Assembly (NCBI GenBank): GCA_045545475.1
Contig: JAZQAZ010000030.1
Coordinates: 32,001 to 96,000, forward strand
Length of the DNA: 64,000 nt
Direction of reading: 5' to 3'
DNA from: Clostridia bacterium
GTDB lineage: Bacteria > Bacillota > Clostridia > CAKSNL01 > HGM11501
This document shows positions 1 to 64,000 of this stretch, one piece after another. How positions within the stretch are numbered: position 1 is the first letter of the stretch; each line of letters opens with the position of its first letter. A program made the translations under genes and the position numbers. The notes under the pieces are model-generated. The model did no database searches, was not told where the DNA came from, and saw only the letters and a program-made list of their open reading frames with translations.

Positions 1-290
1 CTTTCCGAATCGCACTCAAAACCGATTATGATTACATTAGGGGCTGTGTTATTGATGCACCGGAGTGAATGAGTCTCCCCTGTTTTATGTATTATCATCA
101 TACCTTCTTTAAGGATTCCTTTATAGTTTTCTGCTTCTACAGAAATCTCTCCGTTATCAACATAGACAAGCTCCCTGAATGGATGGCTGTCTTTTGTAGT
201 ATGATATTCTTTTGTAAATTCAAAATAATGAATGTTGGCAATTCTGCTCACCGTAATTGCCATCTTAAATTCCTTAAGCTTAAAATCCAT
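1..290 (-). CDS. AraC-family transcriptional regulator, N-terminal cupin domain (runs off the window start)
   Basis: Not in the ORF track. Manual translation of the minus strand from ATG at 290 after RBS AGGTGG gives MDFKLKEFKMAITVSRIANIHYFEFTKEYHTTKDSHPFRELVYVDNGEISV...THSLRC...APNVIIIGFEC, typical of clostridial AraC N-termini. Divergent from the catabolic operon. Confidence 0.7.
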   Translation of the reverse strand, partial: MDFKLKEFKMAITVSRIANIHYFEFTKEYHTTKDSHPFRELVYVDNGEISVEAENYKGILKEGMMIIHKTGETHSLRCINNTAPNVIIIGFECDSE

Positions 291-456
291 AATATCACCA
301 CCTAAATAAATTTTAGCATTTTTACCAATTTTGTCAACAGAAAATTTATTCTATATTAATTTTATTTAATATTATGCAAAATGTTTTTAACATTATCCAA
401 ATACAAACAGCAAAACTTTCTGTATAATGAACTAAAGTTATAAAGGAGGTCTTTAT

Positions 457-1629
457 ATGTCAAGAATTTGTATCCCCGATTATGAATACAGAGAAAGAAT
501 TGCAAAAGCCGCAAAAATGGTGGCTGACAAAGGTCTGGATGTCATGGTTGTATGCTCAACTGAGTCCGACTATGCCAATGCCAGATATTTTTCGGGTTTC
601 TGGCCCTTATTCGAAAGAGCAGGCGTTGCCATCGCCGCTAACGGAGATGCAGCATTAATGGTGGGCCCGGAGTGTATTATCTTTGCAAAGGACGTTGCGA
701 AGATGAACAAAATTTTCTGTCTCCGGGAATTCCGTGAGTCTGCCGATCCATCATATCCCGAGCTTCAGGCAAGTACATTCCGTGACGTTTTTTCGGCAAT
801 CGGCGTAAAGGGCGAAAACATAAAAATCGGCTTAGGAAGCTATGTCGAATGCACTCTTCCCATCTTTGAAGGGCTTAAAGAAAGCTTTCCGAAGGCTGAA
901 ATTTTAAAGTGCAACGATATTATGGTTAATCTTCGTAAAATCAAAAGCGAAAACGAGCTTTCATGCATAAAGGAAGGCTTCAGAATCATCGACCTTGCAA
1001 CAAGCGAAGTAATAAGAAATCTTCGCCCGGGCGTTACCGAGCTTCAGATGGTGGGCATCGCACAGAAGGTAATTTACGAAGAAGGTGCAGAATACGAAGG
1101 TCTGCCCATGTATGTATTCAGCGAAAAATCCACAAGTCACGCCATAAGCCGTTCCGGCTACCGAGAAATAAATAAGGGAGATATTGTTCAGCTTAACCTG
1201 TCTGCAAAAATTGACGGTTATTCTCCCTCTATAGGTCTTCCTGTGGTTATGGGAAAACTGGAAGGCGAGCGAAAAAGAGTTGTAAAGTTCTGTTTAGATG
1301 CACATAACTGGACAGTTGACCGCCTTAAAGCAGGTGTTATGGCAAGCTCCATTGCAAAAGATTTCTATAAGATGTATGTTGACAACGGCTTTAAAGAAAA
1401 CTTCGTTTACGGTCCTTGCCACGGCACAGGTATGATTGAAGTTGAAGCACCCTGGATGGAAACAATTTCAGACTATCCCTTAGAGGAAAATATGACCTTC
1501 CAGGTAGACACCTTTATTTCAGGTGACGGCTTTGGCGTACGTTGGGAAAAGGGCGTTGCAATAACCAAAGCAGGCTGTACTTCAATGACCAATTATCTCA
1601 ACCGAGGAATAATTGAGCTTGACTTTTAA
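457..1629 (+). CDS. M24 (Xaa-Pro peptidase/creatinase) family protein
   Basis: Creatinase_N-like N-terminus (ARYFSGF), LRKIKSENE linker and pita-bread C-terminus (CHGTG, GVRWE). RBS AGGAGG. Confidence 0.85.
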   Translation: MSRICIPDYEYRERIAKAAKMVADKGLDVMVVCSTESDYANARYFSGFWPLFERAGVAIAANGDAALMVGPECIIFAKDVAKMNKIFCLREFRESADPSYPELQASTFRDVFSAIGVKGENIKIGLGSYVECTLPIFEGLKESFPKAEILKCNDIMVNLRKIKSENELSCIKEGFRIIDLATSEVIRNLRPGVTELQMVGIAQKVIYEEGAEYEGLPMYVFSEKSTSHAISRSGYREINKGDIVQLNLSAKIDGYSPSIGLPVVMGKLEGERKRVVKFCLDAHNWTVDRLKAGVMASSIAKDFYKMYVDNGFKENFVYGPCHGTGMIEVEAPWMETISDYPLEENMTFQVDTFISGDGFGVRWEKGVAITKAGCTSMTNYLNRGIIELDF

Positions 1630-1640
1630 GGAGGGATAAT

Positions 1641-2006
1641 ATGACTGTCGGTAAAAAAGAATGGATTATCCCGGATTGCGAGCTTCCACCCGAAGGCGAA
1701 GGAGAATTAAAAGGGCATGAATCTGTAATCATAGTAAATGATTCAGAGATTGATGCTACTATTTCCGTTAAGCTTTTCTTCACTGACCGTGATGCATACG
1801 AGAACATCTGCTGGACTGTTGAAAAGAACAGGGTAAGATGCTTTCGTATGAACAATCTTTCCGATATGTGCGGTTATTCCATACCCAAAGAAACACAGTA
1901 CGCTATGAAAATTTCAAGCAATACGCCAATAGTTGTGCAGTACGGAAGACTTGATAACCGCCAGGTTAATCTTGCCTACTATACCACTTTGGGCTATGCC
2001 GAATAA
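1641..2006 (+). CDS. Sensory rhodopsin transducer (ASRT) family protein
   Basis: Motifs WIIPDCELPP, GHESVIIVN and PIVVQYGRLD-x-RQ-x-NLAY match ASRT proteins. Confidence 0.8.
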   Translation: MTVGKKEWIIPDCELPPEGEGELKGHESVIIVNDSEIDATISVKLFFTDRDAYENICWTVEKNRVRCFRMNNLSDMCGYSIPKETQYAMKISSNTPIVVQYGRLDNRQVNLAYYTTLGYAE

Positions 2007-2016
2007 GGAGGATATT

Positions 2017-2751
2017 ATGGACCTTAATTTCAGTTTTCCAAAAGAACTCGCAAGGGTAAAGGATGAGAAAATTCCTGTTGTTTTGTGTGGCGGAACGGTG
2101 GAATATCACGGTGCTCACTGTTCTTTCGGATGCGACTCTTTAATTGCCGAAGGGCTTATAAAAAAGCTTTCAGAAAAAAAAGAAATTATGATTTATCCCA
2201 CGGTTTATTACAGCCCCTCAAGCTATGCCGTTGCCGACGAAACCAGCGGAACGGTACACATTGAAGAGGATGTCTTTGAAGCCTACCTTTTCGGGATATT
2301 TAAAAATATGCTTTATGCAGGGCTTCGTAACATTTATGTTGTAATACACCACCAGTTTGAATCTGAAAGCCTTATGCCGATGACGCTATCCTATATGAAG
2401 GCGGCAAAGCGTGCCACAATGCGCTATCTGGAGGAAACCCTTGGCAAAGGCTGGTGGGGCAGCGAAAGCTTTTCCGACTACTATGACAATCTCGGCGGAG
2501 GCGATGACCCGTTTTCCTGGATAAAGGTAATTCCTACAATGAGCACAGAAGTTCAGAAAGCAACCGGCTATGATCATGCCGGAAAATATGAGTGTTCTAT
2601 TTTAATGGCATTATACCCTGACGCCGTAAAAAAAGAACGCATTAATGACATTCGTCACTGGTTTTCCGAAAGTGCAAAGGATGCCTCCGTTGAATTGGGT
2701 AAAGAAATGATTGAAAAATCCCTCATATACTTGGATGAAAAGATAATATAA
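2017..2751 (+). CDS. Creatininase family amidohydrolase
   Basis: G-x-VEYHGAHCSFGCD and DHAGKYE metal motifs. ATG at 2017 after AAGGAGG. Confidence 0.85.
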   Translation: MDLNFSFPKELARVKDEKIPVVLCGGTVEYHGAHCSFGCDSLIAEGLIKKLSEKKEIMIYPTVYYSPSSYAVADETSGTVHIEEDVFEAYLFGIFKNMLYAGLRNIYVVIHHQFESESLMPMTLSYMKAAKRATMRYLEETLGKGWWGSESFSDYYDNLGGGDDPFSWIKVIPTMSTEVQKATGYDHAGKYECSILMALYPDAVKKERINDIRHWFSESAKDASVELGKEMIEKSLIYLDEKII

Positions 2752-2778
2752 AAAACAGCAGGCGTTGCCTGCTGTTTT
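2752..2778. terminator. Bidirectional intrinsic terminator
   Basis: AAAACAGCAGGC-gtt-GCCTGCTGTTTT between convergent genes. Confidence 0.8.
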
Positions 2779-2783
2779 CATTT

Positions 2784-3035
2784 TTACTTATCAGAAAGAT
2801 AATCGCTGAATACAACCTCCAAAAGTTCATCACGCTCAATCTTACTCATGATATTTCTTGCACCGTTATGGCTCGTGATGTAGCTGGGGTCGCCTGACAT
2901 AATGTAACCCACAATCTGCCCAATGGGGTCATATCCTTTCTCTCTGAGTGCCGCACACACGGTGCTTAAAGCAGCTCTTATTTCATCACCTCTGTCAAGG
3001 GGAAGATGAAACATTGTAGTGTTGTCTATATTCAT
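2784..3035 (-). CDS. IreB/ReoM (UPF0297) family regulatory phosphoprotein
   Basis: ALREKGYDPIGQIVGYIMSGDPSYITSHNGAR...IERDELLE signature. Confidence 0.9.
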   Translation of the reverse strand: MNIDNTTMFHLPLDRGDEIRAALSTVCAALREKGYDPIGQIVGYIMSGDPSYITSHNGARNIMSKIERDELLEVVFSDYLSDK

Positions 3036-3122
3036 CGGTTACACCATCCTTTCACTCATATAATACTACTGTTTTATGAAAAATTCAATACCTGAAATCA
3101 ATTTTTAACAAACTCTTAACAT

Positions 3123-4829
3123 TTATTTTGATTCTGCCATTGCTTTTTCGTTTTCTTCCTTTTCAAGAACTGTATAGGCTACCTTTCCGACAAGAGTTTT
3201 CGGTAAGCTGTCACGGAACTCATATTCCCTGGGAAGAGCATATTTTGCAATATTCTTCTCGCAAAGCTCACGAATTTCATTCTTGAGTTCTTCCGTTGCA
3301 GTAAAGCCCGGCTTAAGCACGATAAATGCCTTTATTCTCTGCATACGATAGTCATCCTTTACACCGATTACCGTAGAAAGCATAACCGCCTCGTGGGAGT
3401 CGATTACATTTTCAATCTGAGAAGGATATACATTATATCCGCTTGTAACAATCATTCTCTTAAGTCTCTGCTTGAAATAGATAAAGCCATCCTCATCCAT
3501 ATAGCCAAGGTCACCTGTATGAAGCCATGTTCTTCCGTCTTCATGAATCTGCAACGTTTTTGCCGTTTCCTTAGGCTCATTAAGATAGCCTGTCATAAGA
3601 GTAGGGCCTGAGATGCATATTTCGCCAAGTTCACCCGGTTCTGCCTCATCAAAGGTATCCGGAACCACGATTTTATAAAATACGTCGGGGAACGGCACAC
3701 CGATGGATCCCTCTCTGTAGTATTCCTTCGGAGTAAGACAGCTTGCGGTTACACATTCGGTTAAGCCATAGCCTTCTCTGACCTGAATATGTGCTCCATG
3801 TTCCTTTAAGAATGCGTCAACCTTCTTCTTAAGGGAAACAGAAAGGCTGTCACCGCCTGAAAATACACCTTTAAGGCTTGATAAATCAATATCCTGCATA
3901 CCTTCTGAACGCATCATCGCTTCAAAAAGCGTGGGCACACCCGCCATATAATTAGGCTTATATTTCTTGAAATGTCCTGCAAATTCCTTAACGTCAACCT
4001 TGGGAATAAGTGCACACATACCTCCGCCTAAAAGCATTGTATGTATACATACACCAAGACCAAAACCATGGAATACCGGCATTGCAGAAAGCATAATATC
4101 TCCCGCTGCAAAACATCCGCTTGCCGCTATCGTCTGAAGAGCAAGAGCGTTGAAATTGCGATTTGAAAGAAGTATACCCTTTGATGTTCCGGTTGTTCCT
4201 CCGCTGTACAAAATTGCCGCAGTATCCTCGCTTTCCGGAAGCGGGGGCATTGCTCCTGTATACTTTTTGCCACCTTCTATAAAGTCTTTATAGGTTATAA
4301 CGTGCTCTGACGTTTCTATCTTTCTTTCGTGACCGATAAATTTATACGCCAGGCTCTTTATGGGGGGAAGTGCCTCTCCTATTTTTGTTACAATAACCCT
4401 TTTAAGATTAGACTTTCCTTCTATCGCCTCGAACTTCTTATAAAAGTCGGTAAGAGTTATTGCAAGAACGCTCTCAGATACATTGAGATAGAAAAGTATC
4501 TCGTTTTCTGCAGATAAGGGATGCACCATATTTGCAACCGCACCGATTTTGTTTATGGCATAGAGCATAATAATTGCCTGAGGCGTGTTGGGAAGGCAGA
4601 TTGTAACCTTATCCCCCGGCTTTACTCCTTCTGCAAGAAGGGCTTTGGCACAAACGGAAATTTCTTTTACAAATTCCTTATAGGTTTTTGTGTTTCCCAT
4701 AAAGTCGTATGCCTTATAGTCCGGATAATTTACCGCCGATTCAAGAACCATCTCATACATTGACTTTTCGGGGTATGTAAGCGTTGCGGGCGTATCTCCG
4801 TAAAATTTAATCCATGCTTCAGAATTCAA
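3123..4829 (-). CDS. Long-chain fatty-acid--CoA ligase (AMP-binding family)
   Basis: YSGGTTGTSKG, GYGLTE, LHTGDLG and LPKTLVGK motifs. Probable TTG start at 4829 after GGAGG; the ORF track extends to 4892. Confidence 0.9.
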   Translation of the reverse strand: MNSEAWIKFYGDTPATLTYPEKSMYEMVLESAVNYPDYKAYDFMGNTKTYKEFVKEISVCAKALLAEGVKPGDKVTICLPNTPQAIIMLYAINKIGAVANMVHPLSAENEILFYLNVSESVLAITLTDFYKKFEAIEGKSNLKRVIVTKIGEALPPIKSLAYKFIGHERKIETSEHVITYKDFIEGGKKYTGAMPPLPESEDTAAILYSGGTTGTSKGILLSNRNFNALALQTIAASGCFAAGDIMLSAMPVFHGFGLGVCIHTMLLGGGMCALIPKVDVKEFAGHFKKYKPNYMAGVPTLFEAMMRSEGMQDIDLSSLKGVFSGGDSLSVSLKKKVDAFLKEHGAHIQVREGYGLTECVTASCLTPKEYYREGSIGVPFPDVFYKIVVPDTFDEAEPGELGEICISGPTLMTGYLNEPKETAKTLQIHEDGRTWLHTGDLGYMDEDGFIYFKQRLKRMIVTSGYNVYPSQIENVIDSHEAVMLSTVIGVKDDYRMQRIKAFIVLKPGFTATEELKNEIRELCEKNIAKYALPREYEFRDSLPKTLVGKVAYTVLEKEENEKAMAESK

Positions 4830-5685
4830 AGTCAATCGCCTCCGAAAGTGGTTTATCAAGTAAATAAGGATTTTTAAATAAATGCTTAACAAGCTTTAAT
4901 GAACGGGCAAAATAAAACCCGTCTGCTATTCTTTCGTCAAGCGTAACGCCAATTGACACAACATCACGGGGAACGAAATTTCCTTCCTCGTCAGCTATCA
5001 ATTCCTTATGAATAACGCCGATTGTTATGACAACACTGTTGGTTCCGAAGTTGTTCAGGTGGTGATATACCGCATCACACTTTATGCTTCCGAGATTGGA
5101 TAAAAGCACCGAGCAGTAATTTATATCCACGTCGGTAACCATACGTGGCATAATGCCGTGAGAATCCGCAAAACGCATAACTCCCATAAAGGCATGCATT
5201 AAAAGCTTGGGAAAATGCTTGACAACATTCAAGATGTCGTCCGGGTTTTTCGTCTTCTTTCCGCTTCTGGTTTTTGTAAGCCAGCTTGTTATTCCATCGG
5301 TAATATCGGTAAGAACTTCATCTTCCTTGACTTTGTAAATCATAAGCGTTTCTTCGGCATGATCTGTAAACTGCTTTTTAACCGTAAATCCTAATGTTAT
5401 ATCGTTTCTGTCATAAAAACGTTTTCCCGAAATATAGCGATTTAAAAGCGGTCTCATTTTGACAGTTCTTGCAACGGCTGCAAGGAAGCAATGAAAAAGT
5501 GTAACTTTGCGTTCCCCACTCGCATTCTTCTCCGCAATATAACGAAGAAGTTCTGTTACATCGATGGTTTCATTTATATATACCTCTGCGTCCGTCCTCT
5601 TCGGCATAAGATATGCCATATAGTGATGCATTCCGTCAAGATTCCTTACTTTTACAGCATCACGTCTGTCTCCCCATTTTCTCAC
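4819..5685 (-). CDS. Stand-alone 2-oxoacid dehydrogenase E2-like acyltransferase catalytic domain
   Basis: LSNLGSI and TLDERIADG motifs. No lipoyl domain. Confidence 0.8.
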   Translation of the reverse strand: MRKWGDRRDAVKVRNLDGMHHYMAYLMPKRTDAEVYINETIDVTELLRYIAEKNASGERKVTLFHCFLAAVARTVKMRPLLNRYISGKRFYDRNDITLGFTVKKQFTDHAEETLMIYKVKEDEVLTDITDGITSWLTKTRSGKKTKNPDDILNVVKHFPKLLMHAFMGVMRFADSHGIMPRMVTDVDINYCSVLLSNLGSIKCDAVYHHLNNFGTNSVVITIGVIHKELIADEEGNFVPRDVVSIGVTLDERIADGFYFARSLKLVKHLFKNPYLLDKPLSEAIDFEF

Positions 5686-5828
5686 ATAATCATCCCCTTA
5701 TATCTCATATGGACATAACTAGTATATTATACTACCTTTTTCGACATTTGTCAAATCCAAGAGAATTATTGACATAAGTTTGTTTTTTAATTATAATATA
5801 TCTATTCATCTTTGAAAGGAAGGTTCGC

Positions 5829-7046
5829 ATGGAACGCTGTTTTCCTAAAGCAAAAATAACAAAAAAAGGGGAACTTGCCTTAAAAAGCGGTCACCCCTGG
5901 GTTTTCGATGCCGAAGTCAAGGAGGTTTCCGCCTCCTATGAAAACGGCGATTTAGTTGACGTTTTCTCCGAAAAGGACCGTTATCTTGGCACCGGATACA
6001 TAAATGACAACTCCAAAATCCGCATAAGACTCATTTCCCGAAACGCCAACGATAAATTCGATGAAGATTTTTACCGTCGCCGCATCCGCTGGGCGTTAGA
6101 GTACAGAAAGACAGTTATGGGAGAAGATTTTTCCGCTTGCCGTTTAATTTTCGGTGAAGCAGATATGTTTCCCGGCCTCACAGTGGATAAGTTTTCGGAC
6201 ATATTATCAGTTCAGGTTTTATCCCTCGGAACAGAACGTATAAAGGATATGCTCTTTAAGATACTTATCGAAACCCTAAAAGAAATGGGAGAACCGATAC
6301 GCGCCATATATGAGCGTAACGATGTTGCCATCCGTGAAAAAGAGGGCCTTACCCAATACAAGGGGTTCTATAAGTCAGAAGGACTTTCTGACAATCTTGA
6401 CGGCCATGTAAAAATAAACGAAAACGGCATCATTTATGATGTTGACTACATAAACGGACAAAAAACAGGCTTCTTTCTTGACCAGAAATATAATCGCCTT
6501 GCCATAAGAAAAATTGCTAAAGGCCGCCGTGTACTTGACTGTTTCACTCACACAGGTTCCTTTGCTCTCAATGCAGCAGCCGGCGGAGCGGAATATGTAA
6601 ATGCCGTGGATATTTCAGAGGAAGCCTTGTCAACAGCAAAGAAAAATGCAGAGCTTAATTCTCTTTCCCTTGATTTTACCAAGGCGGATGTGTTCGACTT
6701 ACTTACAGAAATGGAAAGCTCAAAAAAATGCGACTACGATTTCATAATTTTAGACCCTCCCGCCTTTACCAAGAGCAGTGCGACTGTTAAAAACGCTTAC
6801 TACGGATACAAAGAGATAAACAAAAAAGCAATGAAGCTACTTCCAAGGGGCGGTTATTTCGCAACCTGTTCCTGCTCTCATTTCATGAAAAACGAGTTAT
6901 TTGTAAAGATGCTTAAGGAGGCAGCAGCAGAGGCTTCTGTATCTCTCAGACAGATAGAATGTCGCCAGCAAAGCTCCGATCATCCTATTTTATGGAATGT
7001 TCCGGAAACGGATTACTTAAAGTTTTACATTTTCCAGATTGTATAA
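5829..7046 (+). CDS. RlmI-like class I SAM-dependent rRNA methyltransferase (PUA + MTase)
   Basis: GHPWVF, GQKTGFFLDQ, DCFTHTGSF, ILDPPAF and TCSCS motifs. Confidence 0.9.
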   Translation: MERCFPKAKITKKGELALKSGHPWVFDAEVKEVSASYENGDLVDVFSEKDRYLGTGYINDNSKIRIRLISRNANDKFDEDFYRRRIRWALEYRKTVMGEDFSACRLIFGEADMFPGLTVDKFSDILSVQVLSLGTERIKDMLFKILIETLKEMGEPIRAIYERNDVAIREKEGLTQYKGFYKSEGLSDNLDGHVKINENGIIYDVDYINGQKTGFFLDQKYNRLAIRKIAKGRRVLDCFTHTGSFALNAAAGGAEYVNAVDISEEALSTAKKNAELNSLSLDFTKADVFDLLTEMESSKKCDYDFIILDPPAFTKSSATVKNAYYGYKEINKKAMKLLPRGGYFATCSCSHFMKNELFVKMLKEAAAEASVSLRQIECRQQSSDHPILWNVPETDYLKFYIFQIV

Positions 7047-7073
7047 AAAAACGAAGGAAATCCTTCGTTTTTT
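7046..7073. terminator. Bidirectional intrinsic terminator
   Basis: AAAAAACGAAGGA-aa-TCCTTCGTTTTTT between convergent genes. Confidence 0.7.
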
Positions 7074-7512
7074 ATTTTGTTATTCTGTCGAGCAGCTCGC
7101 AAAAAGCTTTTTTATAAGCTTCATCATCCGCTGCAGTTCTCTTCCTTGGCCCCTTTATCCTTTTACCGCTCCTAAGTGCTTTTTTTGCCTCATAACGGTC
7201 TGCAAGAAGAAAATCAATATTATCCGATGTATACAAAAGTCCATCCTGGCGGATGACATAAGCCCCTTTTGCAAGACACATGGACGCAAGACCGTAGTCC
7301 TGGGTTACCACAACATCTCCCGCATAAGCATTATTAGCTATCACGAAATCAGCACTGTCCGCACCCTTATCCACGGTAATGCACTCCGCATCTTCATGTC
7401 TGAATTCATGTGCTGTGTCAGAAAAAATCTTTACCTCTATTCCTCTTTTTACGCCTTCTTTCACCGTTATATCAGTGACAGGACAGCCATCTGCATCAAT
7501 TAAAATTTTCAC
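7072..7512 (-). CDS. YaiI/YqxD (UPF0178) family protein
   Basis: ILIDADGCPV, GADSADF and VVTQDYGLA motifs. Confidence 0.9.
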   Translation of the reverse strand: MKILIDADGCPVTDITVKEGVKRGIEVKIFSDTAHEFRHEDAECITVDKGADSADFVIANNAYAGDVVVTQDYGLASMCLAKGAYVIRQDGLLYTSDNIDFLLADRYEAKKALRSGKRIKGPRKRTAADDEAYKKAFCELLDRITK

Positions 7513-7520
7513 GCTTCACC

Positions 7521-8444
7521 TCAGAAAAAGAACTCATATAATATATCAAGGTCCTCAGTATATCTTTCATCAAGGAAGAATTCAATAAGAAGATTTTTCG
7601 CTTCTTTTCTGTATTCTTTCTGCATTTTTCTGTACACTTTCTTTGATTCGGATGCTGCCGTTTTATAATCATATGCAGGATCCGCAAGATAATTTTCCAT
7701 GTTAGCAGCTATCAATTCAAACAAACCCTTTATTTCAGCCACTTCCGTTCTGTACACAAGATCCTGACGTATTGCCGTAATGACCCTTATAAGTCTTCCT
7801 TCAAGTTCCTTACGCTCGACGGAATTTAAGTTAAACTCCGGAACATCCGGAAGCTCCGATAATACAAACTGAGAAAGTATGACACAAGCTTCTTCCCTTG
7901 TAATTTCTTCAGTCGCTCTAAAGAACCCGTTTTCGTCGGTTTCGATAAGAAAATTCGAAAGCATTTTCTTTACGCTTTCTTCCGCCCATGGAGATACTGC
8001 ATCATTCAAGGTTACTTCCACAGGAAGCATTGTAAAGCTCATAATATTATCAAGCATAACGCAAACCTGTTCACGGGTAAGTAAGTCATCAGGCCCGAAA
8101 AGAGAATTTCCGTAGCCTTTTATATACCCTGCGTTAACTGCAATCGCAACATCTTCATAATACCAGGCATCTTCAGATACATCAGAAAAATCAATTTCCG
8201 TCTTGGTTTCGTACATAAACACTCTATTTATTATTTTTACGGCCTGAGCACGTGTCAATGTGTCATCCGGACCAAAGAATCCATTTCCGTAGCCTGATAT
8301 TATTCCTTTTTCGCTCATGGCATAAATTGCTTTTCCGCCCACCGTCTGAGTGTCCACATCATAAAACTTAACATTGGCACAGACACTTACAACCAAAATG
8401 CACGCCAAAGTCAGTAATGCCGTTATTTTTTTCATGATATTCAT
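7521..8444 (-). CDS. S-layer homology (SLH) domain protein
   Basis: Signal peptide and three SLH repeats (GIISGYGNGFFGPDDTLTRAQ; IKGYGNSLFGPDDLLTREQ; ITREE). Confidence 0.85.
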   Translation of the reverse strand: MNIMKKITALLTLACILVVSVCANVKFYDVDTQTVGGKAIYAMSEKGIISGYGNGFFGPDDTLTRAQAVKIINRVFMYETKTEIDFSDVSEDAWYYEDVAIAVNAGYIKGYGNSLFGPDDLLTREQVCVMLDNIMSFTMLPVEVTLNDAVSPWAEESVKKMLSNFLIETDENGFFRATEEITREEACVILSQFVLSELPDVPEFNLNSVERKELEGRLIRVITAIRQDLVYRTEVAEIKGLFELIAANMENYLADPAYDYKTAASESKKVYRKMQKEYRKEAKNLLIEFFLDERYTEDLDILYEFFF

Positions 8445-8451
8445 TCCTTTA

Positions 8452-9216
8452 TTATTTCAAAATGCTCATATAGTCTGCCTTTTTCGCAGCCTTTTCAGAA
8501 TTGTATGCCTGTCTTATTACGCCAATCACCGAAATATCCGCTCCCGCTTCCGTAAGCTCAGTTTTCATTTCGGCAAGGAGTGATTCCACCTGGCTGTCGC
8601 ACTCGCTTTCAAGACTTAAAGCGTAATTTATATATTTGCTTGCAAAAGATGCTTTCGAAAGACTTTTCTTTTGTTCCTTTGTCAATGCAGAATAATCGCT
8701 TTTTGCCTGGGATTCAATGCTTCCCAGCTGTCCCAGATAATACGCTTTAAGACTGTAAAACTTAGCGGTATACCTTTTTATTATATCACTTCCCGGATTT
8801 TTTTCCTTCGCTTTATCTTTTGAATCCGCTTTATCAGAATTCTCTTCATTTACCGCAGAAGTTTTATTTTCTTCTGGCACGTCAGCAGAAGGTTCTTCAT
8901 TTTCTTCAATTAAAGTACCCTCATTTTCCTCAACAGAAGGTTCTTCTCCCAAAAGCAATTCAACAGCTTCATCCACCGTAATTTCTCCGCTTGCTATTTT
9001 TTCTTCTTCTTCAGGAGTAAAATTTCTCGGCATATCTTCACCGTATTCTTTTATTTTATCCTCAAGATCCTTTCTGTTATTTTCTATAATCTGCTCTACA
9101 CCGGCTTTATCATTAGTCATAAACAGATATAATGCCTTTATATTGTTTCTCTGCCAAAAACACAAGGCCACAATTAAAGCTATTGCTACCAGTAAAGCAA
9201 TCATCCATTTTTTCAT
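8452..9216 (-). CDS. Membrane-anchored hypothetical protein
   Basis: N-terminal hydrophobic anchor, acidic linker and helical C-terminus. RBS AAAGGG. Confidence 0.7.
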   Translation of the reverse strand: MKKWMIALLVAIALIVALCFWQRNNIKALYLFMTNDKAGVEQIIENNRKDLEDKIKEYGEDMPRNFTPEEEEKIASGEITVDEAVELLLGEEPSVEENEGTLIEENEEPSADVPEENKTSAVNEENSDKADSKDKAKEKNPGSDIIKRYTAKFYSLKAYYLGQLGSIESQAKSDYSALTKEQKKSLSKASFASKYINYALSLESECDSQVESLLAEMKTELTEAGADISVIGVIRQAYNSEKAAKKADYMSILK

Positions 9217-9395
9217 AAAACTAACCCTTTCCAGAAATCTTATATATTATACAGTATACCACTTTAGAGGCTCCCCGTCAATACAAGTGATTTTAAATTT
9301 AATTAGCCTCTTTACAAAATTCTCTTTTTGTTATATAATATAATCGATAATTTATGATATATCAAAATACTATCAATACCAATTGGGGTGATTTT

Positions 9396-10157
9396 TTGGA
9401 ACTCAACATAAGACAACTCTTCTTTATCATTTTGAAAAAATTGCCGATCATAATATCTTGCGGACTGGTCTTAGCATTATTGATGTTCTTGTACTCAACA
9501 TTTATGGTGACTCCACTTTACACATCTTCCGCAATGCTTTCAATTCAGGCAAGTGAAAACCGTGGAGACTACAAATCAGTTACCACCGCCGACTATACCG
9601 TTTCGGTAGAATTGGTTTCAACCATCTCAGAATTAATTAAAAATGATTCTTGCCTAAATATCGTCAGCAACATTTCAGAACTTAACCGATATTATAGTCT
9701 TTGGCAATTAAGAAACATGGTATCAATATCTTCAAGTGGAACAGAAAACTTTAATATAAAAGTTTCTTGTCCTAACCCGGAACATTCATTGCTTTTAGTA
9801 AACGCCTTTGCCGATGTTGTGTCCGATTCCTCTTTTGTTAACGGAAATATTGTAAACGCAGATGACAAGGATCCCAACAGAGGATACATCAAAAAAATAC
9901 TTAAAGCCGGTACCGTAACCTTAATTTCCGGAGCAAAATCTGTTCCGCTCAGACCTTCTTCACCAAATGTGCCAAGAAACACTTTCTTGGGATTTTTGGT
10001 TGGGTTTGCATTGGCTTGTGCTTTTTTCATAATCAAGGACTTATTCAGCAGCAAAGTTCTTACAGAAGATGATATCGAAACATTATTACCGGATCTCCCA
10101 TCTCTCGGAACTGTACCGGTAATTAATAACTCTCCGAAGGGAAGTGAGTACAGATGA
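9396..10157 (+). CDS. Wzz/CpsC-type chain-length determinant and BY-kinase modulator
   Basis: Two TM segments, TPLYTSSA and Pro-rich PSSPN before the C-terminal TM. Probable TTG start at 9396. Confidence 0.8.
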   Translation: MELNIRQLFFIILKKLPIIISCGLVLALLMFLYSTFMVTPLYTSSAMLSIQASENRGDYKSVTTADYTVSVELVSTISELIKNDSCLNIVSNISELNRYYSLWQLRNMVSISSSGTENFNIKVSCPNPEHSLLLVNAFADVVSDSSFVNGNIVNADDKDPNRGYIKKILKAGTVTLISGAKSVPLRPSSPNVPRNTFLGFLVGFALACAFFIIKDLFSSKVLTEDDIETLLPDLPSLGTVPVINNSPKGSEYR

Positions 10158-10924
10158 AAATGACATCTAAAACAAAGGCATCATCTCATTCATCTAAATC
10201 ACTTGTCCCTAATTGTGATTTTTTGACAAACGAATCGTACAAAGCAATAAGAACAAACATTTTACATTTATTAAAAGACTTCGAATCCAAAATTATTTTA
10301 ATAACTAGTCCTTATGCAAGTGCCGGCAAAACAACCTCAACAGCAAATCTTGCCATAACTTTTTCACAACTTGGGCAAAAAGTGCTTGTTGTTGATGCTG
10401 ATATGCGTAAATCCGCATTACACAGATTGTTCTCTATGTCTTCAACTCCCGGTCTTTCAAATGTACTTACCGGAACAAATCATACCGAGGTTATAAAAAA
10501 GACTCCATATGACAATCTTTATCTTCTTCCCGCAGGAGCCGTTCCTCAGAATCCATCTGAACTTTTACACTCCGAAAGATTTTCTGAGTTGCTTAAAACA
10601 CTTTCATCAGAATATGATTGTATTTTCATAGATACCCCCCCCGTTGATGCTGTAACCGATGCAGTTATAATAAGCCAGCAAACTACCGGCACATTACTTG
10701 TCATCAGACAGAACTCAACAGAAAAAGACGCTTTAATACGTACTGTAAACACATTAAACAATGTAAAAGCCAATATTTTAGGATATATATTGAACGCTGT
10801 TGACTACGATAAATTTTCTTACAGGTACGGTCACTATTACGGAAGATACGGAGGCAAATACTCCTCCAAGTATTATAGTTATTCAACAGATAATACAGAA
10901 AGAAATACTCACGAAGAAGAATAA
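10154..10924 (+). CDS. CpsD/CapB-family bacterial tyrosine kinase
   Basis: ESYKAIRTN, Walker A AGKTT, VVDADMR, IDTPP and a C-terminal Tyr cluster. Confidence 0.9.
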   Translation: MKMTSKTKASSHSSKSLVPNCDFLTNESYKAIRTNILHLLKDFESKIILITSPYASAGKTTSTANLAITFSQLGQKVLVVDADMRKSALHRLFSMSSTPGLSNVLTGTNHTEVIKKTPYDNLYLLPAGAVPQNPSELLHSERFSELLKTLSSEYDCIFIDTPPVDAVTDAVIISQQTTGTLLVIRQNSTEKDALIRTVNTLNNVKANILGYILNAVDYDKFSYRYGHYYGRYGGKYSSKYYSYSTDNTERNTHEEE

Positions 10925-10926
10925 AC

Positions 10927-10959
10927 AAAAAGGCTTCAGCCAACGGCTGAAGCCTTTTT
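10927..10959. terminator. Bidirectional intrinsic terminator
   Basis: AAAAAGGCTTCAGCC-aac-GGCTGAAGCCTTTTT. Confidence 0.85.
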
Positions 10960-10960
10960 A

Positions 10961-13057
10961 TCATATTCTGAAAAGCAAATCACAGTATGTGGGATAGGGC
11001 CAGATATTTTCCGACACATTTGCCTCAATTTCATCTGCAACGCATCTTAATTCTTCCATAGGCAGTACAACTTTTTCTCTGTAAGCTGTAGCCTTTTTTG
11101 AAATATCTCCATCCATACTTCTTACTTTTTCCACTGCATATTCCAGTAAAGCAACCTTTTCATACAGTTCGTCAGTCAAAGCCGAAAGTTTCTTTACAAG
11201 ACCAATTTCCGTTTTGCAGGAAAGTCCCGCCACAAGTTTCCTCTTTTCGAGAGCCCCTTCTGAAAGCTTAGCTGTATATTTCGTAACCGCAGGAAGCACT
11301 TCCTTTCTTATCATATCAATCATGGTAAGAGCTTCAATATTTACGGTTTTGCAGTAATTTTCAAGAATAATTTCACATCTAGAAGTAATTTCTCTTTCAG
11401 TGTAAATGTTGTGCTTTGTAAAAAGTGCAACATTTTTTTCATCTGTAAAATGAGGAATTGCTTCCGGCGTTGAAGGATAGTTGCTGAGGCCCCTTTTCTT
11501 TGCTTCTTCCTTCCACTCTTTAGAATAATTATTGCCGTTAAATATTATTCTTCTGTGTTCTCTGTATGTACGGCGGATTATTCTTCTTACCGCTCTTCCG
11601 AAATCGTCATCCTCGCTATTTTCAAGTTCATCCGCAAACTGCTCCAGTTCCTCTGCCACAATCGTATTGAGTATTGTGTTCGGGCCGGCAATGGAAAAAG
11701 ATGAGCCCGGCATTCTGAATTCAAATTTATTACCCGTAAAAGCAAAGGGGCTCGTTCTGTTTCTGTCTGTTGTATCCTTCTGAAAGGTAGGAAGTACATG
11801 AACGCCAACTTCCATATTCTTTTTAGCTTCTTCGCCGTATTCGGCGTGCTTTTCGATGGATTCAAGTATTCCCAAGAGCTGATCTCCAAGGAACATGGAA
11901 ACTATGGCAGGAGGTGCTTCTGCCGCACCGAGACGGTGGTCGTTACCTGCACTTGCCACGGTTATACGAAGAAGATCCTGATATTCGTCAACAGCCTTTA
12001 TTACCGCACTTAAAATAAGTAAAAATCTAAGGTTAGTCTGCGGAAGCTTTCCAGGTTCAAGCAGGTTTATTCCGGTATCTGTGGATATTGACCAGTTATT
12101 ATGCTTACCGCTTCCGTTTACGCCAAGAAAAGGCTTTTCGTGAAGAAGGCAAACCAGATTGTGTTTCGCCGCAGTCTTCTTCATTACCTCCATGGTAAGC
12201 TGATTGTGATCCGTCGCAAGGTTAACATCGGAATAGATTGGTGCAAGCTCATGCTGTGCAGGTGCTGCTTCGTTGTGTTTTGTTTTGGCAAGCACACCAA
12301 GCTTCCAGAGCTCTTCATCAAGTTCCTTCATGAAGGATGCAACCCTCGGCTTTATTGCTCCGAAATAATGGTCATCCATTTCCTGCCCCTTGGGGGGCTT
12401 AGCTCCCAGTATTGTACGACCGGTATACATTAAATCCTTACGCTTTTCGTAAAGATCCTTATCTATAAGAAAATATTCCTGTTCGGGGCCTACAGTTACC
12501 CTTACGTTTTTCGCTGTATCATCTCCAAAGAGGCGAACAATTCTCATTGCCTGTTTGTTTATTTCTTCGACCGAACGAAGAAGTGGGGTTTTTTTATCAA
12601 GAGCCTCTCCGCCGTAGGAATAAAAGGCCGTAGGAATACAAAGAGTGTTATCCTTTATAAACGCATAAGACGTGGGATCCCACGAGGTATATCCCCTTGC
12701 TTCAAAGGTTGCTCTAATTCCGCCGGAGGGAAAGCTAGATGCATCAGGCTCACCCTTTATAAGCTCCTTGCCTGAAAACTCCATGATAATTTCACCCGGG
12801 CCTGCAGGCGTTATAAAACTGTCGTGCTTTTCCGCAGTAACGCCGGTCATAGGCTGAAACCAGTGGGTGTAGTGAGTGGCCCCTTTTTCAATTGCCCAAT
12901 CCTTCATGGCACTTGCCACAACGCTTGCAATATCCAAAGTAAGGCCTTCTCCGTCTTCGATGGACTTTTTAAGTTTTACATATGTCTCCTCCGGGAGCCT
13001 TTCTTTCATAACTCTGTCATTGAAAACCAGACTTCCGAAAATTTCAGGAATGTTCAT
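10961..13057 (-). CDS. glnA: Glutamine synthetase type III
   Basis: GATHYTHWFQP, EPDASSFPSGG, GVNGSGKHNNWS and DRNRTSPFAFTGNKFEFR; about 700 aa. Confidence 0.95.
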   Translation of the reverse strand: MNIPEIFGSLVFNDRVMKERLPEETYVKLKKSIEDGEGLTLDIASVVASAMKDWAIEKGATHYTHWFQPMTGVTAEKHDSFITPAGPGEIIMEFSGKELIKGEPDASSFPSGGIRATFEARGYTSWDPTSYAFIKDNTLCIPTAFYSYGGEALDKKTPLLRSVEEINKQAMRIVRLFGDDTAKNVRVTVGPEQEYFLIDKDLYEKRKDLMYTGRTILGAKPPKGQEMDDHYFGAIKPRVASFMKELDEELWKLGVLAKTKHNEAAPAQHELAPIYSDVNLATDHNQLTMEVMKKTAAKHNLVCLLHEKPFLGVNGSGKHNNWSISTDTGINLLEPGKLPQTNLRFLLILSAVIKAVDEYQDLLRITVASAGNDHRLGAAEAPPAIVSMFLGDQLLGILESIEKHAEYGEEAKKNMEVGVHVLPTFQKDTTDRNRTSPFAFTGNKFEFRMPGSSFSIAGPNTILNTIVAEELEQFADELENSEDDDFGRAVRRIIRRTYREHRRIIFNGNNYSKEWKEEAKKRGLSNYPSTPEAIPHFTDEKNVALFTKHNIYTEREITSRCEIILENYCKTVNIEALTMIDMIRKEVLPAVTKYTAKLSEGALEKRKLVAGLSCKTEIGLVKKLSALTDELYEKVALLEYAVEKVRSMDGDISKKATAYREKVVLPMEELRCVADEIEANVSENIWPYPTYCDLLFRI

Positions 13058-13080
13058 CAAACCAATCCTTCCTATAGGTC

Positions 13081-13551
13081 TTATTCGTTTATATCGGGTT
13101 TGTTGCGTATCAACGCTTCCAGCTCGTCGATAAACGAGCTCACGTCCTGGAATCTTCTGTATACTGACGCAAAGCGTACATAGGCAATGTCATTAATGTC
13201 TTTTAGCTTTTCCATAACCATTTCACCAATCTGTCTTGATGTAATTTCCTTGGTCATGGAATTGTAAATTTCAACCTCAATATCTTCAGCAATTTTCTCT
13301 GCTTCTTTTACCGATACCTCAGTTTTATCGCAGGCACGAAGGATTCCTGTAAGTATTTTCTCGCGGGAGAAAAGCTCTCTCTTTCCGCCATTTTTAACCA
13401 CCATTACAGGAACGTGCTCAACCTTCTCATAGGTAGTAAAACGTCTGTCGCAGGAAAGGCACACTCTTCTTCGCCTTACCGTTGTATTTTCGTCTGTATC
13501 ACGGGTGTCAAGAACTTTTGTTTCTTCATATCCGCAAAAAGGACAAATCAT
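13081..13551 (-). CDS. nrdR: Transcriptional repressor NrdR
   Basis: CPFC...RRRRVC..C..RFTTYE zinc ribbon, ATP cone and AYVRFASVY. Confidence 0.95.
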   Translation of the reverse strand: MICPFCGYEETKVLDTRDTDENTTVRRRRVCLSCDRRFTTYEKVEHVPVMVVKNGGKRELFSREKILTGILRACDKTEVSVKEAEKIAEDIEVEIYNSMTKEITSRQIGEMVMEKLKDINDIAYVRFASVYRRFQDVSSFIDELEALIRNKPDINE

Positions 13552-13570
13552 TTTTTCTTCCTCCGTTATT

Positions 13571-14005
13571 TTATTTCTCGAAACTTGAAATTATGTCTAT
13601 TCTTCCCTGATGTCTTCCTCCCTGAAATTCTGCCGAAAGCCATGAATCAACAATATCAGCCGCAAGTTCTGTTCCTGTTACTCTGCCTCCTAGTGCAATT
13701 ATATTTGCATTGTTATGCTCCTTTGTGAGTCTTGCAGAGAAGGAATCACGGACAAGTGCACATCTTATTCCGTCAAACTTGTTTGCCGCAATGGATATGC
13801 CGATTCCGGTTCCGCAGCAAAGAATTCCGCCTTCGGCCTCGCCTGACTGAACCGCTTTTGCTACCTTTTCAGCATAAACAGGATAATCAACGCTGTCTTC
13901 GGAATACGTTCCGAAGTCCTTAACCTCTATTCCTTTTTTTTCAAGATGCTTCTTCAAAAATTCCTTGAGCTGGTATCCGCCGTGGTCACAACCTAATGCT
14001 AACAT
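13571..14005 (-). CDS. rpiB: Ribose 5-phosphate isomerase B
   Basis: GCDHGG, CGTGIGISIAANK, HNNANI and GGRHQ-x-R. Confidence 0.95.
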   Translation of the reverse strand: MLALGCDHGGYQLKEFLKKHLEKKGIEVKDFGTYSEDSVDYPVYAEKVAKAVQSGEAEGGILCCGTGIGISIAANKFDGIRCALVRDSFSARLTKEHNNANIIALGGRVTGTELAADIVDSWLSAEFQGGRHQGRIDIISSFEK

Positions 14006-14700
14006 TAAAATCCATCCTTTCCGTTATTTCTTTCGTTATATTCTCTCTCTGCCTGAGAGAGTCTTAAGTAGCAGGGATTTAATTCATCGGGATTTACCCC
14101 TGCTTCATTTTGTGCAAGATAAGTAAGAGTTGATGCCTTTGCCGCACAAAGTTGGGGCGGTGCAAAAAATGCAAGATTGCCGAGTTTTTCGGTGAAAAAC
14201 TCACGGAAGGGTTTTACCCCGTCACCTATGAAAATAACGCTTTCCTTTATCTCTTCTGCCAGTTCTTCCGCAGATATGGCACGGGGAGCTTTAATTTCCT
14301 TGAGTTTCCCGTCTTCCCATTTATACATTGCATTATATACCTGATTACGCCTTGCATCCATTATCGGACAGATGATTTTATCCGCAAAAGGCAAATTTCC
14401 CGCAAGTGCTTTTAAGGTTGAAATGCCGCATACCTTTTTTCCGCATCCGTAAGCCAGGGTTTTTGCAACCGTAACACCTATCCTAAGTCCCGAAAATGAA
14501 CCGGGGCCCTCTGTCACAGCAAAAAGGTCAATATCTGAAATGGTAAGTCCTGCCTTTTTAAGGGCACTTTCTGCCATGGGCAAAAGCGTTACGGAATGTG
14601 TAAGACCGTTTTGCGAAAATTCTTCCGCCTTAAGTACGCCGTCGGACATAACTGCGGCACTTGCCGCCACAGCCGAGGATTCTATTGCCAGTATATTCAA
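14005..14700 (-). CDS. tsaB: tRNA threonylcarbamoyladenosine biosynthesis protein TsaB
   Basis: ILAIESS, GPGSFSGLRIG, DARRNQVY and P-x-YLRLSQAE. Confidence 0.95.
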   Translation of the reverse strand: MNILAIESSAVAASAAVMSDGVLKAEEFSQNGLTHSVTLLPMAESALKKAGLTISDIDLFAVTEGPGSFSGLRIGVTVAKTLAYGCGKKVCGISTLKALAGNLPFADKIICPIMDARRNQVYNAMYKWEDGKLKEIKAPRAISAEELAEEIKESVIFIGDGVKPFREFFTEKLGNLAFFAPPQLCAAKASTLTYLAQNEAGVNPDELNPCYLRLSQAEREYNERNNGKDGF

Positions 14701-15122
14701 ACTTCCTTCACCTCAATTATACGGGTATTATCGTCTTCCCCATAGGTTATATGTATTTCAATCGCATCAGACGGCATCAGGTCAAGAAAGGCGTCGGGCC
14801 ATTCAATAACTCTTACCGTATTATCAGAAAAATACTCCTCAAAGCCAATGTCAAAAAGTTCTTCTTCGCTTTCTATTCTGTATAGGTCAAAATGATATAT
14901 CTTTTTATCTCCCGAATATTCATGAACTAAAGTAAACGTAGGACTTGATACTCGTGCGGATGCCCCGTATCCCCTTGCAAGGCCTCTTGTAAAAGCAGTT
15001 TTCCCTGCACCTAAATTACCGAAAAGCAAGAATGTAGGATTATTTTCATATTTCTTTGCCAGTTCACAGGCAAAGTTTTCCGTTTCTGTTTCGCTTTTTG
15101 AAATAAAATACATTTTCATCAT
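14697..15122 (-). CDS. tsaE: tRNA threonylcarbamoyladenosine ATPase TsaE
   Basis: GNLGAGKT, VSSPTFTLV, HFDLYR and IEW. Confidence 0.95.
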   Translation of the reverse strand: MMKMYFISKSETETENFACELAKKYENNPTFLLFGNLGAGKTAFTRGLARGYGASARVSSPTFTLVHEYSGDKKIYHFDLYRIESEEELFDIGFEEYFSDNTVRVIEWPDAFLDLMPSDAIEIHITYGEDDNTRIIEVKEV

Positions 15123-15222
15123 CCTAAAATTATAGCTAATTTATCATATTATATCACAAGAAGTAAAGCTTTTCAATAGAAGATATGAAAAAAATCGCCT
15201 GCAGAGCAAGCGATTTTTTTCA

Positions 15223-15933
15223 CTAATTCATAAATTTTTCAAGCTTTTCCTTTGCCTTTTTTTCAATACGGGATACCTGCACCTGACTTATTCCCATAAA
15301 GTCGGCAATGGTGCTTTGCGTCATACTTCTGAAATAACGCATCAGTATAACGCTCCTTTCTTTTTTTGAAAGAGATGAAAGTCCCTCACTTATTGCCATT
15401 TTAAGAAGTGCTTCATCTTCGGGAGAGCCTTTGTCAGACAGCTTATCCAAAAGCATTTCCCCGCTTTCGGAGTCAGTTTCCTCATATATGCTTTTAACTC
15501 CGCTTGATGCTTCAAGAGCCAAAATAAGTCTGTCCTCTTCCACCGAAAGCCGTCTTGAAAGTTCCTTTATTGTAGGACTTTTTTCGTTTTCCGCCTCCAT
15601 TTTTGCTTTTTCCGCCATTGCACGAGCCCCCAGTTCTTTAAGTCCCCGACTGACCTTTATGGGGCCGTCATCTCTCAAAAACTTTCTGATTTCTCCCATA
15701 ATAAGCGGAACGGCATAAGTAGAAAAGCGAACATCATAGCTGTCGGAAAAACGGTCCACCGCTTTAATAAGCCCCACAGCTCCTATCTGGCATAAATCTT
15801 CAAACTCGTAACCACGCCCGAGAAACCTGGAAGCTATGCTATGTACAAGACCCATGTTATCGCAAATAAGCTTATCCCTGGCCTCCGAATCTCCCTCGCT
15901 TTTAAGCCTTAATAGTCTTTCGTTTTCTGTCAT
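15223..15933 (-). CDS. sigF: Sporulation sigma factor SigF
   Basis: EDLCQIGAVGLIKAVDRF, FSTYAVP, DDGPIKVSR and SQVQVSRIEK; third gene of the spoIIA operon. Confidence 0.9.
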   Translation of the reverse strand: MTENERLLRLKSEGDSEARDKLICDNMGLVHSIASRFLGRGYEFEDLCQIGAVGLIKAVDRFSDSYDVRFSTYAVPLIMGEIRKFLRDDGPIKVSRGLKELGARAMAEKAKMEAENEKSPTIKELSRRLSVEEDRLILALEASSGVKSIYEETDSESGEMLLDKLSDKGSPEDEALLKMAISEGLSSLSKKERSVILMRYFRSMTQSTIADFMGISQVQVSRIEKKAKEKLEKFMN

Positions 15934-16352
15934 AGCTTTTTAATCATAACCACCTTCGTGCCTTCCATAGGCTTTGAGTAAACCTCCACTGAATCCATGA
16001 AATTTTCCATTACGGTAAAACCCATTCCGCTTCGTTCGTGTTCCGGTTTTGTGGTAAAAAGCGGCGTTCTCGCCATGGCAATATCCGATATTCCCCTGCC
16101 CTTGTCCTCCACCGTTACCGTAACGATTTTTTCTTTCCAGCCGCATGTCAATGTAACATATCCCGTTACTCCCTCATAGCCGTGAACTATAGCATTTGTC
16201 ACTGCCTCCGATACTGCGGTTTTTATTTCCGCCACGGCGTCAATGGTGGGATCAAGCTGAGAAATAAAAGCAGAAACCGCCATTCTGGCAAACCCCTCGT
16301 TTGCCGATTTACTTAAAAAATCAATTCTCATAAAATTATCCAATTTCTTCAC
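15930..16352 (-). CDS. spoIIAB: Anti-sigma F factor SpoIIAB
   Basis: NEGFAR, KTAVSEAVTNAIVHGY and ERSGMGFTVMENFMD. Confidence 0.95.
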   Translation of the reverse strand: MKKLDNFMRIDFLSKSANEGFARMAVSAFISQLDPTIDAVAEIKTAVSEAVTNAIVHGYEGVTGYVTLTCGWKEKIVTVTVEDKGRGISDIAMARTPLFTTKPEHERSGMGFTVMENFMDSVEVYSKPMEGTKVVMIKKL

Positions 16353-16686
16353 CTCTTATCTTAAGTATCGCATCCTCCACATTCTGATAAATGGGAATTA
16401 TTCTGTCAACCGACGCCATGCGAAGAATTTTCTCCACGCAGGATTTTGCCCCTGCCACCGATGCCGTACCGCCCAGAGCCGTAACATTTTTATATCGTCC
16501 GATAATTATTCCTATACCGGAGCTGTCCATAAAATCCAGCCTTGACAAATCGAAGATAAGATTGTTTGCCCCGTCCATTATCTTTTTGTCAAGATTAATC
16601 CTTAAATTTACCGCACTGTGCTGATCCAATTCTCCAGCCAGATGAACTATCAGTGCACCCTTGGTTTCCGTATAAGTGTCTTTCAA
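16336..16686 (-). CDS. spoIIAA: Anti-sigma F factor antagonist SpoIIAA
   Basis: STAS domain, GELDQH and FMDSSGIG. Probable TTG start at 16686. Confidence 0.92.
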   Translation of the reverse strand: MKDTYTETKGALIVHLAGELDQHSAVNLRINLDKKIMDGANNLIFDLSRLDFMDSSGIGIIIGRYKNVTALGGTASVAGAKSCVEKILRMASVDRIIPIYQNVEDAILKIRGEEIG

Positions 16687-16834
16687 AAAAATCATCCTTT
16701 CTTTTGTATTGCACCTACCAAATTCTTCCTTATCTTTCTATTCCCTTTGACATGCTTTGTCGAAAAATCAGAACCGTTTTACATAAAAACAAAAAAGACG
16801 GAAAGCTTTACGCTTTCCGCCTTTTTTCACCAAT

Positions 16835-19800
16835 TTATCTCTTTATTTTCAATGTGACGATTTCAAAGTTTGAAACGGGAACTTTAACGCTTCTTCCGGA
16901 TATTTCAAGCTTTGTTTCTTCATTTTCCATAAGGTCTGTTATATATACTTCCTTTACGTCAAAACCGAAGGTAATATTAGCCTTTGTTTCCATGTTGTAA
17001 GCATCATAAAGTCTTACGATTAAATCGTCCGAGTCTTCTGCCTTCTTTACGGTTTCAATAATTACATTCTTTTTATCAGAGGAAACGAGGGAATATTCAT
17101 CTCCCATTTCGCCCGCATGAGCTTTCGTTTCAACAAAGAGAAGAGGATTATTAAGCTTATATGCCTCCTCGATTGTTCCGCCCTCACGGAATGAACCTTC
17201 GTGAGGATAGATTGAATAGGTAAACTTATGCTCGCCGATGTCTGCCTTGGGATCAGGGAAAGTCGGAGCTTTAAGAAGCGTAAGACCGATATCGCTTCCC
17301 TCTGCGTAGTATCCGTACTTACAGTCGTTAAGTAAGCTTACTCCATAGCCTGCATCGGAAACATCCACCCACTTATGACCCATAACCTCGAATTTTGAAT
17401 AATCCCAGGATGTATTAGAGTGAGTCGCTCTTTCCACGTGACCGAACTGAATTTCATAGGTTGCCTTGTCTGCCTTTACGTTCATGGGGAAGTAAACTCT
17501 TAAGAGATTGTGGTCCTCATTCCAGGAAACTTCGGTTTCAAAATCAACCCTTGCAACATCATCGTAAAGAACGATTTTCTGTCTGATTTCACTCTTTTCA
17601 AGGGTACGCTTTACGATAAAGCCTGCACTCACTTCGTCACAGAAGGGTTCAATTTCTGCAGGAACGGTGATTTCATACTTCTTGTAAAGAGATTGCTTGT
17701 CAATATTCCACGCATCGTGAATGGGAGATCTGTCCTCATGATAGCAGAACACATTGCCCTTTTCACCGGAACGGAAAATTTCCTTATCCGCTCTCTTATC
17801 ATAAAGACTTTCAATGTTACCGCAATCATCCAGCTTAAGAACGAAGTAGCGGTTTTCCGCAGTTTTGCCGGATACCATAACTTCCGTCTTCTTAGCTTCG
17901 GGAACTAATGCCTTAAATCCGAATGCGGGAATATTTTTAACGTGGCATTTTTCGCCGTTGTATGTAACAAAGCCGTCCGATTCAAATCCGTTGGGGTTGT
18001 ATACAACAAGTCCGTCCTTTGTTTCCATTTTATCAGCTATAGCGGAAAGCTTTGCCTTTTCGATTTCGCTTCCGCAGGATAAAATCTCTTCGTACATCTT
18101 ATCCGTATCGTCGTAAACCTCTCTTATGGAGCTTCCGGGAATTACATCGTGGAACTGATTTAAGAGCACTCCCTCCCAGAATTCGTCAATTTTCTCCTTA
18201 GGATAGCTTCCGCCCATAATCATATCAAGAGAAGACAACGCTTCAAGTCTCTGAAGCAGAAATTCGCTTCTTCTGTTGTAGAGCTTGTTCTTCGCCTGAG
18301 TTGTATATGTACCTCTGTGGTTTTCAAGATAAAGCTCACCCACCCACCTGGGAACTTCGGGAAGAGCTTTGGTGCTTTCGATAAAGTTTTTCTTTACTGT
18401 TTCTATAAACTCCGTAGGATTTTGCATTTCGGTCTTGGGAATTCCGGGGATTCCCTTTTCAATTCTTCTGCTCTGCTCCAGCATTTCACGGGTGGGGCCG
18501 CCACCGCCGTCACCGTAACCGAAGGTAATCATAACGGTATCGTTCAAGTCCTTCTGCTGATAACGCTCCCAGGTGCCTAAAACCATGGAAGGAGTCACTC
18601 TTCCCACATAGGTGGTGTAAAACTGAGAGGAGCCGTGATCCTGTGCGGTTATGAAATAGGTGAACATTTCGCTGCCGTCAATACCCTTCCACCAGAAGGT
18701 ATCAAAGGGCATTTTATTGTCCTCGTTCCAGCTTATTTTCGAGGTTACAAAGCTTGTAACACCGGCCTTTTTAAGAATCTGAGGCATCGCTGCGCTGTAG
18801 CCGAATACGTCGGGAAGCCAGAGGATTTTATGGTCAACGCCGAATTCATCCTTAAAGAATTTCTTGCCCGTTGTAACCTGGCGTATCATACTTTCGCCGC
18901 CTATTAAGTTACAGTCAGCTTCAACCCACATTGCACCTTCGCTTTCCCAGCGACCTTCTTTAATTGCCTGTTTAACACGCTCGTAGGTATGAGGGTCTTC
19001 TTCCTTAAGATATTTATAAAGCTGAGCCTGGCTTGACATAAACTTGAATTCGGGATACTGATTCATCAGCGAAAGAACGTTTGCAAAGCTTCGCTGTGTT
19101 TTTTCTCTGGTCTGTGCATAGGTCCACTGCCACGCAACGTCGATATGGGTGTGACCGATTAACGCAACCTTTTCACAAAGCGTGTTGTCATCACCGCAAG
19201 CCTTTCCGTAAAACTCTGTCTCCAAAAATTCGTCTGCTTTTCTTATGCTGTCGTAAAACTCTTCGCTTCCGATATTACGCATATCGATCATGAGACACGC
19301 CTCTTCAAGATATTTCATGATGAGCATACTTCTGTCGCTGTCTTCTAAAAAACACTCTGACGCATCATAAGGCACGCTTAAGTCATAATAAAGCTTTTCA
19401 ATTAAAGTATCAAGATACTGAACTCCCGCATTGAAATCATAAGCCGGGCAGTCATTCATTCCTGTGTAGAAATAAATGTAAGCATCGTATTCCTTGGAAA
19501 ATTCCAGAGGATATTCGGTGTGGTTAATATCAAGGCCGGACACAAGATGTCCGTCAAGGTATAACATACCCTGGGGATTTAACGCATCCCAGGTGCCGAT
19601 ATTTGATGTTCTTACTCTTAAATAAGGCTTGTGATGAGGATATTTCTCCGCATCTTCCGTCTTAAATTTAAAGTGTACCCATGAATGGTTGTCCTTCCCT
19701 CCGGGAATTTTTCCCGAAAGCGGAACAAAGCGTTCATCTCCGTAAGGAATGTCCGAATTCTTTTTATATTCGCAAGGGAAATATTCAATATCACTGACAT

Positions 19801-19879
19801 AATTAACAATTCCCTGCATCCATGTTTTTACAAGCTTTATGGTTTGATAAACATTAATTTTATACTTGTTAAACAACAT
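16835..19879 (-). CDS. Alpha-mannosidase, glycoside hydrolase family 38
   Basis: GHTHIDVAWQW, WLPDVFGYS, ELYLENHRGTYT and NQFHDVIPGS. Confidence 0.93.
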   Translation of the reverse strand: MLFNKYKINVYQTIKLVKTWMQGIVNYVSDIEYFPCEYKKNSDIPYGDERFVPLSGKIPGGKDNHSWVHFKFKTEDAEKYPHHKPYLRVRTSNIGTWDALNPQGMLYLDGHLVSGLDINHTEYPLEFSKEYDAYIYFYTGMNDCPAYDFNAGVQYLDTLIEKLYYDLSVPYDASECFLEDSDRSMLIMKYLEEACLMIDMRNIGSEEFYDSIRKADEFLETEFYGKACGDDNTLCEKVALIGHTHIDVAWQWTYAQTREKTQRSFANVLSLMNQYPEFKFMSSQAQLYKYLKEEDPHTYERVKQAIKEGRWESEGAMWVEADCNLIGGESMIRQVTTGKKFFKDEFGVDHKILWLPDVFGYSAAMPQILKKAGVTSFVTSKISWNEDNKMPFDTFWWKGIDGSEMFTYFITAQDHGSSQFYTTYVGRVTPSMVLGTWERYQQKDLNDTVMITFGYGDGGGGPTREMLEQSRRIEKGIPGIPKTEMQNPTEFIETVKKNFIESTKALPEVPRWVGELYLENHRGTYTTQAKNKLYNRRSEFLLQRLEALSSLDMIMGGSYPKEKIDEFWEGVLLNQFHDVIPGSSIREVYDDTDKMYEEILSCGSEIEKAKLSAIADKMETKDGLVVYNPNGFESDGFVTYNGEKCHVKNIPAFGFKALVPEAKKTEVMVSGKTAENRYFVLKLDDCGNIESLYDKRADKEIFRSGEKGNVFCYHEDRSPIHDAWNIDKQSLYKKYEITVPAEIEPFCDEVSAGFIVKRTLEKSEIRQKIVLYDDVARVDFETEVSWNEDHNLLRVYFPMNVKADKATYEIQFGHVERATHSNTSWDYSKFEVMGHKWVDVSDAGYGVSLLNDCKYGYYAEGSDIGLTLLKAPTFPDPKADIGEHKFTYSIYPHEGSFREGGTIEEAYKLNNPLLFVETKAHAGEMGDEYSLVSSDKKNVIIETVKKAEDSDDLIVRLYDAYNMETKANITFGFDVKEVYITDLMENEETKLEISGRSVKVPVSNFEIVTLKIKR

Positions 19880-19896
19880 ATAATCACCTCTTTTTT

Positions 19897-19958
19897 AGTA
19901 TACTAAAAAAAAATATATAAGTCAATATATTGACTTATATATTTATGTGTGATATTAT
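19897..19958. promoter_or_regulatory. Back-to-back sigmaA promoters sharing a perfect 34-bp palindrome
   Basis: Plus strand: TTGACT (19930)-17-TATTAT. Minus strand: TTGACT (19925)-17-TATACT. Palindrome at 19911-19944. Confidence 0.65.
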
Positions 19959-20014
19959 AATAATAAAGATTAGTTAACATGTTAATTAATTTATATCGAT
20001 AAGGAGGTCTTTTT

Positions 20015-20287
20015 ATGTGGAAATGCCCTAATTGCGGTCAGAAAAACAGAATTGATACCTGCACAAAATGCGGTACGGAAAAAGCAGCAGAGTCGAAAGG
20101 CTCAATTTCTTCATTAAATTTCATTCTTATGGCAATTTTATCCCTTGCCATCATCATCGGCATTTTCTTTGCCGCAGACAGCCTGATAGATTTCAAGAAA
20201 AGACAGCAGTCTTATAACGCTCAGCAGGAAGAAGAAGAATATACCGAGCCTGATGTAGCTCCCATAATTGAACAGACAGCAGAATAA
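20015..20287 (+). CDS. Small zinc-ribbon (RanBP2-like) membrane protein
   Basis: WKCPNCGQKN...CTKCG, then one TM segment and an acidic tail. RBS AAGGAGG. Confidence 0.7.
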   Translation: MWKCPNCGQKNRIDTCTKCGTEKAAESKGSISSLNFILMAILSLAIIIGIFFAADSLIDFKKRQQSYNAQQEEEEYTEPDVAPIIEQTAE

Positions 20288-20373
20288 AAGCAGAAAAGTT
20301 TTAAAAGAGACACATGTATGTCCTCCTTGCAATGTATAATGGCCTTAAACCAATACATTGAAGGAGGATTTTT

Positions 20374-20955
20374 ATGATTTATGACTGGAAAACAAACAAA
20401 GAGGAAGCCATTGAAAACGGTATTTGTGAAAAGGAATTTTTCGGAATAACCTGCGTAATACCGGATCCCGATACAGGAGTAGTAAACGGCCACACTTTCA
20501 AGAATTTTCCAAAGCTGGAATTTGCACCCGGCACACTTGTAACCGATTGTACGTTTGAATCCTGCCAAGACCTCACTTTTGATGAGTGCAGAATAAACAA
20601 CTGTATATTTAATAATACAGAATTCCTTTTTTGCAGAGACAGCAACTTCACCAACTGCCGTTTCAGCGATTCTTCCTGTGCAGACGATGTACTTATAAGC
20701 ATCGAAGACTGTAAAATAAGCCATTGCGGTTTCTCCGACATCCGTCTTGAGAATGACGTTTATATGATTGACGGCGTCGGTGACTGCCACATATCGCACT
20801 GCGACTTCTCCAACATCTTAACAACTCGTGAAGACAGAGAAATTATTATCTCGGAAGAAACCAAAGGTACAATTTTCAAAAGAAAGGTCAGATACTTTAT
20901 AACAGACGAAGACACTTGCAAGGGGCTTGACGAAGTTAAATTAATTCATCCCTGA
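20374..20955 (+). CDS. Hypothetical protein, probable beta-helix or pentapeptide-like repeats
   Basis: Repeated C-x-F-x-x patterns (DCTFES, NCIFNN, NCRFSD, HCGFSD, HCDFSN). RBS AGGAGG. Confidence 0.6.
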   Translation: MIYDWKTNKEEAIENGICEKEFFGITCVIPDPDTGVVNGHTFKNFPKLEFAPGTLVTDCTFESCQDLTFDECRINNCIFNNTEFLFCRDSNFTNCRFSDSSCADDVLISIEDCKISHCGFSDIRLENDVYMIDGVGDCHISHCDFSNILTTREDREIIISEETKGTIFKRKVRYFITDEDTCKGLDEVKLIHP

Positions 20956-21032
20956 GTCTCCTGACATTTCTCTTTTATCCCTTTAGTGCTGTAAGCACAA
21001 AAAAATGCTGTGCGGCATTGCGGCACAGCATT

Positions 21033-21572
21033 TTATTTTTCATACAACTCAATCGAGTCCTTACCGTCTTTTTCCGATAAAAGCACCTTTATTAGTTCCG
21101 ATTTTGATGTAGGAATGTTTTTCCCCACAAAATCAGGACGGATAGGAAGCTCCCTGTGTCCACGGTCGACAATCGCTGCAAGCTTTATCTTTTCCGCCCT
21201 TCCCATTTTGAGAAGTGCAGAAAGTGCCGCCCGCACCGTTCTTCCCGTACATATAACATCATCCGTTAAGATAATTTCTTTTCCTTCAGTATCAAGGCCA
21301 ATGTCAGTTGCGGAAATTTCAGGCTCCGTCAATGCGTTTTCTTTTAAATCGTCACGGTATAAGGTAATATCAAGAATTCCCACAGGAACCTTTATTCCTT
21401 CAATTTTTTCAATGCACTCACTTAATCTTTGTGCAAAAGGCACTCCTCTTGTTTTTATTCCCACAAGACAAAGCTTTTCGGGATCATCTGTATTTTCCAG
21501 AATTTCGTGAGCGATTCTTTTTATACTGCGGTTTAACGTATCCGCATCATAGAGTACAGACTTGAATTTCAT
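21033..21572 (-). CDS. pyrR: Pyrimidine operon attenuation protein / uracil PRTase PyrR
   Basis: RIAHEILE, LDITLYRDD and DRGHRELPIRPDFVGKN. Confidence 0.95.
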   Translation of the reverse strand: MKFKSVLYDADTLNRSIKRIAHEILENTDDPEKLCLVGIKTRGVPFAQRLSECIEKIEGIKVPVGILDITLYRDDLKENALTEPEISATDIGLDTEGKEIILTDDVICTGRTVRAALSALLKMGRAEKIKLAAIVDRGHRELPIRPDFVGKNIPTSKSELIKVLLSEKDGKDSIELYEK

Positions 21573-21587
21573 ATCCTTAAATTTATA

Positions 21588-21613
21588 AAAGGGACTCCCG
21601 AAGGAGTCCCTTT
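21588..21613 (-). terminator. Terminator-like hairpin between uraA and pyrR
   Basis: AAAGGGACTCC-ttcg-GGAGTCCCTTTT on the minus strand. Confidence 0.6.
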
Positions 21614-21622
21614 ATTCACTCC

Positions 21623-22996
21623 TTATTCCTGCTCTTTTGCTTTTGATAAGATAATATTTGTAATTATACCAAGGATAAGAGCACAAGCAATACCGGTGAT
21701 TGTAACCTTGCCAATCTGCATAGCTACTCCGCCGATACCTGCGATTAAGATTACGCTTACTACGAAGAGGTTCTTGTTCTGCTCAAGGTCAACCTTCTGT
21801 ATCATCTTAAGACCGGATACTGCAATGAATCCGTAGAGAGTTATGCATACGCCACCCATTACGCAACCGGGGATAGAATCAAGGAAAGCAACGAAGGGTG
21901 AGATAAATGCAACAAACAGTGCCATGATGGCAGTAGTTATTATTGTATATACGGAAGCGTTCTTTGTGATAGCTACGCATCCAACGGATTCACCGTAAGT
22001 AGTATTGGGACATCCTCCAAAGAATGCACCAACCATGGAGCCGACACCGTCACCAAGAAGTGTTCTGTGAAGACCGGGTTCTTCCAAAAGGTCATGCTCA
22101 ATGATTGAGCTTAAGTTCTTATGGTCAGCAATATGCTCAGCAAATACAACGAAGGCAACGGGTGCATAAGCAACAGCGATTGTTGCAACGTATGTCCAGT
22201 TAAATTCTCCTATGCCCTTGAATGCTTCAATGAAAGTATATTTAGGAACAGCAAGAAATGTTTTAAGTGTAACGCCTTCTGCAACCAGAGCCTTGAAAGG
22301 TGCAAAATCAATAATTATAAGAGCTTCATTTCCTGTGCTTATACCTATCACAGTGAATATTAAGGCAACAGCATAGCCGGCAAGAATACCGATGATAAAG
22401 GGAATAAGCTTTGCCATTCTCTTACCGTATGTTGCACAAAGGATAACCACTGCCAAAGTAACCATTGCACAGATGAAGGATACCCATGCAGAAGTTGACA
22501 TAATGAACGCAGAGCCATCTGCATTCTTGGGACCGTATGAAAATACATCGTTTATTGCCGCACCTGCAAGTGAAAGACCAATAAGTGCAACTGTCGGTCC
22601 GATTACAACCGGGGGCATAAGTTTATTAATCCAGTTAACTCCTGCCACCTTAACAACAAGGGCTATAATTACATATACAAAACCTGCTATTAATGCTCCG
22701 ATGATAAGACCGAGATAACCGAGAGACATTGATACTCCCCCTGCAAAAGCTGCAAGCATCGAGGGAATAAATGCGAAAGAAGAACCCAAAAATACCGGGC
22801 TTCTTCCCTTTGTGAAGAGAACATAAACCAAGGTTCCGATACCGGCTCCGAAAAGAGCCGCAGAAGCTGACATTCCATTTCCTACGATTGCAGGAACAGC
22901 AATTGTTGCCGCCATAATTGCCAGAAGCTGCTGAATAGCAAAAACAATCAACTGACCGAAAGCGGGCTTGTCTTTTACGCCATAAATCATTTTCAT
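21623..22996 (-). CDS. uraA: Uracil permease (NCS2 family, UraA/PyrP)
   Basis: FLGSSFAFI, EHIADH, PNTTYGE and LYGFIA motifs. ATG at 22996 after GGAGG. Confidence 0.9.
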   Translation of the reverse strand: MKMIYGVKDKPAFGQLIVFAIQQLLAIMAATIAVPAIVGNGMSASAALFGAGIGTLVYVLFTKGRSPVFLGSSFAFIPSMLAAFAGGVSMSLGYLGLIIGALIAGFVYVIIALVVKVAGVNWINKLMPPVVIGPTVALIGLSLAGAAINDVFSYGPKNADGSAFIMSTSAWVSFICAMVTLAVVILCATYGKRMAKLIPFIIGILAGYAVALIFTVIGISTGNEALIIIDFAPFKALVAEGVTLKTFLAVPKYTFIEAFKGIGEFNWTYVATIAVAYAPVAFVVFAEHIADHKNLSSIIEHDLLEEPGLHRTLLGDGVGSMVGAFFGGCPNTTYGESVGCVAITKNASVYTIITTAIMALFVAFISPFVAFLDSIPGCVMGGVCITLYGFIAVSGLKMIQKVDLEQNKNLFVVSVILIAGIGGVAMQIGKVTITGIACALILGIITNIILSKAKEQE

Positions 22997-23021
22997 TTTT
23001 ACCGACCTCCATAAATTTTTT

Positions 23022-23115
23022 ACAAAAAAACACCTTGTCCGCAGCAAAAACAGACAAGGTGTTATAATGCTTAATCAAAAGTCTCTTGCCGATGTCTCTG
23101 CATCGAATTAAAGAT
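23022..23115 (-). promoter_or_regulatory. PyrR-binding loop plus attenuator terminator in the uraA leader
   Basis: Minus strand CTTTAA-TTCGATG-CAGAGA-CATCGG-CAAGAG (CNGNGA hexaloop), followed by hairpin ACACCTTGTC...GACAAGGTGT and a U tract. Confidence 0.75.
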
Positions 23116-23182
23116 ATCTTTTCCAAAAAACAGTATATCATTAATTCCTTTTTTTGTAAAGACCTTTTTCGGCAAAATCCGA

Positions 23183-26100
23183 TTATTTTTTAACTCTGTC
23201 AACCAAACCTGCAAGTCTCGCAAGAATAGTCGCCGCTTCAGCTCTTATGATGTTGCTTTCAGGACGGAAGGTTCCTTCCGCATCGTTACCGGCAAGAATA
23301 CCTGCATTGTAAAGAGCATAAATCTCAGCACCGTATTTTCCTGTAGCAGAAACATCGGGAATACTCCATGAATTTATGGCACTAAGCTTGTCGGGCGTAA
23401 CACTGTGACAGAAGATATAAGCCATTTCCGCTCTGGTTACATAGCGGTTATAATCTGCAAAGTCGCTTTCCTTTATAATTCCGTTGGCAACGGCATAGTT
23501 TACATATACCGTATACCACATATCTCCTGTGGGAACAAAATCGGAATCAGCACCACCCTTTGCCTGGTTGTGGATTCTGCACGCCATTGTAATAGCCTCT
23601 GCAACCGTCATATATCCTTCGGGATTAAAGGTGGTATCTCCCGTACCTTTCATAAGCCCTGCTCCACATACCTTATATACAATATCCTTGTACCAGCTTG
23701 TTTCCGCAACGTCGGCAAATACCTTCTGGGGTGCGGCAGGCTGTGCTTTTTCCACCACTTCAATTTTAACATAGCCTGTAAAATTATCCCCTTCGTTGCT
23801 CTGTCCGAAATATGATATTGATGCTGTTCCCTTAAAGCCTTCTGCAGGAACGAATGTTACATCGGAAATATTGGGATTTCTGTCCGCATAAAACGTAGAG
23901 CCTGCAGAAATCATTGACTGATTTTCCTTACCGTAGTAAAGGTATAATGCACCGGCTCCGCCTGCAACAGCTCCGAAACGTACGCTTGCACAAGGTGATG
24001 CCGAAGTTCTGATACTTGCATTATTAAATTCGGTTATATCAAATTTCTTTCCTTCAACAGTTACTCCGTTGTAGTAAACATTGGTATCAACAGCAGGTGC
24101 ACTCTCTCCGCTGTATGTTATTTTTATGCTTCCGGGATATCCTGTACTGCTTGCATAAGCCGTGTAATTGATAGTAACCTTTCCGGTATATCCCTTCTTG
24201 GGAACGAAGCTTACATTTTTAAGGGCATTGGTTGTTCCGGAATAATAATACTTATCTGAAGCTGTTACCTTTTCCTCATCATCGCCGTCATAATCATAAT
24301 AAAGTACACCATAACTTGATGAAGGAAGTGTAAACTTTATATAGCTTAAAGTTTTTCCGGACGCTTTCTTAAATGCGGAATTAAGGCTTGATGCATTCAT
24401 GATCACTTCCTGGTCAACAGATGCTTTTACATTGATGGTATCAATATCTTCATCGTCGTCATCGTCGTCATCACCGTCTGCATCCTTCACCTTAATGGTT
24501 ATCTTTCCCTCAATATATTTACTTGAGGTATAGTAGCCCTTATAGGTAATGGTTACTGTTCCCGAATAACTCTTTTTAGGAACAAAGGTAATATCCGAAA
24601 TATCGGGGTCGTCGTCATAGAGAAACTCGTCGCCTTTTGCGATTTTCTCTTCATCCGAACCATCATAGTCATAATAAAGCACGCCCGCTGTTGTGGAAGG
24701 TACGGTTTTGAATTCTATGCCCAGAAGGTCTTCGCCCGCATCGTCGAATACATCGTAAAAATCGTCGCCGTCAAAGGTTAGCTCATCGTCGTTGTATACG
24801 CTGTAGGTTACTGTATCAACGTCATAATCGTCCTCATCTTCGTCATCGTCGCCGTCTGCGTCCTTTATCCTGATGGATATCTTTCCCTCAATATACTTAC
24901 TTGAGGTATAATACCCCTTATAAGTGATACTTACTGTACCTGTCTTTCCGGACTTGGGAATAAAAGCGATATCGGAAATGTCGGGGTCGTCGTCATAGAG
25001 AAACTCGTCGCCCTTTGCGATTTTTTCTTCATCAGAGCCTTCATAGTCATAGTAAAGAGTTCCGTAAGTAGTTGAGGGAATGGTTTTAAATTCAAGACTG
25101 ATAAAATCTTCTCCCGCATCGTCGAATACATCGTAAAAATCGTCGCCTTCAAACCAAAGCTCATCGTCGTTGTATACGGTGTAGGTTACTGTATCAACGT
25201 CGTAATCGTCATCATCGTCTGAATCATCGTCTGAATCAGAAACCTTAATTTTCACAGTACCGGAAAACTCCTTACCGCTTATGTTTTCACCGGTATACTT
25301 AATTGTAACCGTTCCCGAATAACTGGCCTTCGGAACAAAAGAAACATCAGAAATATCGGGGTCATCGTTATAATAAAATTCGTCACTCTTAGAAACCTTT
25401 TCTTCATCGGAGCCGTCATAATCATAATAAAGCACTCCATAGCTTGTTGAAGGAAGCGTAAAGGTCACATAATCTAAATTCTTTCCGGTAGCAGACTTAC
25501 ATACACTGTTGAACTTGGAGCCGGAAAATTCTATTGCATCTCCGCCGTTATCTCCGCTTAAGTTTATGACGCTTGCAGTCTTGCTTTCTTCTTCAACAAT
25601 AATTTTAATTTCCCCTTCGATTTCAGGGTCAGATGTGTTTGTACCGTAAAGAATAATTGCTATTGTAATTTCACATTCCTTTTTGGGGACAAAGGAAATA
25701 TCATCAATCCAGGTTTTTTTGATCTTTTCACCTTTTAATATTTTTTCTTGTTCTTTTCCGTCGTAATCATAATAGAGCACGCCGTAGGTGTTTGAGGGAA
25801 GCTTGGGAATCTCAAAGGATTTGAAAGTTTTTCCTGTAGCATCGTTATATGCCTTTGAAAAATCGTCTGCTTCGAACTCTATCGGATCTTCTGTGTCGCC
25901 CTCATAGGTAATGGTGGCAGCATCTTCCGGAGTATCGTTGCCGGCGGTATCATCACCTGTGGTGTCATCGCCCGTGGTATCGTCACCCGTGGTGCCGTCA
26001 CCCGTGGTATCGTCGCCCGTAGTACCGTCGCCCGTGGTGCCGTCACCCGTGGTATCGTCGCCCGCGGTATCGTCACCCGTGGTATCATCACCGGTAGTAT

Positions 26101-26281
26101 CGTCGCCCGTGGTATCGTCGCCCGGAGTATCGTTGCCGGCGGTATCATCACCTGTGGTATCGTCGCCTGTGTCTTCCGCTGCAGGTGTTGTATCCGCTTC
26201 TTCCGCAAACACGCTGACTGCGGAGCAAATCATGGTGAATACCAGTAAAAACGCCAGAATCTTCATTGCAATGTTTTTCAT
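23183..26281 (-). CDS. Large acidic cell-surface protein with ~125-aa repeats and C-terminal SLH domains
   Basis: Signal peptide, pentapeptide repeat and about six repeats containing YG-x-LYYDYDG...F-x-P. SLH motifs GLMKGTGDTTFNPE, VTRAEMA and IIRAEAA. Confidence 0.85.
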   Translation of the reverse strand: MKNIAMKILAFLLVFTMICSAVSVFAEEADTTPAAEDTGDDTTGDDTAGNDTPGDDTTGDDTTGDDTTGDDTAGDDTTGDGTTGDGTTGDDTTGDGTTGDDTTGDDTTGDDTAGNDTPEDAATITYEGDTEDPIEFEADDFSKAYNDATGKTFKSFEIPKLPSNTYGVLYYDYDGKEQEKILKGEKIKKTWIDDISFVPKKECEITIAIILYGTNTSDPEIEGEIKIIVEEESKTASVINLSGDNGGDAIEFSGSKFNSVCKSATGKNLDYVTFTLPSTSYGVLYYDYDGSDEEKVSKSDEFYYNDDPDISDVSFVPKASYSGTVTIKYTGENISGKEFSGTVKIKVSDSDDDSDDDDDYDVDTVTYTVYNDDELWFEGDDFYDVFDDAGEDFISLEFKTIPSTTYGTLYYDYEGSDEEKIAKGDEFLYDDDPDISDIAFIPKSGKTGTVSITYKGYYTSSKYIEGKISIRIKDADGDDDEDEDDYDVDTVTYSVYNDDELTFDGDDFYDVFDDAGEDLLGIEFKTVPSTTAGVLYYDYDGSDEEKIAKGDEFLYDDDPDISDITFVPKKSYSGTVTITYKGYYTSSKYIEGKITIKVKDADGDDDDDDDEDIDTINVKASVDQEVIMNASSLNSAFKKASGKTLSYIKFTLPSSSYGVLYYDYDGDDEEKVTASDKYYYSGTTNALKNVSFVPKKGYTGKVTINYTAYASSTGYPGSIKITYSGESAPAVDTNVYYNGVTVEGKKFDITEFNNASIRTSASPCASVRFGAVAGGAGALYLYYGKENQSMISAGSTFYADRNPNISDVTFVPAEGFKGTASISYFGQSNEGDNFTGYVKIEVVEKAQPAAPQKVFADVAETSWYKDIVYKVCGAGLMKGTGDTTFNPEGYMTVAEAITMACRIHNQAKGGADSDFVPTGDMWYTVYVNYAVANGIIKESDFADYNRYVTRAEMAYIFCHSVTPDKLSAINSWSIPDVSATGKYGAEIYALYNAGILAGNDAEGTFRPESNIIRAEAATILARLAGLVDRVKK
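24475..25208 (-). repeat. Recent tandem duplication of a ~378-bp (126-aa) domain unit
   Basis: Near-identical DNA stretches 378 bp apart, e.g. GTCGTCGTCATAGAGAAACTCGTCGCC at about 24608 and 24986. Confidence 0.75.
25928..26167 (-). repeat. 16 x 15-bp coding tandem repeat, G(D/N)(D/G)T(T/A/P)
   Basis: GDDTT/GDDTA/GNDTP/GDGTT units counted in the translation. Confidence 0.9.
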
Positions 26282-26296
26282 TTAAGTCATCCTTTC

Positions 26297-27040
26297 TTAT
26301 ACTAAAGCTTCTGTCTCTATATTGAGCAATGCTTCTTTTTCTCTCATATATGCTTTTCCATACTTGGAAAATCTGCTTTTTCTTATTTCAAGGTCCGACA
26401 GGATATCCACCAGCCACAAAGGATACCCTCCCACAGCCTTAATTTCCATAAGTCGCATATCAGGTTCAATAAGTGCCTCGCCATAGTCTCCTTTAAGCAG
26501 GTCCAGCTCGTACATTCTTGCTCTTATATCCTTATCAAAGGAAATTCTTAAGTCCTTGTTATCGTGGGAGAAAAACGCCAGGCGGTCATACGCCACAATG
26601 CAGGAAGGTTTTATTCCGGGATTCATTTTAAGAAATTCCAAAATTTCTTTTATAACCTGTTCATTCATGTGGGGCATAAGAGGCGGCATTTCTTTCTTGT
26701 CAAGAAAATCCATCGCTTCGTTATAGTAAAAAGCCGTTCTTCTTTTATTCACCGTACCTTTGAACTTCTTCTTCATTTCAAGATATATCTTTGTATTTTC
26801 ATCCGGCACTCCGTAAGAACGAAGGCGAAGCTTTTCTTTATATACAGGGCGGGACAGGGAATGTCTTATAAACCGCTTATCATCTGTATCAAAATAAAGG
26901 CTGCAAAGAGTATAATACTCTCCCCCGATATTATACTTATCCATATATGTATAATCTTTTATCCGGCTAAGGACCGTTTCAAAAACATCTCCTGTCAGAA
27001 GATACTTTTTTTCAACACGGTTGAAAACCTCTTTCGCCAT
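26297..27040 (-). CDS. VTC (polyphosphate polymerase) domain protein, CYTH-like
   Basis: FNRVEKKY, SLYFDT, KEKLRLRSY, LEMKKK, YDRLAF, LRISFD, MEIK and FSKYG. ATG at 27040. Confidence 0.9.
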   Translation of the reverse strand: MAKEVFNRVEKKYLLTGDVFETVLSRIKDYTYMDKYNIGGEYYTLCSLYFDTDDKRFIRHSLSRPVYKEKLRLRSYGVPDENTKIYLEMKKKFKGTVNKRRTAFYYNEAMDFLDKKEMPPLMPHMNEQVIKEILEFLKMNPGIKPSCIVAYDRLAFFSHDNKDLRISFDKDIRARMYELDLLKGDYGEALIEPDMRLMEIKAVGGYPLWLVDILSDLEIRKSRFSKYGKAYMREKEALLNIETEALV

Positions 27041-27171
27041 AAGCTCCCTCCTCCCTACAGCAGAGGCTACCAATTCATAATATAATATACATTAACAACG
27101 TCTTAAAGTCAATAAAAAGAAATGAATTTATTATTAAAAGGCTGCGATTAGTTCTAATCGCAGCCTTTTCG

Positions 27172-27609
27172 TTATTTAAGTGATAAAAATATTTCCGTCA
27201 TTTCCTCATCGTTTGAAGGAATCATGGCATATTCGTCATTTACCTGTGCCGTTATATATACATCAAACATATCCATATACATTTTTCCTGTTTTTGCCAA
27301 TTCTATATAAGCTTCAGACTCAACATTATAGCAGAAAATTTCAAACACTCTTCCGTCTGCAAGCGTGTATTTCCTTCCTGCCTTCGCACCATCAATTATC
27401 CCTTCCGCCTTATCTTCCTCTTCGAAAGCAATTCCTTTTTCAGTAAGTGCCGCGGAAAAACCTGCAAACTTATCTTCTGTCTCCCTTGTAACATAGGTGA
27501 ATTCCTTTATTTCTCCGTTTTCATCTGTATATTTTTCTGTTTTCACGGTGCAGGAAGCAAGGGTTAAAATCATAAATACAGCAAGAAAAGTCAACATTAT
27601 TTTTTTCAT
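27172..27609 (-). CDS. Hypothetical lipoprotein
   Basis: Signal peptide with lipobox LASC. Confidence 0.7.
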   Translation of the reverse strand: MKKIMLTFLAVFMILTLASCTVKTEKYTDENGEIKEFTYVTRETEDKFAGFSAALTEKGIAFEEEDKAEGIIDGAKAGRKYTLADGRVFEIFCYNVESEAYIELAKTGKMYMDMFDVYITAQVNDEYAMIPSNDEEMTEIFLSLK

Positions 27610-27704
27610 TAAAAATCATCCTCTCTTTGCTTAATGATAGCACGGCTTTTATATTCTGTCAAGAAACAAAAAACGTACGGAATTTATGCCTCCCGTACGC
27701 CATA

Positions 27705-28208
27705 TTATAATTCTTCAGGTTCAAATTCCCCAAGCACAAAAGGAATTATTTCTTCCTTTTCTATTTTAAGCACGGTTTTAAATTCTCCATAAAGGAGCTT
27801 TTCAGCCTCGGCAAGAAAATATTCGTCCACTTTATGAAGCTTTTTTCCAAGCTCAAAAATTTCCTTTTTATGCTTATCACAAGCTTTAATAAGTGAAGCA
27901 ATCCCGCCTCTGTCCGCACTGTTTATTGCACCGGAATAAATATCACGTCTCTGTCTGTCATTATCTTCCCAAAGGGCACAGTCAGCTTCCTTTATGATTT
28001 TTTTTATTTCTTTTCCCGATACAATTTTTCTTAATTTTGTTTCGGCAGCCTTACCTTCTGTAGGCACATAAAAAACCGAGCTTTCGTTTCCCGCCGGTGT
28101 AAGAGCATAGTATTTTATAGTTCTGTCAGCAATCTTTTTGTCCTCGATGCCATTTATCCTGCACAAGCCTTCGCCGCCGTAAAGCACCATATCCCCTATA
28201 TTATACAT
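27705..28208 (-). CDS. CarD-family transcriptional regulator
   Basis: YNIGDMVLYGGEGLCRI...YVP N-terminal domain and D-x-x-x-L-x-x-AEKLLYGEF C-terminus. Confidence 0.8.
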   Translation of the reverse strand: MYNIGDMVLYGGEGLCRINGIEDKKIADRTIKYYALTPAGNESSVFYVPTEGKAAETKLRKIVSGKEIKKIIKEADCALWEDNDRQRRDIYSGAINSADRGGIASLIKACDKHKKEIFELGKKLHKVDEYFLAEAEKLLYGEFKTVLKIEKEEIIPFVLGEFEPEEL

Positions 28209-28348
28209 AAAAAGCCTCCGGTATTACCCAATCTGTCATTTGCTCAAAATTCTTTCTTATATAATACCACAAAAAGGATTTTTCTTCAAGGGACAAATTG
28301 ACGAAAAACTGCACCGGTCTTTATGTGTAAATCGCCCAAAAACCACAA

Positions 28349-29536
28349 TTAGCACTTATCTTTAAGGCTTTTTGCCGCATTAATGAGCGCTTCCTCATCG
28401 TTTTCACAATTTCCTTCTATCACAAGATTCAAAAGAGCATCAAGCACTATGCCTGTTTTCCTTCCCGAAATACCAAGGGATAAAAGGTCGCTTCCCGATA
28501 TGGCAAGCTCTTTTATTTTATTGCAGGAGCATGCTGCTTTTCCAAGAAGTTCGAAAGCGTCCTTTGCCTCTTTATCCGAAAATATTCCAAGATGCTGCTT
28601 AAAAGTTATACACTTTGATACATATTTTTCCTCTCTCGTTTTAAGGAAATATCTCATTTTGATAATGTCAGAAAAATCTGCGTTTTTATCTTCCATAAGT
28701 CTTATGACCGTATCCTTTAGTAGCCTGTCAGTTTTCAAGGAGTTAAGTACCTCTCTCGCATCATCTGCACTAAGTCCGTCAAAAAGAATTGCAAAAGAAA
28801 TGGCTGTATCGTCTCCCTTTATTCTTTTTACGTTGTCAATATATTTCGCTTTTGAAAGAGACGGCATTATAAAAAGAAATACATCCTTGAATTCAGATAA
28901 CACAAAAGGTGCATTGATGCCTGCTAAAAGCTTTTTAAGCTCCGTAAAAATTCTTTCCCTTGCAATATTTGAAAGAAGGAGAAAAAGCTTTAATATCCCC
29001 TTTTTAGTTTCATCTTCAATTGAAAAGCCCAGAACTGATGAAAACCTTAAGGCACGCATTATGCGAAGGGCATCCTCGGTAAATCTCTTTTCCGCATCTC
29101 CGACACAGCGGATTATGCCCTTTTCAATATCTTCTTTTCCCGAAAAGGGATCTGTTATATTGAAGCTTTCGTCCATCGCCATAGCGTTTACCGTAAAGTC
29201 GCGGCGGGACAGATCTTCTTCTATTTTCTTTGTAAAATAAACTTCTTCCGGATGGCGTGAATCCTTATATTCCCCGTCAATGCGGTAGGTGGTTATTTCT
29301 ATTGCTTCGCCATTTATTATAGGAGCCACCGTTCCGTGCTTCATCCCCGAAAGCACACATTTTTTATCGGGAAAGCAATTTATTATCTCTTCGGGAAGGG
29401 CATTTGTGGTAATGTCAAAATCAGACGGAGTTTTTCCCATAATCATATCACGGACGCAGCCGCCCACAAGGTATGCTTCATACCCTTCTTTTGTCAGGCT
29501 TGACAGGGCATACAATATATTTTCCGGTATTACCAT
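28349..29536 (-). CDS. cca: CCA tRNA nucleotidyltransferase
   Basis: LVGGCVRD, DFDITT, DLSRRDFTVNA and EDALRIMRALRF. Confidence 0.9.
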   Translation of the reverse strand: MVIPENILYALSSLTKEGYEAYLVGGCVRDMIMGKTPSDFDITTNALPEEIINCFPDKKCVLSGMKHGTVAPIINGEAIEITTYRIDGEYKDSRHPEEVYFTKKIEEDLSRRDFTVNAMAMDESFNITDPFSGKEDIEKGIIRCVGDAEKRFTEDALRIMRALRFSSVLGFSIEDETKKGILKLFLLLSNIARERIFTELKKLLAGINAPFVLSEFKDVFLFIMPSLSKAKYIDNVKRIKGDDTAISFAILFDGLSADDAREVLNSLKTDRLLKDTVIRLMEDKNADFSDIIKMRYFLKTREEKYVSKCITFKQHLGIFSDKEAKDAFELLGKAACSCNKIKELAISGSDLLSLGISGRKTGIVLDALLNLVIEGNCENDEEALINAAKSLKDKC

Positions 29537-29586
29537 AAATCCACCTCCCTTAAAGTTATCAGATATATTTTACCACACAATTTCAA

Positions 29587-30393
29587 TTAATTAAAGCTTT
29601 TTCTGTAATTTAAAGGAGATACTCCTTTATATTTTTTGAAAATCCTCGAAAAATAGTTCTGGTCGATAAAGCCCGTTTCCTCTCCCACCTTCTGCATGGG
29701 AAGGTCGGTATTTTCAAGAAGCTCCGATGCCCTCTTTATCCTCATTTCAAGTATGTAATTTTTAGGGCTTTTTCCTGTGCACCTTTTAAAAAGATGGATA
29801 AAGCGGCTTACGCTTAAATTACACATATCGGCATAAAACGAAATATCAACTTCCATCCCGAAATCCGCCGTCATACGCTTTAGCACCTTTTCAATTCTTT
29901 CATCCGCTATATAATGTGAATCCCACACGTTCCTTCTTGCAAAAAGTGCAAGGATTGTGTAAAGATAACCTGCGCAAAGCTCCGAAGAATATGGCCTTTT
30001 AAGATAATATTCTTCTATCATTTTCTTAAAAAGCGATTCTGCGTGGGGGATTTCCCCGATATTGATAACTCTTTTTGAAAGCTTAAACCCCGAAAGAAGC
30101 TTTTCGCACTCCGTGCCAGAAAAATGCACATAATAGGAGGTTGTTTTTATCTCTGCTTTAACATAGTAATTCTGCACCTCAAAGGGGCGGTATATAACAA
30201 TGTTTCCTTTGGTTACTTCCTGCTCAATTCCCTTTTCCTTTATAAAAAGTGAGCCTTCGGTGATAAAAAGAATGTGATAGTCAACTCTTCCCTTTTCCCT
30301 GAATGAGCCTATATCCCTTCCCGAAAGATGCTGACAGTCACAGCTGTTTACGCATAAAGGCTCCGCCGATTTATATTCGCTTGAACGCACCAT
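29587..30393 (-). CDS. AraC-family transcriptional regulator
   Basis: Cupin N-terminus and GF-x-DQNYFSRIFKK-x-x-GVSP HTH; divergent from the nag operon. Confidence 0.9.
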   Translation of the reverse strand: MVRSSEYKSAEPLCVNSCDCQHLSGRDIGSFREKGRVDYHILFITEGSLFIKEKGIEQEVTKGNIVIYRPFEVQNYYVKAEIKTTSYYVHFSGTECEKLLSGFKLSKRVINIGEIPHAESLFKKMIEEYYLKRPYSSELCAGYLYTILALFARRNVWDSHYIADERIEKVLKRMTADFGMEVDISFYADMCNLSVSRFIHLFKRCTGKSPKNYILEMRIKRASELLENTDLPMQKVGEETGFIDQNYFSRIFKKYKGVSPLNYRKSFN

Positions 30394-30527
30394 AAAACCG
30401 CCTCCTTAAAGAAATTATACCAACCATCTTTCTTTATGTCAACAGCAGTTTTGTGCTAATTTTGAGCAAGGCTGTCTATATACATATTTTTATAAATCTG
30501 TTAAAATAAAATAAGGAGGTGTCAAAT

Positions 30528-31379
30528 ATGACAGATTATAATAAAATGCCCGCCGAAATGCTGGGCGAAGGAAGCACAATTAAACTTGAGCGCTGCGAAA
30601 CAGAGGTTGACCTTTACTGGCGTGTTGCCATGGATGTTCTTTCCGTTATAGAGGAAAACAACAAAAAGGGAGAACCCACAATAATGGTTGTTCCCTACGG
30701 TCCACTTGGTCCCTATGCGAGAATAGTTTACCTTGTAAATAAGTACCGCATAAGCCTTAAAAACTGTACGTTCATAAATATGGACGAGTATCTTGACGAT
30801 AACGACGAATATTTAGATAAGGCAGACCCCTTATCATTCCGTGGCGGAATGGACAGAATTTTCTATTCACAGATTGATGAGGAGCTTAACGTTCTTCCCG
30901 AAAACAGATATTTCCCCGATCCCAAAAATCCCGGCAAGGTTATGGAGCTTATAGAAAAAGCAGGCAAGCTTGACCTTGTTTTCGGCGGTGTAGGAATAAA
31001 CGGTCACTATGCATTTAACGAGCCTCCGGAGGAAGGCGAGGTTGTCACGGCTGAGGAATTTTTAAGCCGCCCCACAAGAATCCTTAACGTATCAAGAGAA
31101 ACAAGAACAATCAACGCATATATGAATGCAGGCGGAAACTTTGACGCCATTCCCAAAAAGTGCATAACCGTCGGTATGAAGGAAATGTTTATGGCAAAAA
31201 AGGTAATTATGTGTATGCCCCGTGACTGGCTGGCAGGTGCTCTTCGTAAGGTTATTCACGGAGAAGTTTCTCCATATGTTCCCTGCTCACTTTTCCGCCT
31301 TCATAAAGATGCTACCGTTTATGCCTGCCCCGATGCATTAAAAACTCCCCTTCCCGAAATAAGAATTTATAACAAGTGA
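30528..31379 (+). CDS. Glucosamine-6-phosphate deaminase/isomerase-like protein (divergent NagB family)
   Basis: FINMDEY, GGVGINGHYAFNEP, ITVGMKE and PCSL. ATG at 30528. Confidence 0.8.
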   Translation: MTDYNKMPAEMLGEGSTIKLERCETEVDLYWRVAMDVLSVIEENNKKGEPTIMVVPYGPLGPYARIVYLVNKYRISLKNCTFINMDEYLDDNDEYLDKADPLSFRGGMDRIFYSQIDEELNVLPENRYFPDPKNPGKVMELIEKAGKLDLVFGGVGINGHYAFNEPPEEGEVVTAEEFLSRPTRILNVSRETRTINAYMNAGGNFDAIPKKCITVGMKEMFMAKKVIMCMPRDWLAGALRKVIHGEVSPYVPCSLFRLHKDATVYACPDALKTPLPEIRIYNK

Positions 31380-31380
31380 T

Positions 31381-32550
31381 ATGAAGACATTTATTAAAAA
31401 CGGAACCGTTTTCAAAGAGGGCGGCATTTCTGACGGCATACTCGTTATCGAGGACGGAAAAATTATCGATACGGATTACTTTGGTGAAATCCCCGAAAAC
31501 TCACGGGTTATCGATGCCAAAGGCAATTACGTAATGCCCGGCTTTGTCGAGATTCACGCCCACGGCGGTGGCGGTGCCGACTTTATGGATAAAACGGCTG
31601 ATGCCTTTGAAACGGTAGCGAAAACCCACAGAAAATGCGGCACCACAACGATTTTACCCACCACTGTTGCCGCAAGCTATGAATCTTTATTAAAGGTGTT
31701 TGAAACCTATCGCAAAGTTTCTGCTTCAAAGACCATAAATTTCGGTGGACTTCACTTAGAGGGTCCATTTATCTCCATGGAAATGAAGGGCGCACAAAAC
31801 CCCGCCTTTATAAGAAATCCCGAAAAGGCAGAGGTTGATGCTTTGATAGAAGCAGGCGGTGACATTATTAAAAAATGCACCGTCGCGCCGGAAATTCTGG
31901 GAATCGACTATCTTGCAAAAAAGTTTACCGATAACGGAATTTATCTTTCATCGGGCCATTCAAACGGCACATTTACCGATATTGAAAAGGGCTTTTCTCT
32001 TGGCATACGCCACATCACCCATATGTATTCAAATACACCGACGGTGAGAAAAATCAATCAGACGGTTTATGCAGGAATTGTTGAAGCGGCGTATTACCTG
32101 GATGATATGCGAATCGAATTTATCGGCGACGGCTGTCATTTCCCGAAGGAAGCACTTAAAATGGCGGTGAAGATAAAGGGAATTGACAAAATCAATTTAA
32201 CCTCGGATGCTATGAGGGCGGCAGGAACTAACGCTTCCGAAAGCTATCTTGGCGAATGTCTGCCCGAAAACCGTGTTATCATCGAAGACGGTGTTGCAAA
32301 GCTCCCCGACAGAAGCTTTTTTGCAGGAAGCATCGCAACCGGAGACCGAATGCTTCGCTGGGCGCATTTTGATGCGGGACTCTCACTTTCTGATGCTCTT
32401 CGCCTTTTAACCTTATCTCCTTCAAAGGCAGTAGGTATTGATAAGGAAAAAGGAAGCATAAAAAAGGGCAAGGATGCGGATATAATCATCTTAAATAAAG
32501 ACCTTTTTGTTGAAGAAACCTATATTGCAAGGGATTTTAAGGAGGCTTAA
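31381..32550 (+). CDS. nagA: N-acetylglucosamine-6-phosphate deacetylase
   Basis: PGFVEIHAHGGGG, LHLEGPF, VAPE, GHSN, THMY, DGCH and AGS. Confidence 0.88.
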   Translation: MKTFIKNGTVFKEGGISDGILVIEDGKIIDTDYFGEIPENSRVIDAKGNYVMPGFVEIHAHGGGGADFMDKTADAFETVAKTHRKCGTTTILPTTVAASYESLLKVFETYRKVSASKTINFGGLHLEGPFISMEMKGAQNPAFIRNPEKAEVDALIEAGGDIIKKCTVAPEILGIDYLAKKFTDNGIYLSSGHSNGTFTDIEKGFSLGIRHITHMYSNTPTVRKINQTVYAGIVEAAYYLDDMRIEFIGDGCHFPKEALKMAVKIKGIDKINLTSDAMRAAGTNASESYLGECLPENRVIIEDGVAKLPDRSFFAGSIATGDRMLRWAHFDAGLSLSDALRLLTLSPSKAVGIDKEKGSIKKGKDADIIILNKDLFVEETYIARDFKEA

Positions 32551-32552
32551 AA

Positions 32553-34406
32553 ATGATTACTTTCAAAAACTTATTCCCCGAATTAAAAGAGGGCGTTGCG
32601 GAATACATAAAATTCCACAAAATTGAAGACCTTTCCCTTTCCGTGGAAATCTGTGAAAGCAAGGACAACACCCTGAAAATTGAAAAAAGCGGTGATGCCG
32701 TAAAGCTTAGTCTTCCCCGCCCTTTCACCCTTTTCCGCGCTCTTACCATAGTAAGATGCCATCTTGATGAGGATGTTTTCACCTACTCTGAAAAGCTTAT
32801 GTTTGACCTGGGCTGTCCTATGTTTGACGGCTCTCAGGCAAGCTCCTTAATGAATCTTGACACACTTAAAAAAATGACGGTTATTTTAGCCTCCATGGGC
32901 TTTAATTCCATGATGCTTTATATGGAAGACTGCTATGAAATTGAGGGCGAGCCATACTTTGGCAATATGCGACCGAGGTATAAAAAAGCAGAGCTGAAGG
33001 AAATCGACCGCTATGCCGCATCCTTCGGAATTGAGGTTATTCCCTGCATCCAGGCTCTTGCCCATATGACGGAAGCCCTTAAAAGAAAGCCTTATAAATC
33101 GATTGCCGACCGCGAAAACATAATGTCCCCGGCAGAGGATGCCACCTATGCCTTAATTGAAAAAATGCTTCAAACCACAAGAGAGTGCTTTAAGAGCGAC
33201 CGTATTCATATCGGTATGGATGAGGCGTGGGGTCTGGGAACAGGGGGCTACTTAAAGAAAATGGGTTATGTTCCCGCCACGGAAATTATGGCAGAGCATC
33301 TTAAAAAAGTTTCGGCACTATGCAGAAAGTATTCCTACAAGCCTATGATGTGGTGCGATATGTTCTTCCGTGCAAAGTCAAAAACCGACGACTATTTTGA
33401 TGAGGCGGTAACATTCACAGAAGAAGACAGGTTATCTGTTCCCGATGGTATGGCACTTTGCTACTGGGACTATTACAAGACAGATTCCGCCCACTACGAA
33501 AAATACATAGATAAGCTTTCCGTAATTTCCGACAACATAATTTTTGCAGGCTGTGCAAGAAATGTTCGAACCTTCGGAAATCACTTTGACCTCGGAAAAG
33601 TAACAACCGACGCCGCTATGGAAGCCTTGAAGAAAAAAGGGATAAGAGAATTTTTAGCAACGGTCTGGGGCGATGACCACAGGGAAAGCTCCACCTTCGC
33701 TGTCCTTACACAGCTTCAGCTTTTCGCCGAGCATATGTATTCTGAAAGCACACCCGATTTTGATATGGCAAAGCTTCATTTCGGTGCAAGTACAGATGTT
33801 CCCTGGGAAGCATTTTCGGATATTGATGCCATAGATTCCATCCCCGGCTATACCGAAGGTAAAAATTCACCTATGCCCATATCAAAAATGATTATGTGGC
33901 AGAATGTTTTAATGGGCCTTTTCGATTTTGATTTAAGGAACAAGGATTTTTACGCTCACTATAATGCCCTTAAAGATAAGTTTCTGGCATCTACTGAAAA
34001 ATATCCCGAATACTCCCACATTTTCAAGTTTTATTACAATGTTGCAAACGTGCTTAAAAACAAGGCTGAAATAGGTCTTAAGCTTAAAGATGCTTACGAT
34101 GCAAAGGACAAGGAAAAGCTTTCCTCTCTGCTTTGCACATTAAAAGAGCTTTACGATGATATGACTGCACTTCGCCTTGCCCACAGAGATTATTTCTATA
34201 CAGAATATAAGCCCATCGGCTGGGAAGTTCTTGACATCCGCTACGGTGGTGCTATAATGGGAATAGACACGGCGATAAAAAGAGTTACAGACTTCCTTGA
34301 AGGAAAAACCGACAGCATTGAAGAGCTTTCGGAAGAAAGGCTTCCCGACTGGTTTATAAACTATAAAAACATTTCAACGGCAAGCGGTATATCCACCGGT
34401 GTATAA
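32553..34406 (+). CDS. Beta-N-acetylhexosaminidase (GH20, GcnA-like)
   Basis: LYMED-x-YEI-x-GEPYFG, IPCIQALAH, HIGMDEA, MWCDMFF, YWDYY and GWEVLDIRYGG. Confidence 0.85.
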   Translation: MITFKNLFPELKEGVAEYIKFHKIEDLSLSVEICESKDNTLKIEKSGDAVKLSLPRPFTLFRALTIVRCHLDEDVFTYSEKLMFDLGCPMFDGSQASSLMNLDTLKKMTVILASMGFNSMMLYMEDCYEIEGEPYFGNMRPRYKKAELKEIDRYAASFGIEVIPCIQALAHMTEALKRKPYKSIADRENIMSPAEDATYALIEKMLQTTRECFKSDRIHIGMDEAWGLGTGGYLKKMGYVPATEIMAEHLKKVSALCRKYSYKPMMWCDMFFRAKSKTDDYFDEAVTFTEEDRLSVPDGMALCYWDYYKTDSAHYEKYIDKLSVISDNIIFAGCARNVRTFGNHFDLGKVTTDAAMEALKKKGIREFLATVWGDDHRESSTFAVLTQLQLFAEHMYSESTPDFDMAKLHFGASTDVPWEAFSDIDAIDSIPGYTEGKNSPMPISKMIMWQNVLMGLFDFDLRNKDFYAHYNALKDKFLASTEKYPEYSHIFKFYYNVANVLKNKAEIGLKLKDAYDAKDKEKLSSLLCTLKELYDDMTALRLAHRDYFYTEYKPIGWEVLDIRYGGAIMGIDTAIKRVTDFLEGKTDSIEELSEERLPDWFINYKNISTASGISTGV

Positions 34407-34443
34407 TATAAGCAAAATCCCATAAGGCTTAAGGAGGATAAGT

Positions 34444-35316
34444 ATGATTCAGAAGGGAATATTAGACGAAATCGGCTTTACTGCAGACTTAAACAGGCAA
34501 TACGAAAAATATAAAGCTATGTCAGGCGATGAACCCGATATTCTTGCAGACAGCTTTATGAAGGGCGAAAAGAATATAAAGACCGCAATAGAGGAAATGG
34601 ATGCGTCTGTTATGGGCGGCGTTCCCCAATATGCAAAGTATTTGCTTTTCTTTTTATCCTGCACAGGACCTTTGTATGAAAAGTACAAGGATAACGGCTA
34701 TTCCGATGAGCTTTATATTGACACAATGAAGGATATTTCATGTAAAGTAAACGAAAACCTTGATTTGTATGACGATATAGGTATCTCTTCTCCCAACTGG
34801 TTCAGCGATTACTTTAAATTGACAAGATTTGGCTTTGGCAGAATGCAGTTTGACATAACTCATCATCCGTGTGAAGCTGTAGAGATAGCAGGTCACATTG
34901 TAAATGAGGGCGACTTTATCATAAAGGGACACGTTCCCTCCACCGGTCCCCTTATTTACGAAGAGTGTATGAAATCCTATAAAAAAGCCTACGGGTTTGT
35001 GAAAGACAAATTTTCCGGCAATCTTTTGCCCGTGGAATACTGGTCGTGGATGCTTTTCCCGCACTATAAAGACTTTTTCGGCGAAGGCTCAAATTCAAAA
35101 AGATTTATTTCCGACTATAAGGTTTTCGGACACTTTGAAACAGATGTCTTCCACGATGCATGGAGAATATTCGGAAAAGATGCAGGTAAAGAAAAAGAAA
35201 ATTTGCCTTCCAAAACCAGCCTGCAAAGGAAATTCATTGAATATATCGGCCCCGGAAAGACTTACGGCTACGGTAAAGGAATATTTTTGTTTGACGGCGA
35301 AAATATAATTAAATAA
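34444..35316 (+). CDS. Putative acyltransferase (GNAT-like, DUF5596-type)
   Basis: FGFGRMQF, HVPSTGPL, SWML, SNSKRF and LPSKTSLQR pattern. Confidence 0.65.
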   Translation: MIQKGILDEIGFTADLNRQYEKYKAMSGDEPDILADSFMKGEKNIKTAIEEMDASVMGGVPQYAKYLLFFLSCTGPLYEKYKDNGYSDELYIDTMKDISCKVNENLDLYDDIGISSPNWFSDYFKLTRFGFGRMQFDITHHPCEAVEIAGHIVNEGDFIIKGHVPSTGPLIYEECMKSYKKAYGFVKDKFSGNLLPVEYWSWMLFPHYKDFFGEGSNSKRFISDYKVFGHFETDVFHDAWRIFGKDAGKEKENLPSKTSLQRKFIEYIGPGKTYGYGKGIFLFDGENIIK

Positions 35317-35391
35317 TTGCATAAATCCCTTTCCCGGAAAAACAAAAAAGCTCTTAGACATTTTTGTATATAAATAAGAAAGAAATTTCTC

Positions 35392-35420
35392 TTGCAAAAA
35401 ACGATTTTTTCTGCTATAAT
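35392..35420 (+). promoter_or_regulatory. SigmaA promoter for proS
   Basis: TTGCAA-17 bp-TATAAT with extended TG. Confidence 0.7.
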
Positions 35421-35507
35421 ACGCTTGGTATGCCATTTTCTTTCGAAAATGAGTATCAAGCGTGTTTTTTTCGTTAAATAATGTAATTTATATAAAGGGG
35501 ATTTTTT

Positions 35508-37202
35508 ATGAAAGCATCAAAATTACTTATGCCTACTTTAAGAGAGGCACCGGCAGAAGCCGAAATCGCAAGCCACGTTTTAATGATGCGTGCAGGTTTA
35601 ATCAGTAAGCTTGCCGCAGGCGTATATTCCTACCTTCCCTTAGGTCTTCGTGTCCTTCAGAACACCGAACGTATTATAAGAGAAGAAATGAACAAAGCAG
35701 GCGCACAGGAGCTTTTGATGAGTGCTCTTCTTCCTGCCGAGTGCTATCAGAAGTCCGGCAGATGGGACCGTTTCGGCGATGATATGTTCCGCCTTAAGGA
35801 CCGTAACAGCCGTGATTTCTGCTTAGGTCCCACTCACGAGGAAATTTTCACACAGACAGTTATTGACTCTGTTCATTCTTACAAGGATTATCCTTACACT
35901 CTCTATCAGATTCAGACCAAGTACCGTGACGAGCGTCGTCCCAGATTCGGCGTTATGAGAACAAGAGAGTTTCTGATGAAGGATGCATACAGCTTTGACA
36001 TTTCCAGAGAAGGACTTGATGAGTCCTACAAGGCAATGTATGACGCTTACAGAAAGACCTTTGACCGCATGGGACTTAACTATATGATAGTTGATGCAGA
36101 TACCGGTGCAATGGGCGGTTCCGGAAGCCAGGAATTTATGGTTATTTCCGATGTAGGAGAAGACACAATCGCATACTGCGAGGACTGCCGTTATTCCGCA
36201 AACATCGAAAAGGCTGTCTGCATAACAGGCGAAGCAGACAATTCCGAAATGCTTCCCATGAACAAGGTTGCTACTCCTGATGCAAAAACCATCGAAGAGG
36301 TTGCCGCATTCTTCGGAAAAGAGGCAAAGGACTTTGTTAAGACCATGATTTACAATGCAGAGGGTAAGCTTTATGCTGTACTTGTTCGCGGAGACAGAGA
36401 AATTAACGAGGTTAAGCTTGCAAATAAATTAGGCGTTGGCGAAGTTGCTCTTGCAGATCCCGCCGACGTAGTTGAAGTTACCAACGCAAAGGTTGGCTTT
36501 GCAGGCCCCGTTGGACTTAAGATTGACATCGTTGCAGACAACGAAGTTATGAAGATGCGTAACTTCATCGTTGGTGCAAATGAAACAGACTGCCACATCG
36601 AAAACGTAAATCCCGAAAGAGACTTTACTGCAGCAATTGTTGATGACATAAGAAACATTGAAGACGGCGACATCTGCCCCGTTTGCGGAAAGACCATTAA
36701 AACCGCTCAGGGCATCGAGGTTGGTCACATCTTCAAGCTCGGCACAAAGTATTCCGAGGCCTTAGGTCTTAACTATGTTGACGAGAAGGGCGAAGAAAAT
36801 CCCGTTATTATGGGTTGCTACGGCATAGGCATCAACAGATGCGTTGCCGCAATAATTGAGCAGAACAACGACGATGCCGGTATTATCTGGCCCATGGACG
36901 TTGCTCCCTACAAGGCAGTTGTTGTTCCCGTAAATGTTAAGGACGAAACTCAGCTTAACCTTGCAGAAAAGATTACAAAAGAGCTTGAAGATGCAGGTGT
37001 TGAAGTTATAATAGACGACAGAGACGAGCGTCCCGGCGTTAAATTCAAGGACTGGGATTTAATTGGTATTCCCGTAAGAATTACAGTTGGTAAGAAGGCT
37101 TCTGACGGTATCGTTGAATATAAGCTTCGTGCTGAAAAGGAATATACCGATATGACAGCGGAAGATGCTGTTAAGACAGCCCTTGACCTTATAAAGAAAT
37201 AA
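35508..37202 (+). CDS. proS: Proline--tRNA ligase (bacterial type with editing domain)
   Basis: [43 protein letters not shown] and MGCYGIG. Confidence 0.97.
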
Positions 37203-37233
37203 TTCGTTTAACTTTCGAGAAAGGAGGGCCATC

Positions 37234-38226
37234 ATGCCCGGATTGATTCAGGAATTAGGTATTGACCTTGGCACAACCTCAGTTTTGGTTTATGTTCCAG
37301 ACAAGGGTGTTGTACTGCGTGAGCCCTCTTTAGTGGCGATAGACGCATCAAGCAAGAAGATCCGTGCGGTCGGAGATGCGGCACAGGTCATGCTTTCCAA
37401 AACTCCCGGTGAAGTTATTGCAATACGTCCCCTTAAAGACGGGGTAATTTCTGACTATTTCACAACGGAAAAAATGCTTCGAAACTTCCTTTTAAGATTG
37501 AACAAAAACAAAATATTAAAACCCAGAGTTGTAATTTGTGTTCCAAGCTCCGTAACGGAAGTTGAAAAAAGAGCCGTGGTAGAAGCGGCCGAAGCAGCAG
37601 GTGCAAGGCAGGCTCTGGTTATCGAAGAGCCTTTGGCCGCCGCAATCGGTGCAGGAATTGATATTTCACGTCCAATTGGTTCCCTTGTTGTTGATATCGG
37701 CGGCGGAACAACAGATACCGCAGTTATTTCCTTTGGCGGAATCGTAGTGTCAAATTCCATTAAAACTGCAGGAAACAGCTTTGATGAGGCTATCGTAAGA
37801 TACATAAGAGACAAATACGGCATCGCCATCGGCGAACGTACCGCAGAAAACATAAAAATAAATATCGGATGTGTATTTCCGAGAGATGAAGAACTCAGCA
37901 TGGATGTTCTTGGAAGAAGTCTGGTCTCTGGTCTTCCCAAAACAGTCAATGTCACAAGTTCCGAGCTTCTTGCTCCATTGGCAGAGTGCTTTTCAGACAT
38001 TATTGATTCGGTGCACACCACCCTTTCCCAGACTCCTCCGGAACTGGTTTCAGATATAAGCACCTCCGGAATAATGTTAACAGGAGGCGGAAGCCTTATA
38101 TCAGGATGCGAAAAGCTTCTCCAGAGAGAAACAGGCCTTTCCGTTACCCTTGCAGAAGATGCGGTTGCCTGTGTAGCTAAAGGAACGGGAATGGCCCTTT
38201 CCGTAACAGAATATATAAACCGATGA
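37234..38226 (+). CDS. MreB/Mbl family rod shape-determining protein
   Basis: GIDLGT, RPLKDGVI, EEPLAAAIGAG, DIGGGTTD and LTGGG. Confidence 0.92.
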   Translation: MPGLIQELGIDLGTTSVLVYVPDKGVVLREPSLVAIDASSKKIRAVGDAAQVMLSKTPGEVIAIRPLKDGVISDYFTTEKMLRNFLLRLNKNKILKPRVVICVPSSVTEVEKRAVVEAAEAAGARQALVIEEPLAAAIGAGIDISRPIGSLVVDIGGGTTDTAVISFGGIVVSNSIKTAGNSFDEAIVRYIRDKYGIAIGERTAENIKINIGCVFPRDEELSMDVLGRSLVSGLPKTVNVTSSELLAPLAECFSDIIDSVHTTLSQTPPELVSDISTSGIMLTGGGSLISGCEKLLQRETGLSVTLAEDAVACVAKGTGMALSVTEYINR

Positions 38227-40424
38227 GTATTTTAAACAGAAAACTTGCATTAATATTTACAGGGTTTACAGCGGGAGTATTTTTATATCAATACTCCCCT
38301 TTTCTTACCCTTATACTTTTGCCTCTCGCCTTAATTTCACTTAAAATCACAGGAAAGCGTGGCATAGTTTTAATTTTGACAGTTTCAATGTTCTTTCTGG
38401 GCGGGACATATACCCTTCTTACCGAAAAGATCGGCTATAGAAAAGCGGATAAAATAGCCGGAATTGAAACGGAAATCACCGGCACTGTCATTTCCATTCC
38501 GGAAGTCGAAAGTTATGGGCAAAGCGCTGTCTGCCGCACTAAATACGGTAAGATCCGCCTTATGACAAGCGAGCCGATTCTACGCTATAAAGACAACGTA
38601 ACCTTTACTTCCAAAAGCTATTATCCCGAAGAAAAAAGTCGCCCATTTGCCTTTGACTATCCATTATATTTAAAGAGCGAGGGGATTTACCTTCAGGCTT
38701 TCGCAAGCAAGCTTAGGGTAAATTCAAACAAGGCATCTTATCTTAATCCCATTGACGTCATAACTCTCCTTCGTTCCTCACTTATAAAGAAAGCAGATAT
38801 GCTTTGGTCTGGCGAAGCTTTGATGTTTTTCCGTGCCATACTTCTCGGTGATACCTCATATTCATCGGATGAATTCCGTGATAAGCTTTCTGAGGGCAGC
38901 ATATCTCACATAATTGCGGTTTCGGGAACTCACGTTTCCTTCGTCTGTGCCATGTTCTTACTTATCACCTCGACATTTGCAAAAAGGAAACGGTATCTAA
39001 ACCTTTTGTCAATTCCGCTGATTATTGCCTTTGTAATTCTTACAGGAGCATCTCCTTCATCTGTAAGAGCGGCACTAATGATGCTGTTTTATTTAATCGC
39101 CAAAAGTACCCTTTCCCATTATGACGGTTTTACAATTTTATCAACAGCATCATTTTTAATATTGATTACAAATCCCTTTACCGCTTTTTCCTTAAGCTTT
39201 ATTCTCTCTTTTTCAGCGGTTTTGGGTATACTTCTTTTCGCGAAACCGCTCTCGGATATATTTGTCCGTTTACATCTTAGTTTTATCGCAAAGGCCTTGG
39301 CTGTCACTTTATCTGCTCAGGTTTTCGCCATAATCTCGCTGTGCTTCTCCTTCGGCAGATTTCCTTTTGCTGCATTAATTGCAAATTTAGCAGCCGTTCC
39401 GCTGGTTCCTTTCATTATGACAGCAGGATATATCTCACTTATCATTGCTTTTATTTTCCCGGCATTTAATATAACGGCACTTTTAACCGAGGTTTTAATG
39501 GGACTTTGTATAGCAATTGCCGATTTTTCCGGAAAGCTTCCCCTTGCCAACATTTATCCCGTATTTTGCAATGTCTATGTATTCGCCTCAATCTTTATAT
39601 TTTTCACAGCAGCACTCACAGCCATTTTAATATATAAGGCAAAGAAGACTGCTGCCGTGTTTTTACTTCTTCTCCTTTTATCTGTCGGACTAAATCTTTA
39701 TCTTCCGGGAATATCGGGAGATAAAGCCTTTTACTTTGCCGACGCAGGCCATGGCGATTCCACATTTATATTCAATAAAACAACCTCCGTTATGGCAGAG
39801 TGTCTTTCTCCCGAGGACAAATTTGTTAAAAATACAGTTATTCCCATTTTAAGACAGCACGGACACTCCGAACTTGACGCTCTCATTCTCTCAGAATATG
39901 ACCCATATAACGAAGACGTAACCGAACTCACAAAAAACTTTCATGTAAAGGCTATTTATATACCAAGTGGTGCGGAATGTGAAAATCTCTCGGAAACTCT
40001 TAAACAGACAGATACAGAAATCATCTTCGTGTCCATGGGAGATTCTTTTCTGGTAGACGAAATTTCCATCACCGTCCCCTATTCGGAAGAAGGTTTTTGT
40101 TCCTATATAATAGACAATTCAGGAAAAACGCTTCTGCTTCCGGGGAATATGGAGGAAAAGACAGAAAAGCTTTTAGCAGAAAAAGCTTCCGACGTTGATA
40201 TATTAAAAGCTCCAAGACACGGAAATAAAGGCTCCTGCACAGAGGAGCTGCTTAATGCAACAAAACCTAACGCCGTGATTGTCAGCACAGGAAGAAAACT
40301 TTCCGACAATTTTAAATCCCGCCTTTCCTCATATGACGTTTACTCCACAAAGACAGGCGGCGACATAAGCATTGCAACAAAAAATAGAATAAAAATTTCT
40401 CCCTATAAGAAGGTGACAAAATGA
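38223..40424 (+). CDS. comEC: ComEC/Rec2 competence protein
   Basis: DUF4131-like region, HIIAVSGTHV, PSSVRA, SFILSF and a degenerate MBL C-terminus; upstream of holA. Confidence 0.88.
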   Translation: MSILNRKLALIFTGFTAGVFLYQYSPFLTLILLPLALISLKITGKRGIVLILTVSMFFLGGTYTLLTEKIGYRKADKIAGIETEITGTVISIPEVESYGQSAVCRTKYGKIRLMTSEPILRYKDNVTFTSKSYYPEEKSRPFAFDYPLYLKSEGIYLQAFASKLRVNSNKASYLNPIDVITLLRSSLIKKADMLWSGEALMFFRAILLGDTSYSSDEFRDKLSEGSISHIIAVSGTHVSFVCAMFLLITSTFAKRKRYLNLLSIPLIIAFVILTGASPSSVRAALMMLFYLIAKSTLSHYDGFTILSTASFLILITNPFTAFSLSFILSFSAVLGILLFAKPLSDIFVRLHLSFIAKALAVTLSAQVFAIISLCFSFGRFPFAALIANLAAVPLVPFIMTAGYISLIIAFIFPAFNITALLTEVLMGLCIAIADFSGKLPLANIYPVFCNVYVFASIFIFFTAALTAILIYKAKKTAAVFLLLLLLSVGLNLYLPGISGDKAFYFADAGHGDSTFIFNKTTSVMAECLSPEDKFVKNTVIPILRQHGHSELDALILSEYDPYNEDVTELTKNFHVKAIYIPSGAECENLSETLKQTDTEIIFVSMGDSFLVDEISITVPYSEEGFCSYIIDNSGKTLLLPGNMEEKTEKLLAEKASDVDILKAPRHGNKGSCTEELLNATKPNAVIVSTGRKLSDNFKSRLSSYDVYSTKTGGDISIATKNRIKISPYKKVTK

Positions 40425-41425
40425 ATTACAAAGAACTGAAAAAACAAATATCGGAAGGTCTTTCTTCTCTTTACTATTTCTACGGAGACGAAGCATATCT
40501 TAAGAATTATATGACCGAACGGCTAATAAAGGCGGCGGTAGACCCTGATTTTGCGGAATTTAACCATCTTACGTTAACATCAGAAACTATAACTCCCGAT
40601 GCAATTTCCGACTTTTTCGAAGCGTATCCCGTTATGAGTGAGCGAAAGCTTCTTCATATAAAGGATGCAGGTATCTTTAGTGCAAAAAGAAGCGACAAGG
40701 AAACCTATGCTGCCCTTTTATCAGATATTCCCGATTTTGTCACCGTTTTAATTACGGAGGATGCTCCCGACAAGCGTGGCCAGATGTATAAATCCCTTTC
40801 AAAAAAAGCTGTTATATGCGAATTTTCCTATCTTGAAAGACCGGATTTAAAGAGTCATGTATTAAAAAAGCTCTCTGCCGAAAAGAAGGAGATGGCCGCA
40901 TCAGACCTTGAATATTTCCTTGATCTTACCGGTCCCGACCTTACAAACATACGTCTTGAAGCAGAAAAGCTTATTGCCTTTACCGGCAACCGTGAAAAAA
41001 TCACACGTGATGACATCGATAAAAATATACAGCCCCCTCTCCTTTCAAAAATTTACGATATTTCTGAGGCTGTTCTTTCCAAAAACGGAGAATATGCACT
41101 GAAGCTTTTATCCGATTTACAGAAAGGTAATGAATCAGCCTTAAGAATTTTATCTGTCCTGGCTTCATATTTTTCTGACCTTTACAGAGCATATATTCTT
41201 TCAAGAGAAAATATGAGTTACCCTGAAATGGTTGCGGCAATGAATCTTCCTCCCCAGAGGAAATTTGTGGCAGACAAAATGTTCAGAAGAGTAAAAAGTG
41301 TAAATCCCGACTTTTTAAGAGAATGTATTTCCGAATGCACAAAGGCAGAAAACGATGTTAAAAACGGCCTTATTTCTGAATGGAGAGCTCTTCAGCTTGT
41401 TGTGCTTAAATTTTTAGGGCGGTAA
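40421..41425 (+). CDS. holA: DNA polymerase III delta subunit
   Basis: YYFYGDEAYL, YPVMSERKL, DKR and EAEKL; canonical comEC-holA linkage. Confidence 0.88.
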   Translation: MNYKELKKQISEGLSSLYYFYGDEAYLKNYMTERLIKAAVDPDFAEFNHLTLTSETITPDAISDFFEAYPVMSERKLLHIKDAGIFSAKRSDKETYAALLSDIPDFVTVLITEDAPDKRGQMYKSLSKKAVICEFSYLERPDLKSHVLKKLSAEKKEMAASDLEYFLDLTGPDLTNIRLEAEKLIAFTGNREKITRDDIDKNIQPPLLSKIYDISEAVLSKNGEYALKLLSDLQKGNESALRILSVLASYFSDLYRAYILSRENMSYPEMVAAMNLPPQRKFVADKMFRRVKSVNPDFLRECISECTKAENDVKNGLISEWRALQLVVLKFLGR

Positions 41426-41452
41426 AAACTTTCAAAAAAATTAAAATAACCC

Positions 41453-41481
41453 TTGACTTTTTCTAACTTTTGTAGTATTAT
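41453..41481 (+). promoter_or_regulatory. SigmaA promoter for tRNA-Arg
   Basis: TTGACT-17 bp-TATTAT, 13 nt upstream of the tRNA. Confidence 0.65.
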
Positions 41482-41494
41482 CATAATGTTGTAT

Positions 41495-41571
41495 GCGCCG
41501 TTAGCTCAGCTGGATAGAGCGTTTGGCTACGGACCAAAAGGTCGGGGATTCGAATTCTCCACGGCGCACCA
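41495..41571 (+). tRNA. tRNA-Arg (anticodon ACG)
   Basis: Acceptor stem GCGCCGT/ACGGCGC, D arm, anticodon arm TTTGG-CTACGGA-CCAAA, T loop TTCGAAT and encoded CCA. Confidence 0.97.
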
Positions 41572-41574
41572 ATT

Positions 41575-41601
41575 AAAAAGCCATCCACAGGATGGCTTTT
41601 T
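41575..41601. terminator. Bidirectional intrinsic terminator
   Basis: AAAAAGCCATCC-aca-GGATGGCTTTTT. Confidence 0.85.
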
Positions 41602-41605
41602 TGTT

Positions 41606-42118
41606 TTATAATAGATTTATTATTCTTAATCCCTTCTTTACAGCATAGTTATAGGCAAGCTTTGTTCCGCTTTCAGGTTGATAATCAAACAAATCCCGAC
41701 GACTGTTCTTCCGTCTTTGCGGAATATAGTTTTCATCATAGTAAATAATGCAATAGTTGCTTTTATCAATCATTTCATAATTACGCTCAACATAACTCGC
41801 TCTGCCTGCGTTAATCATCCTCTCCGGATAATATGTATAGTCATAGCTTTCCAAAAGATAAGCTGTATAATCTTCGTCAATATAAGGAAACTCAGCCCTC
41901 ACATAGATTCTACTTATGTGAGGGTATTTCTTTTTAAGCTCCGTAACAACATTCACACAAAGCGTGTCAAATCGACTCTTACTACCGAATAAAAAGGTAT
42001 CAACATTTTTATCTGTAATTAAATCTTCAACAGCTTCTTTTATGCGATTCACCAATTCATCAGAAATCTCTATCCTTCTATGTCCGAAGAAACAGCAGGT
42101 GTGTTCTTTTGTTTTCAT
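41606..42118 (-). CDS. SLOG-superfamily (DUF1273/YspA-like) protein
   Basis: TCCFFGHR, FLFG-x-x-S-x-FD, RNYEMID-x-S and SGTKLAY-x-YA motifs. Confidence 0.75.
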   Translation of the reverse strand: MKTKEHTCCFFGHRRIEISDELVNRIKEAVEDLITDKNVDTFLFGSKSRFDTLCVNVVTELKKKYPHISRIYVRAEFPYIDEDYTAYLLESYDYTYYPERMINAGRASYVERNYEMIDKSNYCIIYYDENYIPQRRKNSRRDLFDYQPESGTKLAYNYAVKKGLRIINLL

Positions 42119-42235
42119 AATTATCCCCCACACAATTATTGACCAATATCACGGACAATATTTTCTCTGATTATATCATACACTATAAATAGTTGCAACC
42201 AATATTGGTCAATTATTTATTGTGGGGTGTAATCT

Positions 42236-42484
42236 ATGGAACAGAAAATAAGGCGTGATCGCAATATGGGAGATAATTTAAGAAAGCTCAGACTTGATCA
42301 CGATATATCACAGGAAAAGCTTTGTGCCGAGCTTCAGCGTCGTGGATGTGATATTGGTCGCAGCACGTATGCGAAATACGAAGCCGGTGAACTTAATATC
42401 AGAGCAAGCGTTATTATTGAATTAAAGAAAGTTTACAAATGCACATATGATGACTTTTTCGAAGGTCTTGATGTTAACGTCTGA
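42236..42484 (+). CDS. XRE-family helix-turn-helix regulator
   Basis: GDNLRKLR...SQEKL...RSTYAKYEAG. Confidence 0.85.
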   Translation: MEQKIRRDRNMGDNLRKLRLDHDISQEKLCAELQRRGCDIGRSTYAKYEAGELNIRASVIIELKKVYKCTYDDFFEGLDVNV

Positions 42485-42593
42485 CAAAACACGGAGCTAC
42501 CGATTGGAAGCTCCGTGTTTTTTTGTTTTATCGGTTGTATTTTTCATTTAATTATGATATACTTAAATTTATAAAATTAGCGGGAGGGTTTAT

Positions 42594-43724
42594 ATGAAAT
42601 TACTTGATTTTAACGCTCTTTCAGAGAATATAGAGAAAATTGCAGATTATGACCTTGAAAATAACAATGTTTTCGGTTCATCCTATTTTGTATATCAGAA
42701 AGGAAACCTTACATACAAAAAGCATTTCGGCTACACGGGATTAAACAAAGAGCAGGAAGTTGATGACCGTACCATTTTCCGCCTTGCATCAATGACAAAG
42801 CCCATAACCGCCTTTGCAATGATGGTTTTAATTGACAAAGGCTTAGTCTCCCTTGACACAAAGGCGAAGGATTTTGTTCCCGGGCTTTCAAAAATCCACG
42901 TAATAACCCCCGAAGGCGAAGACCTTGGCGAAGTTGTAAGCGATGTAACCATAAAGCACCTTCTTACCCATACATCCGGAATCGTAAGCCTTAAACCCCT
43001 TTCGCTTTCAGATGAGGAGAAAGCATCGCTTAAGGCTTCCGTCAATGGCTTTTTAAAAAACGGACTTGATTTTGAGCCCTTTACCAGGGCTGCCTATTCC
43101 GGAATTGCCGCCTTTAACATTGCATCTGTCATAATTGAAACGGTGTCCGGTATGAGCTATCCCGATTTTATCAAAAAGGAAATCTTTGAACCTCTCGGAA
43201 TGGTTGACACCGCCTTTATCCCCACATCGGAACAGGAAAGCCGTATAATTACAATGCATGTTAAAATTGAAGAGAAAAATGCTGTCGGCAAAACTTACCC
43301 GGGATGCATTTTCGGAGACTTCCCCTGGACACATCCTCTTGGCGGGGCGGGACTTTTCTCATCCCTGCACGACTATTCAGCCTTTGCAAAAATGCTTTTG
43401 GCAGAAGGTGAGACAGAAGACGGAAAGGCCCTTGTTTCAAAAGAAACCTTACGCCTTATGAAAACGCCGTTAGTTCCTCAGGATGTTATGCCTCAGAACG
43501 TATACAGCTGGGGACTTGGCGTTCGTGTAATTACAAATCCTGATTACCAGATTCTTCCCGTGGGTACTTTCGGATGGTCGGGTGCATACGGCCCCCACTT
43601 TTGGATTGATCCCGAAAACGAAGTATGCGCCGTATTTATGAAAAACTCCCAGTTTGACGGCGGAGCGGGCAATAAATCGGCTGTCAGATTTGAACAGGCA
43701 GTATTTGATTCATTTAAGGAGTAA
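42594..43724 (+). CDS. Serine hydrolase, beta-lactamase-related family
   Basis: FRLASMTK (SxxK), LLTHTSG, GGAGLFS and FGWSGAYG. Confidence 0.9.
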   Translation: MKLLDFNALSENIEKIADYDLENNNVFGSSYFVYQKGNLTYKKHFGYTGLNKEQEVDDRTIFRLASMTKPITAFAMMVLIDKGLVSLDTKAKDFVPGLSKIHVITPEGEDLGEVVSDVTIKHLLTHTSGIVSLKPLSLSDEEKASLKASVNGFLKNGLDFEPFTRAAYSGIAAFNIASVIIETVSGMSYPDFIKKEIFEPLGMVDTAFIPTSEQESRIITMHVKIEEKNAVGKTYPGCIFGDFPWTHPLGGAGLFSSLHDYSAFAKMLLAEGETEDGKALVSKETLRLMKTPLVPQDVMPQNVYSWGLGVRVITNPDYQILPVGTFGWSGAYGPHFWIDPENEVCAVFMKNSQFDGGAGNKSAVRFEQAVFDSFKE

Positions 43725-43726
43725 TT

Positions 43727-45280
43727 ATGAGTATATTAAACGCAGAAAACATAAGCCACAGCTTTGGCGGAAGGCAGATTTTGGAGGATGCCAGCTTCCG
43801 TCTGCTTAAGGGCGAACACATCGGACTAATCGGTGCCAACGGCGAAGGAAAGTCCACCTTTCTTAAAATAATAACAGGCGAACTTACCCCAGAAGAGGGA
43901 AAGGTTGAGTGGTGCCGTCACATAACCTACGGATATTTAGACCAGTATTCCACCCTGGAGAAGGGCAAAACCATTATGGACATTTTAAGGGGTGCCTTTT
44001 CCCACCTTTCCGACCTTGAAGCTGAAATGATTGCCATATATGACAAAATGGCGGACGTAGCAGACGATGAAATGGCAAATCTTATGGAGGAGGTCGGCAC
44101 AATTCAGGAAATCCTGGACTCCTCCGGCTATTACACCATTGACACAAAAATCGTCGAGTACGCCAACGGCCTCGGCTTGTCGGAAATAGGCCTCGACAAG
44201 GATGTAACGGAGCTTTCCGGCGGTCAGCGTGCAAAGGTTTTGCTTGCCAAGGTGCTTCTTGAAAACCCCATGATTTTAATTTTGGACGAGCCCACAAACT
44301 TCCTTGACGAAAACCATATCCATTGGCTTACGGACTTTTTGCAGAACTATGAAAACGCATTTATATTAGTGTCCCACGATATGCCCTTCCTGACCAAAGT
44401 TACAAACGTAATCTATCACCTTGAAAACACGGTTTTGACAAGATACAAAGGTACATACGATGACTTTTTAAGAATGTACGACTTGAAGAAGCAGCAGGTT
44501 GAGCAGGCATTTAAGAAACAGCAGAAGAAAATTGCCGACCTTGAGGACTTTGTTGCAAGAAACAAGGCACGAGCCGCAACCGCAACATTGGCTCGTTCAA
44601 GGCAGAGAGAGCTTGACAAGATGGAGAAAATTACCATCGCTCCCGAAAAGATACGCCCCACCTTCTCCTTTAAGTCAGACCGTACACCCGGCAAGGTGGT
44701 AATTTCCGCTAAAAACCTTGTCATAGGCTATGACTCTCCCCTTTCCAAAAAGATTGACATTGAGATTGAGCGAAACAAAAAAATCGCCATAAAAGGCGTT
44801 AACGGTCTGGGAAAATCCACACTTTTAAAAACATTGCTTAAGCTTATCCCTCCCATCGAGGGTGATATTCAGCACGACCAGTTTATAAACGTGGGCTATT
44901 TTGAGCAGGAGGAAATTGCCTCCGACAAAACTGCCCTTGCCGAATTCTGGGACACCTTCCCCTCCCTTACCAACGCCGAAGCGAGAGCCGCCCTTGCAAA
45001 GTGCGGTCTTACCACCGACCATATCACAAGTCAGATGAAGGTATTGTCGGGCGGTGAAAACGCCAAGGTACGCCTTTGTAAAATTATGCAGAGCCCTGCA
45101 AATATTTTAGTTTTGGACGAGCCGACAAACCATCTTGACATTATGGCAAAGGAAGAGCTTGCCAAGGCTATAAAGGAATTTAAGGGAACAGTTTTACTTG
45201 TGTGCCACGAAGCGGAATTTTACGAGGATATTGTGGACGAGGTATGGGACGTTTCCTCCTGGAGCACAAAGATAGTTTAA
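43727..45280 (+). CDS. ABC-F family ATP-binding protein
   Basis: Two NBDs (GANGEGKST, LSGGQ, LDEPTN; GVNGLGKST, LSGGE, LDEPTNHLD) and no TM segments. Confidence 0.93.
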   Translation: MSILNAENISHSFGGRQILEDASFRLLKGEHIGLIGANGEGKSTFLKIITGELTPEEGKVEWCRHITYGYLDQYSTLEKGKTIMDILRGAFSHLSDLEAEMIAIYDKMADVADDEMANLMEEVGTIQEILDSSGYYTIDTKIVEYANGLGLSEIGLDKDVTELSGGQRAKVLLAKVLLENPMILILDEPTNFLDENHIHWLTDFLQNYENAFILVSHDMPFLTKVTNVIYHLENTVLTRYKGTYDDFLRMYDLKKQQVEQAFKKQQKKIADLEDFVARNKARAATATLARSRQRELDKMEKITIAPEKIRPTFSFKSDRTPGKVVISAKNLVIGYDSPLSKKIDIEIERNKKIAIKGVNGLGKSTLLKTLLKLIPPIEGDIQHDQFINVGYFEQEEIASDKTALAEFWDTFPSLTNAEARAALAKCGLTTDHITSQMKVLSGGENAKVRLCKIMQSPANILVLDEPTNHLDIMAKEELAKAIKEFKGTVLLVCHEAEFYEDIVDEVWDVSSWSTKIV

Positions 45281-45286
45281 GAATAC

Positions 45287-45318
45287 TAGTAAAAGAGCAG
45301 TTGTATGCTCTTTTACTA
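45287..45318 (+). terminator. Intrinsic terminator after the ABC-F gene
   Basis: TAGTAAAAGAGCA-gttgta-TGCTCTTTTACTA. Confidence 0.7.
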
Positions 45319-45333
45319 TAAACAACATTTAAC

Positions 45334-45362
45334 TTGACAAGTTTAGATTTTTATGGTATAAT
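45334..45362 (+). promoter_or_regulatory. Perfect-consensus sigmaA promoter upstream of the cassette array
   Basis: TTGACA-17 bp-TATAAT with extended -10 TG. Confidence 0.85.
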
Positions 45363-45514
45363 TTATTATACGCAGGCGGGCTTTACCGTACTGCGGATTT
45401 TTGCCGCCATATTTTAGCCCTATAAGTTAACAAAGGATGTGATGCCTATGATTGTACTATGACCGCACAGGAAAATTAATAAAATCAAATTAATATAAAG
45501 GAGGACTAAACAAT

Positions 45515-46612
45515 ATGTTTAACAACAAATATTTTAACGATTATAATTCAATGGACGATGAGGAAAAAACCGCCATACGTTATGGTGCTGAAGGAAGAGA
45601 CCTAAGCGATGTTATACGCTCGAGTCATAAAAAAATCAGCGACCCCAATAAAGTTTTCGATGCGTGGGTTAAGGGTGAGGGCATGCGTAAAACGGGAGAA
45701 TCAAAAGCCTTTCTCGACGAAATTGAAAAGTCGGAAATGGATGAACTTGAAAAATCATTATCAAAGCGGGATAAAACTGATGCAAACGGAATTTCTGCCT
45801 CTCCTATCAAAGATATATGGGGAAATGATTTAGCAAATGACACCTATGAAAAGGCAGAAAATACTGAAGATAATGCTTCAATAGAAAAAATGCCTTTTAT
45901 AACCGATTTTGATAGCACCGCAAAAGCACAAGCCTTGCCTCATATAAACAATTTATTGCCAAAGGACAAGGACTATGATATAATGTATCTAAGCGATGAT
46001 GCGGATTCGGCAGGCACTACTTCTTCCGGTCAGACAAATCAAAATGCATCGGAATCCGAAAGTAGTACCACTTTCGTTACCTATGGGTATTCCGACGAAA
46101 ATGTTGTAGGCGGAATTCAATTAAGACTTAATGAACTCGGCTACACAGATGTTGACATCACAGGAACCTTTGACGCAAGTACCGAAGCTGCTATAAAGGA
46201 GTTTCAGGAAGAGCGAGAGCTTCCGGTAACAGGTGTTCTTGACGATGCGACCAAAGCCGAGATGGGCTTTTCCGACGATTATTCCGTTTCCAGAAAAGGT
46301 GAAAACGCAACACCCTGGCACGCGCCATATTCTCCGCCCTTTAATATGGAGGACTATAAGCGAGAACAGGAAAGGCTAAAGAGAGAAAAAGAAGAAGCCT
46401 TAAAAGCAAAAGAAGATGAGGAAAATCTGCCTTTTTATAAGAAGTTAATCCTACCTATCCTTTTGAGGGAAACATATGAGGGTACTGCCCCTACAGCATC
46501 AGATCTGACGGAAGAAAATAAATTGCCGGAAAATTCCAACGAAGGAGTTTTGCAAGACGGAAATGTTATCGACGGAGCCAACTATCCTTATCCTGTTGAC
46601 GGATATAATTAA
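45515..46612 (+). CDS. Acidic protein with a peptidoglycan-binding (PG_binding_1-like) domain and a variable C-terminal tip; candidate polymorphic effector
   Basis: V-x-x-IQLRLNELGY...ITGTFDASTEAAIKEFQ...LPVTGVLDDAT at about 46073-46264. The 3' end is repeated downstream. RBS AAAGGAGG; no evident signal peptide. Confidence 0.75.
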   Translation: MFNNKYFNDYNSMDDEEKTAIRYGAEGRDLSDVIRSSHKKISDPNKVFDAWVKGEGMRKTGESKAFLDEIEKSEMDELEKSLSKRDKTDANGISASPIKDIWGNDLANDTYEKAENTEDNASIEKMPFITDFDSTAKAQALPHINNLLPKDKDYDIMYLSDDADSAGTTSSGQTNQNASESESSTTFVTYGYSDENVVGGIQLRLNELGYTDVDITGTFDASTEAAIKEFQEERELPVTGVLDDATKAEMGFSDDYSVSRKGENATPWHAPYSPPFNMEDYKREQERLKREKEEALKAKEDEENLPFYKKLILPILLRETYEGTAPTASDLTEENKLPENSNEGVLQDGNVIDGANYPYPVDGYN

Positions 46613-46628
46613 TAAGGAGGAGTTATAA

Positions 46629-47573
46629 TTGAAAATGAAAAAGCTTGTTATTTGGAGATTTATACTGCCACTTATATTCGCCGCTATTGCAACTATTTTG
46701 GCGTACGGGATAGTCTGCTTTGACCAAAGATGGTCAAACGGCAAAAATGATATTTACAAGTTGTCGCTTTTCATAGCCATAGCCATAATTTCGGTTATAT
46801 ATTTTTTCGTGGGGAAAAAATATAATGATGTAAATGTAAAAAAGCTTTTTCTTATTTTTTCAATTTGGACTGCAGTAATATCTTCAGTTTCTTTCCTTAC
46901 TAAAAATTCTACGATACTTCTTTTAAGCGGAATACACTATTATTATTTCGGAGCCATTTTAGAAATATTCCCTGCGTCAACTCCCATTATCATTCTTATA
47001 TCGGGTTTTATTTCAGAAATGCTTGTTCTTACAACCGGCATCGTTTACGGAAGATTATCCAAGCCCGAGAAGAAATACACTTTCACATTCTATAAAATAT
47101 CTTCTCTGCTATTGTGGATTCTCTCTATGCTCTTTTTCTACTCAATAACTCTTATTTTCTTAAAAATCCCCTATACAGTACTTAAACAAAACATCGCACT
47201 TGAATCAGGACGTATAATTTCAGGCACTCTTTGTTGCCTTTGGTACTTTTTTGCCGGAATAAAAACCTCAAAGGGCAATTTATTGAAAACCCTTTCAGCC
47301 ATTTCTCTATGGAACGTACTTGCTGTAATATTAAGATTTGTAACCACCTCCTTTATCCCCCTTTATCTCAGCGGAGGCTATATATCCCTTTTGAGTGCAG
47401 TCTCTGTTTTTACCAACTCAAAAGCTATAATTTATTTATCAGCTTTTGCAGTAGAACTCGCCTTAATTTCATCAGGTGTACTTTTTGGACGGCATCTTGA
47501 TAAAAAGAAAGCACCGTCCTTCAAAAATGATGAAGAAAAATGGATGCTTACAAGAGAGCACAGGAAAGGCTAA
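46629..47573 (+). CDS. Multipass membrane protein, two-module member of the array family (candidate immunity or partner)
   Basis: About 8 hydrophobic segments; two copies of the YFFxG...W...SG...E-x6-G-x3-GR module. RBS AGGAGG. Confidence 0.75.
   Translation: MKMKKLVIWRFILPLIFAAIATILAYGIVCFDQRWSNGKNDIYKLSLFIAIAIISVIYFFVGKKYNDVNVKKLFLIFSIWTAVISSVSFLTKNSTILLLSGIHYYYFGAILEIFPASTPIIILISGFISEMLVLTTGIVYGRLSKPEKKYTFTFYKISSLLLWILSMLFFYSITLIFLKIPYTVLKQNIALESGRIISGTLCCLWYFFAGIKTSKGNLLKTLSAISLWNVLAVILRFVTTSFIPLYLSGGYISLLSAVSVFTNSKAIIYLSAFAVELALISSGVLFGRHLDKKKAPSFKNDEEKWMLTREHRKG
47122..47510 (+). repeat. 389-bp direct repeat, copy 1 (copy 2 at 50581-50969)
   Basis: Colinear, about 16 mismatches by manual count. 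Confidence 0.92.
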
Positions 47574-47797
47574 AGCGAGAAAAAGAAGAAGCCTTAAAAG
47601 CAAAAGAAGAGGAAGAAAATCTGCCCTTATATAAGAAGTTACTCCTCCCTTTTCTTTCGAGGATAATATACGAGGGTACTGCTCCCACAGCATCAGATCT
47701 GACGGAAGACAATAAGTTGCCCGAAAATCCCAACGAAGGAGTTTTGCAAGACGGCAATGTTATCGACGGAGCAAACTATCCTTATCCTGTTAACTGA
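47540..47797 (+). pseudogene. Orphan C-terminal cassette 1 (variant copy of 46346-46597)
   Basis: Colinear 252-bp homology to the 3' end of 45515..46612 with clustered substitutions. A TGA replaces the GGA codon near the end. Confidence 0.8.
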
Positions 47798-47828
47798 CAT
47801 AATCAATAATAAGGAGATGTAATCAAAA

Positions 47829-48719
47829 ATGAAAAAGCTTGTTATTATACGCCTTGCTTCATTTGTTGCCTGGTTTCTTGGAACAGAAATCACTGCAATC
47901 GCTTTACTATTATGCAGAATTAATCCGGATGACATAATGAATAATTGGTGGAATTTAAATTTTTGTTATGCATCCGGAATGATAGCATTATACCTTTTTT
48001 ATTTCTTTGCAGGAAAATTTTTTCACGATATCAGCATAAGAAAGCTAATTCCAATATTTTTCATTTGGACGCTGCTTTCCATTTTGTCTGATGCTTTTTT
48101 AGCAAAGTATCTTATTTTTTCAAGCGGTTCATTTATTTTGTTCTCAGCAGATGTCTTAACAATGGGCTTTACCGATAACCGCTATCTCGCATACCCGATA
48201 GGCTTTTTCATTGAAATTTTCGTCCTTGTTACGGGGATTTTGCTTGGCAGAATAACATCCGGAAAAATCTCCGGAGGAAACTTTGTCTATCCGGCAAAAT
48301 TCTTTGCTGTAATTATAGCCACTATGACGGCGCGTTTTGTCAGACACATAGTTGTTGCCGTGTCTGACAATCCGGATATTAATTATCTTAAAGATGCAGC
48401 ACTTGATTTAGGCTGGGTTATTTCGCTTCTCGCAGTTGCCGTATGGTATTTTTATATCGGATATAAATGCCATAATACAAACTTAAAAATTGTTATTCCG
48501 ATTTACTTTATATGGAATGCAATCGGCGTGGCATTATGGCGTATTTCAGGAAACTGGAATGCAGTTATGCTATGCGGAGGATACACAGGCTTTTTTAACG
48601 GAATAAGAGTTTGCACTCCCGATAGATTTCTTTGGCTTGTATGTATCGGAGCTTTTTTACTTGAAGCAACTTTCCTGACGGCAGGCGTGATTTTAAGGCG
48701 GTACAAAAGAAAAAATTAG
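47829..48719 (+). CDS. Multipass membrane protein, two-module member of the array family
   Basis: Starts MKKLVIIR; FYFFAGK...IFFIW...EIFVLVTGILLGR and WYFYIGYK...CGGY...EATFLTAGVILRR. Confidence 0.75.
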   Translation: MKKLVIIRLASFVAWFLGTEITAIALLLCRINPDDIMNNWWNLNFCYASGMIALYLFYFFAGKFFHDISIRKLIPIFFIWTLLSILSDAFLAKYLIFSSGSFILFSADVLTMGFTDNRYLAYPIGFFIEIFVLVTGILLGRITSGKISGGNFVYPAKFFAVIIATMTARFVRHIVVAVSDNPDINYLKDAALDLGWVISLLAVAVWYFYIGYKCHNTNLKIVIPIYFIWNAIGVALWRISGNWNAVMLCGGYTGFFNGIRVCTPDRFLWLVCIGAFLLEATFLTAGVILRRYKRKN

Positions 48720-48740
48720 TATATATGGCGTGGAAATTCT

Positions 48741-49181
48741 ATGTTAAAAATACTTTCTTTACATTTAGGACTCGGAATAATATCGTTAGCCGTAAATTAT
48801 CTTTTAGTACCAAATCCCACAAGATGGGTGCTTTGCGTCATATTCAGCATTTTATATTTTATTGCGGGAGTTTTCAGTACTAAAAAAACAGTCCTTGCAG
48901 CTGCACCGATTACATCCCTTCTTCCCTTTTTATCAAGATTAATACAGATTATTCTCGGCAGCACTATGTTCTCACATAAAATCATATCCGACCTTACCGT
49001 TATCCCCTACGGCGGAGCCTATGCTTTTACTTTAGCAACAGTTGACCTACTTTATACAGGTCACGCTTTTTGGGCGTGGTTCATCAGAATTTTGGGTTAT
49101 TTATCCCCCGGCATTTTAATTTTAGTCGGTTACTTGTTAAAAAAGCTTCTCGCAACAAAAAGTGAAACTTCTGCTATGTAA
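48741..49181 (+). CDS. Multipass membrane protein, divergent single-module member
   Basis: About 4 TM segments; LYFIAG, YGGAY and ILVGYLLKK resemble the module. Confidence 0.6.
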   Translation: MLKILSLHLGLGIISLAVNYLLVPNPTRWVLCVIFSILYFIAGVFSTKKTVLAAAPITSLLPFLSRLIQIILGSTMFSHKIISDLTVIPYGGAYAFTLATVDLLYTGHAFWAWFIRILGYLSPGILILVGYLLKKLLATKSETSAM

Positions 49182-49203
49182 AGAAAATCCAATAATACTC
49201 TTG

Positions 49204-49576
49204 GCTTCCGGTAACAGGTGTTCTTGACGATGCGACCAAAGCCGAGATGGGCTTTTCCGACGATTATTCCGTTTCCAGAAAAGGCGAAAACGCAACCCCG
49301 TGGCACGTTCCCGAATCACCGCCTTTTAACATGGAAGCATACAAGAGAAAACAAGAAGGACTAAAGCGCGAGCAGGAAGTAGCGAAAGCTGCAAAAGAAG
49401 AGGAAGAAAACTTTTCCCTTTGGGCATGGTTACTAAATTTACCCTTATCCGTATTATCACTTATACTTGGCGAAGATGCCGTCAGCGGTATGAACCCCGG
49501 AACAGAGGTGGCAGAAGATCCTTTACAAGAAGAGGATTTATGGAAAAACGGTACTATGAATGATTATAATAATTAG
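49204..49576 (+). pseudogene. Orphan C-terminal cassette 2 with an alternative tip
   Basis: 49204-49284 is identical to 46219-46299 and colinear homology runs to 49411, then an unrelated tip follows. In-frame stop just upstream (49193) and no RBS. Confidence 0.85.
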
Positions 49577-49600
49577 TATTAATTAAAAAGAGGGATAGAT

Positions 49601-50023
49601 GTGAAAAAGCTTATTATATGGAGATTACTGATACTTCCAATCGGTTTCGCAGTAGAATGTGCGGCAGCGACCTTTGCCGTATATATTTTAAAAATAACTT
49701 CAAAAACAGGGCTTATTGTAGGTGCTGCAGCAGGAATACTAGCCGCAGCTGTTTTATACTTTCTTGCAGGATTTAAAAATCACAAAGCAAGTATCCCGAA
49801 AATATCCTTGTGGTATTTTTTATGGACTGTTACAGTTCTTGTGTTTGCTTCATTTTTTAATTCTCCCATTTTAGGCCCAGTTGCAGGCGGATATATTTTA
49901 TTTTCTCAAATAAACTATTTTCTGCCGGCAGGTTCGGAAATTTTATCCAGCACTTTAGCTTTCGCATTGGAGATTTCCTTTTTATCTTTCGGGATATTTA
50001 CCGGCAGATATGCAGATAAATAA
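49601..50023 (+). CDS. Multipass membrane protein, single-module member of the array family
   Basis: Starts MKKLIIWR (GTG); LYFLAGFK...YFLW...AGGY...EISFLSFGIFTGR. Confidence 0.75.
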   Translation: MKKLIIWRLLILPIGFAVECAAATFAVYILKITSKTGLIVGAAAGILAAAVLYFLAGFKNHKASIPKISLWYFLWTVTVLVFASFFNSPILGPVAGGYILFSQINYFLPAGSEILSSTLAFALEISFLSFGIFTGRYADK

Positions 50024-50025
50024 CA

Positions 50026-50070
50026 ATAGATAATGCCAACTATCCTTATCCTGTAGATGGATATAACTAA
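50026..50070 (+). pseudogene. Orphan C-terminal remnant 3 (IDNANYPYPVDGYN-stop)
   Basis: Matches the last 14 codons of 45515..46612 (IDGANYPYPVDGYN) plus the downstream TAATAAGGAGGA. Confidence 0.8.
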
Positions 50071-50084
50071 TAAGGAGGATGTAA

Positions 50085-50981
50085 TTGGAGATGAAAAAAT
50101 TAGTATTTGCACGTTTTATAATCTATGTTGCATGGATCATCCCCACAATCCTTATGCTACTATTACTAACACTATTCGATCAGAAGTATCAGTTAGATAT
50201 GGAAGCTTTCTATTCTCTTACAGTTCGTCTGTCAATAGCCTTAGTTTCTGTATTATATTTTTTTATGGGGAAAAAGTATTATGATGTAAATCTCAAAAAG
50301 CTTTTACTTATTTTTTCTATATGGTCCATAATAATATCTTTGTCAGTGCTTCTTACCAGTCAACCCCTGCTCCTATTCTTAAGCGGTGCACTTTATTGTT
50401 ATACTAACTTAATTCCGGTGACATTTCCGATAACATCTCCTGCGCTGTGCCTTATACTTGGATTTGCTTTCGAGATGATTATCCTTATGAGCGGAATAAT
50501 ATACGGCAGACTTTCCAACAAATACAGCAATCGTCCATTTTTTACTTATTACAAAATATCTGCTTTGTTATTGTGGTTTATCTCTATGCTCTTTTTCTAC
50601 TCAATAACTCTTATTTTCTTAAAAATCCCCTATACAGTACTTAAACAAAACATCGCACTTGAATCAGGACGTATAATTTCAGGTGCTCTTTGTTGCCTTT
50701 GGTACTTTTTTGCCGGAATAAAAACCTCAAAGGGCAATTTATTGAAAACCCTTTCAGCCATTTCTCTATGGAACGTACTTGCTGTAATATTAAGATTTGT
50801 AAGCACCTCCTTTATCCCCCTTTATCTCAGCGGAGGCTATATATCCATTTTGAGTGCTGTATCAGTGTTTACCGACTCAAAGCCCATAATTTATCTATCA
50901 GCTTTTGCAGTAGAACTCGCCTTAATTTCATCAGGTGTACTTTTAAGGCGGCATCTTGATAAAAAGAAAAAAATAATTTAA
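50085..50981 (+). CDS. Multipass membrane protein, two-module member of the array family
   Basis: Starts MKKLVFAR. Second module nearly identical to that of 46629..47573; first module diverged. Confidence 0.75.
   Translation: MEMKKLVFARFIIYVAWIIPTILMLLLLTLFDQKYQLDMEAFYSLTVRLSIALVSVLYFFMGKKYYDVNLKKLLLIFSIWSIIISLSVLLTSQPLLLFLSGALYCYTNLIPVTFPITSPALCLILGFAFEMIILMSGIIYGRLSNKYSNRPFFTYYKISALLLWFISMLFFYSITLIFLKIPYTVLKQNIALESGRIISGALCCLWYFFAGIKTSKGNLLKTLSAISLWNVLAVILRFVSTSFIPLYLSGGYISILSAVSVFTDSKPIIYLSAFAVELALISSGVLLRRHLDKKKKII
50581..50969 (+). repeat. 389-bp direct repeat, copy 2
   Basis: Matches 47122-47510. Confidence 0.92.
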
Positions 50982-50992
50982 GGAGAATTATC

Positions 50993-53194
50993 ATGAAACA
51001 AAATGAAGTTTTTGCTTCCGCCCTGTGGATTGGAAGCAACGATGATAATACCGATGCTTTTTACATACTCCGCGGAAAATTTTCTGTTTCAGAGGTTAAA
51101 AAGGCGACTTTACGCGTTTTAGGACTTGGCTTTTTCCATTGCTACATAAACGGACACCGGGTGGGTGATGATTTGTTTTTACCCCTCACTACGGACTATG
51201 AGCCCCGAAAAAACTTTCCGTCAGGCGAAATTTTATCGGGGCACAGAATTTATGTTCCCGAATATGACATAACCGATATGCTATGTGACGGCGAAAACGT
51301 AATCGCCATACATTTTGGCGGAGGCTGGTATACCTTTAATCATCCAATAGAAAACTTTAAAGATTCCGATATGCGATTCGGTGCACCCAAGGCTATATGG
51401 CGCATTTTCGGGGACGATGAAAACGGAAGCTTTGAAGCAGTATCAAGCGAAGAAGACATTCTTCTTCCCGGCTTTATAAAAAATTATTTTTTTCCACGAA
51501 GGGAATATCAGGACTTTTCCTTAAGCTCGGAAGATGCCTTTTTGCCAAATTTTGACGATTCAGCTTTCCCGAAGGCGAAGGCCGTAACGCCGCCCGACAC
51601 CACTTATCATTTTACAAGCTGTCCCAAAGACAAGGTGTGTGAAATTTTGCACCCGGAAAAGATTGCCGAAAACGAAGAATATACCTTGTACGACTGCGGC
51701 AAGAACACAACCGGCTATCCCGTAATTGAAATTACCCATCCCGAAAAGCAGGCTGTAAAGTGCATTTTTTCCGAGGAATTGTCCGGCAGTGCACTTGACG
51801 AAGGCTTTTCCCACTGGCAGGAATTTACCGTTATTTCCGACGGCAAAAAGCGCCTTGTCCATCCCCTTTTCACCTGGTTTGGCTTCCGTTATTTCGCCAT
51901 TTACGGAAAGGCAGAATTAAAATGTGTGGAGGTTATTCACTCGGATGTTACCGTTACCGGCGAATTTGAGTCGGACAACGAAATGCTTAACAAAATAAAC
52001 GAGCTTTTTATAAACACACAGCTTACCAATATGCACGGCGGTATCCCTTCGGACTGCCCTCACTTGGAACGTCGTGGCTATACCGGAGACGGTCAGCTTT
52101 GCTGCCACGCCGCAATGACCTTGCTTTCCGCAAAAGACTTTTACAGAAAATGGATTTACGACATATTTGACTGTCAGGACACTTTGACGGGCCATGTTCA
52201 GTACACCGCACCATACACCCATTCGGGCGGAGGTCCCGGCGGCTGGGGTTGTGCTATAATTGAAGTTCCATACCGCTATTATCTCCATTATGGAGAAACC
52301 GATGTTCTCACAGAATGCTACCCCGGGGTAAAACGATATTTTGACTATCTTGAAAGCCACTCGGAAAACAATCTTGTAATAGCGGACAAGGAAGGCGAAT
52401 GGTGCTTAGGCGACTGGTGCACCCCCACCTCTGTCACACTTCCTGCCCCCTTTGTAAACAATTATTTTTACATAAAGAGCTTGTACCGTGCCATCGAAAT
52501 TGCAAAAATTATCGGAAGCGAAGCGGACATCCCCCTTTTCGAGGAAAGAATTGAGATACGCAAAAAGGCGATAAAAAATGCTTATTTCAACCCCTGGGAC
52601 GGAAATTTCCTGGGCGGAGTTCAGGGGGCAAACGCCTTTGCCCTTGATATAGGTCTGGGAGATCACAGAACTTATCCCAATCTCCTTTCCCGATATGAAA
52701 AAATGGGCGAATTTGACACGGGTATTTTCGGAACGGATATTTTGATAAGGCTTCTTTTCCAGCGTGGCAACGGAGACCTTGCCGTTAAAATGCTTACATC
52801 AGGCGGCGTTCACTCATTTTCCGAAATGATTAAAAGAGGGGCTACCACCATCTGGGAATACTGGCCCGAGTCGCTCCGTAACCGCTCCCACAACCATCCC
52901 ATGTTCGGTGCTGTTACGGCTTATCTTTACGATTATCTCTTAGGCATCCGCCAGAAAGAAGGCTCTGCAGGCTATGAAAGCCTTATAATCGCTCCAGTAT
53001 TGGCAGAAGGCGTAAACTCCCTTTCAGGAAAAAGAGTTCTTCCGAAGGGCGAGGTTTTTGTTTCCTACGAAAAAGCGGACGGTAAGATCTCATTTATAAT
53101 AACCATCCCCGAAAATCAGGAGGCAGAATTCATTTTAAGAGAAAGCAAAGTGTCCCTTTCAGCGGGCGAAAACAAAATTACACTTGATTTATAA
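50993..53194 (+). CDS. Alpha-L-rhamnosidase family protein (GH78)
   Basis: FTWFGFRY, IPSDCPHLERRGYTGDG, LGDW, GATTIWEYW and SHNHPMFG. Confidence 0.9.
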   Translation: MKQNEVFASALWIGSNDDNTDAFYILRGKFSVSEVKKATLRVLGLGFFHCYINGHRVGDDLFLPLTTDYEPRKNFPSGEILSGHRIYVPEYDITDMLCDGENVIAIHFGGGWYTFNHPIENFKDSDMRFGAPKAIWRIFGDDENGSFEAVSSEEDILLPGFIKNYFFPRREYQDFSLSSEDAFLPNFDDSAFPKAKAVTPPDTTYHFTSCPKDKVCEILHPEKIAENEEYTLYDCGKNTTGYPVIEITHPEKQAVKCIFSEELSGSALDEGFSHWQEFTVISDGKKRLVHPLFTWFGFRYFAIYGKAELKCVEVIHSDVTVTGEFESDNEMLNKINELFINTQLTNMHGGIPSDCPHLERRGYTGDGQLCCHAAMTLLSAKDFYRKWIYDIFDCQDTLTGHVQYTAPYTHSGGGPGGWGCAIIEVPYRYYLHYGETDVLTECYPGVKRYFDYLESHSENNLVIADKEGEWCLGDWCTPTSVTLPAPFVNNYFYIKSLYRAIEIAKIIGSEADIPLFEERIEIRKKAIKNAYFNPWDGNFLGGVQGANAFALDIGLGDHRTYPNLLSRYEKMGEFDTGIFGTDILIRLLFQRGNGDLAVKMLTSGGVHSFSEMIKRGATTIWEYWPESLRNRSHNHPMFGAVTAYLYDYLLGIRQKEGSAGYESLIIAPVLAEGVNSLSGKRVLPKGEVFVSYEKADGKISFIITIPENQEAEFILRESKVSLSAGENKITLDL

Positions 53195-53213
53195 AACTTT
53201 ACGAGGTACAGCT

Positions 53214-53939
53214 ATGTCAACTACACTTAAAACAAGAATTGAGAGCTATGACGTGACACCTTCCGGTCTTATGCGCCAGTCCACCATCTTCCGCCTTTGT
53301 CAGAGAGCTGCGGGAGACGACCTTGATAAGGTGGGCGGAAGCTTTGAAACCTTGGTTTCCCACGGCCTTACCTTTGTAATTACCAAAATGGAAATTACAT
53401 ATTTTGCCGATATTAAAACCTATGATGAAATTGAAATTATAACATACCCGAGAGGTGTTAAAGGCCCCTCCTTTATCCGTGACTACGACATACTTAAAAA
53501 TGGCGAGAGGGTTGCCTATGCTTCCTCCCACTGGGTTTTAATCGATATAGAAAAAAGAAAGTTCTGCCGCCCCTCGTCCCTTTCTTCAGTGTGTGAAATT
53601 ATCCCGGATATGGATAATTTATATGAAATGCCGATTAGAAAAATCCACCCCGACTTAAGCGAAATGGAAAAAGCGGATGAGCGAAAGGTATACTATTCAA
53701 ATATTGACAGAAACAACCATATGAATAATACCTTTTATCCCGACATTTTATTTGACTATCTCCCCGACAGCTATTTAGATACCCTGAAAGGCAAAACCGT
53801 AACCGTTCAGTACAGCTCGGAAATACTCTGCGGCGAGCACTTTACTGTTTATAAAAAGGAAGAAAACGGTGCTTTTACTCTCTCCGCAAGATGCGAAAAA
53901 GAGGCTAAGGACATTTTCTCAGCAATGATAACAATGTAA
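53214..53939 (+). CDS. Acyl-ACP thioesterase
   Basis: Double hotdog fold pattern; YSNIDRNNHMNN. ATG at 53214. Confidence 0.85.
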   Translation: MSTTLKTRIESYDVTPSGLMRQSTIFRLCQRAAGDDLDKVGGSFETLVSHGLTFVITKMEITYFADIKTYDEIEIITYPRGVKGPSFIRDYDILKNGERVAYASSHWVLIDIEKRKFCRPSSLSSVCEIIPDMDNLYEMPIRKIHPDLSEMEKADERKVYYSNIDRNNHMNNTFYPDILFDYLPDSYLDTLKGKTVTVQYSSEILCGEHFTVYKKEENGAFTLSARCEKEAKDIFSAMITM

Positions 53940-53958
53940 AAAGAAAGGTTGTGATTTT

Positions 53959-55008
53959 ATGAGTCTGGCAAAAATGCAGAAATTTGAATCAAGATCAATT
54001 TCTCCCGAAAACTTTACCGGTGAAAAGGGAAAAGGCGGAATGGCTTTGACGGGAACAGGCGAAAACGCCGCCCGTGATCTTGGTCAGGGCTGGAAGGTTT
54101 CCCCATATATAGTGATAAAGCCCGGCGAAACCTTTACCCTTGGTGCAATGGACGGTCCCGGCATAATAAAGCACATATGGATAACAGACAGCTGTCCCAA
54201 AAACAGAATGCTTGTTATAAGAATGTACTGGGACGGAAGCGATACACCCTCTGTCGAAGCGCCTCTGGGTGACTTTTTCGCATCTGCCGAATATCAGCGC
54301 TATGCTCCGCTTGCATCAATTCCCGTTTGCGTAAATCCCAAAAAGGGGCTTAACTGCTACTGGGATATGCCCTTTTATAAAAACTGCCGTATAACCCTTG
54401 AAAATCTTCACTCGGAAGATGTTTCTGTATATTATCAGATTGACTATGTTGTAGGCGACATCCCAGAGGACTACGGCTATTTCCACGCCCAGTTCAGACG
54501 CGTAAATCCCCTTCCCTACAAGGAATGCTACACAATCCTTGACAATGTATCAGGCAACGGTCACTATGTAGGTACATATATGTTCTGGGGCGTAAACAAC
54601 ACAGGCTGGTGGGGCGAAGGCGAAATCAAGTTTTATCTTGACGGCGACAAGGATTTCCCCACAATCTGCGGCACCGGCACAGAGGACTATTTCTGCGGCT
54701 CCTGGAACTTTGATATAGGCGGAAAATATCAGGAATTCTGCACCCCCTATTCAGGTATGCCCAAGGTTATAAGACCGGACGGGCTTTACAGCTCGCAGCA
54801 GCGTTTTTCACTTTACAGATGGCACATAAACGATCCTGTCTACTTTAAGAAGGATATAAAGGTTACCATTCAGGCTTTGGGCTGGAGAAGCAACAAGCGC
54901 TACCTTCCCCTTCAGGATGACATTTCATCCGTTGCCTTCTGGTATCAGGACAGCATTTGCAAAACCTTCCCGCCCTTCCCTTCAGTAGATGAGCTTGAAA
55001 TTATATAA
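53959..55008 (+). CDS. DUF2961 / glycoside hydrolase family 172 protein
   Basis: SRSISPENFTGEKGKGG, GPGIIKHIWIT, WWGEGE, GTGTEDYF and DDISSVAFWYQ. Confidence 0.9.
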   Translation: MSLAKMQKFESRSISPENFTGEKGKGGMALTGTGENAARDLGQGWKVSPYIVIKPGETFTLGAMDGPGIIKHIWITDSCPKNRMLVIRMYWDGSDTPSVEAPLGDFFASAEYQRYAPLASIPVCVNPKKGLNCYWDMPFYKNCRITLENLHSEDVSVYYQIDYVVGDIPEDYGYFHAQFRRVNPLPYKECYTILDNVSGNGHYVGTYMFWGVNNTGWWGEGEIKFYLDGDKDFPTICGTGTEDYFCGSWNFDIGGKYQEFCTPYSGMPKVIRPDGLYSSQQRFSLYRWHINDPVYFKKDIKVTIQALGWRSNKRYLPLQDDISSVAFWYQDSICKTFPPFPSVDELEII

Positions 55009-55035
55009 AAAAGTTGAGGCAATGCCTCAACTTTT
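55007..55035 (+). terminator. Intrinsic terminator (symmetric, potentially bidirectional)
   Basis: AAAAAGTTGAGGC-aat-GCCTCAACTTTTT. Confidence 0.85.
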
Positions 55036-55294
55036 TATTTTTTACCTCATCCGTAAAAACTGTTCGATATCCTTTAGAACCCTATTCATAAATAGGCTCA
55101 ATCACGCGGTTTTAAGCAGAGTTTGACCTTTTCATTCTATACCAAACGCGTGATAGTTATAAAATTCCTATACACAAATAACAAGTTTCGACAAAATTAT
55201 TGTCATTTTACTCTTTCAGTGCTATAATAGAGATAATCATCAGTTATTCGCGAAATTTACAAACGCTGTTTTGAAAATATAAAATAGGAGGTAT

Positions 55295-55390
55295 ATGATG
55301 ATGAAGAAAACATTTAAGACTTTTTTGTATATTTTGTTGGCAATCGTAGCCTTTATCATAATTAGAGCTATGATAATCACAATCTTTTGA
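55295..55390 (+). CDS. Small single-TM peptide (29-31 aa)
   Basis: AGGAGG RBS, then MMMKKTFKTFLYILLAIVAFIIIRAMIITIF-stop; below the ORF-track cutoff. Confidence 0.55.
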   Translation: MMMKKTFKTFLYILLAIVAFIIIRAMIITIF

Positions 55391-55407
55391 TAAGAAGGAG
55401 AATCGTT

Positions 55408-56148
55408 ATGGAAACAAAAGTAGAAGAAAAAACAGAAGAAAAGGTTGTTGAACACAAGGACACATCCAAAGGAGGAAGCATTTCAATCAAAATCAAATAT
55501 AAAACTCTTCTTATACTCTCTATACCTTTGATATTTTTTATTATCGGATTTGTATCGGGATTTAAGATAAATAATCGCTCAATCATCGATCCTGACTCGG
55601 CAATTGTTGACAATGAGATAATCAATATCACTCCAGACATCGATGTCACATATTTAAATACTGCTTTAAAAGAAGCAAGCGAGTTAACCACAGCAAAACT
55701 AAAAATCAATGGTTTAGTGGATTTCAAAGACACGGGTATTATCATCTTAAACAAATCTGATTTCACAATGAAATATACTGCAGATATAAGTGCTGGTATA
55801 GATATGTCAAAGGTCGAAATTAAAAATGACGATATAGACCATGAAAATAAGAAAATAATTGTAGAGATTCCAAAAGCCATTGTATTCAAACCAAATGTTT
55901 ATCATGGCGATAAATACATAAAATTCTATGACGAAGAATTTGCTTTATTTAATGTCAATGAGAAAGAAGACCTTTCACGAGCATTAGCAATGGCAGAGAA
56001 AGATGCTGAAAATGAAGCCGTAGAAAATGGATTACTTGAATTAGCAGACAAGCAATCAGAAACATTAATAAAAGGTATTCTTTCAGATGCGGTAAGTCAA
56101 TTCGGATATACCATAGAAATCAAATATATTGACAAGGAGAAAAAGTGA
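55408..56148 (+). CDS. DUF4230 domain membrane-anchored protein
   Basis: One TM segment, SELTT, AGIDMSKV, I-x-VEIPKA and GLLE-x-A-x-x-x-SE-x-LI. ATG at 55408. Confidence 0.75.
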   Translation: METKVEEKTEEKVVEHKDTSKGGSISIKIKYKTLLILSIPLIFFIIGFVSGFKINNRSIIDPDSAIVDNEIINITPDIDVTYLNTALKEASELTTAKLKINGLVDFKDTGIIILNKSDFTMKYTADISAGIDMSKVEIKNDDIDHENKKIIVEIPKAIVFKPNVYHGDKYIKFYDEEFALFNVNEKEDLSRALAMAEKDAENEAVENGLLELADKQSETLIKGILSDAVSQFGYTIEIKYIDKEKK

Positions 56149-56333
56149 TGCCAAAATCCAAATGGATATCATTCTTCCTATGCCTGTTCTTAGGCTACTT
56201 AGGAATACATAAGTTCTACGAAGACAGAATTTTATTAGGCGTCTTATATATATGTACAGGCGGATTATTTGGTATTGGTGTTATAGTAGATTTAATAATA
56301 CTGCTTTTTAAGCCGAATCCGTATTATCCGTAA
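56145..56333 (+). CDS. TM2 domain protein
   Basis: KSKWISFFLCLFLGYLGIHKFY...GVLYICTGGLFGIG...D. Confidence 0.9.
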   Translation: MMPKSKWISFFLCLFLGYLGIHKFYEDRILLGVLYICTGGLFGIGVIVDLIILLFKPNPYYP

Positions 56334-56346
56334 AAGCACATATAAT

Positions 56347-56389
56347 AAAATGAGTGTAACTTGCTTGAGAGCAAGTCACACTCATTTTT
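56347..56389. terminator. Bidirectional intrinsic terminator
   Basis: AAAATGAGTGTAACTTGCT-tgag-AGCAAGTCACACTCATTTTT. Confidence 0.75.
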
Positions 56390-58325
56390 ATTTTACAAGA
56401 TTTATTACAGCTGCTTTATATCCCGGAAGTCCATCTATTATCACCTTGTTACCTTCTAAACTTGCCGAAACGCCGATGGCTTCAACCTTTGAATATTCGC
56501 CGTCCAGGAGTATTTCAGAATCAATTATCTCATCCGTATTCATATTAAAGAGAGCAACGGAAAGCTCTTTTTCGTCCTTACTTTTTGCCTGAATGGTATA
56601 AAGATAGGGATTTTTAAGGCAGCAGGCAGGAATCTTTTTTCCGCAAAGCTCCTCTATCACTTTATAAAGCTGTGCCTGACGGTAGTAATTTTTGGAATAG
56701 TTTACATTATCTCCCGATGAAAACCCCCAAAGGCTCGAAAGGGCGTTATAGCAAAGCACATAGTATTTTATACCGTCTTCGCCACTATATATATAGCTTC
56801 CCGGAGTGTCATCCGGCATAAATTTTGTTAATACTTTCGCTTCCTTCCTGCATTCTACCTTGCAGGTTGAAACCTTTTTAAGGCCCGTTATGGTGTCTTT
56901 TGCTTCGGGATAGTATTCGCCTTCAAAGCCTCTTCCCTCATAGCTTATAAGACCTGTATCAAAACCTCGCTCATTTAGCCTTAAAGCACCCTGAATGTCC
57001 ACAATAACTCCGTTTTTCATATCCTCTTTCTTTATATAACGTGCATTTTCCCCAAAGGCAACAATCGGGTAGTCACTACCTTCAAAGACTGTGGGAATGC
57101 CGTTTTCCGCAAAGAAACGACCGCCTGAGGTAAAGCTCATTTTTTCAAAATTTCCGTGGCAGAAAAAGTCAGGAGCCATTTTTGATATGTCAAAGGCGGC
57201 AACCTGATGCATTTCTTCAAAAATGCTTACGCCCACACATTTTTTATCCTTGAAGAAACGCCTTATTCCTTCTCTCAGCGGATTATTTCTTGCGTGGCGT
57301 GCCACATAGCCCATTTCATAATTTACCGGTCTTGTATAGTCAAACATATATTTAAGGACACCATCTAAATCCCCCGATGTCATAAGCGCCAGGTCGAAAA
57401 GCTCAAGATTGGCAGAACCGCACTTGTCCGTGTATCTGGGACGTGGGTAAACATCGCCCTCGGCAAATACCTCTATTCCCCCTTTCCTGCACCAGGAAGC
57501 CTGCATACGGGTGTTTTCTATCTGCGATGTAACACGGAGTGAATTGTTGTGATAAGGCGCTCCGAAGGTTCGTACGAATGGCTCGGTATTTCCTGCAAAC
57601 GCCCTTGAAAGCTCCATTACATCCGTACCGGAATAATCCCAGGTGTCCGGGGTTGTGCAAAAGCCCATTCTTATTTCAGGGTTCACCTTGTCAAGTGCCT
57701 TTCTCATTCTTCTTGCGAAATTCAGCATACTTTCACTCTGAACTTCCATCCAGAGCTTGCGGTTATTCTGATTTTCCCTTGAAAAGATGAAAGCTGCAAT
57801 TTCCTCTCTCGGTATAAACTTACCGATTTTTTCGGAAAACATTTTAAGATGATGATCACAGCAGCAAGCGGTATAAAGACTTCCCCTGAAATTAAGTCGG
57901 AAATCGTCGTCGAACATTATTATATCGGGACTTAATTTTCCAACCAGGGTAACCACTTTTTCAAAGTGAGTTAAAAACTTTTCAGAAAGCGGGCAAAAAA
58001 CGCCGTTTTTCACATCGCCGTTTGAATCTTTAATAAGGTCAAAATTATGAATCAGCCTTACTTCACCAAACTCGTAACTTAAGGTAGAGCCGTGACCGAT
58101 TGAGCCCATCCAGACGCCCACCTCAAAGCCTTCCTTTTTAAGCTTGTCTATGTAATAGGCTCCCTTTTCGGTGTCGGAAAAAAATTCGAAATTAGTCTGA
58201 GTGGGAGGATTAAGTCCGCACACGAAAACACGCTCTACCCCTGCCTTTTTAAACTCCTCTAAAAATATAGGGTAGCTATCTTCATTTAAGGTGCCGATAC
58301 TTACCGGCACTGCAATCTTATACAC
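56388..58325 (-). CDS. Uncharacterised protein, possible glycoside hydrolase (TIM-barrel type)
   Basis: CPLS-x-x-F, IMFDDDFRL, CCCDHH and EGDVYPRPRY pattern. Probable GTG start at 58325. Confidence 0.55.
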   Translation of the reverse strand: MYKIAVPVSIGTLNEDSYPIFLEEFKKAGVERVFVCGLNPPTQTNFEFFSDTEKGAYYIDKLKKEGFEVGVWMGSIGHGSTLSYEFGEVRLIHNFDLIKDSNGDVKNGVFCPLSEKFLTHFEKVVTLVGKLSPDIIMFDDDFRLNFRGSLYTACCCDHHLKMFSEKIGKFIPREEIAAFIFSRENQNNRKLWMEVQSESMLNFARRMRKALDKVNPEIRMGFCTTPDTWDYSGTDVMELSRAFAGNTEPFVRTFGAPYHNNSLRVTSQIENTRMQASWCRKGGIEVFAEGDVYPRPRYTDKCGSANLELFDLALMTSGDLDGVLKYMFDYTRPVNYEMGYVARHARNNPLREGIRRFFKDKKCVGVSIFEEMHQVAAFDISKMAPDFFCHGNFEKMSFTSGGRFFAENGIPTVFEGSDYPIVAFGENARYIKKEDMKNGVIVDIQGALRLNERGFDTGLISYEGRGFEGEYYPEAKDTITGLKKVSTCKVECRKEAKVLTKFMPDDTPGSYIYSGEDGIKYYVLCYNALSSLWGFSSGDNVNYSKNYYRQAQLYKVIEELCGKKIPACCLKNPYLYTIQAKSKDEKELSVALFNMNTDEIIDSEILLDGEYSKVEAIGVSASLEGNKVIIDGLPGYKAAVINLVK

Positions 58326-58450
58326 AAAAACCACTCCTTTGCCATATATTAACATAGAAAAAAATCGGCGTCAAGGAATATACTGCTATTTTTTAGCACT
58401 ATATTACACCTTTACAAGAGATAGGAAAAATCTTCCGGGCAAAACATACA

Positions 58451-58482
58451 TTAAGCCGAGGAGTTTTGACTCCTCGGCTTAA
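58451..58482 (-). terminator. Hairpin downstream of the CBM32 gene
   Basis: TTAAGCCGAGGAGT-tttg-ACTCCTCGGCTTAA. Confidence 0.65.
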
Positions 58483-58494
58483 ATATGATTACAT

Positions 58495-61431
58495 TTATCT
58501 TGTAATTGTTATTTCCCTTGTCTCTCCGTTCCACTCTACGTTATAGCCAAGCTGTTCTGATACGAATCTTACGGGGATGAAGGTTCTTGAATCCTTTATT
58601 ACAGGCACCGTTCTTAAGGTGTAACGGATAAGCCCGTAGGAGGGATCATTTACATATACAAGCTTATAGCCAATCTGAAGTGTAAGGTCAATATTCTCTC
58701 CCTTAACTCCGATGGTCTGATTGTCGCCGTTCCAGGAAATTTCAGCACCCATAAGCTCTAAAAGTCCTCTTAAGGGAATTAATGTTGTGCCGTTTACGAT
58801 GTAGGGTGCAACATCGATGGTCTTTGTCTTATCTTCTCCGTTTTCCCTGTACTTAATCTCGTTGGAGCCAACGGTAAGAACATACTTCTCGCCGTCATCT
58901 TCACCCTCGTACTGATAGAAGTCAAGCTCCGCTACACTTACACGCTTTGCGAAATATTCGTGCACGGTAAACTCGATATATCTTATCTTCATCTCTTCGG
59001 GCAGGGGGATTTTCTTTGTAGAAAGATCCTTATCCATCACCATATCTTCTGCAACGGGAATCCAGTTTTCGTTGTCCGCACTTACCCACACACTTACCTT
59101 GAGCCAGCAGCCGTGAAAGTCATTGGTGTCACGGGGAGTATAGGTAATTTCCTTAACCCTTTGTACCTTTTTCATATCAACAACGAAAATTACCTCTTCA
59201 CCGGTTTCAAGCTGTTCTGTCTGCCAGAAGGATTTAACGGTTCCGTCAAGTGCCTTGTCGGGAGTAGAGGTAGCCCAGCTTTCACCCTCATAGCTTATAT
59301 CAAATAGCTTTTTATCAATTTTATATAAGACTCCCGCTTTTTCAATTTCCCTGAATCTTTCATAGTCCACGGTTTCAAAGTCGGGATTTTCGCCAAGAAC
59401 ATTAATTTCCGCCAATGTGCCGTAGCCGCCCACCGCAGAGGTTATTTCGACTCTTATCTTCGATGCCTTTATGTTTGAAAGGAAGAAGATTTCCTTATCG
59501 CCCACGCTCTGCTCAAAAGAAACATTTTCCTTTATGAGCTTAAGCTCATCCCCGCTTTTTTCTGCCGCATAGAGGTTTGCAACGATAAAGTTTCCGTTCA
59601 ACGAATCCTGTCTGGGTGTTAAGTTAACACCTGATATAGTTTTTACAAGACCGAAGTCGATGTCTATGTTATAGGGAGGATTGTCATGGCCGACAACTGC
59701 ACCGTCCTTCGCCTCATACTTTGAGTGCCAGTAGGTTTTCTTGTCTCCGTCAAGGGCAAGCTGAATGGTCTGGTTTCCCATTGTGGAGTTAACCTTAATA
59801 TCCCAGGTTCCTCTTGCAAGATAAGGAATGCCTGTTTTCGACTCGCCTTCATAAATGGCCGTATTATCTGCCTTTCCGTCCTTTAAGAATTCAATTTCAG
59901 CGGCAGAGCCGAAGTTTGCATTTGCTGCTGTTATTTCAATTTCGATAACTTTTACTTTTTTATTTCCCCAGGTTGCACTTTCGGGCTTGTTGTTTTTGAC
60001 AACAGACGTATAATTTGTAAAGTTTCCTACATAAATTCTCTCAAAGTTTACACCGTCGGCAGAACCCTTTATGTTGTAGGATGAAATTGTTCCTACCGCG
60101 TTATCGATTCTGGGTGTGTAAATCCAGCCCGACACGTCAATAGCCTCGGGGAATTCAACCCTTATGGTGAAAGGAAGAGGGTCTCTTGATGTAATGGTCG
60201 ACCCTTCAGCAGTATACTTTGAGTGCCAGTAGGTTGATTTGTCGCCGTCAAATGCCTTGGCAACAGGAGTAAATTCGCTGGATGCGGTAATTTTCCAGTC
60301 GGCCCCTTTGGGGATTTTAGTACCCGAATAAGATGCCTCGGCATCTTCTATGCTTCCGCCTTTTTTGGTGTAAAACTCAATTTCAGCCGCTGTGCCGTAT
60401 CCTGAAATTGATGTGGTTATTTCAATTTTTATCGCCTTCATACTTGTCTTCGGGAAGAAGGCATCCGTAGGCTTTGCATCCTTTGCGGGGCCTTCCACAT
60501 AGGGGAATTTGCCTGTATAAATTTTTTCAAAATTCACTCCGTCCTTAGATGCATAAATGTTGTAAGTCTTTGCTGTTCCTGTACCATTATCGGTTCTCGG
60601 GGTATAACGCCAGCCTTCGATTTCCACGGTTTTGCCAAAGTCAACCGTTATGGTGTGGGGGCATTCTTCCTTGCTTACGATTTTTGTTCCCTCTGCCTTG
60701 TATGCTGAATGCCAGTAAGTTGACTTGTCACCGTCAAAAGCCTTTGATGCGGCGTTTCCGGTGCCGTAAGCACTTGATGCACTTATATTCCAGGAACCGT
60801 CGTTTTTAAGAAGTTCTCCTGCAAGAGCTGTGCTTGCAGCAGGTGTTTCAGCCTTGGGTGCAGTTTCCTGTCCCTTAAAGGCTTCGCCGTTTTCGATTGC
60901 AGTTCCGCTTGTTCCCTTTAAGAACTCAATCTCCGCCGCAGTTCCGTAGCCTCCACGGCTATTTGTTACCTCGATTTTTATGGCTTTCATGGTGTATGCA
61001 CCCCAGGAAGCCTCGGAAGGAGTAAACTCCGCCTTTGTCTTGGTTGCATAATCAAAGGTACCGGTAAATATTTTATTGAAGTTTTCTCCGTCCTTTGAAG
61101 CATAGATATTATACGCTAAAACCGTTCCTGTTTCATTATCCTTACGAGGTGTGTAACGCCAGCCGGAAATTTCGGTATCCTTGCCGAAATTAATTGTGAT
61201 AACGTGGGGGCATTCGTCGTGGCTTAAAATTTTGCCGCCTTCTGCCTTATAGTTTGAGTGCCAATTGGTGGATAAATCACCGTCGAAAGCATTTTTAATG
61301 CTTGTGCCTGTCTGGCTTGTAACAGAAATTTCCCAGGAGGAATCATAGGGAACAGCTTCCGATGCACTTACAGCCATGCACATGGACATAACCATAAGAA
61401 GAGAAAGTAAAATTGCAAATATTTTCTTCAT
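58495..61431 (-). CDS. Secreted protein with five discoidin (F5/8 type C, CBM32-like) domains and a C-terminal copper amine oxidase N-terminal-like anchor
   Basis: Signal peptide; five A(F/L)DG...W(H/Q)...(Y/L)TPR...AE(I/L) repeats; TLIPLR...ISWNG and TFIPVRFVSE-x-LG-x-x-VEWNG. Confidence 0.88.
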   Translation of the reverse strand: MKKIFAILLSLLMVMSMCMAVSASEAVPYDSSWEISVTSQTGTSIKNAFDGDLSTNWHSNYKAEGGKILSHDECPHVITINFGKDTEISGWRYTPRKDNETGTVLAYNIYASKDGENFNKIFTGTFDYATKTKAEFTPSEASWGAYTMKAIKIEVTNSRGGYGTAAEIEFLKGTSGTAIENGEAFKGQETAPKAETPAASTALAGELLKNDGSWNISASSAYGTGNAASKAFDGDKSTYWHSAYKAEGTKIVSKEECPHTITVDFGKTVEIEGWRYTPRTDNGTGTAKTYNIYASKDGVNFEKIYTGKFPYVEGPAKDAKPTDAFFPKTSMKAIKIEITTSISGYGTAAEIEFYTKKGGSIEDAEASYSGTKIPKGADWKITASSEFTPVAKAFDGDKSTYWHSKYTAEGSTITSRDPLPFTIRVEFPEAIDVSGWIYTPRIDNAVGTISSYNIKGSADGVNFERIYVGNFTNYTSVVKNNKPESATWGNKKVKVIEIEITAANANFGSAAEIEFLKDGKADNTAIYEGESKTGIPYLARGTWDIKVNSTMGNQTIQLALDGDKKTYWHSKYEAKDGAVVGHDNPPYNIDIDFGLVKTISGVNLTPRQDSLNGNFIVANLYAAEKSGDELKLIKENVSFEQSVGDKEIFFLSNIKASKIRVEITSAVGGYGTLAEINVLGENPDFETVDYERFREIEKAGVLYKIDKKLFDISYEGESWATSTPDKALDGTVKSFWQTEQLETGEEVIFVVDMKKVQRVKEITYTPRDTNDFHGCWLKVSVWVSADNENWIPVAEDMVMDKDLSTKKIPLPEEMKIRYIEFTVHEYFAKRVSVAELDFYQYEGEDDGEKYVLTVGSNEIKYRENGEDKTKTIDVAPYIVNGTTLIPLRGLLELMGAEISWNGDNQTIGVKGENIDLTLQIGYKLVYVNDPSYGLIRYTLRTVPVIKDSRTFIPVRFVSEQLGYNVEWNGETREITITR

Positions 61432-61446
61432 TATCTCATCCTCCTT

Positions 61447-64000
61447 TTAGTTTAAGTGGGAAAGTACACTGTTTACGGTAGCTTCAGGTGCACCTGACTT
61501 ACTAACAGTGTAAATTCCGTTTCCGAGATTCTTTACTTCCCAACCGTAACAATCGGAAATAAGTGTCAAGGGAATCATAAATCTTCCGTTTTCGTAAACA
61601 ACTGGAGCTGTCAGCGTTTTTGCAACACCGTTTACTCTTACCTCATTTGAGCCAAGAACGCAATAAGTAAAGGTGTTGTTGATAATTTCTTTCTTATCCT
61701 CGCTCAAATCGTAATGATAGGTGTAGAAGGTGTTGTTCGCACTGTCATACTCTGTCTTGGAATGACCGTATTCCATAATTTCATTATACGCATCCTCGGG
61801 GACATAGAGCGTACCGTTCATTTCAACGGGAGCTACTCTTATGTCGGATTCTAAAGTATATCTCTTTGCTCCGCAGGCGATTAACTTTGGACTTCCAGCC
61901 TTTAATACGGATGTGGATGTTTCCTTAAGTGCCTTTCTGTCTGCATCGGCTAATGCCGTCTGTTCAATTTCGGTAAAGAGATAGTTAAGCTTTCCGTAAG
62001 GAGCAACGCTGCCGTCTGAATAGAAGTTTAAGTAATCGCTCGATACATCAACAGAGTCAGACCACTTAAGCTCCAAGTCAACCACGCCTGTTTCACCGAT
62101 TACGCTTCTGGGAATTGCAAGCTGCATCATATTACCCTTTATTGTGTAATTTACATTTGCAACATTTGTTTTTCCAAAGGGTCCGTCGCCAAACTTTGAT
62201 ACAACGCCCTTTTCTATGATATAGTCATAGCCTTCCCAGCCTGTTACATAGTTTCTGTCGGTATTTAAGTAGAGCGTCATAAAGTTTTCGGAATCACGGA
62301 TATCCTTTTCACACTCTGCCATAAAGTAGATGTTATCATTGTCAAAGGTTGCCTTTGCACCCTTTATGGAGTTTACAACCTTTGTGGTATATTCCCATCT
62401 TTCTCCGCTCTTGCCGTATTTTCCGTAGCTTGTTACGTTTCTTTCATAGTCCTGATAGGAATTTACGAAGTAAGGACCAACCTCTGCCCACTGACCTGCA
62501 TCACCCGCAAGGTCAATGGTCTTCATACCGGAGGCAACAGGTGCCTTTCTTGCACCCTTATACTTTCTTACAAGGTCGATTAACATATTGTAGCAATCGT
62601 CCTTTAAGGGACCGCGGTTAGGCTCAAAGTCACGGCTGTTTTCATAGTCGAAAAGGTCAACAAAAGCGTTTTTGTTTCTGCCGTAGGATTCAAAGCGGAT
62701 TGCATCCCACTCGTTCCATCCGTCAATCATCATAAATTCGGGATCGGCGTCAAGCGCAAATGCCGCCTGCTCACGGAAGAAGTATGCTTCTCTCATACCC
62801 TTTTCGGTATAATCTTCACCGAAGGCTTCGGAAAACGCTCTTCCCTTGCAGTATTCGGAAGAAAATGCACCAACCTCTTTCTGTCCGTAAATTGTGGACT
62901 GATTAATTCCTACGCCCACAACGACATAGCCCACTCTGCCCGTTTCGGGATTTACGTCACGGAGAGTCTGGGGGAAGTTTTCAAGCCACATCCACTCATC
63001 TTTCTTTGCTTCGCCGTTTCTCGGACCGTTGTACTTAACATTGAAAAGAGAATCTATTTCCGTAAAGAGTGCCTTTTCTGCATCTGTCTTCATAGCGGAC
63101 TCATAGTTTTTATAATCCGCCCAGCCGTAAAGGAGCGGCGCGCCGTCCTTATAGTACCAGATATCGGTATAGTCGTTTTCAACAAAGCAGGTATAGTAAA
63201 GTGCCGAAACCGCTCTTGCCGCATTGTCCGGGGAAACTCCGAGATTAAGCATAACACAGAGTTTTGGTGCGTCAACGCCCGTAGATTTAGCATCACGAAG
63301 TGCTTGTGCCAAAGTGTGAATTGTTGTCTGATATGTATTTCCGCCGTTTGAATAGTCAAGGAACAAGGAATCAACCCCTGCTATTGCAAACATTTCCGCG
63401 TGCTTACGGTAGGTCCAGTAGTCAAAGGAATCATAAAAGCCGAAAACGGGCTCGCCCCAGAAGTATTTACCCTGAATATCCCACGCCTTGTGGAAATAAT
63501 CCTCTCTTGAGCCGGGATTTGCCGCAATGATTTCGGGAATTACTGCCGCGTTTCTGTTGGAAGAATCCACTCTCCAGTTCCAGTAAAGCATACCAACTTC
63601 GCGAAGGCCTTCCTTTACGCCGCCAACCTCTTCGTAGGTGGCAACGGCTCTTCCGAAATTGTCAACTCCAACCCAGGTATCGGAATAGAGGTCAATAATT
63701 TTTGAATCGCCAACCTTTGCGGAGGTCACATCCTTTGTAACCTTTTCTTCCGACAAGGTGATTTCCTTTATTGCGATATAGTTTGTTGTGCCGTTTCCGT
63801 ATAAACTGTAAAAATAAAGGTCGTGAACGCCCGTCACAGGCTCGATTGCCGCCTTTACGGTTACATCGGTGTTTTCAAAGTCGGGCATTATGGTAAGGTT
63901 ACCGATAATTTTGCCGTTTTCGGGCGAATCTATCATAATAAGATAGGTGTCACCGTTGTTTCCGCCGGAAACATATAAGGTGTTGTTAAGCCTCATACTT
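61447..64000 (-). CDS. Modular putative glycoside hydrolase: CBM6-like domain, GH99/GH71-like catalytic domain and copper amine oxidase N-like anchor (5' end outside the window)
   Basis: VTGVHDLYF (CBM6-like), FWGEPVFGFY...RKHAEM...AGVD...DYSNG, IDGWNEW, TLYVP and FMIPL...YGWEV. Confidence 0.65.
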   Translation of the reverse strand, partial: SMRLNNTLYVSGGNNGDTYLIMIDSPENGKIIGNLTIMPDFENTDVTVKAAIEPVTGVHDLYFYSLYGNGTTNYIAIKEITLSEEKVTKDVTSAKVGDSKIIDLYSDTWVGVDNFGRAVATYEEVGGVKEGLREVGMLYWNWRVDSSNRNAAVIPEIIAANPGSREDYFHKAWDIQGKYFWGEPVFGFYDSFDYWTYRKHAEMFAIAGVDSLFLDYSNGGNTYQTTIHTLAQALRDAKSTGVDAPKLCVMLNLGVSPDNAARAVSALYYTCFVENDYTDIWYYKDGAPLLYGWADYKNYESAMKTDAEKALFTEIDSLFNVKYNGPRNGEAKKDEWMWLENFPQTLRDVNPETGRVGYVVVGVGINQSTIYGQKEVGAFSSEYCKGRAFSEAFGEDYTEKGMREAYFFREQAAFALDADPEFMMIDGWNEWDAIRFESYGRNKNAFVDLFDYENSRDFEPNRGPLKDDCYNMLIDLVRKYKGARKAPVASGMKTIDLAGDAGQWAEVGPYFVNSYQDYERNVTSYGKYGKSGERWEYTTKVVNSIKGAKATFDNDNIYFMAECEKDIRDSENFMTLYLNTDRNYVTGWEGYDYIIEKGVVSKFGDGPFGKTNVANVNYTIKGNMMQLAIPRSVIGETGVVDLELKWSDSVDVSSDYLNFYSDGSVAPYGKLNYLFTEIEQTALADADRKALKETSTSVLKAGSPKLIACGAKRYTLESDIRVAPVEMNGTLYVPEDAYNEIMEYGHSKTEYDSANNTFYTYHYDLSEDKKEIINNTFTYCVLGSNEVRVNGVAKTLTAPVVYENGRFMIPLTLISDCYGWEVKNLGNGIYTVSKSGAPEATVNSVLSHLN

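Follow-up and report, generated by a model that had tools for sequence, protein, structure and literature searches.

A candidate polymorphic effector/immunity array with short exchangeable tips and a membrane partner family in gut Clostridia

Relation to described polymorphic systems

The CdiA-CT/CdiI and Rhs-CT/RhsI arrays are described as having one junction motif beyond which the C-termini diverge, with the immunity-position gene directly behind them. Orphan CT/immunity pairs that keep 5′ homology arms lie displaced in these arrays, and cassettes pass between strains (PMC3482391). The same source lists PGB1 domains among the adhesion modules of polymorphic toxins. The locus analyzed here lies in a stretch of 64,000 nucleotides from an uncultured Clostridia bacterium (the window) and shares this arrangement. 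However, it differs in its parts: neither TPS/FHA, RHS or PAAR nor another known carrier is found, it occurs in a Clostridia MAG, most C-termini are non-enzymatic tips of ~60 residues, all of which can be aligned with one another, and the partner proteins all come from one membrane family.

The T7SSb toxins of S. aureus, EsxX/ExiCD and TspA/TsaI, offer a second comparison. These are described as short glycine-zipper membrane toxins in which a conserved N-terminal domain is joined to a non-enzymatic, membrane-active C-terminus. Their immunity proteins are polytopic membrane proteins that act against toxin arriving from outside, and the loci include orphan immunity genes and rows of paralogous ones. 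In contrast, no LXG or WXG100 match occurs in our 95%-complete genome, the hits to YukC and EssC do not reach their cut-offs, and none of the T7SS core genes passes its own. Moreover, the tip is preceded here by PG_binding_1 and the E/R/K helix, the membrane family lies outside Pfam, and complete tip-and-partner cassettes are retained as orphans.

Regarding pairs of variable proteins, Proteus mirabilis IdsD and IdsE assemble into a heteromeric complex whose allele-restricted binding is decided by variable subdomains in both the transferred protein and its membrane partner (PMC4471559). Ids export is T6SS-dependent (PMC3735182), and no sequence relation to our locus is detected. In PrsW-peptidase-dependent toxins, an eight-TM protein proposed as a conduit is genetically tied to toxin modules (PMC3482391); there, PrsW and the toxin form one fusion protein; the membrane proteins described here (M) have genes of their own. 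Lastly, phage endolysins and SleB share the fold of their peptidoglycan-binding domains with gene A, which has no catalytic domain.

Architecture of the array

The array consists of one full-length gene, gene A, followed by five membrane genes; a pair of orphan 3′ copies and a remnant of the end of gene A lie between these (Table 1). Every element of the layout proposed in the initial annotation is found in the sequence. The internal repeats (207–300 nt, 84–96% identity) are far above chance. The match with the sister species G002 ends at 45286, at the left-border hairpin. The G+C content of the locus is 37.3% versus 40.8% for the genome, and no prophage context is seen in the adjoining genes. 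The 5′ UTR of gene A matches nothing in Rfam, and its fold is not unusual. Shine–Dalgarno-like sequences precede A, M1, M2, M4 and M5 and are missing from the orphans O1 and O2.

Table 1. Features of the array, in positions of the window
Feature	Position	Strand	Description
Hairpin	45287..45318	.	Terminator-like, 13 pairs; 3′ of upstream ABC-F-like gene; left border of locus
Promoter	45334..45362	+	Sigma-70-type, extended -10; TTGACA-17-TATAAT with TG, 12/12; consensus match only
Gene A	45515..46612	+	Full-length effector candidate, 365 aa; ORF; AF2 model
N-domain	45515..45868	+	Residues 1–118 (~115), helical, conserved; 38 invariant columns (alignment A4)
PG_binding_1	46112..46264	+	Residues 200–250; Pfam E 7.9e-16
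Tip A	46346..46609	+	Exchangeable; E/R/K helix (278–303), short hydrophobic stretch (about 305–320), acidic tail
M1	46635..47573	+	8 TM (two 4-TM modules); partner of tip A; 93% identical to gene after tip A in G002
O1	47537..47797	+	Orphan 3′ copy with tip A′; ORF 47540–47797; 87% nt identity to gene A
M2	47829..48719	+	8-TM membrane gene; travels with tip A′; contiguous with O1 and M3 in other strains
M3	48741..49181	+	146 aa, 4 TM; possibly divergent single module; start MLKIL
O2	49204..49576	+	Orphan: last third of PG domain, junction, different tip (tip B); ORF 49247–49576
M4	49601..50023	+	Single 4-TM module, 140 aa, GTG start; partner of tip B
Tip A tail remnant	50020..50070	+	Last 14–16 codons of tip A and ribosome-binding site of next gene (M5)
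M5	50091..50981	+	8 TM; mosaic: C-terminal half 96% nt identical to M1, N-terminal half diverged

To characterize gene A, we compared its product and predicted structure with known families. The N-domain (pLDDT 77–88 for residues 11–80 in the AF2 model) matches nothing in Pfam, PDB or Atlas, and a search of viral contigs with its alignment gives no match. The PG_binding_1 domain overlays the endolysin binding domain 5nm7_A (Z 9.8, rmsd 2.5, 67 residues aligned) and the SleB N-domain 6tci_A (Z 9.1), and PHROG endolysin families match the product solely at residues ~167–254. The charged helix noted earlier corresponds to the E/R/K-rich helix in the AF2 model. The C-terminal sequences diverge sharply beyond a conserved junction, SPPFN(M/L)E.Y, and no recognized toxin-like domain is found in the tips. 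The short hydrophobic segment of tip A stays below TM grade (best 19-residue Kyte–Doolittle mean 0.45), whereas that of tip B is of TM grade (1.81); only one other tip reaches it. No signal peptide or known trafficking domain is found in the product, and searches of the genome give no known secretion system and no T6SS-like or other transfer machinery.

The orphan copies align with gene A over defined stretches. O1 matches it over 300 nt at 87% (46343–46642 with 47537–47836), O2 at 84% (46219–46425 with 49204–49410) before diverging into tip B, and the remnant at 93% over 45 nt (against 46577–46621). A membrane gene starting MKKL(V/I) had been reported directly behind every tip. This description fits except at M3, which has a different start and no tip before it, and at the start codon of M4.

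The building block of the membrane family is a 4-TM module, which occurs once or, in the 8-TM members, twice; M4 matches both halves of M1, M2 and M5. The M2 model has a pLDDT of 86.7 and a pTM of 0.84. The membership of M3 is marginal (hhalign E 0.006, probability 6%). In M5, synonymous divergence is 1.84 for the N-half and 0.17 for the C-half. Membership in a known, unrelated family would have spoken against a polymorphic system; profile and structure searches, including Pfam, give neither a known family nor a solved fold for the membrane proteins. Pfam gives no PrsW/CPBP match at E ≤ 1, and no His is invariant. An intramembrane Glu is invariant in TM4 and TM8, and there are conserved motifs at the cytoplasmic face. 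The outer halves of the TM helices are more variable than the cytoplasmic halves (mean entropy 1.84 versus 1.10, higher in seven of eight helices with TM4 tied), on the assumption of an N-in topology taken from the positive-inside pattern.

Cassette exchange between strains and tip–partner linkage

Cassettes are exchanged between strains at this locus. In G002, the site has flanks that are 94–97% identical and carries a different array at the same chromosomal position. In G003, tip B (83% aa identity to the O2 tip) sits on a full gene, followed by M4-type and M5-type genes. The same units are reordered in three independent metagenome assemblies from other samples. In X3, the PG domain is joined (46345>47540) to the O1 tip, followed by M2–M3 and the flank; in X1, the O1 tip is likewise fused to the main gene and followed by M2–M3, and the joint 49136>50970 is common to both contigs. 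X4 shows the further orders M5>M3 and M2>flank. The joints in other assemblies coincide with the homology borders. The N-domain and promoter region are absent from G002 and the X1/X3 strains. As predicted, both tips and cassette order thus differ among close relatives and metagenome strains, and the array is neither invariant nor an assembly artefact, since independent assemblies share its units with clean joints.

Tips and membrane genes are linked. All four genomes with tip B have an M4-type gene behind it, and both genomes with tip A have an M1-type gene there; over 14 pairs from related and therefore non-independent genomes, the Mantel rho is 0.37 (p 0.003). Tips A and A′ share 81% identity, but M1 and M2, the partners of these tips, only 29%. 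The dN/dS values of the locus genes are 0.10–0.66 versus 0.03 in the flanking ABC-F gene. None exceeds 1, so these genes are coding and under purifying selection, though fast-evolving.

Both the gene A family, with 12 close relatives among 5.8 billion proteins, and the membrane family are restricted to a single genus of MAGs from uncultured gut Clostridia. The N-domain is present in 3 of the 14 genomes of the order. The sister species G007 and G009 have four to five copies each, ending in PG and tip, tip only or ParB_N, and an M gene lies near every N-domain gene. One paralogue carries a ParB_N domain above the Pfam cut-off (E 4.4e-7) with DGHHR, a typical motif of polymorphic-toxin ParB domains (Zhang et al. 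2012, PMC3482391). At one shared chromosomal position, G009 has N-PG-tip with M, and G007 has N-ParB, a phosphoesterase and M. The phosphoesterase, which matches the PADLOC candidate family PDC-S10 (E 3.8e-8), occupies the immunity position; the membrane gene is still there without a short tip, so M may have some other function for the N-domain protein. The earlier statement that no carrier domain is present needs to be revised, because residues 1–115 form a conserved family-specific domain joined to differing C-termini in the paralogues. In this pattern, the N-domain behaves like a carrier. In G002, the tail of the tip B orphan is shifted, and G009 contains one interrupted gene.

Rival readings and a proposed mechanism

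The locus may represent a polymorphic effector/immunity family of a new kind, its tips non-enzymatic and directed at membranes, a reading to which we give an even chance; a toxin/immunity role is suggested by the architecture. What the polymorphic-cassette reading predicts at the genome level was borne out, and its denial of a carrier needs revision. The effector/immunity reading draws on the conserved N-part with C-termini diverging after one junction, orphan tips with 5′ homology arms and a membrane gene behind each, the G002 and G003 arrays, the reordered contigs, tip–partner linkage, fast-evolving coding genes, the outward variability of M, the carrier-like N-domain and the precedents of PGB1 adhesion modules and of glycine-zipper toxins with polytopic membrane immunity. 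Against it stand the missing export signal, the lack of T7SS core genes above cut-off, the low hydrophobicity of tip A, the dissimilar partners of tips A and A′, the tipless ParB locus with its membrane gene, the loss of N-domain and promoter in G002 and X1/X3, and dN/dS values never above 1; the intramembrane Glu and cytoplasmic-face motifs would equally suit a transporter or enzyme. That last point leads to a conduit model, in which M would be dedicated to exporting or processing the N-domain protein; this is compatible with a toxin role of A and comparable to the PrsW-type membrane conduits proposed in PMC3482391, here separately encoded. M beside every N-domain gene, even where another gene holds the immunity position, would fit a conduit, as would the lack of another export system. 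However, the absence of PrsW/CPBP matches and of an invariant His speaks against it. An exporter would also hardly account for five divergent M genes in one locus, for M genes that move together with orphan tips or for those that persist where the N-domain has been lost; we regard a conduit as distinctly unlikely.

Alternatively, A could be a wall-to-membrane tether in a variable envelope complex, its PG domain seated in the wall and its tip docked on its own M across the E/R/K spacer, with silent cassettes permitting surface variation against phages or host antibody, like pilin or Vls cassettes. The orphans look like silent donor cassettes since they have no ribosome-binding sites, the order PG domain–helix–tip matches tether geometry, the variable parts of M face outward, the tips have no recognized toxin-like domain, and M accompanies even the ParB gene. 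We consider such a complex unlikely: A has no export signal, one paralogue has a toxin-type ParB domain with DGHHR, the tipless extra genes M3 and M5 better suit accumulation of immunity genes, and retention of M after loss of the N-domain and promoter is odd for a structural complex. The toxin-type paralogue also suggests antagonism rather than non-lethal kin or self-recognition of the IdsD/IdsE kind, in which the variable tip of a transferred protein would bind the recipient's membrane partner in an allele-restricted manner and alter behaviour. A variable hydrophobic subdomain paired with a variable membrane partner and non-enzymatic tips would suit such recognition, but no transfer machinery is found, and toxin/immunity loci typically keep such a reserve of orphan cassettes and surplus partners; we consider recognition of this kind very unlikely. 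An intracellular toxin–antitoxin or abortive-infection system, with the tip depolarizing the producer's own membrane upon loss of M or phage interference, agrees with the absent export signal, the variable locus of lower G+C and the PDC-S10 phosphoesterase. However, no protein in the window has a PADLOC match, a peptidoglycan-binding domain has no obvious cytoplasmic use, and the outward variability of M and the CT-type orphans better suit conflict between cells, leaving this account highly improbable. The notion of an assembly artefact or decaying junk deserves almost no credence. The assembly is a MAG of 50 contigs, loci of this type are frequently at contig ends in relatives, and the G002 orphan and G009 gene are damaged, but units recur in independent assemblies with clean joints at homology borders, the ORFs are intact and under purifying selection, and the M genes have ribosome-binding sites.

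Under the effector/immunity reading, the N-domain would act as a family-specific carrier, followed by a disordered linker. PG_binding_1 would dock the protein in a cell wall, as its domain type suggests, and the E/R/K helix would form a rigid spacer. The ~60-residue tip (hydrophobic, partly Gly/Ala/Ser-rich, with an acidic tail) would act from outside on the cytoplasmic membrane. The 4-TM or 8-TM protein encoded behind each tip would be its cognate immunity, neutralizing it with the variable outward half. New tip-and-membrane cassettes would recombine in at the junction of the PG domain and SPPFN(M/L)E.Y and displace older ones downstream, where old tips would persist as silent orphans and their membrane genes would provide extra immunity.

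Organization of the array and anatomy of gene A

The locus is a 5.6-kb block on the + strand between an ABC-F-like gene and a gene for a 733-aa protein, and it is the only such locus in the genome (2.74 Mb, 50 contigs, 95% complete). The full-length gene A is followed, in this order, by M1, O1, M2, M3, O2, M4, a remnant and M5, where M1–M5 are membrane genes, the proposed partners of A, and O1 and O2 are orphan 3′ copies of A. Gene A and these copies end in an exchangeable tip of ~60 residues, which is tip A in gene A, tip A′ in O1 and tip B in O2. The repeats described in the initial annotation were confirmed, pairing 46343-46642 with 47537-47836 (87%, 300 nt) and 46219-46425 with 49204-49410 (84%, 207 nt). 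Moreover, a tail-plus-RBS block of 45 nt occurs three times in the locus, a 25-nt block is common to the starts of M1, M2 and M4, and the C-terminal halves of M1 and M5 are 96% identical over 300 nt. The 5′ UTR gave no match in an Rfam search and its fold is ordinary (z −0.2). No prophage context was seen in the genes beside the locus, and the flanking genes are chromosomal. Further downstream, the G+C content falls to 0.31-0.35 at 54800-55800, compared with about 0.47 in the neighbouring genes.

A Shine–Dalgarno-like sequence is present for A, M1, M2, M4 and M5. Since neither O1 nor O2 has one, independent translation of the two orphans seems unlikely. O1 starts at the conserved internal Met codon (47537-47542) of the junction motif (FNM-E/D), and O2 contains an in-frame ATG at 49247. 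The 733-aa gene begins 11 nt past the M5 stop with its own ribosome-binding site; because no terminator-like site lies between them (50981-50993), it may be co-transcribed with the array. RNA-library contigs of the public run X19 cover parts of A, M3 and O2/M4, which is no proof of transcription since such libraries can contain DNA.

Features of the array, of two related loci and of the AF2 model of A
Feature	Position	Strand	Remark
ABC-F-like gene	43727-45280		left neighbour of the locus
Hairpin	45287-45318
Extended −10 promoter	45334-45362		12/12 consensus match
A	45515-46612	+	365 aa
M1	46635-47573	+
O1	47537-47797	+	tip A′
M2	47829-48719	+
M3	48741-49181	+
O2	49204-49576	+	tip B
M4	49601-50023	+
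Remnant	50020-50070	+
M5	50091-50981	+
733-aa gene	50993-53194		right neighbour of the locus
Metallophosphoesterase, L038 (G007:C14)	9090-9761	minus	224-226 aa (with the G009 copy)
Metallophosphoesterase, L037 (G009:C22)	8230-8907	minus	75% identical to the G007 one; no ParB gene there
A model, helical N-domain	helices within residues 4-84		pLDDT 77-88 at 11-80
A model, disordered linker	residues 108-193
A model, long E/R/K-rich helix	residues 278-303
A model, short helix	residues 308-319		disordered acidic tail after it

The only assigned part of A is a PG_binding_1 domain (PF01471) at residues 200-250, with an E value of 7.9e-16 and 58.4 bits against a Pfam cut-off of 23. Its fold resembles the binding domains of endolysin, SleB and SleC, with Z scores of 9.8, 9.6 and 9.1 to PG-binding domains; the superposition on the endolysin domain 5nm7_A has an rmsd of 2.5 for 67 aligned residues (Z 9.8), and that on the SleB domain 6tci_A reaches Z 9.1. 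Outside this domain neither Pfam nor NCBIfam matches A, and the Pfam scan at E <= 1 returned, besides PG_binding families, a single chance-level match. A hydrophobic N-terminus was sought and is absent. The AF2 model of the protein, computed from a 16-sequence input, has a mean pLDDT of 53.7. Close relatives of A number 12 among 5.8 billion proteins. Relatives are recorded as Clostridia MAGs sampled from faeces and colon. Homologues are conserved as far as the junction motif SPPFN(M/L)E.Y and diverge beyond it (alignments A2 and A6).

The divergent ends nevertheless share one architecture (alignment A6), in which a charged helix is followed by a hypervariable stretch of ~20 residues, an invariant glycine and an acidic tail. 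The hypervariable stretch is hydrophobic or rich in Gly/Ala/Ser, and the tails comprise 32-52 residues with a net charge of −5 to −10. Hydropathy of transmembrane grade was found in 4 of the 14 scored tips, namely three copies of tip B (1.81-1.84) and that of the protein P0008 (1.65); tip A reaches 0.45 over 19 residues.

Array variation and N-domain paralogues

We compared the array with the same chromosomal site in three related genomes (G002, G003 and G004), each of which carries a different arrangement. The flanks in G002 are 94-97% identical to the window in nucleotide sequence; the array between them comprises an A that lacks part of its N-terminus and carries tip A, an M1-type gene (93%), an orphan of tip B whose tail is shifted, and an M4-type gene (81%). 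G002 also has a 1.43-kb insertion relative to the window (L031, G002:C14, 3609-5039) between a serine-hydrolase-like gene and the ABC-F gene, with ORFs for an 87-aa Cys-rich protein and a 168-aa protein with an N-terminal hydrophobic stretch. In G003 the contig begins at residue 100 of a gene that ends in tip B (83% to O2) and is followed by M4-type (89%) and M5-type (94%) genes. G004 shows the end of an M2-type gene, a tip B fragment, an M4-type gene and an M5/M1-type gene.

Contigs of four public sequencing runs were also placed on the locus, and their covered portions only were taken as evidence. A 7,982-bp contig of run X3 contains the ABC-F end, 103 other bases and then the PG domain (46088-46345), which is joined directly to the O1 tip (46345>47540); M2 and M3 follow to 49136, and after 23 bases the contig enters the right flank at 50970. 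Run X1 has the same 49136>50970 joint and likewise joins the PG-domain end to 47540. Therefore, the O1-M2-M3 unit, an orphan in the window, is the primary cassette elsewhere. Run X4 joins M5 to M3 (50969>48740), the M2 end to the flank (48678>50929) and 46368 to 50029, the middle of the last joint being not known. The breakpoints coincide with the junction motif. The initial annotation had raised the possibilities that the locus is invariant among strains and that its repeats are assembly artefacts; both are removed by the displaced-cassette pattern seen in the three genomes and in contigs of independent runs. The right border also varies, since in a metagenome contig (L070, 1-1670) an M5-type gene adjoins a homologue of the window gene 53184-53939 and the 733-aa gene is missing between them.

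The N-domain of A (residues ~1-118) gave strong profile matches in 3 of the 14 genomes of the order (G000, G007 and G009). At class level, 7 of the 399 scored genomes matched at E <= 0.01, these three strongly; the four others, at 18-21 bits, are regarded as chance. No relatives were found in JGI metagenome contigs or IMG/VR by alignment search, a word-based search of proteins with residues 1-118 retrieved nothing beyond the query, and ESM Atlas gave no usable match. Fold searches gave Z <= 5, for example 4.7 for a MarR-like protein, with nothing above noise; a likeness to the helix-turn-helix of sigma-70 region 4 was unsupported by these searches and was dropped.

G007 and G009 each contain 4-5 copies of the N-domain at separate chromosomal sites, often at contig ends. 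Some of their C-termini consist of the PG domain with a tip and others of a tip alone; that of G007:C14 has a hydrophobic stretch and then a ParB_N domain (E 4.4e-7, 30.3 bits, cut-off 26.3). This domain contains DGHHR, a motif that Zhang et al. (2012; PMC3482391) report to be strongly conserved where ParB domains occur in polymorphic toxins. A suspected likeness of the hydrophobic middle of this protein to the 'pre-toxin TG' domain was not found by Pfam at E <= 10 and was dropped. The ParB-type gene is followed by a metallophosphoesterase gene and an 8-TM gene. The phosphoesterase matches phrog_1649 (E 3.5e-34) and PADLOC PDC-S10 (E 3.8e-8), and its gene may serve in immunity or be related to defence. 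At the position in G009 with the same two flanking ~550-aa genes, which by eye look like aminoacyl-tRNA synthetases, there is an N-PG-tip gene with an 8-TM gene that is 43% identical. G009:C22 carries an N-tip gene, an M gene, the phosphoesterase and a second M gene (54%). At equivalent loci, one N-domain is thus joined to different C-modules, which is how the carrier domains of polymorphic toxins behave. Another N-domain/PG/tip gene in G009 (L034, G009:C13, 6227-7290) is split into overlapping ORFs of 99 and 259 aa, with one TAG inside the match, which reflects either loss of gene function or an error in the sequence.

The membrane family and its linkage to the tips

In M1, M2 and M5 a 4-TM module is duplicated internally, and M4 is a single module that matches both halves of each (six matches, E 2.8e-6 to 1.3e-3). 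Confidence is high in the AF2 model of M2, which has eight long helices (pLDDT 86.7, pTM 0.84). Among the residues invariant in 17 family members are YFF at the cytoplasmic end of TM2, F..E in TM4, a glutamate in TM8 and G..R at the ends of TM4 and TM8. M3 is also a 4-TM protein with module-like motif positions, and has a marginal family match only (hhalign E 0.006, probability 6%). When 1.84 billion representative proteins were searched with the family profile, 8 were found, and an alignment search of JGI metagenome contigs found one locus, with an M5-type gene at the contig start.

No family in Pfam, NCBIfam, PHROGs or PADLOC matches the M proteins above cut-off, and a sequence search of the PDB gave no match. 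With the M fold, Foldseek found nothing in the PDB or BFVD at E <= 0.001, and the best Z in a wide VIA-align search was 6.1, which is noise for helical proteins. The ESM Atlas clusters retrieved with M2 (0.84-0.87) are all unnamed. A Glt_symporter match of M2 (E 1.5e-4, 21 bits) lies below the cut-off of 26 and was rejected as chance. None of the five M proteins matches PrsW/CPBP in Pfam at E <= 1, and no histidine is among the invariant residues. No relation to known membrane immunity, transporter or holin families, the ABC permeases raised in the initial annotation included, emerged from these sequence and fold searches; a distant relation may nevertheless exist.

Variability is greater in the outer halves of the helices, where the mean column entropy is 1.84, against 1.10 in the cytoplasmic halves. 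This difference is found in seven of the eight helices, TM4 being tied; that the variability faces outwards depends on an N-in topology deduced from the positive-inside pattern only. An M4-type gene follows tip B in 4/4 genomes and an M1-type gene follows tip A in 2/2. Across 14 pairs, tip similarity correlates with partner similarity (Mantel rho 0.37, p 0.003), a value that overstates independence because orthologues are among the pairs. One case runs counter to this: tips A and A′ share 81% identity, whereas M1 and M2 share only 29%; the differences between the two tips are concentrated in the hydrophobic stretch. The complex prediction for tip A (alignment A6) with M1 (alignment A5) scored 0.01 against a mark of 0.32 in a run without controls, and counts neither for nor against binding. 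The dN/dS values of the locus genes are elevated relative to 0.03 for the flanking ABC-F gene, at 0.10-0.22 for tips, 0.66 for M1, 0.30-0.53 for M4 and 0.26 for M5, and none exceeds 1.

Comparison with known systems and proposed function

The underlying logic is of a known kind, that of a polymorphic toxin/immunity locus with orphan cassettes. As in polymorphic toxin systems (Zhang et al., 2012), a conserved N-terminal part is combined with C-modules that vary between strains or paralogues, and orphan C-terminal cassettes with a downstream partner are exchanged by recombination; the displaced-cassette pattern is that of CDI and Rhs loci. For a toxic C-module neutralised by the gene behind it, the G007 paralogue with ParB_N and DGHHR is the sole, indirect, hint. 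A differs in lacking a recognisable trafficking signature, a defining feature of such toxins (signal peptide, LXG/WXG, TPS, PAAR, PrsW, MuF etc.). T7SSb LXG toxins have an N-terminal LXG domain and core genes (EssC, EssB, WXG100), whereas in this 95%-complete genome LXG and WXG100 have 0 matches each, YukC reaches 18.2 bits at best, below its cut-off, and EssC 107.6 against a cut-off of 778.4. The features of CdiA (TPS and FHA repeats) and Rhs (RHS/YD repeats and PAAR) are absent from the 365 residues of A in Pfam at E <= 1. A phage endolysin/holin cassette is not seen either, since the endolysin match is to the binding domain only and the M proteins match no PHROG.

PGB1 and LysM occur as adhesion modules in toxin polypeptides, according to PMC3482391. 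Functionally, the nearest precedents are EsxX and TspA of Staphylococcus aureus. EsxX reportedly has a glycine-zipper, membrane-depolarising C-terminal end, the polytopic ExiCD protects against extracellular toxin and orphan exiCD genes occur; TspA/TsaI is accompanied by strings of immunity paralogues. A non-exhaustive literature search, with supplements outside its scope, found no published description of the family, and the publications it returned on polymorphic toxins with PG_binding_1 concern, by their titles, Tc and T6SS toxins. The N-domain and the membrane family are new, and so is the architecture in which a wall-binding domain, a helix and a mini-tip are combined.

We give even chances to the reading of the locus as a polymorphic effector/immunity system, for which the cassette structure, its exchange and the tip-partner linkage are observed, and release, docking, membrane action and immunity are proposed as follows. 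A would leave the cell by an unrecognised route, its PG domain would dock in a cell wall, and the tip, spaced towards the membrane by the E/R/K helix, would there perturb the bilayer or a membrane target. The cognate 4-TM/8-TM protein would intercept the tip via its variable outer face and so confer immunity. New cassettes would be installed by recombination at the conserved junction, and old ones would persist as silent tips with working immunity genes.

Against the effector/immunity reading, no export route is visible, the ParB locus retains an M gene without a short tip, several strains without the N-domain retain the remainder, and the invariant intramembrane glutamates of M would suit a transporter or conduit; five rivals were therefore kept. 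These glutamates bear on the proposal that M is an export conduit, possibly in combination with the toxin reading, a proposal that we consider distinctly unlikely. A surface tether with cassette variation is unlikely. Non-lethal kin recognition like that of IdsD/IdsE (PMC4471559) seems quite improbable, and an intracellular toxin–antitoxin or abortive-infection module, which would operate inside the cell while A carries a PG-binding domain, highly so. That the array is artefact or junk is scarcely credible, with its joints found in several runs. Finally, we also consider it distinctly unlikely that the locus forms an antagonism system complete in two genes and with an export route of its own, in which the new-fold 4-TM/8-TM protein would serve both as the conduit for its cognate N-domain protein and as outward-facing immunity, and wall docking with the single-helix spacer would put the exchangeable hydrophobic tip on the neighbour's membrane.

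Gut Clostridia are poorly covered by the known toolkits of interbacterial antagonism. The A and M families are confined to one genus of uncultured gut MAGs, and this narrow range limits their importance. The locus displays the full genetic logic of polymorphic toxin/immunity, with a junction motif, displaced orphans, partner linkage and strain turnover, yet neither of the two protein families that make it up matches anything known, and no recognisable secretion system is present. The system is compact enough for complete testing in a laboratory host. Should the tips prove to act on membranes, they would rank with the smallest exchangeable toxin modules; the membrane partner would represent a new immunity-protein fold, and the N-domain would point to an export route of monoderm anaerobes still to be discovered. 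If true, the two-gene self-export reading would reveal a new principle of secretion and delivery among monoderm bacteria of the gut.
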